The translations under genes were made by a program, and so were the position numbers. The notes under the pieces are model-generated. The model saw only the letters and a program-made list of their open reading frames with translations, searched no databases and was not told the DNA's origin. DNA of 64,000 nucleotides, from contig NIVC01001652.1 in assembly GCA_002269645.1 (NCBI GenBank), positions 62,001 through 126,000 on the forward strand. Direction: 5' to 3'. Origin of the DNA: Macrostomum lignano (lineage: Eukaryota). Positions within the stretch are counted from its first letter, which is position 1. Each line of letters starts with the position of its first letter. Positions 1-64,000 of this stretch are shown piece by piece.

Positions 1-519
1 GCGGGCCACCGTGCCCCTTGGCCTAATAAATATAATACAGAGCGTGGAGGGTTTTGCCTCAAGTGAGTTACTCCAAAAAAGCGATTGACTTGACTTCATT
101 ACAGAAGTATACAATAAAATGATTTAAAAAGGAACAAGTAACATGAAGGATGAAATTTGAAGAGGAGAGAAAAATATGACGCGCATGTGTAAGCAAATAA
201 AGTATGAGACAAGTACACCTATATACAAATTGACGTTGTTCATGAAGGATGCATCCTTTATGTTTCTTCTTCATTCCATGTATCTTCTTGCTCATACTTC
301 ATTTGTATATTTTGTTTTAATTAAATATCACTTAAATATATTTTCATTAAAACTTTTTATCGACTGCCACATATGGCTCCTATATCTTAATGTTTTACTC
401 GCAGCAGTGTCAAACTGTTACCGATGAACGAATAAGCATTGAGATTGTCCATGGTTTGTGCTACTATTTAGAAACTAAAAGTTGAGTAGCAGCTGCTAAA
501 TAGCAGTTAGCAGTGCCTC

Positions 520-975
520 ATGAAATTGGTCCCAGGAGTCGAGCATGCCGATGAGTGGCACATAGTTCAAGCTGACACTGATAATCGACCATCAGCCTTG
601 CCTGAATTCCTCGGTACCCCCGGCGCACGACACGACCACGACCTGGCGCATGCTGTGGATGGAAACGAAGAAGCTTTCCTGAAGCTATTTCTGACGGATC
701 AACTGTTTGAAGATATTAGCCGATCGACCAACGCAAAAGCTTGGAAGATCTTTCAGGAGGCAGAGACCAAGGATTCTGTACTGAAGCTGGTGTTAAACTG
801 GCGTGATTGCTCAACTAATGAAGCTCGAAAGTTGGTGCTGCTCATGGGAGTCGACAAGAAGCCAGAAATAGCCAGCTACTGGTCAACCGATCTGATCTTT
901 CACTGCCCGTTTCTTTCCAAGCCTTTCTCTCTATCAACAGACAGATTTCTCTTGATTCCACCCGCTCATGGTTAA
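520..975 (+). pseudogene. piggyBac-family transposase fragment (DDE_Tnp_1_7-like N-terminal part)
   Basis: FLKLFLTDQLFEDISRSTNAKA...LVLLMGVDKKPEIASYWSTD...DRFLLI matches the piggyBac/PGBD pattern F-LF-TD-----I---TN--A...L--MG----P----YWS-D...RF. The ORF stops before the catalytic core. No TIRs recognised. Confidence 0.75.
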
Positions 976-1193
976 TAGGATCAAATTCAAATCTTCTGGG
1001 ATCAACTTGAGTAGAAAGTTCTGGCTCGTAAATAAGCAGCGCTAGTCAGATTAAGCTACTGTATTTCAAAAGCACACCATTTTACGATGCATTGGTTGGT
1101 CTATTTCGGAAACTCAAATGTCCTTGACTCGCTTCAACTGCATCTTACTGCATCGAAAAAAAATTACAGGTCATTTCAGTGTGGCTCCCACCG

Positions 1194-2632
1194 ATGTCTC
1201 CGTTGAGTTCGGTAGTCCTGCTCTGGCTGGTGTTTCCGCTACTCCATCTGGTGGCTGCTCTCGACCCAGCAACCAATGCTGATGTGCCCGCCTGCCGCGC
1301 CTTGGCTGCTGCCGCCGGTTCCCAGACTCTTCCCTCTTGTCACGTGATCTTGGCCCCCACCCTGTTTGGCTATCAGTGCAACGTCTCTGTGATGATCGAG
1401 GTGAAGACTGTATATGGCTTGGACGAGTCCGAGCTGCTGGAGTGGTCGGGCTGGGTGCTGGTGGTCTGGCAGGACCTCAGACTGGCCTGGAACGACAGCG
1501 ACGGTAACGTGCCCCAGTTGAAGATGACGCGCGGCCAGATCTGGATCCCGGATGTGGGATTTTGGAACGCCAAAGAGATCGAGTTCATGGACTTGCGCAA
1601 TGCCAAATTCAGCGACACGACGGTTTTTGCCAACGGAACCGTCAGTCTGTGAGTTAAAGTATTTTAAGTCTGACTTCTGCTGATCTTTCGCGCCAAATAC
1701 TACTGTCTTCTGTGACAAATTCGATACACTCGTAGGAAATTGATGCTTGCAAGATGCAATGGAGCCGTCCATTCTATATACGGTAAGATATCACAAAAGC
1801 CCCCGACTAGGCAAATAGCTACTGAGATTAATTTACGATGCATAGTTAACTTGTTAGAACCAATAACAAAAATATGAGATCGTAACAACCTGTGAATGAA
1901 GCAGTTAATCAAAATTTACGTACTCAGACCTGCTATTCTGAAGCAGAATACCAGCTAATCTAAATAATTGTTCGCAGGTATGTGCACACAGTGATTCGGT
2001 TTCCGTGCCAGATCGACATGTATCTGTTTCCATTCGACACCCAGACGTGCAAACTGGAGTTTGGTGGCATCAGCTCGGATCTGCACTTTTTCAACTTCAC
2101 TATGGAGAGTCGCATGAGCAGCGCCAAGGTGGACTCAACCTTCTACTCCGTTGGCGAGTGGCACCTGGAGAGGCTGGACCAGACCTCTTCCAAGTACAAC
2201 GCGGCGGGTCAGGAGTTCGGCTACTATAGCATCAAGTTCCATTTGAGACGAAAGCCGCTTTACTACGCGGTGCTCATCTTGCTGCCATTCGAGATGCTGT
2301 CACTCCTGGCCTGCGTGATGTTCTTTGCCCAGGAGCAGGGCGATCAGGCCAGCATCTCCATTGCCATCATCATGTCAATGTCGCTCTACATCCTGATCGC
2401 TTCACAGTCGGCTCCCAAGTCCATGAACCAGATCCCACCTCTGGGCTACTTCCTCATGGTGCAAATGCTGGTGCTCATATTCTGCACCTTCGCCGCCGTG
2501 GCAGTGTTTGAGAGGATTAACTCGGAGCGAAAACGGCGATTCGGTGTGATTGGCTGCGGGATCTACCTGACTCTCTCGGCAGTCAACGCGGTTGGCTTTT
2601 TATACCTATGGCCGCTGCTGGCTGCTCGCTGA
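1194..2632 (+). CDS. Cys-loop ligand-gated ion channel subunit (nAChR-like, non-alpha), about 369 aa; exons 1194-1648, 1978-2632
   Basis: Signal peptide MSPLSSVVLLWLVFPLLHLVAA, WQDLRLAWN, IWIPD, Cys-loop CQIDMYLFPFDTQTC (C-x13-C), GEW, RRKPLYY, then four TM helices. The GT(1649)-AG(1977) intron joins the exons in frame (TVSL|YVHT). Confidence 0.9.
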
Positions 2633-5600
2633 GGCCGGAGAGAAGCGGGGAATCTTGCTAGTATTTGGCAGCAGCAACCCGAAGAGTGCAAAGCAGTAGA
2701 GCAATGAATGCAAATAATTTTAGAATTTTAGCTAATTTTTATGTCAATAAATTGTGGCGGGCGTTTTTCAGTTTTTATCAGGTTTTTTTAGAACTGCAAC
2801 TGACTTATTGCTTTCATCAGTTTGCGCTCTTGCTTCTTATTCTAACTCACTTTCACCGGGACTAACTATCGAGACAACTGCGTTAATATTGTTATTAAAA
2901 GCGATTAATAAAAAGTTAAGTTAATAAGTTAATAAAAAGCGATGTATACTTTCTAAACGGGTAAATAACGGGTAAATAACGGGTAAACGGGTAAATAACT
3001 AAAACGGGTAACGCTTACCAATCTGTCCGGATTTCTTCTCTCAGAGATGGGTCTTCTTTGGTTAACGTATTCCAAGGTATTCCTTGAGACCGCTCCGAGT
3101 CTGAATTTTTGACTCAGATTTTCGCTTATATTTATAGTAAAATTTGGGTGAAAACTGGTTTAAAATCGTTTATTTACTTAGGTCGCGTATGTTTGATTAA
3201 GAGGTCATAAATGTTTGATCATTTCCATATATGGAATTAAGCAAATAAAACTCCCGAGAACCGGTTCCTTGATCAAATAAACGTCGTTCCTACGTAGGGC
3301 TCTGAGTCACTTCGCGCATGACTTGCGCATGACTCCTTCTAAAAACAGAATTTCTAAAAATAGATATGACTCATCATGACTCATTCTAAAAATAGATTTC
3401 GAGTTTAAAAATTGATTTTATTAGAACATTAATTTGAGTAGTGCATTACGGTATGCCTAACGAATCTGTACAAACTTGTACGCAGCTAACTGGACTGTGT
3501 ATGCTGTGTTTTGCCCTAGGTTGCTTTACAAAATTCACAATTGCGCAGCGCTATACAACCGCCGGTTTTCGACTTTCAGTGGCGGATTCAATTTGCAGAG
3601 GCACACGCGCTATTCCGCCTGCCGCTGCGCACGAAGGCTTACAACCACACTAAGATGAAGGAGATGAAAGAGCAGATCAAACTGAGACTCTTTTATGCTT
3701 ACACAGTCAATTCGCAGTTTTCGTTGCCTCTCTGTACTGGCAACAAGACTACAAATCCACCTAAACAATTTGCTAGCAGTTTTTTCAGTAAAAGATTTGA
3801 ACTGTCTCAGAAAATGCAGCCATGCAGCGCTCAAGGTGAACTTAATTTTGACTGATTGGTCAACCTTCTGTAAAAATGAAAGAGATTATCAACTTGATCA
3901 GTCTAGTAAAAACATTCTAGCAAAATAAATATCAAATATTCTCCTTATATTTTAAAACAAAGCGTACACAAAAATTTAAATTTTTGTGTACGCTCGTACT
4001 CTTGTAGGATGCAGTGAGTGGCCGAGGGCCGCCAGACGGCCCAATATTCAAATTTTGATATTAACTATTCCCGATCTACTTGTTCTACAGAACTGTTACC
4101 ACGTAATGTACGTAAAGTAAAATACACGTATAGCTTACAACGTACGCTAAATTGGCGCTAAAATATTTTGTTCAGTGACTGGCAAATTAAACTTTGGCCC
4201 CTCGCCAAAAATATTTCGTTGCGCCTGATTACATGTTTGTTGTGGTGACATTGCGACTAGGGATCGGTAATTTTAGTAATAGCTATACTTTGTAACTCAC
4301 CTGTGGCTCTGGCTTGTGACCCCCTCCTGATGAAAATCCTAGCTATGCCACTTGCATGATGAGACTATTGGATCATTGATAGCTACTATAAAGTTGAACA
4401 GAAAAAGAGACTCAGATAAATGTGAGTAAAGTTATTCTCAGAAATTTTCATCGTAAAAAATAAAACCATGAAAACGTAATTATGTCATTAGGGGCCGGGG
4501 TTAGCCAAAGCTATCTAAGTTTTGAGTGCACATGAAGGTACAAGTTAGAACCCATGCACAGATAGGCAGCAGAAATAAAACAGCTTAGCCTAGAAAATAA
4601 TATAACTTTGTCAAACCATTTACATGTAAGTTACGAAAAATTCACGAGTTCCGCGAATTGAGCATGCTAGCGAGAATAAAACAAAGCAAATTATAGGAAA
4701 GAAAACCATAAATTTTTTATTTCACAAACTTTGTAATAAAAGGAAAAATTGCTCCATATCGACCATTTACTCAATGTTTGCTGTCTTAAAACTGTCAATT
4801 CTTGAGTTATAGCGTTGTCACGCTCGTATCTCTTTAACATTTATCAATATTTTAGCTATATGTATTAGGTTTTAGAGTGCTTTTGATAAGCTGGTGTCGT
4901 ATCAAATCATCTAGCATAGGTAGCCAAAGTCCCTAGCTAGTCCTAACCTAAGTCCAACGAAGAGTAAAAGAATCATTTAATATAAAACATTTAATCACAA
5001 TGTCGTGCAATCAAGTTATATCTCAGCTATCTTATTTTATTTTCTTTGTACATTAGTTTAGAAAGAAATTAAGATAAAAAACATATGCAGTTTTATTTAA
5101 AGCGCATTAAAACTAAAGCTTAAAATGGATATTTAGGATATTATTGTTTTTTGTGGATTTTTGAATTGGTAAAATTACTAGTAAAACCTAAAAAGCACTC
5201 CTGTAGCTATGTCTATAAGCCTAAACTTTAGCTTTAAAGTGAAGTTCAAGAAGATATAATATTTAAGAAATTTATGCATTATTTGTATCATATTTTATGC
5301 ACTATCAGATATTAGTTAATAGGCCAATTTTGCATAAATTTATATATAGTCTTAATTTTATTTTATAAAATAATTTTTATTTCTATAAACTTGTATTATG
5401 TGCAAACATGTCTACTTGAGTCTACTATACCTTAATACCTACCAATAATCGAGAAGCACTACAGACAATAGAATGTTTCTGTTTAATTACTTTTTAAGCA
5501 CCCTTTAAACAATTTCTTGTATATTGACTTGTATATTACTTGTATATTGATATTAAAATATTTGATAAATATTTCTACTTAAAGAAAGTGCTAAAAATTT

Positions 5601-5689
5601 AATTTATTTGTTTCAAATACATTAGACATTTTACTACTGAATAATTTCATGTGTATTTGATAGTTAATTGCTATGTGGACAATGATTAT

Positions 5690-8097
5690 ATGCTAACATT
5701 TGCACAGGCTTGGTACCTGTGGACGGCAGTGGTGGGGGGCTGCCTGCTTGGCTACGCCACCATCTCCTGCCTTCTGCTGCGCTACCCAAGCGTTCTGCAT
5801 CGGCGCAAGCGCAGGACGTTCGCGGCCGCCCACATCAGTCACCGCGGCGGCGCGGGCGAGCTGGCCGAGAACACCATGGAGGCATTCCGTGCGGCGGTGG
5901 AGCAGCACGGCACCCACATGCTCGAGCTGGACTGCCAGATGACTCGAGACGGCTGCGTAGTAGTTGCTCACGATGAGCAGCTGGACAGGTTGTGCGGCTG
6001 CGAAGGCCGAATCGATGAGCTGGACTATGACCAGCTGCCTCCAATCAGCGCACGACTGGGGATCACGTTCTCTCCCGGAGCGGTGATGGCGTCCGGCACT
6101 GATAGGCGCATACCGAAGCTCGAGGAGGTCCTGCGGGCGTTCCCCGGCCTGCCAATGAACGTCGATGTCAAATTTGATCGGTAATTTTTGTGACAAGCTA
6201 ACTCACGTATGCCTTGGGTTGAACCTCGTTCGGCCTTTTCTACTGGCAACTAACAGACAGCTCACCGAAGTCGCCATCGGCTAAGGAGTAGTCATGTGAC
6301 AGCTGCTTATTGTGCTAAAGGACCTTTGGGACTCGATAGCGGTATGGCACCAATTGTGCTAGATGAGCTTTGGGACTCGATAGCGGTATGGCACCAATTG
6401 TGCTAGATGAGCTTTGGGACTCGATAGCGGTATGGCACCAATTGTGCTAGATGAGCTTTGGGACTCGATAGCGGTATGGCACCAATTGTGCTAGATGAGC
6501 TTTGGGACTCGATAGCGGTATGGCACCAATTGTGCTAGATGAGCTTTGGGACTCGATAGCGGTATGGCACCAATTGTGCTAGATGAGCTTTGGGACTCGA
6601 TAGCGGTATGGCACCAATTGTGCTAGATGAGCTTTGGGACTCGATAGCGGTATGGCACCAATTGTGCTAGATGAGCTTTGGGACTCGATAGCGGTATGGC
6701 ACCAATTGTGCTAGATGAGCTTTGGGACTCGATAGCGGTATGGCACCAATTGTGCAAGAAGATATTTAGGACTCGATTGCAGTATGTAAACTTGTGCTAC
6801 GAGCGTAATAGACCTTTGGGACTGGATGGTAGTGCCTCCTAAAGGTAGGAATCCAAAAGACCTTGGACTCGGTTCCAATCGTAAGATTCTACCGAATGCA
6901 AGGCAAGATTTTGAATCTATGAATAAAAATAAATGATTTACTGAATGACTGAAAAGGCTCAAAAGTGATCTTGATAATATAAAAGTCAATAAACTTATCA
7001 GATTAAAGCATTCAAATGGTCGATAATGTCAACTTCAAACCCAATGCAGCCATAGCTTTAACTTGACTTGTTTGTGGACCCTGTGTGACCACAATGACCA
7101 AAATGTCTGCGATTTTCACTGGAACTCCTGAGAAAATTAGTCAAAGAAGGCTTCACCACAGGCTAGATTTTGCATTTTCTATTTAAAATTTACCTCAAAG
7201 TTCTTTCCTCACTACAGGCGCGACCTCATGGAGTCAATTCTGCGCATGCTTCGCGAGCACAATCGTCTCGACGTGACAGTGTGGGGCAACTGGTCTCACC
7301 GCATCGTCACCCAGCTGGCCCGCCTGGAGCCCCGGGTGCCCCGCCTGTTCTCTCTGCGTCGCATCGGCCTCGTGCTCCTGCTATTCGTCACTGGCCTGCT
7401 GCCGTTCGTGCCGATCTCTGAGACTCACTACGAACCGCCGATGCCGTCAGTGTTCCTTGATCCCAGCGCCAAGGAGTTCTGGCGCCGAGTACCATGCCCG
7501 CTGCGCTGCCTACTGCGGGGCCTGTTTTGGGTCTTGGACTGTCTGATCATGTCCCCCATGCTGATTGGCCACCTGAGGCTGCGGGGCATCCCCACCTTTG
7601 CCTGGGTGGCCAACACCGAGGAACAGTTCGTCAGGGCCTTCCGGTGAGGCCTTATCGCCTGACGGACTTGCGTACACTTCAATTCTTTTCTTTACCTGAT
7701 ACTTTCTTCATACACCTCACCTGGCACGTACAATACTCGCCTGACACACACACCTAGAGACTCGTACTTGATCAAAGATTGTTCCAACTTGGTCGAAGTA
7801 ATCTTTATGTAACTTTAAATAGTTTTCACCCGACGAACTGGAATCCTCCCGATTCCTAATGACTCTCTCATCTCCTCATTACAAACCGACATTCCCAGCG
7901 CCGGATGCGAAGGCGTCATGACCGACTATCCATGTCGTCTGCGCGCTTTCATCGACTCAAATCCCTGGTGCTTGAGAGCCTACAATGAAACCGTGGAGTC
8001 TCTGCAGGAGGCGGCGGCGACAACGAATGCCACTGAGGGCGACCGACTCATCAAGAAGGAAGATCAGCAGCAGCAGCAGCAGACGCTGGAACACTGA
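5690..8097 (+). CDS. GDPD1: GDPD1/GDPD3-like glycerophosphodiester phosphodiesterase (lysophospholipase D); exons 5690-6180, 7218-7643, 7899-8097
   Basis: N-terminal TM, then SHRGGAGELAENTMEAF, MLELDC, VVVAHD, NVDVK, TVWGN, AWVAN and GVMTDYP. The last exon is not in the ORF track; both introns are GT-AG and phase-compatible. The start codon (ATG 5690) is uncertain because an acceptor also exists at 5706-5707. Confidence 0.88.
6324..6755. repeat. 44-bp minisatellite (about 10 copies) in GDPD1 intron 1
   Basis: Unit ctttgggactcgatagcggtatggcaccaattgtgctagatgag, repeated head to tail with no spacers. Confidence 0.95.
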
Positions 8098-9005
8098 AGG
8101 CAGCAACCGCAAACTTATCGAAAAAGTAGCCATTGATCTCTGTTAATTACATGTTGATCTTCCATGCTGCTTTTTAAAGCTGCTAATCATGCTATTTACG
8201 AGTAAGTATCCAGTCAAATTATATGGAACAATTTTTATACATTTTATATACTATTTCCTATAGTGCTCGGAGTATGACTACTAAAAGTAGACAAATTTTC
8301 TTGAATAACCATGACTCGCTTGTCTTATTTCGTAGACATGACTTTTCCAATTGCGAGTAAATTGCGCACTTAGCTCGTAAAATTATTTTGTCTGCAACCG
8401 TACTACTTACATTATTCTGAAGCTTTTAGTTTGGCTTATATTCAATTATGTACTTAAACGCTTTCAAAAAAATTGTATATACGTATTTTTAAGTAACTTT
8501 TGCTGCAATTTTTTTAGGACAAAGAAAAAAATGGAGATGCTTTTTAAGAAGCCTAACTATTGGAAACAGGAAATAAAACAAAACTAACTTGTGCGTTTTC
8601 CAAATGGAATTTTCCTGGGATATTGGGATGCGGCACCACAGATTTTATACAAGTTTTGTCAGTCACCTAAATTTTTAGGGCACCTTATTTCACAATTTGG
8701 CATGAATTTGGGGCGGCTCATCTTCCGTTTCGGGGGAAGGCTTTTTCTTCCCTAGCAACGCTGCAGGGAGGCCCACATGAGCTCCCTGACTGGCACCTCG
8801 CCTTTGCTCTAAGTGGGTCTTCGGACAATTCAAGTGCTCTTACTGTCATTCAGCGGTCCTTGAAGCTGGCCATGATTGGCTGCCGAAATTCAGCCAATAA
8901 CAGGTCAATCTAACTTTCCTATAAAGCTTACACCCACTGCTTCATGGTGAGACGTCTCTGCAATGTTTTTTTTAATTTGTCAGTCAATAAATTCCACCAA
9001 GAAAC

Positions 9006-9912
9006 ATGATAAATCTGAGCTTTTGCTTGCTGCTTCTATCCTTGAGGGAGGTCGGGGGTTTGAACCCCACTTGCGCGAGCCGGTGGCGGTGGGTGCGGAC
9101 GCAGCTGTGCCCTCCCACTCCGAGAGCAGCGGAGCTCCTGCAGCTGCCCACCCAGCTCCAGTGCATCCGAGTGTGCACGCTGCGGCTGCCGAAGTGCAAG
9201 GCGGCTCACTTCAAAGACTCCGTCTGCTCTCTGGCTGTCGACTTCTCACAGCTGCTGCTCTGGTCGACCTCGGGAGGACTCGGCCAGTGCAGCAGCCTCA
9301 CGCTGGCGCCCGTCCTGCTGCAGCTCCTCGCCTTCTTCGACTTCAGGGAGTCGCTCGAGAAGGCGGCGGGCAGCGCGAGCATCAGCTCCGAGGGCTTCGA
9401 CGTGACGAGAGACTCGAGCGGACTGCACTTTGCTGGGAGGATGACGTCATACCTGAAGCTGAGCATCCCGGGAGAGCAGTGAGCTTCTTCATGAAGGTGC
9501 GACGGCCTTCAAGGCCAAAAACGTCTACATGAAGATGTACTCTGACCTTGGTTCAAAATTGACCAGCTTTTACGAGTACAACGGAGCCCTGACATTCAAC
9601 TACGCACCACTGGGCAGGCAGTTCAGTGCGACGTCGCAGTTCATGCAGACGGACGCCGACCCCGCCGCGTTCTTCCTGGCCGTGGCCGCCAGCAACGTCA
9701 CCGGCGCTTTCGTCTTCTTGGATGACCGTTTCTACGAACTAAATGGCTCGGGATTCGATCAGCTGACCGCTGACTCGGAGATTCGACTTGGCTACTCATC
9801 AATCGGAGATGACGGCTGCCTGTCCGGGACCGTAGTCTGCTTCGGCATCGCTCAGTGGAAGCTGAGCGCAAGCGCAGAGCAGCTTGGCGGACTGGCCCGA
9901 TTGTGTAACTGA
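9006..9912 (+). CDS. Secreted protein with N-terminal PAN/apple-like Cys module, split by a 1-nt frameshift at about 9463-9479
   Basis: Signal-like MINLSFCLLLLSL, then C...QCIRVC......CKAAHF....CSL (PAN spacing). The first frame stops at 9480-9482; the second frame is open from 9463 to 9912. Confidence 0.55.
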
Positions 9913-9924
9913 GTCACTTCAGGT

Positions 9925-10390
9925 GTGGCCTGCTGTAGTGTGTGCTGTAGTGAGCTGTGGTGTGCTGTGGTGTGCTGTGGTGTGCCGTGGTGAGTTGTGG
10001 TGTGCCGTGGTGAGTTGTGGTGTGCTGTAATGGACTGTGGTGTGCTGTGGTGTGCTTTGGTGTGCTGTGGTGTGCTGTGGTGAGCTGTGGTGTGCCGTGG
10101 TGAGTTGTGGTGTGCTGTAATGGACTGTGGTGTGCCATGGTGAGCTGTAGTGGACTGTGGTGTGCTGTGGTGAGCTGTGATGAGCTGTGGTGTGCCGTGT
10201 TGAGCTGTAGTGGACTGTTGTATGCTGTGGTGAGCTGTGATGAGCTGTGGTGTGCCGTGGTGAGCTGTGGTGAGCTGTGGTGTGCCGTGGTGAGCTGTGG
10301 TGAGCTGTGGTGTGCTGTGGTGAGCTGTGGTGAGCTGTGGTGTGCTGTGGTGTGCTGTGGTGTGTGCTGTAGTGGACTGAGGTGTGCTGT
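9925..10390. repeat. Low-complexity tgtgg/gtgagctgtg minisatellite
   Basis: 5/10-bp periodic array directly after the stop of the PAN-like gene; the ORFs across it are artefacts. Confidence 0.92.
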
Positions 10391-10941
10391 ATTTTTCTAT
10401 AGTCCACGTCATCAGTAAAATTTTGCTTTTGTTAAAAAAACATTCAGTCGCATATTGACGCAATGGTCTCAGCATGAAAACCTGGTAGAGCAGAAATAGA
10501 CTTTTCTGCTGCTGAGAAGGTTGACTAGTCAAATAAAAGTGAGCAGTTTGTTGTCACACTCGACAGCAACAGCTTTCTTTTTTTTACATTTTATTGGGAA
10601 ATTTGCAGCAGGTGCCTTTCAGGTGATTTGAAGGATCTGTTGAAGAGCGAGCATATATTTCTGAATTTTTATTCTACTGAATCTGATGGAGTGTCAGAGG
10701 CTTTTTCAACTCTGCATCTGCATGCAGGGCTGGGAAGAATTAACAAAGGGATTGCTAGATTTTATTGGGAGCCAGAGGCTCTGTCTCCGTCCAGCTGCCG
10801 CGTTCGCATCATCAGGGGAGGGATAAGTGTAGCAGACATGAGATATTGTAAGCTATTATTGACAGTGCTGGGAGTTCAGGTAGGGTCAGGGAGTGCATAG
10901 CATAAATAGTGACAAGTGAACTTCGTTCCATAGGTTGTTGG

Positions 10942-11269
10942 TGTAGTGTCTGTCTATCGGTTAGCTCGTACTCGCACTCCTCAGTCCCACCAGGCACCGG
11001 TCTTTGTCTAGCCGTTACAGTCATCACTGTACGGCCAATGCACGCACAAGTCCTATGCACAAGTCTGTCTGTCTGCACCCCGCACCCCCAACAAGCATAG
11101 GCCTGCCGGTTGTCTTCCCCCAAGCTGGGAAGCAGAGAGAGATAAATAAAGAAGCCCGAGGCCTGGCGCCTCTGTAAGAAGCTACGAACCAAGATCGAGC
11201 TGGCCTACGAGGCTCACACACACGCTCGTGCACAATCTTATTCTTATTCATTTGGAGCTAGACTCCACA
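10942..11269 (+). repeat. 5' LTR
   Basis: Direct repeat of 15608-15935; contains AATAAA. Confidence 0.97.
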
Positions 11270-11270
11270 G

Positions 11271-11284
11271 TGGCGACGAGGATG
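11271..11284 (+). other. Primer-binding site complementary to the tRNA-Ser(GCU) 3' end
   Basis: TGGCGACGAGGATG is the reverse complement of CATCCTCGTCG+CCA, the metazoan tRNA-Ser(GCT) 3' end as recalled. It overlaps the gag ATG at 11282. Confidence 0.8.
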
Positions 11285-12205
11285 TCCGCTATCGGCACAG
11301 TCGAGCCCTTCGAGGAGGGAAAAGACTGGTGCGCCTACGAGGAACGTGTAGCCCTCTATATGAGCGCAAACAGAATTAAGGACGAAAGCCAGAAGAAGGC
11401 GGTTTTTCTAACCTTGATCGGCCGCCAATGCTATGCAACCCTACGAAATCTGTGCTCGCCAGGGAAGCCTTCTGATCTGTCCTACGAAGAGCTGGTAAAG
11501 CTACTCAAGGACCACTTCCAGCCAAAGAAGCCGGTCATTGCTGAGCGGTTTCGCTTCTACAAGCGAGTTCAGAAGGACGGAGAGTCGGCTGCACAGTTTT
11601 TGGCCACCATCCGCAGTCTGGCGGAGACCTGCGACTTCGGAACTTTTCTGGAAGACGCATTGCGTGACTGCTTCGTCTGTGGACTCCGGGAGCCGCAAGT
11701 GCAGAAGCGGTTGTTGACTGTCAGCACCCTGACGCTCGAGAAGGCCAAGGAAATCGCTCAAGCAGCAGAAATCGCGGAAGCGGAGGCCAACAGCTGGCGC
11801 GCCAAGCCGGAGGTCAATTTGGTCGGTAAAGCCGCGTCACCACGACGGCCGTGCATGCGCTGTGGCTCCAGGCAGCACCTGTCGGCGGAGTGCCAGCACC
11901 GGAACACCAAGTGTCACGCCTGTGGCAAGCTGGGCCACTTGAAGGCCGTCTGTCTATCGAGCCAAAAGACCTGCGCCGGAGGGGCTCCTAGCAGTCAGCA
12001 AAGCGGCTTGAAATTCAGTGGCCACAAGAACAGAAAGTCCATCAGGGCCGTTCACCCAGACGAGAGCGAGGAGCACCGCGGCGGGGAAAGCGACGACTCG
12101 GCAGAGGTGACGTGGATCTCCCAGGTCTGCAGCGGTAAGGAAAGGCACCTGAGCCTGATTGCAGCGCATGGGCATTTTGGCGGACGGCGTCCAGCGCGGA
12201 TCTAA
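11282..12205 (+). CDS. gag: Gag with two CCHC zinc knuckles; native frame cut at 12153 by a MITE
   Basis: CMRCGSRQHLSAEC and CHACGKLGHLKAVC. Residues after RHLS are MITE-derived. Confidence 0.92.
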   Translation: MSAIGTVEPFEEGKDWCAYEERVALYMSANRIKDESQKKAVFLTLIGRQCYATLRNLCSPGKPSDLSYEELVKLLKDHFQPKKPVIAERFRFYKRVQKDGESAAQFLATIRSLAETCDFGTFLEDALRDCFVCGLREPQVQKRLLTVSTLTLEKAKEIAQAAEIAEAEANSWRAKPEVNLVGKAASPRRPCMRCGSRQHLSAECQHRNTKCHACGKLGHLKAVCLSSQKTCAGGAPSSQQSGLKFSGHKNRKSIRAVHPDESEEHRGGESDDSAEVTWISQVCSGKERHLSLIAAHGHFGGRRPARI

Positions 12206-12431
12206 TACGGCGCGGCGCGGCGCGTACGGCGCAAGGCGATTAGTACGGCGCGGCGCGGAACTAATTAGATGCCGAGGCATTTAGGCTTGATAAGACAGTC
12301 ATAGTTACTCCTGCCGTTTACCCAAAACTGCGTTAATTTTGCTTTAGGGTTTCTTTCACAGGTAAGTCATTTCACAGCGTGGCGCAGGTTGTGTAGGCGT
12401 CTGGCGTACTTAAGCCATGCGCTGCAATAGG
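12154..12431. mobile_element. 278-bp non-autonomous DNA transposon (MITE) with 9-bp TSD, inserted between gag and protease
   Basis: TSD gcacctgag at 12145-12153 and 12432-12440. TIRs cct(g)attgcagcgcatgg / ccatgcgctgcaatagg. Removing it restores SGKERHLSAQLHINGRPLRMQVDTGA in one frame. Confidence 0.9.
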
Positions 12432-12440
12432 GCACCTGAG

Positions 12441-15400
12441 TGCTCAGCTACACATCAACGGGCGACCGCTGAGGATGCAGGTGGACACCGGAGCTTGCGC
12501 CAGCCTCGTATCTAAGCAGCACTGGAAGCAGCTGGGTCGGCCGCGACTACAGAACGCCGAGGTTCAACTGCGCACCTGGACAGGCGAGAGCATCCCAGTG
12601 CTGGGGTCTGCGAATGTGGAAGTGCAGTACGGCACGCAGACTTGCGAGCTGCCCCTGATAGTCACCAGCCTAGAGAAGGCAAGCCCGTTAATGGGCCGGG
12701 ACTGGCTAAGGAACATTCGGCTGAACTGGAAGGAGATCTTCGCCATCAGCGATCCAGTTCCACCGGAGATCTCAGCTACGCCAACAGCGCCACCAGAGTT
12801 GGACGGCCTGCTGCAGAAGTTTGCGGACGTGTTCGAGCCGGGCCTGGGCAACTTCACCCAGCACAGTGTGAAGCTGCGGCTGCAAGAGGACGCGCTGCCC
12901 AAGTTCTGCAAGGCCCGACCCGTGCCGTACGCCCTGAAGTCCAAGATCGACGCGGAGTTGCAGCGGATGCAGGAAGTAGGGGTGATAGAGCCCGTTCGGC
13001 ATAGCGACTGGGCGACTCCGGTCGTGCCCGTAAGCAAGCCAAACGGGACCATCAGACTGTGCGGTGACTACAAGGTCACGCTGAACCCGCAGCTGAAGAT
13101 CGATCACTACCCTATGCCGACGCCAGAGGAGCTCTACGACGCGGTCGGCGGCGGCAAGATCTTCTCCAAGCTGGACCTGTCGGAATGCTACCTGCAGTTT
13201 CCACTGGACGAGGCCAGCCAAGACTTGACCACCATCAACACCCACAAGGGACTGTTTAAGTTCAAGCGACTTCCATATGGAGTCAGCTCGGCGCCTGCGC
13301 TATGCCAGCAGATCATGGAGTCTGTGCTGCAGGGTGCCAGCTCAACTTGCTGCCGGATTGACGACATCTTGGTGGCAGGGAAAAACTCGGAGAACCACCT
13401 GAGTAATCTGCGGGAGGTTCTGAACCGTTTGCGCAAAGCTGGACTCCGACTCAAGCTAGAGAAGTGCAGGTTCTTTGAGAGCGAGGTGGAGTACCTGGGC
13501 TCGCTTATTAGCAGCGAAGGGGTCCGGAAGAGTCCAAAGAATGTCGAGGCCATCAGAGCCAGCCCGAAGCCGACAACCGTGTCCGAGTTGCGGTCCTTTC
13601 TAGGTCTGGCAAACTACTACGCCAAGCATGTTGCTAACTTCTCGACAAAGGCGGCCCCGCTGTACAAGCTTCTTCGCAAGGACACCGCGTGGGAGTGGAC
13701 AGCGAGCCAGCAGTCGGCCTGGGAGGCTTTGAAGGAGGCACTTGCGTCAGACACCGTGCTGACTTGCTACAACCCCGACTGGCCGCTGATACTGGCTGCG
13801 GATGCCTCCTCCGTCGGCATTGGAGCCGTCATCTCCCACGTGGTGCCTGACGGAACCGAGAAGCCGATCGCCTTCGCCTCACGGAGCTTGAACGCCGCGG
13901 AGAAGAATTACGCTCAGATCGAGAAGGAGGCACTGGCGATCATCTTTGGCATGAAGAAGTTTCACAACTACACATACGGCCAGAAGATCACCATCATCAC
14001 TGACCACCAGCCCCTGACGAGCATCTTTGGACCGAAAAACGGCGTCTCGGCGACAGCAGCAGCACGTCTGCAGCGATGGGCGCTCACGCTGGCCGCGTAC
14101 GACTACGACATCCGCTACAAAAACACCAAGCAGCACAGTAACGCTGACTTCCTGTCACGGCTACCCCTGGCGACCCAGTTGGAAGCCGACGACTCCAGAG
14201 GGGTGTTCTGGACAGACGAAGAGGGCCAGGGCAGCGAAGACTGGCCACTGCTGGCCAAAGACATTGCTAGCGCCAGTCAACGAGACACCGACCTCCAGGA
14301 GGTGTTGCGGTACACGTGTGACGGATGGCCGCACGCCTGGCGCGGCAGTCAAGAGCCTTACCATCGACGGCGACATGAGCTCAGTTTGGAGGAGGGCTGC
14401 CTGCTGTGGGGGGCGCGGGTCGTCATCCCTGCGGCACTGCGATCTCGCGTTCTGCAAGAGCTGCACGCTGATCATGCCGGCATCGTGAGAATGAAGTCGG
14501 TGGCGCGAAGCTTCGTGTGGTGGCCTGGCCTGGATCAAGACATCGAGCGGGTGGCTGGCTCCTGCAGCCAGTGCCAGATGACGCGGCCAGAGACTACGGC
14601 GCCACTTCACCCCTGGATCTGGCCGGACCAACCGTGGGAGCGGATCCACATGGACTTCGCGGGTCCCGTGGAGGGCCAGAACTATCTTCTAGTTGTGGAC
14701 GCACACTCCAAGTGGCCACACGTAGAGCAAGTCAGCAGTCTTACAAGCGCTGAGGTCGTGAAGCGGTTGCGGCGTCTTTTCGCCCAGTGGGGGCTGCCAC
14801 ACCAGATCGTGTCTGACAACGGGCCAGCCTTCGCTAGTGCGGAGTTTCAAGATTTCTGCAAGAGCAACGGAATTAAGCACATCCGCAGTAGCCCATACCA
14901 CCCGAAGACCAACGGCCTGGTGGAGCGCCTGGTAGGCAGCTTCAAGCGGGCCATGAAGTCCAGTCAGGCGGACGCAGGGAACGCCGACAAGCGACTGCAG
15001 AACTGGCTGCTTGGCTACCGCGCCACACAACACCCAACCACTGGCCGGGCCCCGGCGCAGCTCATGCTCGGCCGGGGGCTGCGGACGCGCATGGATCTGA
15101 TGCGGCCGTCTACTCGAGACCGGGTTCTTCGTGCTCAGGCAGATCAGAAGAAGCTCCACGACCGCAAGGCTCGCCACGCCGATCAACTGCCGGACCAGGT
15201 GTGGGCGCGGGATTACCGCCGTGGCGCAGAGCGTTGGACGGAAGGCCGGGTGACAGAGCAGACCGGGCCACTCAGCTACCGAGTGGAGACCCGGGATGGC
15301 GTCATCGAGCGCCGGCACGCCGACCAGCTGCGGCCACGAACTACGCCGACGCCGCTAGCCGCCAGCCGCCTGTCGACTGAGACCGGCGACGTGACGGACC

Positions 15401-15570
15401 GAGCCGGCGATGAGGCCGGCGACGCGGAGTTCGCCAGCTCGGCCCCTGAAGTTGATTCGGGCCAGCCGGCGAGGGACGTCGAATCGCCGCAGATGCGCCG
15501 CTCAGCGCGAACGCGACAGGAACCGGACCGGCTGCTGTACACTAAACCGGGAACTCCCGGATGTGACTGA
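12441..15570 (+). CDS. pol: Pol (protease, RT, RNase H, integrase); originally continuous with gag
   Basis: VDTGA; FSKLDLSECYLQF, RLPYG, RIDD; LAADASSVGIG, EKEALA, TDHQPL; HHCC plus D-D-E (MDFAGP, SDNG, NGLVER). No internal stops. Confidence 0.96.
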
Positions 15571-15607
15571 TTAGAGACAATCGCGTTTTGGTAGGGAAGG
15601 GGAAAAC

Positions 15608-15935
15608 TGTAGTGTCTGTCTATCGGTTAGCTCGTACTCGCACTCCTCAGTCCCACCAGGCACCGGTCTTTGTCTAGCCGTTACAGTCATCACTGTACGG
15701 CCAATGCACGCACAAGTCCTATGCACAAGTCTGTCTGTCTGCACCCCGCACCCCCAACAAGCATAGGCCTGCCGGTTGTCTTCCCCCAAGCTGGGAAGCA
15801 GAGAGAGATAAATAAAGAAGCCCGAGGCCTGGCGCCTCTGTAAGAAGCTACGAACCAAGATCGAGCTGGCCTACGAGGCTCACACACACGCTCGTGCACA
15901 ATCTTATTCTTATTCATTTGGAGCTAGACTCCACA
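15608..15935 (+). repeat. 3' LTR
   Basis: Preceded by PPT gtagggaaggggaaaac and followed by TSD gttgg. Confidence 0.97.
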
Positions 15936-16211
15936 GTTGGGTTACGTAAACTTATTCAGTCGAATACTAACCGCGGCTAAATTTGCTTAACTTGCCATGG
16001 CATCAACCTCAATAAAATTTTGTTAATGAATCTTTTGAAATGAAAAAATATCTGTAAAAATCGGGAACCGTGAGATCAGCTGATCTAGCTGAAACGCTGC
16101 ACTCTATGGCAATTAGTTGTCAACTGCACCCTCGAGTTTTTTCTCTGCGGCTTGCTGATCGATAAGAATTTTCGTCTGCCAATCTCGTCCCGTCCGTCAG
16201 CCCAAGCCGTC

Positions 16212-19200
16212 ATGAAGCCTCGCCGGCCAGGCGCCAACTCGGACAGCGACGGCAACGCTGGTCCCGCGCCGTTCTACAAGGCGCCGGAGTTCTGCTGCGC
16301 ACAGGGCCTCGCCGACTATCGCTGCCAGCCGCTGGTGCCCGCCGCCGAGCTGCGCCGCGAAGCTGCGCTTGCCGACGTGGCTGCCGACCTCGGCGTGGTG
16401 CCCGCGGCGCTGGAGGAGCCGGAGGTGGCCTATCATACCGACAGAAAGCGTCTGGTTCTCTGCGAGTGCGACAAGTACTACTATATGTACTATCGGTGGG
16501 TTCCGTTGCTGACTGTCCATTCCGTGGGGTGGGTGGTGCTGTGGGTGGTGGGGTGAGTGGTGGAATGGGTGCTGGGGTGAGTGGTGGAATGGGTGCTGGG
16601 GTGAGTGGTGGAATGGGTGCTGGGGTGAGTGGTGGAATGGGTGCTGGGGTGAGTGGTGGAATTGGTGCTGGGGTGAGTGGTGGAATGGGTGCTGGGGTGA
16701 GTGGTGGAATGGGTGCTGGGGTGAGTAGTGGTGGTGGTTTGGGTGGTGGAATGGGTGCTGACGGTTCTAGTCGCTGAGCAAAGACCGTTATACTCCAGCG
16801 ACCCGGCGGCACCCAGCGCCTTGTCCTGCTGCAAGTCCACCGGGCGGCTGCACCTGCTAGCGAAGTCGTCACTGCCGCGGCCGGTGCGGGCCACCCACGC
16901 GGCAGAATTCGACGCCTACCTGGGCAGATTCGAGCCGCGGCTGCCCGGCTGCCAGTGGAAGCTGTTGCTGGCCGGCAGCAGCGAGCACGTGGGCCACACG
17001 GGCTCGGGGGACTCAATCCGGGCGGTCACCAGCTTGCAGCTGCTGCCGCTCACCTGGTACCGCCCGATGACTCGAGGTCGCCTGGACGCCGTGCCGCCTC
17101 CCGCTGCCGACGCCTCCGAGGGCTCGGCCGGGTCCGGCCAGTTCTACGCCGACTTTGAAGGACACCTGAAATTTCACCTGGCCGGCGTGTGGGCCGAGGA
17201 GGGCGCCGAGTGCGAGCACCTGGGCATCGAGTGCCGGCACCTGGCCTGCTGCGGCAGCCGGGCGCAGCTGTTCTACTCTCCCACTGGTGACGTCACTCGG
17301 CCGCTGCTCCAGGAGCCATCGACAGCTGCTGGGGCGTCAGCGCAGAAACTGAGGTGCGTTAAACTGTGTTGCCAAACGACTGTTTATGGGGGTGTTCCAA
17401 GCACCAGAATGCTAAGATTGATCCTATTTTTAGCTCTAGCTTTGTTAGAATGCACAATGAGGTACGTTTTATCTACATACATTTTGCACATTCGAATCTG
17501 CTATCTATTAAATACTTCGTATATGGTTAGGACTTGAAATTTCTGCACGTGTATTTAAGTAGCCATTGTAGAGTACGAAGTATCCCACTGTTTTAAAATT
17601 CAGTCAGTCAGTCAGTCAGTCAGTCAGTCAGTCAGTCAGTCAGTCAGTCAGTCAGTCAGTCAGTCAGTCAGTCAGTCAGTCAGTCAGTCAGTCAGTCAGT
17701 CAGTCAGTCAGTCAGTCAGTCAGTCAGTCAGTCAGTCAGTCAGTCAGTCAGTCAGTCAGTCAGTCAGTCAGTCAGTCAGTCAGTCAGTCAGTCAGTCAGT
17801 CAGTCAGTCAGTCAGTCAGTCAGTCAGTCAGTCAGTCAGTCAGTCAGTCAGTCAGTCAGTCAATAATATAGTCCATCTCCTTCCTGAAACCTTCCCCAAG
17901 AATTCTAACCTCGGTGCAGGAGTACCTGTGGAACTGGTTCGTCATACCGGACATTGGCAATCTGGCGGAGGCTGAGCTGGACCGCTGGCTGCATCCCGTG
18001 ATGCAGGGCTCCGCCTTCTCCGGCGTGGAGAAGGACGAGTCCGGCGGTGCCTGCTGCAGCCTCACTCTGGTCACGCGGCTTGGACGGTCGCGCGGCGGCC
18101 TTCGTCCACTGCGGACGGGAGCGGACGAGTTCGGCCGGGTCGCCGGGTCTCGCCAGTGCGAGCAGCTGCTTGACTGGACGGCTGGCAGCGGCGGCGGCGG
18201 CTCCCGCCAGCGGATGGCCTTCGTGAGCCACTGCGCCCAGTTGCCGCTGCTGATGAGGCGCAATTTCCCTCTGATCGACTCGATTGGTCCCTCATCGATG
18301 TCGAAGCAGCCGCAGACGCAGCAGCCGGCGGTGGAGCTGCACCCGGACTCGCGCAGGCAGGCCGCCACCCTCCGCCGGTGGCTGTCCGGACAGCTCGACC
18401 GGCTCGCCCGATTCGGCGGTGGCGGCGCCTCTCCACTGCCGCTGCTGCTACTGCGGCCGTCGGCGTCGCCGCTGGATCGGTCGGGCCAGAGCCACTGCCA
18501 GAGCGCCAAGCGGCTGTCCGACTCGCTGGAGGCCGCCTTCGAAGAGCTGCGTCGCCAGCTGAAACTCCTCAGCGCCGAAGCCTCAAGCTCGGCGGGACCG
18601 CCACCGTCGGCCTGGTCCTACCTGGAGCTGCCCGCCGCAGACACTGGCGACGAAGCCGTCCTGGCCATGGTGGCCGCCAGCGTCGGCAGCCTCCGTCTGG
18701 TTGGCAGCGGCAACAAAGCCTCGACAGTCTCGCGCCAGACTTTCAGCGTCTGCATGCTGGACGTGGAGACGGTCGAGTCGGCGCTGCCAGACTTGGCCGC
18801 GCTCGGCCAGGCGATGCTGGTCGCTCAGCTGCGCGGCCACTGCAGCGGGAGCGGCGGTGAGGCGGCCAGAGCGACTCGCTTCGTTCGCGGCGTCCTGCAG
18901 CTGGCCGAGCACGCCTGGCAGCTGGCCAGGGACTCGGCGCGGCTGGCCGAGGCTCAGCTCGTCACCGACCGTCCGGCGCGCATGGTGGACGATCGGGTGA
19001 GGACTAAAACCGGCCATGTGATGGCGCTTTCTCACTGCTAGCTCAACCTCTCGCCTCACAAACATTTGCTGCTGCAGACAGTGGACCCTGTGCCATTTTA
19101 GTCCTCTCTATCCGTATGAAATTCACCGGAAATTCACCCAGAACAAAGCCGGTATTAAGAAAATTAGCAGTCTGAATGTCTTAGCTTATACTCGTAGTTT

Positions 19201-20371
19201 AGATTAGCACTAAGCAATTAGTGCTGGAATTTTTAAACCAAGGGAGACGGATATCTCTGCGGAAGCTCAACTGGCCTATCCAGTAAAGTCTCCCGTCTTC
19301 CTGCAGGTGAGCATGCTGGCGAAAGCGGACGCCTGGATGCACCTGGACCTGCTCACGCAGCTGGCCACCGACATGATGCAGCGCCGGCCGCGCGGCCCAG
19401 AGACGCTGCTGGCCGCGTGCTCCCTGGCCACCTGGCCGTCCGTGAACCGCAGCCGCACCGGCTACCTGCACTGCGGCTTCGTTGCCGATGGAGAGGAGGT
19501 TGAACCGGACAAATCGGCCGGCCGGGCTGCACCTGACCCGGCCGAGGCCTGCTTCGCCTGGCTGGTGGCGGCACTGGAACGCGGGCTAACAGCAAGCGAG
19601 TCGACTCAGCAGCGTCCGTTTCTCGGCTCCGGCACCCTGGCGCTGCCAGCCGGGCCGGCCACAGAGGTCGCAGCCGCGGCTGCCGCCACTCTCGCCAGCG
19701 CCGATAAGCCGCTGGCCAACCTGATGAAGCTGACGCTGCGTCACGGCCTGCTGGCTCTTGTCTGCCGGGACCGGCTCCACCTGGTCAATCTGCTCTGCCT
19801 GTGGCGGCTGCCTTCGATCTCAGAAGGGTCGACGCCTTCGGAGCTGTCCGCCGCTGTTGACGCGGCTGTTGAATCTGTCACCGCCTCCTGCCCAGTGGCT
19901 GCCGTCTGGACTGTACCAGCCGAGGAACTCGCTGGAGTCAGCCTCCGACTGGCTGATGGCGGCAGCGGCTTCCTGGTCACCATGGGCTTCCGCTCCGCGC
20001 CACAAACTGTCTGCGGAGTGGTGACTGCCACCCCCGGGGTCAGCTGGACCGGGCGCCAGCTGGAGCCACGTGATCAGCGCTGGCGCTCTGCTGGCGGGGA
20101 AGCCCTGCGGTTCCTGCGGCTACTGGAGGCCCTGCGGCCTTCTGGGTCACAGAGCCCCGGGCTGCTGCGCTTTCGCGGAGTCGGCGCCTCCGTCGCTGAA
20201 CCCAACGACGCCTCGGCGGGCGAGCGTCGCCATCCGTACGAATTGGCCGACGGACCCGCTCTGCTGCGGCGAGCTCTGACTCCAGCTCGACGGGGATCGA
20301 CTGACGGGCCGTCAAGCTGCCTGATGGCCGACTGCCTGTGGGCCTTTCTGCGTGCCGGTGCTGGGCAGTAG
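16212..20371 (+). CDS. Divergent SAC-domain (SAC2/INPP5F-like) protein, predicted catalytically inactive, about 1004 aa; exons 16212-16495, 16784-17353, 17901-18996, 19307-20371
   Basis: SAC blocks appear in the correct order: LFYSPTGDVT, YLWNW, WLHPVMQG, LTLVTRLGRSRGGLRPLRTGADEFGRVAGSRQCEQLL, AFVSHCAQLP, QAMLVAQL. The four GT-AG exons join in frame (3015 nt). Confidence 0.72.
16545..16760. repeat. 24-bp minisatellite in intron 1 of the SAC-like gene
   Basis: Unit ggggtgagtggtggaatgggtgct. Confidence 0.93.
17601..17862. repeat. (CAGT)n microsatellite in intron 2 of the SAC-like gene
   Basis: Pure tetranucleotide run. Confidence 0.98.
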
Positions 20372-20882
20372 GTTGAGGCAAAATGGTCGCTGCAGCTCCA
20401 GTTAAACAAATCTGTACATTTTTTGACTGCACTATTGATACTACTGCTAAACTACTGACTTTTTTGATAATCAATTTCTCCGATTTTATGCAGTTCCTAT
20501 TTGCCTTTCTTCAACGTCCTTCAAATATATTTAGCAACCAATTTCAACGCGAAACTCTGTGAAAGGCGAATCTCTTTTTGAAAAATTTATTTGTTGAAAA
20601 TCAGCTTGAAAAACTAAAAAAACGTTTTGGGATTTTCTAGTAAGCTGGTTTGCGGTCAACTGCAGTGCGTTTCACACCGAAGTATTTTATTAAAATACTG
20701 TAAAGTTTTGTGGAGAAAGCAAGTAAGCAAGTATAAAGAAGGTCAAATCAAATAAAAGAATTCCAGCCTGAATAACCAGGACAGTAAAATTATTTACAGC
20801 TCTCGACTCCTGTACCTGTTCAGCTGCCTCTGACGGCCCTCGGATGAAGAAGGTCAAGTCAAGCACGATTGTTAAGCAGATT

Positions 20883-22181
20883 TTACCCGCTGTCACCGTT
20901 TGCCAGCAGACTTTTACTGGCACACGCAGAGCAGAGCTTGTCCTCGGTGCGCAGGCAGCCGGCTTCTCTAGTTGGGTCGCATCTTCTTCGAGTTGAGGTG
21001 CTCCTCAACTGACAGCAGTTGCTCAACTTTGCACCGCAAAACGCCCGAATGCACCAGAGTAGAAGTAAAAATACCGATAAAGCCACAGCGATGATCCCCA
21101 GAACAGTTTTGATAGATGGTGTGACGCCTGGCTTTGGCGATGATGCTTCTGTAGCACCGCGGACTCTGCCAGTCTGTTGGTCAGCTGTTCCACCGAATCG
21201 GTGAGTTCTCTTTTCCAATCGCACTTTCTCAGTAACCGGCTCGGCTGTTGCTGCTTTTCTTTCAACTGTACTCGTAGACAAAGCGATGCTTTTGTTATCA
21301 TCACCATCTTTATCCTTAATGCGTTCAGTTACGCCATCGACGCTTTTGTTAAAACCTTCAGAACTTCTTTCCACGCTGCTTACGGTTGTTTGGCCACTTT
21401 TACTAACTGTGCTTGAATTTTGACCAAGGCTAATGTTTATTGTTTGAACGCTGCCGCCTTCGACCATTCGTAATGGCTTTGATTGACCAACGACTCGACT
21501 TACGGTCTTGACATTTTTCTTCCGACTGCTGTTGCCTTTCGGAGCTGCTTTGCCGCTGATAGAGCTCTTGGTGAGGCCGCTGCCGATTTGTGGATCTGCG
21601 TCGCTGCTGATCAACTTTCTGGTGTGACCGCTGCCGATTTGTGGATCTGCGTCCCTGCTGATCAACTTTCTGGTGTGACCGCTGCCGATTTGTGGATCTG
21701 CGTCCCTGCTGATCAACTTTCTGGTGTGACCGCTGCCGATTTGTGGATCTGCGTCCCTGCTGATCAACTTTCTGGTGTGACCGCTGCCGATTTGTGGATC
21801 TGCGTCCCTGCTGATCAACTTTCTGGTGTGACCGCTGCCGATTTGTGGATCTGCGTCCCTGCTGATCAACTTTCTGGTGTGACCGCTGCCGATTTGTGGA
21901 TCTGCGTCCCTGCTGATCAACTTTCTGGTGTGACCGCTGCCGATTTGTGGATCTGCGTCCCTGCTGATCAACTTTCTGGTGTGACCGCTGCCGCTTTTTG
22001 GAGCAGTGCCGCTGTTGATTGAGTTTTCGCTGGCATGAGTTTCTTCGAAAAGTTTGCTAGTTTGGCTAACTTTTCCATAGAACAGCCGCTGGTTTTTAGT
22101 CCGGTTCGCAGATTTGTCGTTGAAAAGTGCATTCGCTGTTGCTGAAAGAATCGCCAGTACGAGAATGTTCCTGGCAGTCAT
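20883..22181 (-). CDS. Type I membrane protein with 8 x 17-aa extracellular repeats (mucin-like, unknown family)
   Basis: Signal MTARNILVLAILSATANA, (SGHTRKLISRDADPQIG)x8, Ser/Thr-rich stalk, TM VLGIIAVALSVFLLLLW, Cys-rich short tail. Single long ORF. Confidence 0.75.
   Translation of the reverse strand: MTARNILVLAILSATANALFNDKSANRTKNQRLFYGKVSQTSKLFEETHASENSINSGTAPKSGSGHTRKLISRDADPQIGSGHTRKLISRDADPQIGSGHTRKLISRDADPQIGSGHTRKLISRDADPQIGSGHTRKLISRDADPQIGSGHTRKLISRDADPQIGSGHTRKLISRDADPQIGSGHTRKLISSDADPQIGSGLTKSSISGKAAPKGNSSRKKNVKTVSRVVGQSKPLRMVEGGSVQTINISLGQNSSTVSKSGQTTVSSVERSSEGFNKSVDGVTERIKDKDGDDNKSIALSTSTVERKAATAEPVTEKVRLEKRTHRFGGTADQQTGRVRGATEASSPKPGVTPSIKTVLGIIAVALSVFLLLLWCIRAFCGAKLSNCCQLRSTSTRRRCDPTREAGCLRTEDKLCSACASKSLLANGDSG
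21580..21992. repeat. 51-bp coding tandem repeat (8 copies)
   Basis: Near-identical unit ccgctgccgatttgtggatctgcgtccctgctgatcaactttctggtgtga. Confidence 0.95.
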
Positions 22182-23299
22182 TTTTGTCGGGCTCACGGGC
22201 TATTTCAATAGCTTTTATATTACTCGTAGAATTGGCAAAAGCTTTACGCTTTAACTTGAAAAGTTCGCTGGCGGGGTACGCAGACTGTATACGAGCGTAA
22301 TTCAGAATTAAGCTTTAGTATATTTGAATTTTTTAGTGAAAACGCGATCGAAATCGGTCTAGGATTGCAGTTTGCAGAGCGTTTTACACAGACAGACAGA
22401 CAAATATTAGAGATTTAGTATAGTTGGATACAGTGTGCTGAGTGAGTAATGCTCGCATATATATATACATTTCAAGAGTTGTTTTACAAGGTACTTTGTA
22501 CTTTGTTCGTTAGTGTGATGTACATGTTTGTTATTAAATTGGCGCTCTCCCGTACTGTACAAGGCTGTAGAAACTGTACAAATCTGTACAGCTTCTTTCA
22601 CAAGCCCAACGGCCTTGCTGTACCACGTGGTTCTATTTTTAGAGCTCACATCAGTTCCAAGTCGAAAGGTAAAACCCATGGAATTGTCAAAACGAATTCA
22701 GCATAGTACGTACGAGCTTGTGCTAGCAATCTGCACCACACCCCCGTTGGGGAGACAACAAAGAAAGAATAAAATTTGAATGAACTACAAGGTTTTGATC
22801 ACGTACAGTTGCTATTGTCAGTTTCCAGAGGAAAATGATGTTTAAAGCAAAAAAGCATCAGTCCTGATAGCCAGCTGTCCAGCCTAAGATTTCAGCACCC
22901 CCTTTGAGCTTTGACACCAAACCCTCCCTTTAATTTAAGCCACGGGCTTAAAACCTAACTCTCCCCTTGATGCTTGACCTACTCTCGTACCAACAACTGC
23001 CAATTGACTCTTGGCATCTCAGCAACCCCCATAAGCCACAAAATTTGAGCTTTTCCCGTCTCCTCAGTGTGTTCTTCCTGCTTCTGGGCGGCCTTTCTCA
23101 ACCGGATTTGTCAATCCCCATTAAGCCCAATCGAAACGATCAAATCTTTGCAACCGAGTGGCTTGCTGATGATAAACTGAAACCCATGTCCTGCATTTTG
23201 TTAATCAATTTCCATTTCATTGTGGAATAATAAAGTTGATTTGAATCAGAATTCAGTTCAATTACATTGGAGAATTCTAATCAGCATATAGATAGAGAA

Positions 23300-24374
<1,075 letters not shown>

Positions 24375-24872
24375 AATCAATTTAGGATGGAAGACAATTG
24401 AGGTCACACTTAATTTTAGCTTTCTTTATCAGTCTATGGGTGTGCCCCAACTTGTATGACTAACAATGTACAATATTTTTAGAAATGTATTTTTAGCAAG
24501 TGTGCAATATGTGTAAATTTGCAAAGTAATGGTAATTGCTATAATAAGTACTTTGTGAGTTCCATGTTCAAGCTTTCAACTCTGATTCAGACGCCGCTCA
24601 GGCTTTGGTTGCTCGCAAATTTGGCTTTATTTCATTTTATCGGAAAGAATTTCAGTATCTGATAGATAAAAACAGCAGTTTTTTGAATGCACAATTTATG
24701 AATTTTCACTTTGCACAATTTATTCATTAGTTATACTGTTTCTCGTCGTAAAATGAAACAAACAAAAAACTATAGAATTTTGCCTCACAAATTTATTTCC
24801 GAATAATTACGCTCGTACGATAAAGCACAACATAAACCAATAATACATAACATAAACTACATAAAAAAGCCA

Positions 24873-25520
24873 TCAGTTAATTTCTTCATTGTCCACAGTT
24901 GAGGCGCCGGCATATGCCGCAACCGGTGTCTCTGCAGCTGCCAGCGGGTCTTCTTCTCTGGCATCAAATCCGGAATGTTCCTGCAACGCTAATTGCTGCT
25001 CCGGTGGAGTCGGTAGCGGCCTGCTCTGCACGGGAGTGGCGACTGCCTCAGTCATCGGCTGCTGCTCTGGTGTCTGCTCACTACGGGAAGTCGTGCGGAG
25101 ACGAGTGGAGCTGCCAGTTGACTGCCTGAGCATGGGTTTTAGCTCGATCTTTTTCACTCGCTTCAAAAGCCAAGCAATCAAAGCGGCAACTCCGGTGAGA
25201 AATGCTACGAATGAGCAGACGATGATTACCAGCAACCAGGTTTCTTCGCTTAAAAAGACGGAGACTGCGCTTGACTCATCCAAAGGTGCTGGCAGTGTTG
25301 AAGACTCATGAGATGTGACTCGGTCACCAGGCGCTGGCGGTGTCATGGTTACGCTGCTCAACGCTGGTGGCTGCGTCAAGACGCACTGGCCAACGTGGGG
25401 GTCGAGCTTGGTGTTCTCGGGACACACCGGATACGCGAAGACGAGGTCCAACAGATGCGTACACAGCAGAGCGAGCAGTCTAGCGAAAATGTTTAACAAG
25501 CGCTTCATGTTTACAGCCAT
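24873..25520 (-). CDS. Small TNFR-like receptor R1 (2-Cys hairpin)
   Basis: Signal peptide, CPENTKLDPHVGQC (C-x12-C), S/T/P stalk, TM WLLVIIVCSFVAFLTGVAALIAWLL, basic stop-transfer KRVKK, tail containing RPLPTPP. Confidence 0.7.
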   Translation of the reverse strand: MAVNMKRLLNIFARLLALLCTHLLDLVFAYPVCPENTKLDPHVGQCVLTQPPALSSVTMTPPAPGDRVTSHESSTLPAPLDESSAVSVFLSEETWLLVIIVCSFVAFLTGVAALIAWLLKRVKKIELKPMLRQSTGSSTRLRTTSRSEQTPEQQPMTEAVATPVQSRPLPTPPEQQLALQEHSGFDAREEDPLAAAETPVAAYAGASTVDNEEIN

Positions 25521-26912
25521 GTCGAGTAGTCAGGGATTGTTCTAAAATTCGTCTTTAACGATCGATGCGTTTTATGTTTTCTCCACGGCTGGTCCATGGA
25601 GAATCTGTGGCAATTCATTCTTGTTTAATGAATGCCATCAAGTTTAAGGCGTGCTATATTGGACCATTATTTAATATAATAGCCAGCTATATATATATAA
25701 ATGCATGTAATGGCTATATATAACAGCTTTAAAGACAATAGAATATTTATTAACCATGCGTCGGGACTATTTTTAAAATTACAAGGTAACGCTCGCACAC
25801 ACATTGATCCAGTTTGCATAGAAACGCTTGACTCATCGTCTTTAAGCAATCAATAAGCAACCGATTATTGAGTTGTTCAACAGAGGCAGGCTATACATGT
25901 ACTAGTGAATGAAGTCGCTGTCGATGTGCTATTTGCTCTTATTATTTATGACTCGAATTAAGAACGAACTACGAAGCTATGTTTATCTGATTGTCGGAAA
26001 GTTCTTTTACATTCCAGAACTTTTCCACTGTTCTATTTTTGCTTTTTCTTGGAACATTCTGGAACATTCTCGATGTAATGCACATATAAATAGTGAATAG
26101 TGTGCATACAAAAACTACAATAGATAAAACATTCTTTGCTCGACTATCTGAAATGGCTTAAGATACTCTGCTCTCGAAAGACCTGCAGTGCGTGCTGCTT
26201 CTCCACGACTTTCGTCGTACCCGTTGTACAGAAAAGTGTTACATTGAATAAACTTGTGACAAATGTAAAAAAACATTTCCCAACAATCAGATAGTTACTA
26301 CAACCTCACCCACACCACGCCTCACCACACCACACCACTTGATAATCGATTCCTGAGAGAAGAGATCAGAAATTTGGGATTCGATCCAAGTGCAGAATGT
26401 CCCGATCTCAGTCGAACAAACAAAAACGATGCTTGAATTCTACAAGAAATAATTTTTCAGCAAAGCAATCTGAAACACTCGTTCACTGTGGCTGCTTTGA
26501 AAGCACCATTGACTCCCAAATCCTTAAGTTTCTGGCGTCAAATTTCTCTGAGGCCACTGTTTCGTGCTGTGGAGTCAGGGAGACTCCTGGTTGAGTTTAG
26601 ATTACATCTCTACTAAAATCAATTTTGGATTTTAGATATTTCAATGCTCCATGAAAATTTCGATTGCGGCCCTATTTGAAGTTCAAGAGAGTATTGTAGT
26701 TCGTTCATTTAGTCGATACATTATTTATCATTATACGCTCGTAAATGTGGGTACAGGGTACTGATTTTTATATTTTATAACATTGGCTGAATTATTTGAA
26801 AAAATTTATACAACTAAAAAATTTTTACGCATATATTGCATGAAATATTGTAAAAGCTGTGCATTTAGATAACTAGCTTATTTTGTGAACAATAATACGC
26901 TATCCGCAGCTG

Positions 26913-27663
26913 TCAACAACTCAGTCCCGCGTACTCCGGTCGCACCGGATCCTTGACCAGCAGATTGAATGCCTCTGCACCATCTGGCCCATCGTCATGT
27001 TGAACGTCCTGAAGGAGCTCTTCCTCAGGGACAGGTGGCAGCGGCCGCTTGTTGATCACTAGTTCCAGATGACCACCTGAGAAAGTTTAAAGTTAAGTCT
27101 TTAGGAACGAAAGCTCATGAGATCAAACCTGTCGATCCTCATGAACAGAATGAACTACATGTAAATTCAGTAGTTAGTTACAGACAATACAACAAAACAT
27201 TAGAGCTCTCACCGAAAGGTTCGGGACTGCCAATGCTGATTTTACCGCTGTCACAACCATCATTGTTAATATTTCCAGACTCAACATCTGTTCTTGACCA
27301 GGTGAGCAGCTTGTCCTGACGCTTCTGTCTAACCAAAGTCACCAATCGGTACAACAACATTCCGAAAGCCGCCATACCAGCAAGCGCCAGTAGTGCAATG
27401 ATGCTCGGCGTCAGTCTCTCTGTCGAGGGATTTTGCGACGTACTACCGACGTGGTTCATTGTCGAGTCTGTGGAAATCTGACCCATCCATCCAGTGGTCA
27501 AAGCGTCGAACTTTGGTAGAGGCTGAAGTTGCACGCACATGCTGATGCTGGGGTCGAAGCGCTGATTGACCGGGCAGTCTGCTGTTCTTGTTGCATCATT
27601 CAAAGCCGCAACCATTAGCAATAACAGGGACCAGGTCTCCCATGGTGACTTGAAAATCAGCAT
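26913..27663 (-). CDS. Small TNFR-like receptor R2; exons 27663-27213, 27076-26913
   Basis: Signal, CPVNQRFDPSISMC, TM IIALLALAGMAAFGMLLY. A phase-1 intron (GTGAGA...TTTCTCAG) adds an exon missing from the ORF track: GHLELVINKRPLPPVPEEELL...PEYAGLSC*. Confidence 0.68.
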
Positions 27664-28261
27664 ACTTTATTGTTAACTCTGGGAATATCAAACAAAAGTA
27701 TTTCAAACAATTTTATATTGAGCTCGTGTTAACGTTCTATTAATAGACAGGGCAACTCGGCGTCATGACTCATTCAAGAAAAATTTAATTCATTAATGAC
27801 TCAAAGCACCACTTGTTCGTTTGCTTCTATGCAGAAACTATTTTAGTCAATGACAGGCCCACAAGCCAAGAATTGTGAAATATAAGATAAAATTATGAAT
27901 GAACGAACTACAATGATGCAACGTTATTCGACGTTAAAATTTCGCCAGGTCACACGCTCCTCGTATTTTCGGCGATGATGAATGCCTAGTCACCAAAAGA
28001 GCTTTTCTACATGTAAAAGCGCTGTTCGAAATGAAAAAGACATCAAAATACTGTGGATTCTAAGGTGTGCTTAAGCAGTCTCTCAAAGTTTTTCGGGTCC
28101 AAAACTATGAGTTATGCTTTCTCTACATAATCTTCCCGCTTAATACCAGTTCAAATTTTCGAGTTGCAAACTTTTGTACAATAGATACGAGATCAAAATC
28201 ATATATCTGAGTCTGCTACGTCTCTTGTCTCTATTTCTTCCTAGAAGGTGGAATGAGTAGA

Positions 28262-28592
28262 ACTAGTCATGAGTGAGTCATGAGCAGAACTGGTGATGGG
28301 TGAGTCATGAGCAGAGCTGGTGATAGTTGAGTCATGAGCAGAGCTGGTGATGGGTGAGTCATGAGCAGAGCTGGTGATGAGTGAGTAATGAGCAGAGTTG
28401 GTGATGGGTGAGTCATGAGCAGAGCTGGTGATAGGTGGGTCATGAGCAGAGCTGGTGATGGGTGAGTCATGAGCAGAGCTGGTGATAGGTGGGTCATGAG
28501 CAGAGCTGGTGATGGGTGAGTCATGAGCAGAGCTGGTGATGAGTGAGTAATGAGCAGAGTTGGTGATGGGTGAGTCATGAGCAGAACTAGTT
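28262..28592. repeat. 27-bp minisatellite
   Basis: Unit tcatgagcagagctggtgatgggtgag. Confidence 0.93.
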
Positions 28593-29059
28593 GCTTTAAG
28601 ACAATAGCAAGATAACACTAAATATCTAGTTAGCTCGAACCGTTGGCATTGAAATTAGCTATTCTGAAGAGATTACAGAACCCATTATGAAATTAATCTA
28701 TGACACGCTGCTTCGGCCGTGTCATCGAAAAAGTGCACAATCAATAAGAAATATATACTTTTATATTGTGCCCCGAAAGGGCCGTTTTCTGTTTCAACAG
28801 CGGCGATTAAATTAAGCAAACGAAAAAGAAGAATTCAAATTAATGTAAAGTTATTTCGATTTCTCAAAAACTGTTGCCAGAATGCTCTTACAAAACAGAA
28901 AAAACTTTCAAAAATACTTTCTGTGGAAAATAATACTGAATGAATGAAGATTGCATAATCAATACGAGCGTAATAGTTATCAATAATAATATTTGATTAG
29001 ACCTGCCCCAATTCGCCAGATGTGCAAACGACAGCTCAGCCGCAGTTATTGCGCAGTAG

Positions 29060-29245
29060 GGGGGGGGGAGTCGCCACACACACCCTCAGTTACCCCAGCT
29101 AATGCTGGCACCCACTTTACAGCTGGGTGAACTGAAGCAACGCAGAACTAAGCATCTTGCTCAAGGACACAAATTGTTCCGAGTGGGTCGAGAATCGAAC
29201 CCCCGACCTTTCAGTCGTGAGTCTGACGCTCTAACCACTAGGCAA
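29060..29245 (-). mobile_element. tRNA-derived SINE
   Basis: On the minus strand: A box TAGTGGTTAGAGC, B box GGTTCGATTC, then TGTGTCCTTGAGCAAGATGCTTA...CACCCAGCTGTAAA. This resembles the conserved central domain of V/Meta-type SINEs. Confidence 0.72.
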
Positions 29246-29251
29246 CAATCC

Positions 29252-29433
29252 CACTAGGCTACAACCCCCTCTAGGCTACAACCCCCTCTAGGCTACAACC
29301 CCCTCTAGGCTACAACCCCCTCTAGGCTACAACCCCCTCTAGGCTACAACCCCCTCTTGGCTACAACCCCCTCTAGGCTACAACCCCCTCTAGGCTACAA
29401 CCCCCTCTAGGCTACAACCCCCTCTTGGCTACA
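29252..29433. repeat. 18-bp minisatellite abutting the SINE head
   Basis: Unit ctaggctacaaccccct(c). Confidence 0.92.
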
Positions 29434-29504
29434 ATAGATGGAGGGTTGTAGCCAATAGTCGAGAATGCTTCTAGCATTTTATGATTCATTCAAATATGAA
29501 TAGA

Positions 29505-30273
29505 TTACCGTGCATATTCAACAATCGCAGAGCCAAATCTTCTATAAAAAAGCATGCATTTAAGCTGAGTCATGGGTACTCTCAGGACATGCAGATCTAC
29601 GAACTGACCCATTTTTCTGATACACAATCGAATTCATAACTGTGTTCGCTCGCTGCTCGTTTCCATGGTGATTTGCAGGCTGACTCGCTGACGCAAATTC
29701 GCGCTCTCCTGTCTGCTGAGAAGCTGGAGAGTCGGTTCCAGCTGACTGGCCGGCTGCTGCATCGTGTTGGTTGCCATCGCAACTCGTATGTAGAAACGAT
29801 CTACGCTCTTCATCACAAGGCGACGCTGCTTCGTCGGTGTTGACATCAGGTGGGACAGAAGCTGATGAGCCCTTTGCGGCCTGCCTTTCTCCCTGCCTGG
29901 CTCTGACAAACTTCGTGTACAGCAGAATGAGAGCCAGGATGCTAACTGTCAGAATGGCAGCAAGTACGAGCACTCCGATGACGATCCAAATGGTTGATTC
30001 ATCGGCTGCCTGAGCTGGTGAGCTCACTTTAGCGTCTGGACGCCACTCGTCAGGGGCGCCACTCGGCTTGCCTGTCGAGTTGGCAACGCAGCAGACTGGA
30101 TGGTCGCGACAGGTGCTCAGGTAGTGCATGTGGACTTGGATTTCCGGTGAAGGCAGCGGGCAGCGGAGGCACATCTGCTGGCCCGAGTCGAAGTACTCGC
30201 CAGCCTTTGAGCAGGTGTTGCCGTAAGCTTGAACAGCTAGCAGCAAAGTGAATGGAATTGACAAGATGCTCAT
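29505..30273 (-). CDS. Small TNFR-like receptor R3a (6-Cys ectodomain). Unspliced it stops at 29560; alternatively exons 30273-29609 + 29541-29505
   Basis: MSILSIPFTLLLAVQAYG, then CSKAGEYFDSGQQMCLRC...CRDHPVCC, resembling BCMA CSQNEYFDSLLHACIPC. TM IWIVIGVLVLAAILTVSILALILLY. Confidence 0.78.
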
Positions 30274-30724
30274 GTTGAAGGTCTTGATGACTTTTAATAA
30301 CAATTTCTGTAAGGTTAGGTCTGTGACTTTTTCAACTTTTCAGAGCTCAGAAATATAATGAGTCAGTTCCAGGTTCAATTTACAGTGAATGCTTCACTTA
30401 GAATCTATTTATATCCATTACTCGTCTCAACACTGGTCAGCGGTAGTGCTCAATCTGAGAGCACTGTGGTACACTTGAATACTCAGAGAGCTCATTGCTG
30501 TGTACTCAGGACTGCACATTGCAGAGTACAGTGAGGGCAATTAGCGGTGTACCTCAACGGTAACTGTTGTGTACTGACTTGATAAAACATTTATTATCTA
30601 TTAATTATTAATAATTTATTAGTACTTTTTGCGTATTTTCCTTTCGTTTTTTCCATATGCGGTTGACGTGCTGATGAAATTTGGAGACTTGGCAAGGCTG
30701 CACTGAGGCACAGTGCTGATTGGC

Positions 30725-30875
30725 GCACAGGGGTGTACTGAATACACTAGCGCTTATGTGGAAAATCCGACCTTCTGGCAGAATCGTTGAATATCTCGAC
30801 GGTCCTGAGGACTGGCGACTTGATTCCTGTTTGAGAAGGTGCGCAACAAAAAGTCAGCCCGTGTTCTTGAATTTC
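30725..30875. repeat. Dispersed repeat; copies also at about 35900-36055 (same strand) and about 47888-48040 (inverted)
   Basis: Shared gtactgaatacact..cgcttatg.ggaaaatccgaccttctgg.agaatcgttgaatatctcgacg. Confidence 0.8.
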
Positions 30876-31442
30876 GTGTGCCTGTGTTGCTCCGTTCCGG
30901 CGCAGCAAAAAAATTGTCAGGGGGTCCCCCTTTTGGTAGTTTGACGGGAGGAAAAATGGCTCGCATTGCAAAGCCGCGCCCACACCATTGCAGAGCAGTT
31001 TACAATTCAGAAGTTCAGAAGGCGAGAAATTGGGAATTTAGTTCTAAAAATTATGAAATCTCCCCAATAAATTTCGCAACGCAACGATTTTTTTCAGTCC
31101 ACCATGAGTAATCGTACGAGTATGGCTTATGCATTCGAACTGGTTTAGTTTAAGTTTAAAGAAAGTACAGAGGCTTCTGTCTGCCAGGTTCGTCTTATAC
31201 ATGTATTTCAAATTAGGTTAGGGAAATCACCGAGATTGCTGTTGGTTTTGCAATAAATCAAACCGAATTGTAAAAAAAATCAAGCTTTATCTGACTGAAA
31301 AATGCTCTGAAATGAACATAACATGAATAACCGATCAGGACAAATTATTTGGCTTTTTGATTGAAAGTGCATAACAAAGAAAAATATGGGAGATTATTGC
31401 TTGGATAATACAGTCAACTTTAAGCGAAGTTAGGTGTGACGC

Positions 31443-32120
31443 CTAAGGCACAAACTCGTAGGTACCGGTCGCAGCCGTGCCTTCATCACCATCAGCATTA
31501 ACGGATGGGTTCCGGTTTTCCAGAGCAGTCGAAAGAAGCTGCAGTCTCGCCTCTCCGTCTCGGCCTTCAGGAGAGCCGCTGCCAGTCACCGAGCCGGGCG
31601 CACCAGTGATCTCTGCGGCGTTTCCATCCTCCTCGCCTGTGGCGTTTCCGACCTCCGCGCCTGTCCTGAAGCCGTGCGGTAATTCTTGGCTCTTGTGAGA
31701 AAACTTCCAGACACCGAGCATGATCAAAGCAATGGCCAGGACAGGAGCGGCTGCGCCAAAAACCATCCAACTGGTTGACATCCCCTGGGCCTGGAGCGGT
31801 GAGCTCAAAGTTGTGGTGCCGCTGCTGCAACTGCTGCTGCTGCTGCTGCTGCTGCTGTGCGGCGGCTTCCAGCTGGGAACAGCTGCTGACCCGGATGTCG
31901 TGTTGGCAACGCAGCAGACTGGATGGTCGCGACAGGTGCTGAGGTAGTGCAGGTGGATTAGGATTTCCGATGAAGGCAGCGGGCAGCGGAGGCACATCTG
32001 CTGGCCCGGGTCGAAGTACTCGTCAGGCTTTGAGCAGTTGCGGTTGTTAGCTTGTGCGGCGAGCAGCAGTGTGAATTGAATTGACAAGCTGATGGCAGCA
32101 GCTTTATCGATTTTGTACAT
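31443..32120 (-). CDS. Small TNFR-like receptor R4 (R3-type ectodomain, different TM and tail)
   Basis: CSKPDEYFDPGQQMCLRCPLPSSEILIHLHYLSTCRDHPVCC, poly-Ser stalk, TM WMVFGAAAPVLAIALIMLGVW, tail ending GTYEFVP*. Confidence 0.78.
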   Translation of the reverse strand: MYKIDKAAAISLSIQFTLLLAAQANNRNCSKPDEYFDPGQQMCLRCPLPSSEILIHLHYLSTCRDHPVCCVANTTSGSAAVPSWKPPHSSSSSSSSSCSSGTTTLSSPLQAQGMSTSWMVFGAAAPVLAIALIMLGVWKFSHKSQELPHGFRTGAEVGNATGEEDGNAAEITGAPGSVTGSGSPEGRDGEARLQLLSTALENRNPSVNADGDEGTAATGTYEFVP

Positions 32121-32483
32121 GAAGATCATCGTTCTTGAGTTGTCTGAAGATTTTATTAAGCACTTGACAAGTTTAATGTCTGCTTTTAAAGGTTTATCTA
32201 GACTAAGACAAGTAAAATTTAGTTCCAAGTCCAAAAAGGTTTTTCCGCGGAAAAACCGTGTAGTGTCACGTACATTTATTTATTTATTTTTATAGAGAAT
32301 TCGTTACTTAGGGGCTTTCAGACAGAGATAGCCAGAGCCACTCACAGTGTGTTGAGCGAGATGGAGCGCCATTGTGTCAAGGACTACTTAAGTATTTATT
32401 CTGATATTTGTACAAGGCAGTTACGCAAAAAATGGTTGAATTCAATCAGTTTTATACAATCGCAGTTTTTTTAATTTTTAAGA

Positions 32484-33548
32484 TCAATTTTCAGCATTTT
32501 CAACAGAGCTGAGACGCTCATAGCCAGCATCTGAGGAGCTGTCGATTACCTCCTGAGGCTCAGCGGCGGCAGTTGCGGCTCGAGGCTGCCGATTGCAGCG
32601 CCAGACCATCACCACCAGCAGCCCCAGGAGAAGGACCACCGCTGACCAAGAAGCGACCAGCAAAACCATTGCAAACTGGGTGTCAGTCCTGTCAGTCTCA
32701 CCGGTCGACAGCGTAGATGGCGTCCCGCTGGGGTTCGAACTGGCGGACCGCGGTTCTGCCCAGGTCGCTCCGTCGGGGCATCGGACGCAGAGGTTCTGGC
32801 CGGGGTCGTAGCAGCGGCCTGCGGGCGGGGAGAGGCGGGGGTCGCTAAAGAAATTCTGAAGTCAATTTTGCATTGGCGAATGGCGCGGCCCGGGAACTTT
32901 ATGGGGAATATCGGGAGGGAGTGGTGAATATTGAGGATGGGGGATATCGGGGATGGGGGATATCGGGGATGGGATATCGGGGATGGGGGATATCGGGGAT
33001 GGGATATCGGGGATGGGGGATATCGGGGATGGGGGATATCGGGGATGGGGGATATCGGGGATGGGATATCGGGGATGGGGGATATCGGGGATGGGGGATG
33101 TCGGGGATGGGGGATATCGGGGATGGGGGATATCGGGGATGGGATTTCGGGGATGGGGGATATCAGGGATGGGAATTAAATAAAAAGGGAGTTATCAGAG
33201 ATTGGGAATAACCGGGGATGGTGAATATTGGGGGGATGGGGTTTCTTGGAACACTGCTCGAGCTTAGTTAATGTTAACTAGATTATTAGTAAAAAACATT
33301 TTTTACAACTTTCCAAAGCAATGGAGCATTGGAAAATTTCTATAAAATAGCTCGTAGTGTTGCAATACATATGAATACTTGCGTCAATTTTAATTTTAGA
33401 AACAACACACGTGTGCACATAAGAAAGGGAATAACGTCAATTAGCTTGAAATAAAATTTTATCTACTTGAAAAAAATTAAAAGAAAAAATATTTCGAAAT
33501 GCTTGACTCACCTGGCCGCCCGGAGCAGACAGCAGACCCAGACAGCAT
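32484..33548 (-). CDS. Small TNFR-like receptor R5, apparently without signal peptide; exons 33548-33512, 32818-32484
   Basis: MLSGSAVCSGRPG|RCYDPGQNLCVRCPDG...TM VLLVASWSAVVLLLGLLVVMVW...PQEVID..GYERL. Strong donor CAG|GTGAGT, pyrimidine-rich acceptor, phases match (1). Confidence 0.62.
32935..33240. repeat. G-rich minisatellite (gggatatcggggatgg) in the R5 intron
   Basis: 16-18-bp degenerate units. Confidence 0.9.
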
Positions 33549-33585
33549 AGCGACAGACAGCTTACAGCTGAATTCCCAGCGCGCC

Positions 33586-33594
33586 CAGGTTTAT
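33586..33594 (-). promoter_or_regulatory. Candidate TATA box of R5
   Basis: CTTATAAAC on the minus strand about 40 nt upstream of the ATG at 33548. Confidence 0.35.
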
Positions 33595-34044
33595 AAGCTT
33601 TTGAGGCCAAGTCAGAGATAAGATAGCAAACATGGAGTTTAGTTGGGTGTAATATTATTTAGAGGAAATATATAATTTTTGGTCAAAGTTAGCGATCAAT
33701 AAATTAAGTTATTAAAAATAAATACACTCAGCAACATTGAAAAGTCGCCACTCTATGCGCCACCCAGTGAGCGATTTCTCTTGGACTGTTCTGAAATCAA
33801 AGATACGAGAAAACTGATCGGGGTAGCTTTGATCCGTAGCGTTAACCCTCGCACACCGCCCCCTCCACTTCATTCCTCAACTCAAGTCTGCCCAGGCGTA
33901 GCTAATTTGCGTCACTCGCAAAGATTGAGAGATTTTACCTGCACTCACTCTCAATCTTCTGTGATGGCGACTTTTCGATGTTGCTGAATATACGAGTATT
34001 TGACGTTAGACAAGAGGTCTCTAGGCTGAATATCAAAAATTCTG

Positions 34045-34412
34045 TTAGTTGATGACGGCAGGCTTGTGACGATGGCAGCTACTCGCATGGATTTGTAGGC
34101 TGGCTGGTCTGCGTGACTCTTTGCTGAGATTCCGCAGATTCCGCAGATTCCGCATGTTCCGCAGATTCCGCAGATTCCGCAGATTCCGCAGATTCCGCAG
34201 ATTCCGCAGATTCCGCATGTTCCGCAGATTCCGCAGATTCCGCAGATTCCGCAGATTCCGCAGATTCCGCATGTTCCGCAGGCACCGCAGGCAGTTTACC
34301 AGACGGTCGAGGCTGGTTAGCATTGAATAGTTGAATATCATCACCCTGCTGTCCTTGATCTTCCTTCTCTTGACGCCTGTTAGATCGCGTTGAACGACGC
34401 TTGCAATAGCCA
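34045..34412 (-). pseudogene. Orphan cytoplasmic-tail fragment of an R6-type receptor with (AES)n repeat
   Basis: YCKRRSTRSNRRQEKEDQGQQGD...[13 protein letters not shown](SAE)n is homologous to 36890-37130. It has no ectodomain or TM and is fused directly to the 3' flank of R3b. Confidence 0.7.
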
Positions 34413-34439
34413 ACGTGCATACCGTTTAACGGTTACAGA

Positions 34440-35208
34440 TTACCGTGCAGCTTCAACAATCGCAGAGCCAAATCTTCTATAAAAAAGCATGCATTTAAGC
34501 TGAGTCATAGGTACTCTCAGGATATGCAGATCTACGAACTGACCCATTTTTCTGATACACAATCGAATTCATAACTGTGTTCGCTCGCTGCTCGTTTCCA
34601 TGGTGATTTGCAGGCTGACTCGCTGACGCAAATTCGCGCTCTCCTGTCTGCTGAGAAGCTGGAGAGTCGGTTCCAGCTGACTGGCCGGCTGCTGCATCGT
34701 GTTGGTTGCCATGGCAACTCGTATGTAGAAACGATCTACGCTCTTCATCACAAGGCGACGCTGCTTCGTCGGTGTTGACATCAGGTGGGACAGAAGCTGA
34801 TGAGCCCTTTTCGGCCTGCCTTTCTCCCTGCCTGGCTCTGACAAACTTCACGTACACCAGAATGAGAGCCAGGATTTGAACTGTCAGAAGACCAGCAAGC
34901 ACGAGCGCACCGATGACGATCCAAACGGTTGATTCACCAGCTGCCTGAGCTGGTGAGCTCGCTGTAGCGTCTGGACGCCACTCGTCAGGGGCGCCTCTCG
35001 GCTTGCCTGTCGAGTTGGCAACGCAGCAGACTGGATGGTTGCGACAGGTGCTCAAGTAGTGCAGGTGGACTTGGATTTCCGATGAAGGCAGCGGGCAGCG
35101 GAGGCACATCTGCTGGCCCGAGTCGAAGTACTCGCCAGCCTTTGAGCAGGTGTTGCCGTAAGCTTGAGCAGCTAGCAGCAATGTGATTAGAGCTGACAAG
35201 ATACTCAT
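34440..35208 (-). CDS. Small TNFR-like receptor R3b (recent duplicate of R3a). Unspliced it stops at 34495; alternatively exons 35208-34544 + 34476-34440
   Basis: Nearly collinear with R3a (same Cys pattern, TM and tail), with scattered substitutions. Confidence 0.78.
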
Positions 35209-36629
35209 GTTGAAGTCTTGAAAATTTTTTGTAAGGTTAGCTCTGTGAATCTTTCAAATTTTGTCATACTGGAGCTCAGTATAATAATGAGTCAGTTCCA
35301 GGTACAATGTACAGTAAATGCTTGACTGATAATCTATTTTTACCCATTACCCGTCTCAACTTCGGTCAGTGACAGTGTTTCAATCTGAGAGTGCTGTGAC
35401 ACAGTTGAGCACACAAGAGAGCTCATTGCTGTGTACTCAGAACTGCACAGTGCAGAGTACAGTGAGAGAAATTAGCGGTGTATCTCAACGGTAATGGTTG
35501 TGTACTGCCCTAACAATGTTTTTAGATTAGCTATTCAGTACATGTACTGGACACTTTTTATAGATTATTTTCTTTGTTTATTTTCCTTAAATTTCTACTG
35601 TCAGTAGAGTGACAGATAAAAATTTAGTTTAATTTAGACCAGATATTTTTGTTGTACGAAATGTACGTACATTGTAAGCTTTTTAATTTAAAAAACTCGT
35701 GAGTAAGCTTAAAAGATTCAAACAAAAATGTTGTACATCATTCGTTTGATGACGGAATGTTTGAGTCCATAGTCACCTGGTACCACCCGCTGAAGATCTC
35801 AGAAGACCAACGAAGTCAGAGCTGATGCAGACACATGCGGTTGACGTGCTAATGAAATTTGGAGGCTTGGCAAGGCTGCACTGAGGCGCAGGGCTGATTG
35901 GCGCACAGGGGTGCATTGAATACACTGGCGCTTATGTGGAAAATCCGACCTTCTGGCAGAATCGTTGAATATCTCGACGGTCCTGAGGACTGGCGACTTG
36001 ATTCCTGTTTGAGAAGGTGCGCAACAAAAAGTTAGCCCGTGTTCTTGAATTTCGTGTGCCTGCGTTGCTCCGTTCCGGCGCAGTAAAAAATGTCAGGGGG
36101 TCCCCCTTTTGGTAGTTTGACGGGAGGAAAAATGGCTCGCATTGCAAAGCCGCGCCCACACCATTGCAGAGCAGTTTACAATTCAGAAGTTCAGGAGGCG
36201 AGAAATTGGGAATTTAGTTCTAAAAATTATGAAATCTCCCCAATAAATTTCGCAACGCAACGATTTTTTTCAGTCCACCATGAGTAATCGTACGAGTATA
36301 GCTTATGCATTCGAACTTGTTTAGTTTAAGTTTAAAGAAAGTACAGAGGCTTCTGTCTGCCAGGTTCGTCTTATACATGTATTTCAAATTAGGTTAGGGA
36401 AATCACCGAGATTGCTGTCGGTTCTGCAGTAAATCAAACCGAATTGTAAAAAAAATCAAGCTTTATCTGACTAAAAATGCTCTGAAATGAACATAACATG
36501 AATAACCGATCAGGACAAATTATTTGGTTTTTGGATTGAAAGTGCATAACAAAAAATATGGGAGATTATTGCTTGGATAATACAGTCAACTTTAAGCGAA
36601 GTTAGGTGTGACGCCTAAGGCACAGACTC

Positions 36630-37455
36630 TTAGGTACCAGTCGCAGCCGTGCCTTCATCACCATCAGCATAAGCGGGTCGGTCCCGGTTTTCCAGAGCAG
36701 TCGAAAGAAGCTGCAGTCTCGCCTCTCCGTCTCGGCCTTCAGGAGAGCCGCTGCCAGTCACCGAGCCGGGCGCACCAGTGATCTCTGCGGCGTTTCCATC
36801 CTCCTCGCCTGTGGCGTTTCCGACCTCCGCGCCTGTCCTGAAGCCGTGCGGTAATTCTTGGCTCTTGTGAGAAAACCTTGTGACTCCTTGCTGAGATTCC
36901 GCAGATTCCGCAGATTCCGCAGATTCCGCAGATTCCGCAGATTCCGCAGATTCCGCAGATTTCGCAGATTCCGCAGATTCCGCAGATTCCGCAGGCACCG
37001 CAGGCAGTTTACCAGACGGTCGAGGCTGGTCAGCTTTGAGTAGTTTAGTATTATCACCCTGCTGTTCTTGATCTTCCAGCTCTTGACGCCTGTTAAGATC
37101 GCGTTGAACGACGCTTGCAATAGCAAACGATGGCAATGATGGCGAAAGCAGCCAAAATCAGCACAACAGGTATCACAATTGGTAGGACAATCGCAAGATT
37201 AGGAGAAGACGACAAATTCGAATCGGACTCAGTAGAAACAGACACCGTAGACGCAGCTTCAGTTGATGATGCCGCCCGCTGGGTAGTCAGGCCGTCTCCG
37301 CACTCTCCCAAGTCAATCTCAGCCTGAGTGCAGTGGACGCACCTGTTCTGGCCCGGGTCCCATCGCATGCCCGGCTGGCACACGCTGACTTCGGCGACGG
37401 CCATCAGTGACAGCGGCAACAGCTGCAGCAGAAGCAGACAGTGGCCAGCTGGCAT
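36630..37455 (-). CDS. Small TNFR-like receptor R6, chimeric, with a 1-nt frameshift and stop at 37093-37095
   Basis: MPAGHCLLLLQLLPLSLMAVAEVSVCQPGMRWDPGQNRCVHC...C, TM LAIVLPIVIPVVLILAAFAIIAIV. The downstream frame encodes (AES)n and then a tail nearly identical to that of R4. Confidence 0.68.
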
Positions 37456-37984
37456 TCCGCACTTATCGAATCTCAGCATTTTCAAAGCTTTAATAAAAAG
37501 ACCTGAAACTGTGTGACTCTGCTTATGTCTAAAAATAAGCAGATAAGACCCGCCAGCCAGATATGGAAGTTTCTTAATTTCGCTGAAATCAGAAATTTCA
37601 CTCAAAAAAGCAAATAAAAAACTTTTTGTCAGTTCAATTCTGCAAAGCAGACGGTCCAGAAGCAATGAAGAAAGCGGTACAAATTAATGTGTTTATTTAT
37701 GCTGATGCTTCAGATATCAATATCTGCATCATTTCTAATACCGGTACTCTAAATTTGAGGAATGGAAAACTTTGAAAACTGCGGCTCTGCAATGCAGCTT
37801 GGCAACAGATGGAATTAGAATTGGCAGATTAGCGGAGCACAGAACTGGCTTGACTGCACAATTTCTACGGATTAATTACCTAAACAGCAGACTAACCTAA
37901 TTTTTCTGACTTGATTATGCCTCTTTAATAAGGTAGCTTAGATAGAGACTGCCCAAATCCACCTGTGCAAATCCGGCAACCTCA

Positions 37985-38826
37985 TTGGGATAAATGGGAT
38001 CTCATTGGGATAAATGGGATCTCATTAGGATAAATGGGATCCCATTGGGATAAATGGGATCTCAATGGGATTAATAGCATCACACGGGGATAAATGGGAT
38101 CTCATTGGGATAAATAGCATCACACGGGGATAAATGGGATCTCATTGGGATAAATAGCATCACACGGGGATAAATGGGATCTCATTGGGATAAATAGCAT
38201 CACACGGGGATAAATGGGATCTCATTGGGATAAATAGCATCACACGGGGATAAATGGGATCTCATTGGGATAAATAGCATCACACGGGGATGAATGGGAT
38301 CTCATTGGGATTAATAGCATCACACGGGGATAAATGGGATCTCATTGGGATAAATAGCATCACACGGGGATAAATGGGATCTCATTGGGATAAATAGCAT
38401 CACACGGGGATAAATGGGATCTCATTGGGATAAATAGCATCACACGGGGATAAATGGGATCTCATTGGGATAAATAGCATCACACGGGGATAAATGGGAT
38501 CTCATTAGGATAAATAGCATCACACGGGGATAAATGGGATCTCATTGGGATAAATAGCATCACACGGGGATAAATGGAATCTCATTGGGATAAATAGCAT
38601 CACATGGGGATAAATGGGATCTCATTGGGATAAATAGCATCACACGGGGATAAATGGGATCTCATTGGGATAAATAGCATCACACGGGGATAAATGGGAT
38701 CTCATTGGGATAAATAGCATCACACGGGGATAAATGGGATCTCATTGGGATAAATAGCATCACACGGGGATAAATGGGATCTCATTGGGATAAATAGCAT
38801 CACACGGGGATAAATGGGATCTCATG
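37985..38826. repeat. 40-bp minisatellite immediately 3' of WDR11
   Basis: Unit ggataaatagcatcacacggggataaatgggatctcattg. Confidence 0.95.
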
Positions 38827-38847
38827 TTAAACATCAGTCCGCCGCAG

Positions 38848-41800
38848 TCACTCCGTCAGTTTCTGCCCCTCCTTATTTCCGTCTCCAGCAGAGCCCAGCT
38901 CAGCCAGCTCCGCGCACCTGCTGGCACCCGCCTCATCGCCTAGCAGCGCCAGCTGTCGCGCCCAGGCCGCGTGCGCCTCGCGCCAGGCAGCTCGGTCGGC
39001 CGGCTCGGCGCCGGACATGTCCGAGCTGTCCGGAATGCGGCCGGCCTCAGCGCAGGCGGCCAGGAGGCGGCAGGCGAGGCCGGGCAGGCCAAGGCGGCGG
39101 CAAAGGCAGTCGCAGGCGGCCGCCCAGTCGCCCTGGGCGATGAGCAGCAAAGCCGCCTGGCACGGGTCTGTCCCGGCCAGGTGTCCGGCGTGCCTTCGGA
39201 CAATCTCGGCCGCTTCGGCCGGGTCGCGAAGACTGCACTTGGCCAGCCAAAGGGCCGTGCTGCGCTCGCCGTGCTGCTCCAAGTAGCGGCAGGCGTCCAG
39301 CTTGCGGTCGATGAGGCACAGAAGCTGGGCGCCCTCGGACACGCGCCCGTTGGCCATCAGGCTGGTGGCCACGAGCTTCACGGTGCTCTGCGCGTTAGGC
39401 GACGCCGGCTGGTTGGCCAGCAGGCAGGCCAGGTGCAGGTCGGCCAGGTAGGACGGGCTGGCGGGCTCGGTCTCCAGCAGCAGCTGGACGGCCTTGTCCA
39501 GCTGGCCGAACAGCACCAGGCACTCCACCAGCCGCTGCGTCTGCTGCGGGCTAAGCCGGCGCCTGCGGCCGAGCAGACAGGCGAGCCGGCGGGCCTGCCA
39601 GCGCCGGTACACCGGGTGCGGGCTGAGCGAGTCCCAGCCGGCCTCCAGCTCGGCGCTCGGGTCGGCTGACTGCGGCAGGAAGCGCCGGCAGAGCAGCCAG
39701 AAGCGGACCTGGCGTTGGCGGGGGGGGGGGGTGAAGGGGCTAGAGCCGAAGAAGAATGGGGATCACACGGGGAGAACAGTGATCACACAGGGAGAATGAG
39801 GATGACACAAGGAGAATAGGGATCAAAAAATGAGAATAGGGATCACACGAGGAGAACAGGGATCACACGGGGAGAACAGGGATCGCACGGAGAGAACAGG
39901 GATCACACGGGGAGAACAGGGATCACACGGGGAGAACAGGGATCACACGGGGAGAACAGGGATCACACGGGGAGAACAGTGATCACACGGGGAGAATGGG
40001 GATCACACAAGGAGAATAGGGATCACACAAAGAGAATGGGGATCACACGGGGAGAATGGGGATCACACGGGGAGAATGAGGATCACACAAGGAGAATGGG
40101 GATCACACGGAGAGAATGGGGATCACACGGAGAGAATGGGGATCACACAAGGAGAATGGGGATCACACGGAGAGAATGGGGATCACACGGAGAGAATAGG
40201 GATCACACGGAGAGAATGGGGATCACACAAAGAGAATGGGGATCACACAAAGAGAATGGGGATCACACAAAGAAAATGGGGATCACACGGGCAGAATGGG
40301 GATCACACAAAAAGAATGGGGATCACACGGGGAGAATGGGGATCACACAAGGAGAATAGGGATCACACAAGGAGAATGGGATCACACGGAGAGAATGGGG
40401 ATCACACAAGGAGAGAATGGGGATCACACAAGGAGAATGGGGATCACACAAGGAGAATGGGGATCACACGGAGAGAATGGGGATCACACGGAGAGAATGG
40501 GGATCACACGGAGAGAATGGGGATCACACAAAGAGAATGGGGATCACACAAGGAGAGAATGGGGATCACACAAGGAGAATAGGGATCACACAAGGAGAAT
40601 GGGGATCACACGGGGAGAATGGGGATCACACGGGGAGAATGGGGATCACACGGGGAGAATGGGGATCACACGGGGAGAATGGGGATCACACGGTGAGAAT
40701 GGGGATCACACGGGGAGAATGGGGATCACACGGGGAGAATGGGGATCACACGGGGAGAATGGGGATCACACTCACCTCGAAGGGGTCGCAGAACAGCATG
40801 GCGGTGAGTAGGCTTCGGTCTGCAGTGCTCAGGCCCGGCGCTGCCAGCTCGGCCAGCCAGTCCGGATCGAAGCGGCGCAGCAGCTCCCGAGCCTCGTCAT
40901 CCTCGGCGTCGCCGGCCTCCGCCCCGCCGTCGGCCATCAGCAGGCGGTGCTTGGCCAGGCGGACGGCCTTGTCGGAAAACAATCCGGGAATCGCTGGCGG
41001 CCGCTGGAAAGCCGCCGGGTCCGCGGGGGACAGGCAGATCCGCAGCGACATGTCGGTGACGCGGATTAGCCAGTCGGCCGTGAGCAGCAGCGGCTTGTCG
41101 GAGGCGGCCCAGTCGGCATCCAGCAGGTCCGGCAGGTGGCGGGGGCAGCGCGCGCTGGCCATGGCTGTCAGCTTCGTGGCGGTGTCGCGGGCGTCCCACA
41201 GCTCCAGGCCGTTGGGAAACAGTACCAGGAATTTGTAGTTGCCTTTGACGGGCGAGGGTTGGTTGCTACTGAACTCAACCGCCTTGCCAATGCGGCTGTT
41301 CGCTCTGCTACCCTCTCTTCGACCGACCTCTTCTCTCTTTCTTCTTCCATCTCTTCCGCCTTCCCCTCGGCCCTCTCCTCCGCCCTCTCCTCCGCCCTCT
41401 CCTCTGCCCTCTCCTCCACCTTCTTCTCCGCCCTCTCCTCCGCCCTCTCCTCCGCCCTCTCCTCCACCCTCTCCTCCGCCCTCTCCTCCACCTTCTTCTC
41501 CGCCCTCTCCTCTGCCCTCTTTTCCGCCCTCTCCTCCGCCCTCTCCTCCACCCTCTCCTCCACCTTCTTCTCCGCCCTCTCCTCTGCCCTCTCCTCCGCC
41601 CTCTCCTCCGCCCTCTCCTCCGCCCTCTCCTCCACCTTCTTCTCCGCCCTCTCCTCTGCCCTCTCCTCCGCCCTCTCCTCCGCCCTCTCCTCCGCCCTCT
41701 CCTCCACCTTCTTCTCCGCCCTCTCCTCTGCCCTCTTTTCCACCCTCTCCTCCGCCCTCTCCTCCGCCCTCTTCTCCGCCCTCTTCTCCGCCCTCTTCTC

Positions 41801-44800
41801 CGCCCTCTTCTCCGCCCTCTTCTCCGCCTTCTTATCCGCCTTCTTAGCCGCCTTCTTCTCCGCCCTCTCCTCCGCCTTCTTCTCCGCCCTCTCCTCCGCC
41901 TTCTTCTCCGCCTTCTTCTCTGCTTCTTATCCGCCTCCGCCCTCTCCCCCGCCCTCCACATCCCCAGACTCACCGGAGCCGGGCGCGAACTTGAGCCGCC
42001 TGACGCAGCCCCGCTGAGTGGCCACGCTGCGCGATGTTTTACTCTTGAGATCCCAGAGGGCCAGGCCGCCGTCCGTGTCACCGATGACCATCATGTCCGC
42101 CTTCCAGACCACGGCGGACACCCGGCTGAGGGCCGTGTCCGGAGGCAGCCGGGACACCTCCCGGATGATGGAGCCCTCAACGCTGACCAGGGTCATGTGG
42201 CCTTCCTGGTCGAACATGACGAAGTTCTCCCTGGCGAACTGCCCAGCTGGCAACGCGCAGTCGGTGGGGAAGGCGGCCGCTGCGTCTGTCCGGAGAGCGG
42301 CCGGGTCGTCGGCGGCCAGGTGCGAGCGGACGCCGATCTTTCTGGCGGTGGCCCGCTGGGCGGCCGATGCCGAGCCGCCCCATTCCAGGGCGATGGGGCG
42401 GGGGAAGCGGGCGGGCAGCTCGCCGATGAGGGCGAGGGAGCGCAGATCCCAGATCTCGGCCGGCTTGTCGCGAAATCCCAGCGCCAGGTATTGCCTGGGG
42501 ATCATTTTTGAGTAGGTGGAATTGAGAAGAGTTTTATAAGCATGATTCTGGCTGAAAATGTTGTTACACAACCTGTTACAGAGCATATTACAGAACCTGT
42601 TACAGAACCTGTTACAGAACCTTTTACAGAACCTGTTACAGAATCTGCTACAGAACATATTACAGAACCTGTTGCAGAGCCTGTTACATAACTATTTACA
42701 GAACCTGTTACAGAACCTGTTACAGAACCTGTTACAGAACCTGTTACAGAACCTGTTACAGAACCTGTTACAGAACCTGTTACAGAGCCTGTTACATAAC
42801 TAGTAACAGAGCCTGTTACAGAACCTGTTACAGAACCTGTTACAGAACCTGTTACAGAGCCTGTTACATAACTAGTAACAGAGCCTGTTACAGAACCTGT
42901 TACAGAGCCTGTTACAGAACCTGTTACAGAGCCTGTTACAGAACCTGTTACAGAGCCTGTTACAGAACCTGTTACAGAGCCTGTTACAGAACCTGTTACA
43001 GAGCCTGTTACAGAACCTGTTACAGAGCCTGTTACATAACTAGTAACAGAGCCTGTTACAGAACCTGTCCCCAATACAGACCTTGCCGGGGAGACCTCCA
43101 ACAACTCGAGTGGACTCTCGCGGTCCCGTCCGTCGCGGAAGAAGTGCACGGCCCCGGTTGCCAGGTCTACGAAAGCGGCTTCGTTTCGGGCCTTGAAAAA
43201 AGTAAAATGATTTCCTTTGAGAAACATGTCGAAATGGCACAGGTGCAGCAGCAATCATCACACAGGTGCAGCAGAAATCATCACACAGGTGCAGCAGCAA
43301 TCATCACACAGGTGCAGCAGCAATCATCACACAGGTGCAGCAGCAATCATCACACAGGTGCAGCAGCAATCATCACACAGGTGCAGCATCAATCATCACA
43401 CAGGTGCAGCAGCAATCATCACACAGGTGCAGCAGCAATCATCACACAGGTGCAGCATCAATCATCACACAGGTGCAGCAGCAATCATCACACAGGTGCA
43501 GCAGCAATCATCACACAGGTGCAGCAGCAATCATCACACAGGTGCAGCATCAATCATCACACAGGTGCAGCATCAATCATCACACAGGTGCAGCACCAAT
43601 CATCACACAGGTGCAGCACCAATCATCACACAGGTGCAGCACCAATCATCACACAGGTGCAGCACCAATCATCACACAGGTGCAGCACCAATCATCACAC
43701 AGGTGCAGCACCAATCATCACACAGGTGCAGCACCAATCATCACACAGGTGCAGCACCAATCATCACACAGGTGCAGCACCAATCATCACACAGGTGCAG
43801 CACCAATCATCACACAGGTGCAGCACCAATCATCACACAGGTGCAGCAGCAATCATCACACAGGTGCAGCACCAATCATCACACAGGTGCAGCACCAATC
43901 ATCACACAGGTGCAGCACCAATCATCACACAGGTGCAGCACCAATCATCACACAGGTGCAGCACCAATCATCACACAGGTGCAGCACCAATCATCACACA
44001 GGTGCAGCAGCGATCATCACACAGGTGCAGCAGCAATCATCACACAGGTGCAGCAGCGATCATCACACAGGTGCAGCAGCGATCATCACACAGGTGCAGC
44101 AGCGATCATCACACAGGTGCAGCACCAATCATCACACAGGTGCAGCACCAATCATCACACAGGTGCAGCAATCATCACACAGGTGCAGCAGCAATCATCA
44201 CACAGGTGCAGCAGCAATCATCACACAGGTGCAGCACCAATCATCACACAGGTGCAAAACCAATCATCACACAGGTGCAGCACCAATCATCACACAGGTG
44301 CAGCACCAATCATCACACAGGTGCAGCACCAATCATCACACAGGTGCAGCACCAATCATCACACAGGTGCAGCAGCAATCATCACACAGGTGCAGCAGCA
44401 ATCATCACACAGGTGCAGCAGCGATCATCACACAGGTGCAGCAGCGATCATCACACAGGTGCAGCACCAATCATCACACAGGTGCAGCACCAATCATCAC
44501 ACAGGTGCAGCACCAATCATCACACAGGTGCAGCACCAATCATCACACAGGTGCAGCACCAATCATCACACAGGTGCAGCACCAATCATCACACAGGTGC
44601 AGCACCAATCATCACACAGGTGCAGCACCAATCATCACACAGGTGCAGCACCAATCATCACACAGGTGCAGCACCAATCATCACACAGGTGCAGCACCAA
44701 TCATCACACAGGTGCAGCAGCGATCATCACACAGGTGCAGCAGCAATCATCACACAGGTGCAGCAGCGATCATCACACAGGTGCAGCAGCGATCATCACA

Positions 44801-47800
44801 CAGGTGCAGCAGCGATCATCACACAGGTGCAGCACCAATCATCACACAGGTGCAGCACCAATCATCACACAGGTGCAGCAATCATCACACAGGTGCAGCA
44901 GCAATCATCACACAGGTGCAGCAGCAATCATCACACAGGTGCAGCACCAATCATCACACAGGTGCAAAACCAATCATCACACAGGTGCAGCACCAATCAT
45001 CACACAGGTGCAGCACCAATCATCACACAGGTGCAGCACCAATCATCACACAGGTGCAGCACCAATCATCACACAGGTGCAGCAGCAATCATCACACAGG
45101 TGCAGCAGCAATCATCACACAGGTGCAGCAGCGATCATCACACAGGTGCAGCAGCGATCATCACACAGGTGCAGCAGCAATCATCACACAGGTGCAGCAG
45201 CAATCATCACACAGGTGCAAAACCAATCATCACACAGGTGCAGCACCAATCATCACACAGGTGCAGCACCAATCATCACACAGGTGCAGCACCAATCATC
45301 ACACAGGTGCAGCACCAATCATCACACAGGTGCAGCACCAATCATCACACAGGTGCAGCACCAATCATCACACAGGTGCAGCACCAATCATCACACAGGT
45401 GCAGCACCAATCATCACACAGGTGCAGCACCAATCATCACACAGGTGCAGCAATCATCACACAGGTGCAGCACCAATCATCACACAGGTGCAGCACCAAT
45501 CATCACACAGGTGCAGCACCAATCATGACACAGGTGCAGCACCAATCATCACACAGGTGCAGCACCAATCATCACACAGGTGCAGCACCAATCATCACAC
45601 AGGTGCAGCAGCAATCATCACACAGGTGCAGCAGCAATCATCACACAGGTGCAAAACCAATCATCACACAGGTGCAAAACCAATCATCACACAGGTGCAG
45701 CACCAATCATCACACAGGTGCAGCACCAATCATCACACAGGTGCAGCAGCAATCATCACACAGGTGCAGCAGCAATCATCACACAGGTGCAGCACCAATC
45801 ATCACACAGGTGCAGCAGCAATCATCACACAGGTGCAGCACCAATCAACACACAGGTGCAGCACCAATCATCACAGGTAGGAATATCTACAACAGTAACT
45901 CAACCGCTGACAGGCTCACCTGCCCAGCAGAGTTGGGCTGGTCGCTTCCGTGCAGCACCAGCGAGTCCTGGCCGCACCACCGGATGCCAGCAACCGGCAC
46001 ATTCAGCACCGACAGCTCCTTGACAACACGGCCGTAGTTAATGTCAACAATCTGCAAGAGGCCGCGCGAGCTGCCTACGGCTAGCAGAGGCCGGTAGGTG
46101 TGCACCGTCCGGGTCTTCAACGGCGGGCACATGGACACGGCGCACGGAGCCGGGCAGATCCCGCTGTGCAGCCCCGTCATCAGCATCTTCAGCTGCGCCG
46201 GCTGGGTCCGCGGCTCCACCGCCTCCTTGGCGACATCTTCAGACTCCGCCGCCGCTGCTGCAGCCGCAGCCGCCGACTCCGGCGCCAGGCAGCCCCAGAT
46301 GGCGCGCCTGTAAGTCGCGTCAGTTGGCGCTAAGACGGCCGGCGGCGGTTCCTTGGCGGTGCCACCGGCAGCGCTGATGACTCCGGCGATGCCGGACGGC
46401 TCCGAGGGCGGCTCGCCCTGCTGCTGCAGACGGCGGGCGGCGGGCTGGGCCGTCAGCTCCCAGAAGGCCACCCGGCCGTCGGTGGTGGCCAGAGCCAGCC
46501 GGGTCTCGAGCAGCGGGTCCAGGCACACATCAGCCAGCCCGCAGTGCCGGGTCACCTGCGGCAGGGGCGGGGATGAGCTGCTCAGTGAATGAATGAGTGA
46601 GTGAGTGAGTGAGTGAGTGAGTGAGTGAGTGAGTGAGTGAGTGAGTGAGTGAGTGAGTGAGTGAGTGAGTGAGTGAGTGAGTGAGTGAGTGAGTGAGTGA
46701 TTTTTAAGAATTTTCTAATTGAGAAGTTTATGAAATTAAAGAAAAAAGGTAACGAGATGAGAAGGGACCGCAAAGGGATCATGAAGGGACCGCAAAGGGA
46801 TCATGAAGGGACCGCAAAGGGATCATGAAAAGCCGGTCGCCAGCGCCCCTGCACACCTTGAACGAGTCAGTCTGAGCCACGCAGTCGAACTCGTCGCAGC
46901 CGGGCCGGCGCAGGCGCAGGCTGACGGCGCCTGTCTCCTGCAGGCAGGCCAGCAGGTCCCGGTGGGCGCAGCTGTGCACCCGAAGGAAGCCGGCGGCGCT
47001 GCGCTCCAAGGCGATGGACGCCACCGGCTGGTTGATGAGCAGATCGATCAGGACAATCTCCCGACTGTACACGGCGATCACGTGATTGCGGCGGGCTCTG
47101 TGATAGGTCACCTGACAGGAATAGCAAGTGAGGGGCGCTGCCGTGACATTCCCTAAACTTCACGCATTCAAATCCCTCATTTTCAATTTTATGAGCTCTA
47201 AACTGCTAAAATCCCATCGCTGCGAACAAACGAACGACGAAGGACACTGAGTAAAAGGTAAAAATTGTGATGGACCGAGCGGGGGTCGAACACGCGACCA
47301 CCAGATTATAAATCTGGCGCTCTACCAACTGCGCTACCTGCCCAGTTATTTTTCGTCATTTTAATACTATTTAACTGTAGAAAAGAAGGAAGTCAGAATT
47401 TCCAACTAGGAGGTCGGAATTTCCATCTAGGAAGTCGGAATTTCCATCTAGGAAGTCGGAATTTCCAACTAGGAGGTCGGAATTTCCATCTAGGAAGTCG
47501 GAATTTCCATCTAGGAAGTCGGAATTTCCATCTAGGAAGTCGGAATTTCCATCTAGGAAGTCGGAATTTCCAACTAGGAAGTCGGAATTTCCAACTAGGA
47601 GGTCGGAATTTCCAACTAGGAGGTCGGAATTTCCAACTAGGAGGTCGGAATTTCCAACTAGGAGGTCGGAATTTCCAACTAGGAAGTCGGAATTTCCAAC
47701 TAGGAGGTCGGAATTTCCGAAACTCTTCCTTCCACAGTTAAATAGTATTAAAGCGACGAAAAACATGAAGGGCGGATAGCTCAGTTGGTAGAGCGCCAGC

Positions 47801-49637
47801 TTTAAGATCTGGAGGTCGCGGGTTCGAGCCCCGCTCTGTCCATCATATTTTTACGTGATTAACAGTAGAGCTATACTAAGGTGCACGCTGCAATTCAAGA
47901 ACACGGACTTATTGGCTGTTGCGCACCTTCTCAAGCAAGAATTAAGTCGTCAGTCCTCCGGAACGTCGAGATATTCAACGATTCTACCAGAAGGTCGGAT
48001 TTTTCCCATAAGCGCCAGTGTATTCAGTACACCCCTGTGGGCCATACTGAGGGCGCCATACTGAGGGCGCCATACTGAGGGCGCCATACTGAGGGCGCCA
48101 TACTGAGGGCGCCATACTGAGGGCGCCATACTGAGGGCGCCATACTGAGGGCGCCATATAGTAAAAAAACACACCTGCAAGCAGGGTTGCTGCTCAAAGC
48201 TCTGAGCATCCTTGCCGGGATGAGCCTGATGACCCCCCTGCTGTTGCTGCTGCTGGCCGCCGCCGCCAGGAGACACCAGGCCGGCGGTCATGTGCAGCAG
48301 CCGCATCGCCTGGCTGCGTTCCCGCTCCGAATAGGTGGACACCGAGCGGGGAATGCCGCCCGAGCCGGTCGTCGACGAGGTGGACGTCGGGCCGTGCAGA
48401 TTGAGCCGCTTGGCGTCGCCTGAGGGCTCTCTGGCGGGGGGCGGAGATCGGAGCAAAGATGAAGAATTGAAGGATGCGAGTTTTATAATAGAGCGATATT
48501 GACACTTGCTTCTCTGTCGGGTTCATAAGATGTGACAGACTGCCGATCCAAAACCCAAACCCAAACCCAAACCCAAACCCAAACCCAAACCCAAACCCAA
48601 ACCCAAACCCAAACCCCAAACCCAAACCCAAACCCAAACCCAAACCCAAACCCAAACCCAAACCCAAACCCAAACCCAAACCCAAACCCAAACCCAAACC
48701 CAAACCCAAACCCAAACCCAAACCCAAACCCAAACCAAAACCCAAACCCAACACTGCAGCTCAAACTGCCATCGAACCAGCCGCATCTCCCAGCGCACCT
48801 GTCAGGCGTCAAGTCGCTGAAGAAGAGCACGCAGGTCGGGTCGGACCTCAGGAACACCAGGCAGTGGCTCCGATCGAACGGGTCGAGGCAGAGACTGCCG
48901 CCGCCAAACACAGAGTCTGGGACGGCGCCCGACATCGCCACGGAGCGGCGCCACAGCAGCGCGCCGGTGTCGGAGTTCCACAGCGCCAGCTCGCCGCCGG
49001 CCGCCAAACCAGCCGACGCCGTCGCCGAACCCGATGATCCGGCCGAGTTAGCCGACGAAGCCCCCGACGCCGCCGCCGCGGCCGCTGCCGCCGAAGACGC
49101 CGGCAGCAGGAGGCCCAGCAGGAGCTCCGGGCTCGGCCAATCCGCATCGGCCAGACTGTGGCGGCCGGACAGCCCGGCCGGCGCCTGCATTTCGGCCGAC
49201 ACTCGGCCGTCCAGAGCGTCCCAGGCCAGCAGACGGCCGTTGACGTGCCCGACGGCCAGGCGGGCCGACCAGCGACCGGGCGGTGGCGGCGCCCAGCGTG
49301 CGCGGGACACCGGCGAGGTCAGGGCTGCGGCCGCGGCTGCTGCTGAAGCCGCCGAAGCTGACGCAGGCTCCGGTAGCGTGGGCAGCAAAGTTTGCACCAC
49401 CTGGACGGTCTCCGGCTCCAGGATGAGCACGGCCGGGCCGTTGGCAACAGCCAGGAGGCCCTGCGGTCCCCAGTCGCCGACGAACTGCTGTTGAAGATGC
49501 GGATTGTGCTGGCCGACCGAGGCAATGTCGAAGGCGGCGGCCCCGCTGATGGCCTTGTAGCGGGGCGAGTAGCGGCCGCTGCTCAGCGACACGATGCCGT
49601 GGCCACCAGGGGCCGCCAAATTTGCTGCTGTTGTCAT
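38848..49637 (-). CDS. WDR11: WD repeat-containing protein 11, about 1314 aa; exons 49637-48799, 48430-48175, 47111-46857, 46555-45920, 43191-43082, 42494-41974, 41242-40776, 39708-38848
   Basis: [10 protein letters not shown]; [19 protein letters not shown]; [15 protein letters not shown]; AVQLLLET...[40 protein letters not shown], as in WDR11. All seven GT-AG introns are phase-compatible (3945 nt). Confidence 0.93.
39765..40771. repeat. About 21-bp minisatellite, WDR11 intron 7
   Basis: Unit ggagaatggggatcacac(g/a)(g/a)(g/a). Confidence 0.95.
41330..41945. repeat. 12-bp pyrimidine-rich minisatellite, WDR11 intron 6
   Basis: Unit ctctcctccgcc. Confidence 0.94.
42565..43068. repeat. 12-bp minisatellite, WDR11 intron 5
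   Basis: Unit acagaacctgtt. Confidence 0.95.
43238..45878. repeat. 23-bp minisatellite, about 2.6 kb, WDR11 intron 4
   Basis: Unit cacaggtgcagcaccaatcatca, with variants that recur in higher-order blocks. Confidence 0.97.
46584..46699. repeat. (GAGT)n microsatellite, WDR11 intron 3, followed by 3 x 22-bp gaagggaccgcaaagggatcat at about 46760-46828
   Basis: Seen directly in the sequence. Confidence 0.93.
47271..47343 (-). tRNA. tRNA-like gene or pseudogene, anticodon TAT (Ile)
   Basis: GGGCAGGTAGCGCAGTTGGTAGAGCGCCAGATTTATAATCTGGTGGTCGCGTGTTCGACCCCCGCTCGGTCCA (73 nt). Perfect anticodon stem, single mismatches in the acceptor, D and T stems, and a T-run terminator. Confidence 0.6.
47388..47720. 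repeat. 21-bp minisatellite between the two tRNA-like genes
   Basis: Unit ggaatttcca(a/t)ctagga(g/a)gtc. Confidence 0.95.
47770..47842 (+). tRNA. tRNA-like gene, anticodon TAA on a short-variable-arm body
   Basis: GGGCGGATAGCTCAGTTGGTAGAGCGCCAGCTTTAAGATCTGGAGGTCGCGGGTTCGAGCCCCGCTCTGTCCA (73 nt). Acceptor, D and T stems are fully paired, with a C-T mismatch at 31-39. Intact A and B boxes; TTTTTT terminator. Confidence 0.68.
48043..48159. repeat. 14-bp minisatellite, WDR11 intron 2
   Basis: Unit catactgagggcgc. Confidence 0.93.
48549..48751. repeat. (AAACCC)n hexamer run, WDR11 intron 1
   Basis: Seen directly in the sequence. Confidence 0.96.
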
Positions 49638-49744
49638 GGCAACCAGGTGTGGCGCTAAGAGAATCTGTGCAGCATGAGATGAGGGAGCGCTGGCGACTTG
49701 AGAATACCATGAGTACAACAGGGATTTCTTATCTTCAACTTATC

Positions 49745-49803
49745 CTGCTCAAGGACACAAATTGCTTTGAGTCGTGAGTTCGACGCTCTGACCACTAGGC
49801 TGC
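49745..49803 (-). mobile_element. Internally deleted copy of the 29.1-kb SINE
   Basis: gctcaaggacacaaattg...agtcgtgagt..gacgctct.accactaggc is shared with 29159-29243; the B-box segment is missing. Confidence 0.65.
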
Positions 49804-49814
49804 AGCGGATCTAT

Positions 49815-50033
49815 GAGAATTTCCCGCAGGAAGTTTTCCCGCCGAGGTTTTACCGCAGGGTTTTTCCTCTGTCGGGTAAATCTGGGCGGGGAAATCTGGG
49901 CGCGGAAATCTCTTGCGGGAAAACCTCCTGTGAAAAAACCTCCTGCGGGAAAACCTCCTGCGGGGAAACCCCACTGCAGGAAAAGCTCGCGTGGGAAAAC
50001 CTCGAAGAGGAAAACTTCCTGCGGGAAATTCTC
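49815..50033. mobile_element. MITE-like foldback with 25-bp perfect inverted repeats
   Basis: gagaatttcccgcaggaagttttcc (49815-49839) and ggaaaacttcctgcgggaaattctc (50009-50033), with internal cctgcggga(a)aa subrepeats. Confidence 0.65.
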
Positions 50034-50814
50034 GCGCTCCCGCTGCAACCCCTCAGAGTCTCAGTTACTCATCTGGCTACTCGTCAAAGTAGGCAATTTC
50101 GTATATAACAGTAGGTCATCTAAGTTACTCTGCACTTTGATTTCTATCGTATTCAATTTTTAGTCTTAAAGCCTGCCTCACTGCCTACGGCCACTGCAAG
50201 CTAAACAAAGGTTTTTAAAAGATCGAACACAAAAAACCAGTACATTTGAATCCACGTTGAAAAAATCAACAGAGTGGATAACTTTTCAAAGTTTCGCTGT
50301 GTACTATTTTTTTCTTAATCACAAAGATGGAATTGCCAGCAGCGAGGGGCGGCCATGTTCACCAGTTGGTTTAAGCATAGAGATGGAAATTTGAGCAGTT
50401 AAACCTGCCCATGAGATCAATCACAACTCACTACTGCTAGCTAGAGACTAAAGTATTGCACTGAGATTCTGCTGCAATTAACTATTAAAATATTGCTTTG
50501 AGTCGGTTGTAAAAAAGAATTGACTCTTAATAATGTAAACAGAAAAAAATGAGAAAAATTGCTTGATTTGCTACTCATACTACTAGCAAAACAGTATAAT
50601 AAATATCGATAACTTTCTTTCTGCAGTGCCGCCATCGCAAATCGTGCCTTCAGCTTTAGTAAGAAGTTAGAGAAGAGGGGACGGCTGACAGATCGCTCTA
50701 ATCCTTCGCATTTCGTTTGCTCTCTCGAATCTTTTAAGACTATAAGAGAAATGGCATCATATATTGCAAATTCATACAAAACTCTTACAAACTAACCGAG
50801 TCCCGAAAAAATTT

Positions 50815-51060
50815 TTAGGAAACCCTCGGGAAATCCTTGGGAAATCCTTAGGAAACCGTTAGAAATTCCTTGGGAAATCCTTGGGAAATCCTTAGGAAAC
50901 CGTTAGAAATTCCTTGGGAATTCCTTGGGAAATCCTTAGGAAACCGTTAGAAATTCCTTGGGAAATCCTTGGGAAATCCTTGGGAAATCCTTGAGAAATC
51001 CTTGGAAAATCCTTGGGGAATACTTGCTAGAAATTCTTAAGAAACCCTTAGAAACTCCTT
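50815..51060. repeat. ggaaatcctt-based minisatellite
   Basis: About 11-bp degenerate units. Confidence 0.85.
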
Positions 51061-51253
51061 TGTAAATCCTTAAGAAATTTTTGAAAAATCTTTGAGAAAT
51101 TCTTAAAAATACTTGAGAAAACTCCTCTTTTAAAAAACGAAGAACCAAATTAACAATTAAAGGTCGATACCCGCTAGACCTTAGCGTTCAAACACAGTCA
51201 TAAAGTCAGTGGAGCGATCCCGCCTTCCTCTCCCTATCCACTACTCGAGGGCC

Positions 51254-55920
<4,667 letters not shown>

Positions 55921-56074
55921 GGCTTGTGTTGTTCAGTTAAAGAGATTCAGAATGTAGATTGCACAGTCGCAAAAAAGGTCAAATTTATTTATGCAGCATA
56001 AGCAGAAAACTGTTTAGGAGCATCTAAATTTGAATTCATATCAAACCTTATTCTTATAAATTCTTATGAATTCA

Positions 56075-56665
56075 CTACTCAGCCAATCAATAACCTCTTC
56101 ACCCACCCCACTCCTCACCCCATCCTAACCACCTCACCCAATCAATAACCTCTTCACCCACCCCACTCCTCACCCCATCCCTAACCACCTCACCCAATCA
56201 ATAACCTCTTCACCCACCCCACTCCTCACCTCATCCTAACCACCTCACCCAATCAATAACCTCTTCACCCACCCCACTCCTCACCCCATCCCTAACCACC
56301 TCACCCCATCCCTACCCCCTCACCGAATCCCTAACCTCTTCACCCACCCACTCCTCACCCGATCCCTAATCTCTTCCCCCATCCCGAACCTTTCATCCCA
56401 TCCCGAACCCCCTCACCCCATCCCTAACCCCTCATCCCATCTCGAACCCCTTCACCCCATCCCGAACCCCCTCACCCCATCCCTAACCCCTCATCCCATC
56501 TCGAACCCCTTCACCCCATCCCGAACCCCTTCACCCCATCCCTAACCCCATCACCCAATCCCGAACCTCTACACCCACCCCATCCCTAACCCCCTCACCT
56601 CATCCCTAACTCCCTCACCCAATCCATAACCTCTACACCCACCCCATCCCTAACCCCTTCACCCA
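56075..56665. repeat. Degenerate C-rich minisatellite containing CCCTAA motifs
   Basis: cctcaccccatccctaac-like units. Confidence 0.85.
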
Positions 56666-57214
56666 CTGCAATTGTACCTAGAAATGAAAGCAGCTTCAGG
56701 GTGATCAAGCTAATAACATCAAGCCAAATAAAGCGGCATTATTTCACATAAAAATCGATATACTTCCATCACAAAAGGGCAAAAACAGTTGTTTAGGACT
56801 AGAGAGTTACACGTAAGCAGTACACCTGTGTGTAATAGATCGTGGATACAAGCTTCAGAGGTATGGAGCAAAAGCAGCAAAATACTAAACGTCTAATTAA
56901 TAAAAGATTATCATAAACCAAGCCTGGTGGGGTGAATGACGCAATTCTATAGATAACAACAAAATACTATGATTGCAATGGTTAAAGCAAGTCAAACAGA
57001 CATTGACTAGAATTTATTCGTATTCTAAATACACAAAATCTATAATCTAATTAAAAATATTAATAAAGCAAAAGAAATACGAGCAAACTGTGAAAAATGT
57101 GCCAAAATACCAAATTTAATATTTGATAAATCAGTTCTTGAATGAACTGTGCAAATTGCTATTAAACACGAAAAAAGCTGAGTTACGACATGAGTGTAAC
57201 GTAGCGCAAGATTT

Positions 57215-57655
57215 TAAGCTACCAAATGGCGCCAGATTGAGTAACTAAACAGCGCCAGATTGAGTTACTAATTGGCGCCAGATTGAGTTACTAAATGGCG
57301 TCAGATTAAGTTACCAAATGGCGCCAGATTGAGTTACTAAATGGCAACACATAGAGTTACTGGTACTAAACGGCGCCAGACTGAGTTACCAAATAGCGCC
57401 AGATTGAGTTACAAAATGGCGCCAGATTGATTAACTAAATGGCGCCAGATTGAGTTACTAAACGGCGCCAGATTGAGTTACTAAATGGCGCCAGATTGAG
57501 TTACTAAACGGCGCCCGATTGAGTTACTGAATGGCGCCAGATTAAGTTACTAAATAGCGCCAGATTGAGCTACTAAATGGCGCCAGATTGAGCTACTAAA
57601 TGGCGCCAGATTGAGCTACTAAATGGCGCCAGATTACAAGACTAGAAGCGCCAGA
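57215..57655. repeat. 23-bp minisatellite downstream of UNC79
   Basis: Unit taaatggcgccagattgagttac. Confidence 0.92.
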
Positions 57656-57790
57656 AATGAACTGAAAAATTTGTTTAGCAGCTCAATTTAAAAACAGTCA
57701 AAAAAGCGGGAAAAGGACAGCAAAGTCTCAGTAAAATATCAATATTTCAATGGTAAAATCCTGCTTCATCATAAAAGATACTCGAGTAGA

Positions 57791-60700
57791 TTAAGTGATG
57801 TAAATTTGAGTAGCCTGAGACGACTGGCTCTCAATGAGGCCGAGCTTGAGCACGTAGCCCTTGAGCCATTTGAGCAGCATGCCGTCAGTGAGCGATCGGT
57901 CTTGCGTGGGCGGGGCCGGCGGCTCCCAGTTGACCGTCTGCTGCAGGCGGATCTGCGTGCTGTTGTTCAGGTGGCCCGTGTGAGCGTAGAACACGGGGAT
58001 CCACAGGGCGATCAGCTGAGCGGATGTGAGGGGGGTGGCGGGCCAGATCAAGCTCAGGTAGCTGGGAGGGGCTGGGCAGATGCACTGAGGTCAGGATTAG
58101 CAACCTTGAGATCATGGGATGATTTTGAGATAACGGGATGATTTTGAGATAACGGGATGATTTTGAGATTACGGGATGATTTTGAGATTACGGGATGATT
58201 TTGAGATAACGGGATGATTTTGAGATCATGGGATGATTTTGAGATCATGGGATGATTTTGAGATAACGGGATGATTTTGAGATTACGGGATGATTATTTT
58301 GAGATCATGGGATGATTTTGAGATAACGGGATAATTTTGAGACGGGATGATTTTGAGATTACGGGATGATTATTTTGAGATCACGGGATGACTTTGAGAT
58401 CATGGGATGATCTCGTGATTTTGAGATTACGGGATGATTATTTTGAGATCATGGGATGATTATTTTGAGATCATGGGATGATTTTGAGATCATGGGATGA
58501 TTTTGAGATAACGGGATAATTTTGAGATCATGGGATGATTTTGAGATAACGGGATGATTTTGAGATTACGGGATGACTTTGAGATCATGAGATGATTTTG
58601 AGATCATGGGATGATTTTGAGATCATGGGATGATTTTGAGATCATGGGATGATTATTTTGAGATCATGGGATGATTTTGAGATCATGGAATGATTTTTGA
58701 GATCATGGGATGATTTTGAGATAACGGGATGATTTTGAGATTACGGGATGATTTTGAGATTACGGGATGATTTTGAGATAACGGGACGATTTTGAGATTA
58801 CGGGATGATTATTTTGAGATCACGGGATGATTTTGAGATAACGGGATGATTTTGAGATCATGGGATGATTTTGAGATCATGGGATGATTTTGAGATTACG
58901 GGATGATTATTTTGAGATCACGGGATGATTTTGAGATTACGGGATGATTTTGAGATCATGGGATGATTTTGAGATCATGGGATGATTTTGAGATTACGGG
59001 ATGATTATTTTGAGATTACGGGATGATTTTGAGATTACGGGATGATTATTTTGAGATCACGGGATGATTTTGAGATTACGGGATGATTATTTTGAGATCA
59101 TGGGATGATTTTGAGATTACGGGATGATTATTTTGAGATCACGGGATGATTTTGAGATTACGGGATGATTATTTTGAGATCACGGGATGATTTTGAGATA
59201 ACGGGATGATTTTGAGATAACGGGATGATTTTGAGATTACGGGATGACTTTGAGATCAAGGAATGATTTTGAGATTACGGGATGATTATTTTGAGATCAT
59301 GGGATGATTTTGAGATCATGGGATGATTTTGAGATTACGGGATGATTATTTTGAGATCACGGGATGATTTTGAGATCAAGGAATGATTTTGAGATTACGG
59401 GATGATTATTTTGAGATCACGGGATGATTTTGAGATCAAGGAATGATTTTGAGATTACGGGATGATTATTTTGAGATCACGGGATGATTTTGAGATCACG
59501 GGATGATTTTGAGATCGCGGGATGATTTTGAGATTACGGGATGATTGAGTACCATGGTCTAAAAATCACGGGATTGATTGAGAGATTAGACTCATTAGAG
59601 GCTGGCTTTGAAATTTAGGCAAATTTTGAGATTAGGGGAAAATTTGTACTGGGCGAATTTTTTTTTTTTTGGTTCAGTGACTCTGACAGTAGGTGGCGGT
59701 TCTTTTCTCACCTTAGTTAAAATGGTGGAATTGCAGGCCTTCAAAGACTCCATCATGTGCAGTAAGTGACCGTTGACAATATCGGCCAGCTGTGGACAGG
59801 TGAGGACAGGTGAGAGGGTAAACTGGGGTGAAGCAGATAGTCTAATACCATGAAAGGTTTTTTATAGCTTATTCAAAAATTGAACCAGCTAACCGTCTGC
59901 CGGCTAGCATTTTAAATAGCTCGTTGTCTGCTCTATAAGAGAAAGTGCAACATGATCTGCAAACTGATGCTTTTATAAGTAGGACCCTGAATACAGGTGC
60001 TTCGTATGGCTGCTTCCGAAAACTTATGGATTTGCAGAAAAGTCGTCCAGTAAAAGCAATGTGTTTTGAATAATTCATTTGTATTCGTCGCCTCTTAAGT
60101 TAAGACTACTTCAAGTATAAGCGGCCAAAAAACAGTCGGAAGGAGCCACGTTATATATTTCGTTATCAGGACAGGAATTATGTACACTATTGATTCAGCT
60201 GACAATGTACATCCACTGAAACCCTCTAATGAATTACGGGGTAGAGAAGGGACAGTTGTGGATGGAATAGCGGCAAAGATAAGCCAAATGAACTGAGTTG
60301 GCTGGAGGCACGTGACACGCTCTGCCCCCAGTGCAGGAAGAATGTACATTAAAGTCAATGTACATCCACTGAACCACTCTAATGAATTACGGGGTAGAGA
60401 AGGGACAGGGGTGGATGGAATAGCGGCAAAGATAAGCCAAATGAACTGAGTTGGCTGCAGGCACGTGACACGCTCTGCCCCCAGTGCAGGAAGAATGTAC
60501 ATTAAAGACAATGTACGTACATCGGCAGCTAAACCCCCTCTGAACCCTCTATCTAAATAGGGGTAGAGAAGTGGCTGGGGTTGCGTGGCGTTGATTGACC
60601 AATAAAAATTCAGAAGAAAAAAGTGCCAATACAAATAACAGGAGCAGCAAAGCATCACACAGGCCAGACGTGATGCCCAATTTTTCACTCTGTGACTTTG

Positions 60701-63629
60701 CAGTAAAAAGTACGGGGGTAATTGCCCTTAACAGTTCTCTACTATTAGTAGCAGCCTATGTGCTGTGTGACCAAAATATATTCTAGGCGGTGCAGGCGGT
60801 GGTGTCACAAAACTCAAGGATGTCAATACGAGTAGATTGTCTTTAAAAAACTCATTTAAAATAGGCAGCAGGGACTACTTGAAGTAGCTAATTAGCAAAT
60901 CTGCAGGAGGGGCACAGCGCTGGCGCGGTGTCAAATAAATAATCTTCAGTGTTGCAAAAACTGCAGAGTAAAAAAATCTTTATGCAGGGTTCAAGCTAGC
61001 TATGTGTCGAGAGGAAGTGAGGAACTGCTTATGCTGAAGGTCAATTGCATTGAAAAGCTATAAAAAACTTTGAATGAGATGAAACAATTAGAGATTAAAA
61101 CTAAACTCAACCTTAAAATGGCTAGTTCAAAAATTCAAATTAGCTAAAAGCACTAAAGTGCATATAAAGTCCCGACAAAAATGCTAGCTCAAAGCAAAAA
61201 ATTCAGGCAATCGTCTGAACAAATTGGAATGAAAGTAAACGCTTTAGAAAATTACTAAACTAGACAAGCTTTCCTATTGGTAAGGGAATGGTGTAAGAGT
61301 AGATAGTCTGAGAATAGACTGTCCGAGAGTAGACTATGAGAGTAGAGAGTAGACTATGAAATTAGACTGCTTGAGAGTATAGTGCTTGAGAGTAGACTAT
61401 GAGAGTAGACTGTCTCAGAGAAGACTATGAGAGTAGACTGGGTGAGAGAAGACTATGAGAGTAGATTATGAGAGTAGACTGTGAGAGTAGACTATGAGAG
61501 TAGACTATGAGAGTAGACTATGTGAGTTTACTGTAGATTGATCTGAAGGTGAACACACAGGTGCACGGAGCAGGTGTGCAGGAATGGCTGGCCAGTCTAC
61601 CTGCCAGTCAGTGGAGGTGGGATTAGGGATCAGTGCCGAGATCTGAGGTGCCTAATCAACAATGTGCTCAATTTCTACAGTTGCTGAGGAACAACTCATG
61701 AATTGCGGTTAGTTGGTGTTGTGGCGCAGCTGCTTTTGAGCTGAGCACAGCGGCAAAAGTTCACTCTAAATAGCTATCATTAATTTCGGTTACAAACCTC
61801 CTTGAGCGAGCGGCTCTTTGGCTGCAGTCGGATTTGTGATGCAAAACGGATTATTAGTTACGGTGCGAGCTCAACGGAGCAAAACAACTCATTAGAAGAC
61901 GTACTTTTATCTAATAAAACAAAAACTACAAATGCTGCGATTTCAAACGCAATCAGTCAGTTGCTGTGCTGAATTTTTAGCAAATAGCAACCGAATTCTT
62001 TAGTAGCTTTGATGTTAAATAATAAAAACCAAAAACCAAAATAAAGCAACTTGGTCAGTCGGCGAACGCAAAGCAAAAACCGGGCGGTGACAAAAGCAAC
62101 CACGTGACTGTGAGAGTTAAACGCAAATTACTGCAAGTTGCACAAACGTGAATCTGCCGTTCTCTAGCAAAGAAAAATGCAAGGAAACAGAAGACAATAA
62201 GAAAAAACTGAATTGCAAGCGCCTCGTGATTTTCTGACTTTGGCTAAGCAGTTTTCGGGATAAACCAACCACTAGGGTGTTCAAAGGCCATGGATAACTA
62301 ATCCTTAGGGTGTTCAAAGGCTATGGATAACTAATCCTTAGGGTTTTCAAAGGCCATGGATAACTAATCCTTAGGGTGTTCAAAGGCTATGGATAACTAA
62401 TCCTTAGGGTTTTCAAAGGCCATGGATAACTAATCCTTAGGGTGTTCAAAGGCCATGGATAACTAATCCTAGGGTGTTCGAAAGCCATGGACTACTAATC
62501 CTAGGGTTTTATAGGCCATGGATAACTAATCCATAGGGTGTTCAAAGACCATGGATTACTAATCCCTAGGGTTTTATAGGCCATGGATAACTAATCCATA
62601 GGGTGTTCAAAGACCATGGATTACTAATCCCTAGGGTTTTCAAAGGCCATGGATAACTAATCCATAGGGTGTTCAAAGACCATGGATTACTAATCCCTAG
62701 GGTTTTCAAAGGCCATGGATAACTAATCCTTAGGGTGTTCAAAGACCATGGATTACTAATCCCTAGGGTTTTCAAAGGCCATGGATAACTAATCCTTAGG
62801 GTGTTCAAAGGCCATGGATAACTAATCCCTAGGGTGTTCGAAAGCCATGGACTACTAATCCCTAGGGTTTTATAGGCCATGGATAACTAATCCATAGGGT
62901 GTTCAAAGACCATGGATTACTAATCCCTAGGGTTTTATAGGCCATGGATAACTAATCCATAGGGTGTTCAAAGACCATGGATTACTAATCCCTAGGGTTT
63001 TATAGGCCATGGATAACTAATCCATAGGGTGTTCAAAGACCATGGATTACTAATCCCTAGGGTTTTATAGGCCATGGATAACTAATCCATAGGGTGTTCA
63101 AAGGCCATGGATAACTAATCCTTAGGGTGTTCAAAGGCCATGGATAACTAATCCATAGGGTGTTCAAAGGCCATGGGCAACGAATCCCAATGCAAATTCC
63201 AGTTATAGACAACCTCAAACCGGATGTACTGAGAACAAGCCGCGGAACCGACTGGTTTAGAAACCTTAAACCCGTGATCTCACTAACAGAAGTTAGAAGC
63301 TCATTAATTTTTTTTAAATGAGAGAAATTATAAATCGCCAGCAAGAGACACAAAACCTCAATAGACGTCGCTCACACGTCAATAAAGCATCTCTTTAATG
63401 ATAAAAAACTGACCAAAATCCCGGGACCCATCTTCTGAAAATTTCTCACCCCTTTGGCGTGCGACAGGAGCTGCAGAATGCCGGGCGTCACGCGGCCCCA
63501 GAAGTCCATAATCCGCTGTCTGGCGTCGTTCGTCTGCGACGCGTCGTCAATACCGACCTCGCAGTACATGGTCCACAGGCTGCACAGGTGGAAGGCGAAG
63601 TTCAGAGCGGACATCTGCTGCACAGAGCC
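57791..63629 (-). CDS. UNC79: UNC79 (NALCN channel complex), last three exons only: 63629-63450, 59789-59712, 58015-57791; the gene continues beyond the window
   Basis: Spliced product ..LCSLWTMYCEV..IMDFWGRVTPGILQLLSHAKG|LADIVNGHLLHMMESLKACNSTILTK|LIALWIP..LQ..LKWL..IESQSSQATQIY matches the recalled UNC79 C-terminus (LWTVYCE..FWSRVTPSILQL..LMEALQECNSTIFVKLIPMWLP..EIQSSEA). All introns are phase 0. Confidence 0.9.
58108..59548. repeat. 19-bp minisatellite, UNC79 last intron
   Basis: Unit gggatgattttgagat(tac/cat/aac). Confidence 0.96.
60201..60560. repeat. 153-bp tandem duplication (2 copies plus a partial third)
   Basis: g(a/t)caatgtac recurs at 60201, 60354 and 60507. Confidence 0.9.
61315..61525. 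repeat. gagagtagactat minisatellite
   Basis: About 13-bp degenerate units. Confidence 0.85.
62272..63178. repeat. About 32-33-bp minisatellite, UNC79 intron
   Basis: Unit aggccatggataactaatcc(t/a)tagggtgttcaa, with alternating variants. Confidence 0.94.
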
Positions 63630-63779
63630 CTGGACAAGGGGGAAGACGGGCAGGGGAGGGGGCGGGAGCGATTGGTGAAACCCGCGCGAACTCGAGTTGC
63701 GCTTTGTGATTTAAAGTTGCGCCTTTGATCCGCTAGCCAATCAGTGAGATTAATTGAGACGAAATAGTGGTAGAAGTGA

Positions 63780-64000
63780 GTGGTGAGAAATGGGGTGGTG
63801 AGGAGCGGGGTAAGGAGTGGGGTGGTGAGGAGTGGAGTGGGGTGGGTGAGGAGTGGAGTGGGGTGGGTGAGCATTAGAGTGGGTGAGGTGTGGGGTAAGG
63901 AGTGTGGTGGTGAGGTGTGGGGTAAGGAGTAAGGTGGTGAGGTGTGGGGTAAGGAGTAAGGTGGTGAGGTGTGGGGTAAGGAGTGGGGTGGTGAGGTGTG
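63780..64000. repeat. G-rich minisatellite (ggtggtgaggtgtggggtaagg)
   Basis: Runs to the end of the window. Confidence 0.88.

What the first reader, a model, noticed from the sequence alone, without database searches (positions are those of the whole stretch)
24873..37455. Tandem cluster of seven miniature BCMA/BAFF-R-like single-pass receptor genes
Seen: seven same-strand genes, each encoding a tiny Cys hairpin, a Ser/Thr stalk, one TM and a low-complexity tail. The hairpins are CPENTKLDPHVGQC, CPVNQRFDPSISMC, CSKAGEYFDSGQQMCLRC (x2), CSKPDEYFDPGQQMCLRC, CSGRPGRCYDPGQNLCVRC and CQPGMRWDPGQNRCVHC. Known: the single-CRD TNF receptors BCMA, TACI and BAFF-R bind ligand through a C-x12-C hairpin with an aromatic-Asp core (BCMA CSQNEYFDSLLHACIPC). 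Inference: this is a lineage-specific, rapidly diversifying array of minimal TNFR-type receptors in an invertebrate, probably a flatworm, possibly for immune recognition, death signalling or allorecognition. Such short, divergent genes are easily missed by annotation.
Basis: partly seen in the sequence, partly recalled or inferred. Interest (0 to 1): 0.85.

Follow-up and report, generated by a model that had tools for sequence, protein, structure and literature searches.

The report
Flatworm cluster of tiny hairpin membrane proteins
Seven neighbouring genes of the flatworm Macrostomum lignano each encode a very small membrane protein tipped by one disulfide-clamped hairpin. They look like stripped-down TNF-type receptors, but the resemblance rests on about 20 residues and is not proven.

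Summary
All seven hairpins lie at the stated places on the minus strand, and each sits in the layout leader, hairpin, Ser/Thr/Pro stalk, one TM helix, disordered tail. The window is Macrostomum lignano. The array recurs in the same gene order at the two other assembled copies of the locus, each only partly sampled.

- **Real genes:** the reading frames are intact across copies, with dN/dS of 0.2-0.6 (about 1 for G3/G6). Five of the seven have a transcript-based GenBank model in at least one copy. Only three of seven are annotated on this contig.
- **Corrections:** G5 is split by a 693-nt intron and has no leader. G7 carries one extra T, a frameshift. G3 and G6 come from a recent ~2.2-kb duplication spaced ~5 kb apart.
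- **TNFR reading, part supported:** UniProt labels three relatives 'TNFR-Cys'. One family profile ranks BAFF-R and BCMA first in the PDB (E about 0.02). Foldseek lists them first, not significantly.
- **Against it:** no Pfam TNFR, BCMA, TACI, BAFF-R or Fn14 model matches, although controls do. A second family profile loses the PDB hits. The ligand-binding DxL motif is absent. The same C-x6-D-x5-C hairpin is common in CBM14-like and furin/ephrin-type repeats.

Verdict: a lineage-specific family of minimal hairpin surface receptors of TNFR-like form. Membership is unproven and BCMA/BAFF-R kinship is not supported.

The parts
24873..25520 (-). G1. Single-exon CDS, 215 aa: leader, 2-Cys hairpin CPENTKLDPHVGQC (25383-25424), stalk, TM, 93-aa tail.
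   Evidence: ORF. Motif. Hydropathy. Annotated transcript-based gene. Three intact 215-aa copies in the assembly. dN/dS 0.46.
27178..27663 (-). G2. Single-exon CDS, 161 aa, 2-Cys hairpin CPVNQRFDPSISMC (27535-27576). Not annotated on this contig.
   Evidence: Intact and with an identical hairpin in L002 and L003. The L002 copy is annotated. dN/dS 0.35-0.44. Weak CBM_14 hit, E 0.089.
29560..30273 (-). G3. CDS 237 aa with a 6-Cys domain CSKAGEYFDSGQQMCLRC...HYLSTCRDHPVCC. Not annotated on this contig.
   Evidence: Recent duplicate of G6. The L002 homeologue P0002 is annotated and named TNFR-Cys by UniRef.
31443..32129 (-). G4. CDS 228 aa, 6-Cys domain CSKPDEYFDPGQQMCLRC..., poly-Ser stalk, tail shared with G7.
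   Evidence: Annotated gene (P0003). dN/dS 0.43-0.60.
32484..32818 (-). G5 exon 2: second half of the hairpin (RCYDPGQNLCVRC), stalk, TM, 41-aa tail.
   Evidence: Conserved in L002 and L003 with in-frame indels. dN/dS about 0.2. Not annotated in the loci examined that hold it.
33512..33548 (-). G5 exon 1: MLSGSAVCSGRP(G), followed by a GTGAGT donor. There is no signal peptide. The phase-1 intron 32819-33511 contains a 16-bp tandem repeat.
   Evidence: The frame and the donor are conserved in all three loci.
34440..35208 (-). G6. 237-aa unspliced ORF (34495-35208). The annotated 233-aa product uses a 67-nt intron and ends at 34440.
   Evidence: 100% match to BOX15_Mlig007536g1, which UniRef names 'TNFR-Cys domain-containing'.
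36630..37479 (-). G7. 4-Cys domain CQPGMRWDPGQNRCVHC...C (37330-37380), stalk, TM, AES-repeat tail, then a G4-type tail. An extra T at 37096 breaks the frame in this window.
   Evidence: Intact 344-codon ORF in L002. Not annotated.
34079..34420 (-). 5'-truncated G7-like remnant (end of the TM, then the AES-repeat tail) just downstream of the G6 stop codon.
29502..31679 (.). Segmental duplication, unit A. Its partner is 34437-36851. The blocks are 83-99% identical, 96-99% in the long ones.
   Evidence: families D8-D14.

Best explanation
This is a Macrostomum-restricted, tandemly duplicated family of minimal single-pass cell-surface proteins.

Each protein displays one 14-residue disulfide-clamped beta-hairpin (C-x6-D-x5-C, with an aromatic residue before the Asp). 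The hairpin sits at the very N-terminus, on a probably O-glycosylated Ser/Thr/Pro stalk. Five of the seven, and the dispersed paralogue P0094, continue with C-x2-C, the start of a second module as in TNFR-type and furin/ephrin-receptor-type cysteine-rich repeats. G3, G4, G6 and P0094 share a family-specific 6-Cys domain ending in HY-x3-CRDHPVCC.

Inferred mechanism: the hairpin is the ligand-contact element. The disordered tails carry no folded domain and would signal or traffic through short motifs, namely P-x-Y-A-D-G and Y-x-x-L/V near the C-termini.

In form they resemble the smallest TNF receptors (BCMA, BAFF-R, Fn14, Grindelwald). Descent from TNFRs is possible (I put it at about 0.35) but not shown. 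Specific kinship with BCMA/TACI/BAFF-R is not supported.

Shown: the genes, their layout, coding constraint, restriction to M. lignano, and the generic nature of the hairpin. Inferred: surface location, ligand binding and signalling.
For: - **Layout:**
- **Real genes:** the GenBank annotation of this assembly is built from RNA-seq transcripts (PMC5730564). It calls G1, G4 and G6 here and G2 and G3 homeologues in L002, including a spliced 3' end for G6. ORFs are intact in the homeologous loci examined. dN/dS is 0.2-0.6 for G1, G2, G4 and G5.
- **Family links:** G3, G4, G6 and P0094 match at E = 1e-12 to 1e-41. G5 and G7 join through the hairpin at 1e-4 to 1e-5. G1 and G2 join weakly (1e-3).
- **Hairpin fold:** AlphaFold predicts strands 11-14 and 19-22, with pLDDT about 80 in the G7 model.
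- **TNFR-like form:** UniRef 'TNFR-Cys' names. BAFF-R and BCMA are the top PDB sequence hits with profile A2. BR3, BCMA and Fn14 top both Foldseek lists.
- **Possible ligands:** M. lignano has 6-10 TNF ligand genes (PMC7519573; preprint supplement).
Against: - No experimental or expression data were available for G5 and G7.
- The link of G1 and G2 to the rest rests on about 27 residues plus position and layout.
- All TNFR signals are below significance, and all come from the same 20 residues.
- Structure models have low confidence (pLDDT 62 and 67).
- TRAF-binding motifs occur at chance frequency, and there is no death domain.
- G3/G6 evolve at dN/dS of about 1, which could mean relaxed constraint rather than function.
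Confidence: 0.55

Rival explanations
1. They are genuine, highly reduced TNF-receptor-superfamily members. They would bind the lineage-specific TNF ligands of M. lignano through the hairpin, as BCMA, BAFF-R and TACI bind BAFF and APRIL.
For: - Hairpin spacing C-x12-C-x2-C is identical to BCMA, TACI and BAFF-R in G7 and within 1-2 residues in G3-G6.
- Profile A2 ranks BAFF-R (E 0.024) and BCMA first in the PDB.
- hhalign P = 5e-4.
- The Foldseek top hits are BR3 (rmsd 0.8 A over 18 residues), BCMA and Fn14.
- UniRef gives 'TNFR-Cys' names to three family clusters.
- G5 starts MLSGSAV-C without a leader, as BCMA starts MLQMAGQ-C.
- M. lignano has 6-10 TNF ligands.
Against: - No Pfam TNFR-family model matches at E up to 10, with working positive controls.
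- Profile A4 gives no TNFR hit.
- hhalign probability is only 31%. The same 20 columns match hairpin repeats from unrelated proteins at 95.6% (a control biased by selection).
- The DxL ligand-contact motif is absent.
- The second half of the 6-Cys domain (C-x17-C-x5-CC) has no TNFR counterpart.
- TRAF motifs are at chance level and there is no death domain.
- G1 and G2 lack the C-x2-C.
Confidence: 0.25
2. They are surface mucin-like or glycan-binding proteins. In this reading the hairpin is the CBM14/peritrophin-type or another generic disulfide hairpin, acquired or evolved independently of TNFRs. They would serve as glycocalyx, adhesion or chitin/glycan-binding proteins rather than as cytokine receptors.
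For: - 71 of the 78 nearest outside hits of the hairpin profile are scored by Pfam as CBM_14, through the C-terminal C4-C5 hairpin of that model.
- G2 is the only window protein with any Pfam hit on its hairpin, and it is CBM_14 (E 0.089).
- The stalks are Ser/Thr/Pro-rich.
- The G1 and G2 ectodomains contain nothing but the hairpin.
Against: - No member reaches the CBM_14 threshold.
- The N-terminal half of CBM14, with its three other cysteines and aromatic chitin-binding residues, is missing.
- C-x2-C follows the hairpin in five of the seven, which CBM14 lacks.
- The long, partly conserved cytoplasmic tails (P-x-YADG shared by G7, the G4 homeologues and P0094) suggest signalling or trafficking.
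Confidence: 0.15
3. They are decaying products of recent duplication in a repeat-rich, partly polyploid genome. In this reading they are open reading frames without function.
For: - dN/dS is about 1 for G3/G6.
- G7 has a frameshift in this window.
- There is a truncated G7-like remnant.
- G5 has no leader.
- The region is full of minisatellites.
Against: - Every member has an intact ORF in at least one, and usually in every, homeologous locus examined.
- Indels are in frame.
- dN/dS is 0.2-0.6 for four genes.
- There are transcript-based gene models, including a spliced one.
- The G7 defect is a single T in a TT run of a long-read assembly (PacBio, from my knowledge), within 1.1 kb that is otherwise 99.5% identical.
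Confidence: 0.05

Closest known systems
BCMA (TNFRSF17), BAFF-R (TNFRSF13C) and TACI (TNFRSF13B)
   Same: - Tiny ectodomain whose main element is a disulfide-clamped beta-hairpin with aromatic-Asp at the same spacing (C-x6-D-x5-C-x2-C).
- One TM helix and no folded cytoplasmic domain.
- They are the best PDB sequence hits with one family profile and top the Foldseek lists.
   Different: - No match to their Pfam models.
- The DxL ligand-contact motif is replaced by D-[PS]-G-Q.
- Six of the seven have signal peptides, whereas these receptors are type III proteins without one (my knowledge).
- The second module is different or absent.
- TRAF motifs are not enriched.
Fn14 (TNFRSF12A) and Drosophila Grindelwald, which are single-CRD TNFRs with a signal peptide
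   Same: Type I layout with one small CRD, a stalk and a short tail. Both appear in the Foldseek lists (2eqp at rank 4-5, 6zt0 at rank 27).
   Different: There is no sequence match: stn_TNFRSF12A is not hit and Grindelwald is not among the PDB profile hits. All the structural matches are non-significant.
CBM14 / peritrophin-A chitin-binding domain, C4-C5 hairpin
   Same: The same CPxGxxFDPxxxxC hairpin. Pfam assigns most outside neighbours of the family profile to CBM_14, and G2 weakly.
   Different: Only the C-terminal third of the CBM14 model is matched. The other four cysteines and the N-terminal half are absent. Scores are below threshold.
Furin-like / ephrin-receptor-like / TNFR_c6-type cysteine-rich repeats of multi-repeat proteins
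   Same: The hairpin plus C-x2-C-P unit aligns at 95.6% hhalign probability with such repeats taken from P0033 (which also carries Pfam TNFR_c6), P0054 and P0080.
   Different: Those proteins carry many tandem units, whereas these carry one. The control set was chosen from the best hits of the family's own profile, so its score is inflated.
The canonical NGFR-like TNFR of flatworms (Bertevello et al. 2020, PMC7519573)
   Same: The same organism. It is the only TNFR that paper reports for M. lignano, alongside several endogenous TNF ligands.
   Different: That receptor has multiple CRDs and a death domain. The genes here have one hairpin or CRD and no death domain. They would not be found by SmTNFR- or PF00020-based searches.

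Membership tests
TNF receptor superfamily (general) | Cysteine-rich domain recognised by the family models (Pfam TNFR_c6 PF00020; PROSITE TNFR-Cys) | tested here: inconclusive
   Pfam gives no hit at E up to 10 for any member or for isolated CRDs. The PS00652 pattern run as a regular expression does not match, but human BCMA does not match it either. UniRef names G6, P0002 and P0094 'TNFR-Cys domain-containing', which implies a PROSITE profile hit that I could not rerun.
TNF receptor superfamily (general) | Binds a trimeric TNF-family ligand | not testable with these tools
   No multimer modelling or binding assay was available. Ligands do exist in M. lignano.
TNF receptor superfamily (general) | Cytoplasmic death domain or TRAF-binding motifs | tested here: not met
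   There is no Pfam domain in any tail. TRAF2 and TRAF6 consensus motifs occur at shuffle expectation: 4 against 3.9, and 2 against 0.7.
BCMA/TACI/BAFF-R subgroup | Match to BCMA-Tall_bind, TACI-CRD2 or BaffR-Tall_bind | tested here: not met
   No hit at E up to 10. Human BCMA (6.5e-23) and BAFF-R (2e-18) controls are found.
BCMA/TACI/BAFF-R subgroup | Hairpin C-x12-C-x2-C with aromatic-Asp | tested here: met
   G7 has exactly x12. G3, G4 and G6 have x13. G5 and P0094 have x14. D-x5-C is found in all. G1 and G2 lack the C-x2-C.
BCMA/TACI/BAFF-R subgroup | DxL motif ((F/Y/W)-D-x-L-(V/T)-(R/G)) at the hairpin tip (my knowledge of the family) | tested here: not met
   The tips read DSGQQ, DPGQQ, DPGQN, DPHVG, DPSIS and DAIQD, with no Leu at +2.
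BCMA/TACI/BAFF-R subgroup | Type III topology (no signal peptide) | tested here: not met
   Six of the seven have an N-terminal hydrophobic leader. Only G5 starts 7 residues before the first Cys.
CBM14 / peritrophin-A | Full six-Cys domain above the Pfam threshold (22.1 bits) | tested here: not met
   Only G2 is hit, at 13.4 bits over model positions 28-46 of 53.
Furin-like / ephrin-receptor-like Cys-rich repeats | Tandem arrays of the hairpin-CxxC unit | tested here: not met
   There is one unit per protein. The unit itself aligns well with such repeats.

The most novel reading that the evidence does not exclude
These genes are the unrecognised receptors for the lineage-specific expansion of TNF ligands in Macrostomum. 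They would be one-hairpin TNF receptors that arose in a flatworm independently of the vertebrate BAFF/APRIL receptors, with members reduced to a single 14-residue disulfide loop (G1, G2). That would set a new lower limit for a TNF-receptor ectodomain.
Probability: 0.2. Interest if true: 0.75.

Novelty: new variant of a known kind. Interest (0 to 1): 0.45.

Why it matters
One published survey states that every flatworm has a single NGFR-like TNF receptor with no diversification, yet finds up to ten TNF ligands in M. lignano (PMC7519573). A later preprint counts 16 Wengen-like and 1 Grindelwald-like receptors there. It uses TNFR_c6-derived models that would probably miss these genes, since TNFR_c6 itself does not match them.

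If even some of this family bind TNF ligands, receptor diversity in a regenerating model flatworm has been underestimated. It would also mean the BCMA/BAFF-R design evolved twice.

If they do not, they are still an undescribed, partly unannotated family of minimal surface proteins in a genetically tractable animal. They are also a useful warning: a 'BCMA-like' hairpin cannot be told from CBM14 or furin-type hairpins by sequence alone.

Tried and rejected
- **Single-sequence search of PDB sequences** with the G6 ectodomain gave nothing at E up to 10.
- **Word-indexed profile search with the whole-ectodomain alignment A1** returned only a G1 paralogue. Low-complexity words probably saturated the candidate list.
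- **Profile A4** (without G1 and G2, with P0094) against the PDB gave only a spurious ribosomal S14 zinc-ribbon hit. The BCMA/BAFF-R ranking therefore depends on how the alignment is composed.
- **Two AlphaFold models** stayed at pLDDT 62 and 67. Foldseek gave no match below E = 1.4, so the fold test is inconclusive rather than supportive.
- **Pfam hits to TMEM154, Psg1, DAG1, DUF1180 and DUF7378** cover the stalk plus TM and fall below threshold. I treated them as compositional.
- **TRAF-motif scan:** PQEVID in G5 resembles the CD40 TRAF6 site (my knowledge), but motif counts equal shuffle expectation.
- **Per-hairpin scores** of human BCMA, TACI and BAFF-R against outside hairpins. The outside hairpins score higher, but they were pre-selected from 1.84 billion proteins, so the comparison is not fair and I did not use it as a test.
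- **Literature search for the locus tags** found nothing.
- **The accession list of the preprint's 16 'Wgn' homologues** is not held, so I could not tell whether any of these genes is among them.

Full report
**What is there**

The window is nuclear DNA of the flatworm Macrostomum lignano. ORF 34495-35208(-) is 100% identical over the 94% of its length that aligns to GenBank BOX15_Mlig007536g1 on contig NIVC01001652 of assembly GCA_002269645.1.

I number the genes G1 to G7 from low to high coordinate. Transcription runs from G7 to G1.

Hydropathy and composition confirm the stated layout:
- An N-terminal hydrophobic leader in six of the seven.
- The hairpin directly after the leader.
- A 40-75-residue stalk with 27-47% Ser/Thr/Pro.
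- One strong TM segment.
- A tail of 41-163 residues with no Pfam domain.

A loose hairpin pattern scanned over all six frames of the 64 kb finds only these genes, plus one artefact inside a minisatellite. The cluster is not a chance pattern.

**Corrections to the anatomy**

- **G5 is spliced.** Exon 1 (33512-33548, MLSGSAVCSGRP-G) is joined across a GT..AG phase-1 intron (32819-33511, filled with a 16-bp tandem repeat) to exon 2 (32484-32818). The reading frame, the ATG and the donor are conserved in the two other copies of the locus. In all three copies there are only seven residues before the first Cys, and the frame is closed upstream. So G5 has no signal peptide, unless an unseen upstream exon or a spliced leader supplies one.
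- **G7 has a frameshift here.** It stops after CYCKRRSTRS because of one extra T at 37096. The L002 copy differs by only four other bases in 1.1 kb and is an intact 344-codon ORF. Its tail is an AES repeat followed by the tail of G4.
- **G3 and G6 are recent duplicates.** A segmental duplication (29502-31679 and 34437-36851, 96-99% identical over the long blocks) made both genes and grafted the G4 tail onto G7.
- **A remnant copy exists.** A 5'-truncated G7-like fragment sits just after the G6 stop codon (34079-34420).
- **Cysteine content differs.** G1 and G2 have two cysteines (hairpin only), G5 and G7 have four, and G3, G4 and G6 have six. The six-Cys genes share the ending HY-x3-CR[DN]HPVCC.

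**Are they real genes?**

The GenBank annotation of this assembly derives from genome-guided RNA-seq transcript assembly (PMC5730564). On this contig it calls only G1, G4 and G6. In the homeologous contig NIVC01000276 (L002) it calls the G6, G3 and G2 copies. G6 has a spliced 67-nt intron at its 3' end. No model exists for G5 or G7 in the loci I examined.

The assembly holds two further copies of the locus: L002, and L003 on NIVC01000280. Where sampled, the gene order matches the window's 7-6-5-4-3-2-1: L002 shows 7-6-5-4-3-2, and L003 shows 5-4-(3/6)-2-1. All ORFs there are intact and the indels are in frame.

| Gene | Nei-Gojobori dN/dS between copies |
|---|---|
| G1 | 0.46 |
| G2 | 0.35-0.44 |
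| G4 | 0.43-0.60 |
| G5 | about 0.2 |
| G3/G6 group | 0.7-1.3 |

The substitution counts are small (3-38 per class). The family therefore codes for protein under moderate constraint. 'Rapid diversification' is supported only for G3/G6.

**How far does the family reach?**

A profile of the seven hairpin regions was scored against 1.84 billion representative proteins without a word filter. Matches covering nearly the whole profile came only from M. lignano: the G3/G6 cluster, G4, and P0094 (BOX15_Mlig031515g1). P0094 is a solitary, spliced paralogue on another contig. It shares the 6-Cys domain and a P-x-Y-A-D-G tail motif with G7 and the G4 homeologues.

BLASTP among members gives three tiers:
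- G3, G4, G6 and P0094 are firmly linked (1e-12 to 1e-41).
- G5 and G7 join through the hairpin (1e-4 to 1e-5).
- G1 and G2 join only weakly (1e-3). Their membership therefore rests largely on position, orientation and layout.

**Is it a TNF receptor, and is it BCMA/BAFF-R-like?**

Evidence for:
- UniRef calls G6, its homeologue and the P0094 cluster 'TNFR-Cys domain-containing'.
- The seven-gene profile A2, searched against all 177,635 distinct PDB sequences, ranks a BAFF-R variant first (E 0.024). BCMA chains take eight of the other ten places (E 0.026-0.62). Only the hairpin and C-x2-C align, 19-22 residues.
- hhalign against an alignment of human BCMA, TACI CRD1, TACI CRD2 and BAFF-R gives P = 5e-4 over 20 columns.
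- AlphaFold predicts the hairpin, followed by two helices in G6 and one in G7. From my own knowledge, a hairpin followed by helices recalls the hairpin plus helix-loop-helix of BCMA. Foldseek lists BCMA, BR3, Fn14 and TACI first.

Evidence against:
- Every one of those signals is below significance. The hhalign probability is 31%. Foldseek E is 1.4 or more. The models have pLDDT of 62 and 67.
- All the signals come from the same 20 residues.
- A second family profile, without G1 and G2 and with P0094, loses the BCMA and BAFF-R hits altogether.
- Pfam TNFR_c6, BCMA-Tall_bind, TACI-CRD2, BaffR-Tall_bind and stn_TNFRSF12A do not match any member at E up to 10, whether whole proteins or isolated domains. 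Human BCMA, BAFF-R and Fn14, typed in as controls, are found at 1e-18 to 1e-29.
- The DxL tip through which BCMA, TACI and BAFF-R contact their ligands (my knowledge) is replaced by D-[PS]-G-Q and similar sequences.
- Six of the seven have leaders, unlike those type III receptors.
- There is no death domain, and TRAF motifs occur at shuffle expectation.

**The hairpin is generic**

The other 105 significant hits of the deep search are almost all multi-repeat proteins made of CPxGxxWDPxxxxCV units. The few whose sources I looked up come from Bdellovibrionales, a Chloroflexota MAG and unnamed metagenome or Logan contigs.

I scanned 78 of them with Pfam:

| Pfam family | Members matched (of 78) |
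|---|---|
| CBM_14 | 71 |
| BCMA-Tall_bind | 4 (weak) |
| TACI-CRD2 | 3 (weak) |
| TNFR_c6 | 1 |

The ten hits examined individually show what lies behind the CBM_14 count: the match comes from summing partial hits to the C4-C5 hairpin of that model. The Pfam models themselves therefore cannot separate a BCMA hairpin from a CBM14 hairpin.

Of the window proteins, only G2 gets any Pfam hit on its hairpin, and it is CBM_14 (E 0.089).

Units that also carry C-x2-C-P occur in P0033, P0054 and P0080. They align with the family at 95.6% hhalign probability, and P0033 also carries Pfam TNFR_c6 domains. This control is inflated because those proteins were selected by the family's own profile. It still shows that the 20-residue unit is a common building block of TNFR-type, furin/ephrin-receptor-type and CBM14-type cysteine-rich modules.

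**Conclusion on mechanism**

The best-supported reading is a lineage-specific family of minimal single-pass surface proteins. They present one disulfide-clamped hairpin on a mucin-like stalk, and they signal or traffic through short motifs in disordered tails. Y-x-x-L/V occurs 4 times against 1.4 expected, and P-x-YADG is shared by distant paralogues.

In form they are closest to the smallest TNF receptors. Descent from TNFR repeats is plausible, at about 0.35. Binding of TNF ligands is possible, at about 0.2-0.25. It is made attractive by the 6-10 endogenous TNF ligands of M. lignano (PMC7519573; preprint supplement). Specific kinship with BCMA, TACI and BAFF-R is not supported.

- The ectodomains do not score better as CBM14 or EGF.
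- They do not score as TNFR either.
- The loci, or at least five of the seven, are transcribed.

**Novelty**

Three relatives carry an automatic UniProt label, but I found no paper describing the family. One survey reports a single NGFR-like TNFR per flatworm. A preprint counts 16 Wengen-like and 1 Grindelwald-like receptors in M. lignano using TNFR_c6-derived models. I could not check whether any of these genes is included. Since TNFR_c6 does not match them, probably not.

The tandem array, the hairpin-only members G1 and G2, the leaderless G5 and the unannotated members appear to be undescribed.

Noticed in passing
window 28253-28585; L003 6089-6967: A 27-bp minisatellite lies between G2 and G3. 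It is stop-free in two frames on the gene strand (ORFs of 125 and 103 aa, e.g. MTHPSPALLMTH...). Its longer homeologue in L003 is annotated in GenBank as a 292-aa protein. That is probably a transcribed repeat taken for a gene by ORF calling.
   Followed up: partly
P0005, P0013, P0038, P0060, P0085 (one search hits): This looks like one bacterial family; the single member traced is a Bdellovibrionales MAG protein. It has a shared N-terminal domain of about 250 aa, then 8-12 tandem 2-Cys hairpins (CPxGxYYDxxxxxCV), then a Pro-rich tail. Pfam sees only partial CBM_14 matches. It appears uncharacterised.
   Followed up: partly
window 23300-24378: A near-perfect (ATCT)n microsatellite of about 270 copies lies directly downstream of G1.
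   Followed up: no
window 43238-45875: A 23-bp minisatellite of 115 copies, 97% matching. It produces stop-free ORFs of 800-900 codons in all three plus-strand frames. It lies within the span of the minus-strand WDR11 gene.
   Followed up: no
window 48551-48751: An interstitial (AAACCC)33 array, that is (GGGTTT)n on the other strand. It looks telomere-like but is not the TTAGGG type.
   Followed up: no
window 12475-15570 (+): An uninterrupted 1031-codon Ty3/gypsy pol ORF with protease, RT, RNase H and integrase domains. It may be a young element.
   Followed up: partly
window 38848 to beyond 45208 (-), and about 16000-20400: The flanking genes are WDR11 (1325 aa, minus strand, immediately upstream of G7) and a SacI-domain (Syja_N) phosphatase gene. 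Each flank recurs at one other copy: WDR11 in L002 and Syja_N in L003. This supports whole-locus homeology.
   Followed up: partly
window 37981-38825, 39753-40771, 53119-54004, 58106-59546, 62272-63188: There is an unusually high density of long minisatellites (19-40-bp units, 20-70 copies) across the window. This fits the reported 15% tandem-repeat content of the genome (PMC5730564).
   Followed up: no

What the first reader, a model, noticed from the sequence alone, without database searches (positions are those of the whole stretch)
29500..37455. Ectodomain/tail shuffling creates chimeric receptors
Seen: about 29500-30560 is duplicated at about 34438-35510, and about 30655-31704 at about 35836-36876. 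R4 has an R3-type ectodomain but its own TM and tail. R6 has a different ectodomain, TM and (AES)n segment, then switches into the R4 tail at FSHKSQELP (shared gttttctcacaagag), which in R4 is just after the TM. An orphan R6-type tail sits at 34045-34412, fused to the 3' flank of R3b. Inference: unequal crossover recombines ligand-binding and signalling modules, as in paired-receptor immune loci.
Basis: partly seen in the sequence, partly recalled or inferred. Interest (0 to 1): 0.72.

Follow-up and report, generated by a model that had tools for sequence, protein, structure and literature searches.

The report
Fusion gene in flatworm receptor cluster
In a flatworm (Macrostomum lignano) cluster of small membrane-protein genes, a 2.4 kb local duplication landed inside one gene and gave it a neighbour's tail, and later gene conversion scrambled the copies; this is a real but ordinary way of making chimeric genes, with no evidence for an immune "paired receptor" system.

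Summary
The window is Macrostomum lignano contig NIVC01001652.1. Downstream of WDR11 lie six minus-strand genes for small type I membrane proteins.

- **Duplication:** a 2.2-2.4 kb segment (R4 tail, intergenic DNA, R3) occurs twice, at 91-97% identity.
- **R6 chimera:** R6 reads in frame from its (AES)n tract into an R4-type tail at FSHKSQELP.
- **Orphan:** a 5'-truncated R6 remnant sits just after R3b.
- **R4:** it shares a 193 nt ectodomain patch with R3 (dS 0.16). The rest of the two genes is saturated (dS above 1.4).

- R6 in this window carries a +1 T at 37096 that stops it after the TM. It is an intact ORF on the sister contig NIVC01000276.1, which has the same architecture.
- Neither junction lies in extended homology. 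One shows about 5 nt of microhomology and the other a unique 19 nt palindromic filler. The chimera therefore arose by non-homologous duplication or insertion, not unequal crossover.
- Site patterns are strongly mosaic (71 runs against 173 expected), which indicates later gene conversion.
- The tails carry no ITIM, ITAM or charged-TM signature.

The BCMA-like TNFR assignment of the ectodomain is only weakly supported.

The parts
29502..30576 (-). Block A2: the R3 gene with its flanks, duplicate of 34437-35507
   Evidence: 91.1% over 1084 nt. The identity is mosaic: upstream region 70-86%, ectodomain and TM 89-97%, tail 99-100%.
29560..30273 (-). R3 ORF, 237 aa unspliced: signal peptide, 6-Cys ectodomain, stalk, TM, tail
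   Evidence: The same GT-AG 67 nt intron sites as in the annotated R3b are present.
30654..31704 (-). Block A1: R4 tail-coding region plus 3' intergenic DNA, duplicate of 35832-36876
   Evidence: 96.9% over 1051 nt.
31443..32129 (-). R4 ORF, 228 aa from MIFMYK; annotated in GenBank as the 231 aa product P0003
31896..32088 (-). R3-type ectodomain patch inside R4, read as a gene-conversion tract
   Evidence: 88% identity to 30073-30265 and 35008-35200. dS is 0.156 inside the patch and 1.46 in the stalk and TM just outside it, with the tail saturated. Both boundaries are sharp.
34079..34420 (-). Orphan: the 5'-truncated R6-type 3' part. It holds the last TM codons, the juxtamembrane region, (AES)17 and the short native end [16 protein letters not shown]. 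Its ATG is supplied by the junction filler.
   Evidence: 34181-34415 matches 36894-37129 at 93.2%. The juxtamembrane part is 92.5% identical. The 9 nt array lies at 34127-34281 with 17.2 copies.
34416..34436 (-). Junction J2: end of the R3b block joined to the start of the orphan. The filler is AACCGTTAAACGGTATGCA, which contains a palindrome.
   Evidence: The filler is unique in the window, with 0 matches expected by chance. A/B homology ends at 34437, 3 nt after the R3b stop codon at 34442-34440.
34437..35507 (-). Block B2: the R3b gene with its flanks
34440..35208 (-). R3b gene as annotated (BOX15_Mlig007536g1, 233 aa): exon 35208-34544, 67 nt GT-AG intron 34543-34477, exon 34476-34440. The unspliced ORF is 34495-35208.
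   Evidence: The annotation is transcript-based (PMC5730564).
35832..36876 (-). Block B1: the R4-type tail now serving as the R6 tail, plus 3' intergenic DNA
   Evidence: The first 63 tail residues are identical to R4. R6 then stops at the position of the Tyr codon of R4's YEFVP.
36876..36880 (-). Junction J1: R6 (AES)n side joined to the R4-type tail, in frame (…SQQGVT|RFSHKSQELP)
   Evidence: The only microhomology is GGAGTC against GGTGTC, 2-5 nt upstream.
36630..37455 (-). R6 chimeric gene: its own signal peptide, a 4-Cys ectodomain, TM, juxtamembrane region and (AES)11 (array 36894-36994), then the R4-type tail. In this window it is split into two frames.
   Evidence: ORFs 37093-37665 and 36630-37136. 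It is an intact 344-codon ORF on sister contig L002, 7544-8578. Array.
37096..37096 (-). +1 T relative to the orphan and to the sister contig. It creates TAA directly after ...CYCKRRSTRS.
   Evidence: It is one of only 4 differences in 3.9 kb between the two contigs, and 2 of those are single-T indels.
33773..37630 (.). Core that is 99.9% identical between the two contigs. It covers R6, block B, the orphan and about 300 nt beyond.
   Evidence: 4 differences in 3858 nt, against 39 in 860 nt of flanks; Fisher p=4e-25.

Best explanation
The locus is a tandem array of lineage-specific genes (R1, R2, R3, R4, R3b, R6) in Macrostomum lignano. They encode small type I membrane proteins with a short Cys-containing N-terminal domain, possibly a BCMA-like single TNFR repeat.

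Proposed history:
1. The ancestral order was R6 (ectodomain, TM, (AES)n, short 16 aa end), then R4, then R3.
2. A copy of the 2.2-2.4 kb segment 'R4 tail + intergenic + R3' came to lie inside the tail-coding part of R6. This happened in one of two ways: a single replication template-switch event, or a 4.9 kb tandem duplication followed by a 2.4 kb deletion.
3. Both resulting junctions are non-homologous. J1 has microhomology and is in frame. J2 carries a 19 nt palindromic filler.
4. The products are an in-frame fusion gene (R6 ectodomain, TM and (AES)n joined to the R4 cytoplasmic tail), a second R3 copy (R3b), and a 5'-truncated R6 remnant whose DNA now lies where the R3b 3' UTR must run.
5. 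Gene conversion then acted repeatedly: between the two duplicate blocks, between R3 and R4 (the ectodomain patch), and between the two subgenome copies of the locus. This gave the mosaic identities.

Shown: the architecture, the junction sequences, the mosaicism, and the presence on two contigs.

Inferred: the order and polarity of events, and the repair mechanism.

Not shown: that the fusion is expressed or functional, or what any of these proteins bind.
For: - **Organism and contigs:**
- **Architecture and identities:**
- **Junctions:** J1 and J2 at base resolution, without extended homology.
- **In-frame fusion:** the R6 ORF is intact on the sister contig.
- **Age of the duplication:** the a/a' juxtamembrane duplicate is 92.5% identical. 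That is similar to block B against the sister-contig block A (85-94%) and exceeds the roughly 2% subgenome SNP divergence reported in PMC10733133. The duplication is therefore probably older than the subgenome split and is shared by both copies.
- **Polarity:** R3 and R4 align across the TM-to-tail boundary (...K-F..., 33% over 67 aa, E=4e-4). The contiguity of R4 therefore looks ancestral and the R6 tail looks acquired.
- **Gene conversion:** informative sites fall in 71 runs, against 173±7.5 in 20000 shuffles, none of which reached the observed value. The R3/R4 patch has dS 0.156 against 1.46 outside it.
- **Transcripts:** R3b, R4, R1 and sister-contig R3 and R2 are in a transcript-derived annotation.
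Against: - No outgroup is available. No third subgenome copy and no other Macrostomum species could be reached, so polarity rests on a weak alignment.
- R6 has no annotated gene model on either contig and no relative in 5.8 billion proteins. In this window it is frameshifted.
- Both contigs come from one Canu plus Pilon assembly of a neopolyploid in which 36% of the assembly length lies in chimeric scaffolds. The 99-100% identity tracts could partly be polishing artefacts.
- Identities of the duplicated parts are heterogeneous (70-100%). No single date fits unless several conversion events are invoked.
Confidence: 0.7

Rival explanations
1. One reading: recurrent unequal crossover (NAHR) between paralogues adaptively recombines ligand-binding ectodomains with signalling tails, as in vertebrate paired-receptor loci.
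For: - R3 and R4 have near-identical ectodomain cores with very different stalk, TM and tail.
- R6 carries the R4 tail.
- Ectodomain and tail site patterns are incongruent.
- The 2.2 kb direct repeats are now a substrate for NAHR.
Against: - J1 and J2 lack homology.
- The R3/R4 patch has two boundaries, which is the signature of conversion.
- The tails have no ITIM, ITAM or ITSM and the TMs have no charged residue.
- Conversion boundaries also fall in intergenic and upstream DNA, not specifically at module borders.
- dN/dS in the patch is 0.5-0.8, which gives no signal of positive selection.
Confidence: 0.15
2. Reversed polarity: R6 with the FSHKSQELP tail is ancestral. After a tandem duplication, a 2.4 kb piece carrying an R3-like promoter, ectodomain and TM was inserted between (AES)n and that tail. 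This insertion created both R4 and the orphan.
For: It needs the same number of events as the preferred model. In the short stretch NRDRPAYADG, the R6 tail resembles sister-contig R4 (NRNRPVYADG) more than window R4.
Against: - R4 aligns with R3 across the TM/tail boundary. This would be coincidence if the tail were foreign to the R4 head.
- The orphan keeps a complete short ending, a stop codon and 3' flank, as expected of a native gene end.
Confidence: 0.15
3. The chimera and the orphan are non-functional by-products (pseudogenes) of structural turnover in a fast-evolving array. No selected 'receptor shuffling' is involved.
For: - R6 is frameshifted in this window.
- R6 is unannotated on both contigs of a transcript-based annotation.
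- R6 has lost R4's terminal YEFVP through a stop codon.
- The orphan lacks a signal peptide and most of the TM.
Against: - The fusion is in frame and the 344-codon ORF is intact on the sister contig.
- The +1 T is one of two single-T indels among only 4 differences and may be a consensus error.
- The GenBank annotation excluded transcripts that overlap repeats, and R6 contains a 9 nt array.
Confidence: 0.35
4. Assembly artefact: subgenome or haplotype copies were mis-joined, or paralogues were homogenised by short-read polishing.
For: - Mlig_3_7 is a Canu plus Pilon assembly of a neopolyploid with three subgenomes. Chimeric scaffolds make up 36% of its length and 93% of read pairs multimap.
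- The tracts that are 99-100% identical between paralogues, and the 3.9 kb core that is 99.9% identical between contigs, are what mis-polishing could produce.
Against: - The two copies in the window differ by 3-30% over hundreds of bases, by a 324 nt against 77 nt indel, and by different flanks.
- The same order and identical J1 and J2 occur on a second contig whose flanks on both sides differ by 4-10%.
- J1 preserves the reading frame.
- The filler is not adapter-like and is unique in the window.
Confidence: 0.07

Closest known systems
Chimeric genes made by local duplication plus fusion (from memory: Drosophila Sdic, formed from adjacent AnnX and Cdic copies by duplication and deletion; jingwei)
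   Same: Two neighbouring parental genes are involved. Duplication is followed by, or accompanied by, loss of the intervening DNA. The junction is in frame and the parental R4 is retained. The new 3' half supplies the stop codon and the 3' flank.
   Different: Here the 5' parent survives only as a truncated remnant. Expression of the fusion is unproven. The array keeps exchanging sequence by conversion.
Vertebrate paired receptors (KIR, LILR, Ly49, SIRP)
   Same: The genes form a tandem cluster. One pair, R3 and R4, has a near-identical ectodomain core but different TM and tail. There is gene conversion between members.
   Different: There is no Ig or C-type lectin domain, no ITIM or ITAM, and no charged TM residue for adaptor pairing. 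No immune context is known. The key junctions are non-homologous.
Single-CRD TNF receptors: BCMA (TNFRSF17), BAFF-R, TACI CRD2; Drosophila Grindelwald and Wengen
   Same: - Small type I membrane proteins with one short Cys-rich repeat.
- The motif C-x5-(Y/F/W/L)-D-x5-6-C-x2-C has the same spacing as the BCMA and TACI hairpin.
- A β-hairpin followed by a helix is predicted.
- The best PDB profile hit and the top 12 Foldseek hits are BCMA, with BAFF-R, TNFR2 and Grindelwald further down the list.
- UniRef names the proteins 'TNFR-Cys domain-containing'.
   Different: - No hit is significant (E 0.13; Foldseek E at least 0.58, on a model with pLDDT 58.6).
- Pfam finds nothing.
- The Leu of the DxL ligand-contact motif is absent.
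- Cys spacing after CxxC differs.
- R1 and R2 have only two Cys.
- Ligand and signalling are unknown.
Concerted evolution and interlocus gene conversion in tandem gene arrays
   Same: There are short tracts of near-identity with sharp two-sided boundaries, blockwise switches of nearest relative, and a low dS confined to the tract.
   Different: Exchange also appears to act between the subgenome copies of a neopolyploid, shown by the 3.9 kb core that is 99.9% identical.

Membership tests
TNFR superfamily cysteine-rich domain (BCMA/BAFF-R/TACI-like single CRD) | Recognised by curated domain models (Pfam TNFR_c6, BCMA-Tall_bind, TACI-CRD2; PROSITE TNFR-Cys) | tested here: inconclusive
   Pfam gives no TNFR-type hit even at E up to 5. 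UniRef names R3b, sister-contig R3 and P0006 'TNFR-Cys domain-containing'. That is an automatic name which I did not recompute.
TNFR superfamily cysteine-rich domain (BCMA/BAFF-R/TACI-like single CRD) | Sequence or fold similarity to solved CRDs | tested here: inconclusive
   A profile of all ectodomains has BCMA as its best PDB hit at E=0.13. A profile of the R3 type only loses that hit. The AF2 model has pLDDT 58.6. Its top 12 Foldseek hits are all BCMA, then BAFF-R, TNFR2 and Grindelwald, but E is at least 0.58.
TNFR superfamily cysteine-rich domain (BCMA/BAFF-R/TACI-like single CRD) | DxL motif at the hairpin tip that contacts APRIL and BAFF (definition from memory) | tested here: not met
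   The Asp is invariant, but the +2 residue is G, S, H or I, never L (P0006).
TNFR superfamily cysteine-rich domain (BCMA/BAFF-R/TACI-like single CRD) | Binds a TNF-family ligand; tail recruits TRAFs or carries a death domain | not testable with these tools
   Only minimal TRAF2-like tetrapeptides are present (TGEE in R4 and R6), which is at chance level. No death domain is found. M. lignano does have about 10 TNF ligand homologues (PMC7519573).
Paired activating/inhibitory receptors | Closely similar ectodomains joined to different TM and tails within one cluster | tested here: met
   The R3/R4 patch has dS 0.156 against 1.46 in the stalk and TM; the tails are unalignable at synonymous sites.
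Paired activating/inhibitory receptors | ITIM or ITSM in one partner; a charged TM residue or ITAM adaptor coupling in the other | tested here: not met
   The regex scan of all tails found none. The TM segments of R3, R4 and R6 contain no K, R, D or E (sequences).
Paired activating/inhibitory receptors | Ig-superfamily or C-type lectin ectodomain; immune-cell expression | tested here: not met
   No such Pfam domain is found. Expression is not testable here.
Product of unequal crossover (NAHR) | Breakpoints lie inside stretches of extended sequence homology between the parents | tested here: not met
   At J1 the parents share only GG(A/T)GTC. J2 has a unique 19 nt filler and the flanks are unrelated.
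Interlocus gene conversion | Internal tracts of high identity with two boundaries; non-random clustering of phylogenetically informative sites | tested here: met
   71 runs against 173±7.5, with 0 of 20000 shuffles as low. Block counts are and the two-sided R3/R4 patch. Caveat: short-read polishing could mimic some 100% tracts.
Chimeric fusion gene from local duplication | Identifiable parents, an in-frame junction and an open reading frame through the fusion | tested here: met
   The ORF is intact on sister contig L002, 7544-8578. In this window it is broken by +1 T at 37096. Transcription was not tested.

The most novel reading that the evidence does not exclude
The array encodes a previously unrecognised family of minimal, BCMA/Grindelwald-like single-CRD TNF receptors in a flatworm. 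The published survey found only one NGFR-like TNFR per platyhelminth, yet M. lignano has about ten TNF ligand homologues. On this reading the family diversifies by swapping cytoplasmic tails and converting ectodomains between neighbours and between subgenomes.
Probability: 0.25. Interest if true: 0.6.

Novelty: new member of a known kind. Interest (0 to 1): 0.38.

Why it matters
The locus is a clean, base-resolved example of how a new in-frame receptor-like chimera arises in a young polyploid animal genome. The route was non-homologous duplication into a neighbouring gene, followed by gene conversion within the array and between subgenome copies.

It would matter more if the proteins prove to be minimal TNF receptors. 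The accepted picture is one TNFR per flatworm, while M. lignano has an expanded set of TNF ligands with no assigned receptors (PMC7519573). M. lignano is transgenic-tractable, so the question could be tested directly.

As it stands, the mechanism is of a well-known kind and function is unproven.

Tried and rejected
- **Pfam:** scans of all six proteins and of isolated ectodomains gave no curated domain, only sub-threshold hits to TM-rich families.
- **Single-sequence phmmer of ectodomains against PDB:** nothing.
- **AF2 of full-length R3b without an alignment:** ectodomain pLDDT below 50, so it was not used for fold search.
- **AF2 with a 6-sequence alignment:** pLDDT 58.6. The Foldseek hits are suggestive but not significant.
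- **Search for an intact 'ancestral' R6 or any R6 relative:** the full-length query found only R4, through the tail, plus low-complexity noise. The ectodomain, TM and juxtamembrane query found nothing in 5.8 billion proteins. Polarity could therefore not be tested with an outgroup.
- **Profile search of 1.84 billion representatives with R3, R3b and R4:** only three clusters, all M. lignano. The family looks lineage-restricted in the available data.
- **Exact look-ups of the unspliced R3b and R4 ORFs in other assemblies:** no record. There is no independent assembly and no transcript contig.
- **Literature search for the gene identifier:** none found.
- **Rejected: the R3/R4 similarity is due only to purifying selection.** Synonymous divergence is ten-fold lower inside the patch than outside it.
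- **Rejected: the two window copies are collapsed alleles.** They differ in structure and both are present on each of two contigs.

Full report
**Identity of the sequence.** The R3b ORF (34495-35208, minus strand) is 100% identical over its first 222 residues (94% of the ORF) to the Macrostomum lignano protein BOX15_Mlig007536g1. A paralogue is BOX15_Mlig007463g1. UniRef calls both 'TNFR-Cys domain-containing'. The gene lies on two contigs of assembly GCA_002269645.1 (Mlig_3_7). L001, from NIVC01001652.1, is exactly the reverse complement of window 24440-45208. L002, from NIVC01000276.1, is a second copy of the locus. The surrounding genes are those of an animal genome: WDR11, a Cys-loop channel, GDPD, an SLC3A2-like gene and a Ty3-like retroelement. 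M. lignano is a neopolyploid with three subgenomes that differ by about 2% in SNPs. The assembly was made with Canu and polished with Pilon, and its GenBank annotation is transcript-derived (PMC10733133; PMC5730564).

**The genes.** Downstream of WDR11, all on the minus strand, lie:
- R6 (37455-36630)
- R3b (35208-34440)
- the orphan (34420-34079)
- R4 (32129-31443)
- R3 (30273-29560)
- R2 (27663-27178)
- R1 (25520-24873)

Each complete gene encodes a signal peptide, a short Cys-containing domain, a Ser/Thr/Pro-rich stalk, one TM and an acidic low-complexity tail. The N-terminal motif C-x5-(Y/F/W/L)-D-(P/S)-x4-5-C recurs in all of them. Pairwise BLASTP links them weakly but consistently:
- R1-R2: 9e-5
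- R2-R4: 3e-3
- R4-R6: 3e-3
- R6-P0006: 1e-4
- R3-R4: 1e-40

**Check of the observation.** Self-BLAST gives the following:
- 30654-31704 matches 35832-36876 at 96.9% over 1051 nt.
- 29502-30576 matches 34437-35507 at 91.1% over 1084 nt.
- 34181-34415 matches 36894-37129 at 93.2% over 236 nt.
- 30073-30265 matches 31896-32088 at 88.6%.

The two large blocks are really one duplicated segment.

One thing was missed. In this window R6 is split into two frames by an extra T at 37096, which gives ...CYCKRRSTRS followed by TAA. The orphan and the sister contig lack this T, and on L002 R6 is one open frame of 344 codons. The T is one of only four differences in 3.9 kb between the contigs, and two of the four are single-T indels. 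I cannot tell a real pseudogenising mutation from a consensus error.

**Junctions.**
- *J1.* R6 follows the orphan through ...TCTCAGCAA(G/A)GAGTCAC (R6 36880, orphan 34113). It follows R4 from 36876 (GTTTTCTCACAAGAGCC, R4 31704). The parents share only GG(A/T)GTC just upstream. The frame is kept: SQQGVT-RFSHKSQELP. After (AES)17 the orphan continues with its own short end, [16 protein letters not shown] and a stop codon.
- *J2.* Homology between the R3 and R3b 3' flanks stops at 34437, three bases after the annotated R3b stop codon (34442-34440). Next comes AACCGTTAAACGGTATGCA, which contains a palindrome and is unique in the window. R6-type sequence then starts at CGTT(G/T)GCTATTGC, within the last TM codons.

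Neither junction lies in extended homology. This argues against unequal crossover. It fits end-joining or replication template switching.

**History.** In gene orientation the present order is: R6 head, a, J1, B, J2, a', t, intergenic DNA, R4 head, A.
- a and a' are the duplicated TM-end, juxtamembrane and (AES)n piece.
- A and B are the two copies of the 2.2-2.4 kb segment.
- t is the native R6 end.

Two routes give this order with the two observed junctions:
1. One template-switch event that copied A into R6.
2. A 4.9 kb tandem duplication (a through A) followed by a 2.4 kb deletion.

Polarity was tested only indirectly. R3 and R4 align across the TM/tail boundary (…K-F…, 33% over 67 aa, E=4e-4), so the head-to-tail contiguity of R4 looks ancestral and the R6 tail looks acquired. 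No outgroup could be found.

**Age and the second contig.** L002 has the same order and identical junctions.
- The juxtamembrane duplicate a/a' is 92.5% identical.
- Block B against sister-contig block A is 85-94% identical.
- Both figures exceed the genome-wide subgenome divergence of about 2%. The duplication therefore probably predates the subgenome split.
- Yet the core 37630-33773 (R6, B and the orphan) differs at only 4 of 3858 positions between the contigs. The flanks differ at 39 of 860 positions (p=4e-25) and by about 10% further out.

I read the near-identical core as recent homogenisation between subgenome copies. An artefact of consensus polishing remains possible.

**Mosaicism.** A four-way alignment shows blockwise switches of the nearest relative. 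Counts of singleton informative sites are:

| Segment | Nearest relatives | Supporting sites |
|---|---|---|
| R4 tail | window A with B | 19 of 27 |
| R4 3' intergenic | window A with B | 23 of 28 |
| R3 upstream region | sister A with B | 63 of 72 |
| R3 codons 1-120 (signal peptide to TM) | the two A copies together | 23 of 31 |
| R3 tail | window A with B | 21 of 25 |

The site types fall into 71 runs, against 173±7.5 in 20000 shuffles, none as low. Part of the L run comes from a poorly aligned stretch.

For R3 against R4:
- The 62-codon patch has dS 0.156 and dN 0.113.
- The stalk and TM have dS 1.46.
- The tail is saturated.
- The patch has sharp boundaries on both sides, which makes it a conversion tract.

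**What the proteins are.**
- Pfam finds nothing.
- A profile of all ectodomains has BCMA (TNFRSF17) as its best PDB match at E=0.13. An R3-type-only profile loses that match.
- AF2 with a six-sequence alignment predicts a β-hairpin plus a helix at pLDDT 58.6.
- The top 12 Foldseek PDB hits of that model are all BCMA ectodomains, followed by BAFF-R, TNFR2 and Grindelwald. None is significant, with E at least 0.58.
- The Leu of the DxL ligand-contact motif is absent.
- Another M. lignano locus encodes an R3-like protein, P0006/P0007.

Assignment to the TNFR superfamily is therefore plausible but unproven. If it is true, it would add to a literature that reports one NGFR-like TNFR per platyhelminth and about ten TNF ligand homologues in M. 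lignano (PMC7519573).

**Signalling and the paired-receptor analogy.**
- The tails contain no ITIM, ITSM or ITAM.
- The only Tyr motif in the R4 tail (YEFV) is removed from R6 by a stop codon.
- The TM segments have no charged residue.
- dN/dS in the patch is 0.5-0.8.

The analogy therefore rests only on 'similar ectodomain, different tail' and is otherwise unsupported.

**Verdict.**
The genes are real chimeras with incongruent module histories, but the mechanism is wrong and there is no evidence for an immune or signalling reading.
- Kind: a new example of well-known processes, namely fusion by duplication plus gene conversion in a tandem array.
- Interest is moderate-low. It would rise if the TNFR reading and expression of the fusion are confirmed.

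Noticed in passing
window 33773-37630 compared with L002 7579-11436: A 3.9 kb core (R6, R3b and the orphan) is 99.9% identical between the two subgenome or haplotype contigs. The flanks differ by 4-10%. This is either recent inter-homeologue conversion or a polishing artefact.
   Followed up: partly
window 34416-34442: The annotated R3b stop codon lies 3 nt before the duplication junction, so the R3b 3' UTR must run into the R6 remnant. The junction filler also creates an ATG in frame with the orphan, giving a 113-codon ORF.
   Followed up: partly
window 11228-15570 (+): Ty3/gypsy-like retroelement: a gag-like ORF (weak Ty3_capsid and zinc-knuckle hits) followed by a 1031-codon pol-like ORF. 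Its LTRs and intactness were not examined.
   Followed up: no
window 37861-38825, 39749-40771, about 43238-45875: Long minisatellites (20, 20 and 23 nt units, up to about 115 copies) lie around and inside the WDR11 gene. Its exons are GC-rich, for example 38848-39612, 41927-42658, 45887-46555 and 48483-49718 on the minus strand.
   Followed up: no
window 20883-22196 (-): A 437-codon ORF encodes a signal peptide, nine copies of a 17 aa repeat (GSGHTRKLISRDADPQI, 51 nt unit) and a TM. It may be another member of the membrane-protein array, but it lacks the Cys motif.
   Followed up: no
window 23120-24400; 29216-29470; 32873-33211; 28199-28630: Dense micro- and minisatellites (8, 17, 14-16 and 27 nt units) lie between the array genes. 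The switch from about 4% to about 10% divergence between the contigs falls at the 32873-33211 array.
   Followed up: partly
P0006/P0007 (BOX15_Mlig031515g1 and BOX15_Mlig025388g1, other M. lignano contigs): An R3-like protein at another locus. It has the same CRDHPVCC core. Its tail carries VIYDEV (ITIM-like) and several other Tyr motifs that the window genes lack.
   Followed up: partly
window 1179-2632 (+), 5651-6184 (+), 54012-55920 (-): Exons of a Cys-loop ligand-gated channel, of a GDPD-family phosphodiesterase, and of an SLC3A2 (4F2hc)-like gene. The last is interrupted by a 21 nt-unit coding-looking repeat.
   Followed up: no
L002 13178-13870 compared with window 31443-32129: The R4 alleles or homeologues differ within the converted patch: KAGEYFDP, as in R3, against KPDEYFDP. 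Their C-termini also differ (…GTYETVFAVTS against …GTYEFVP). This suggests separate, ongoing conversion events.
   Followed up: no
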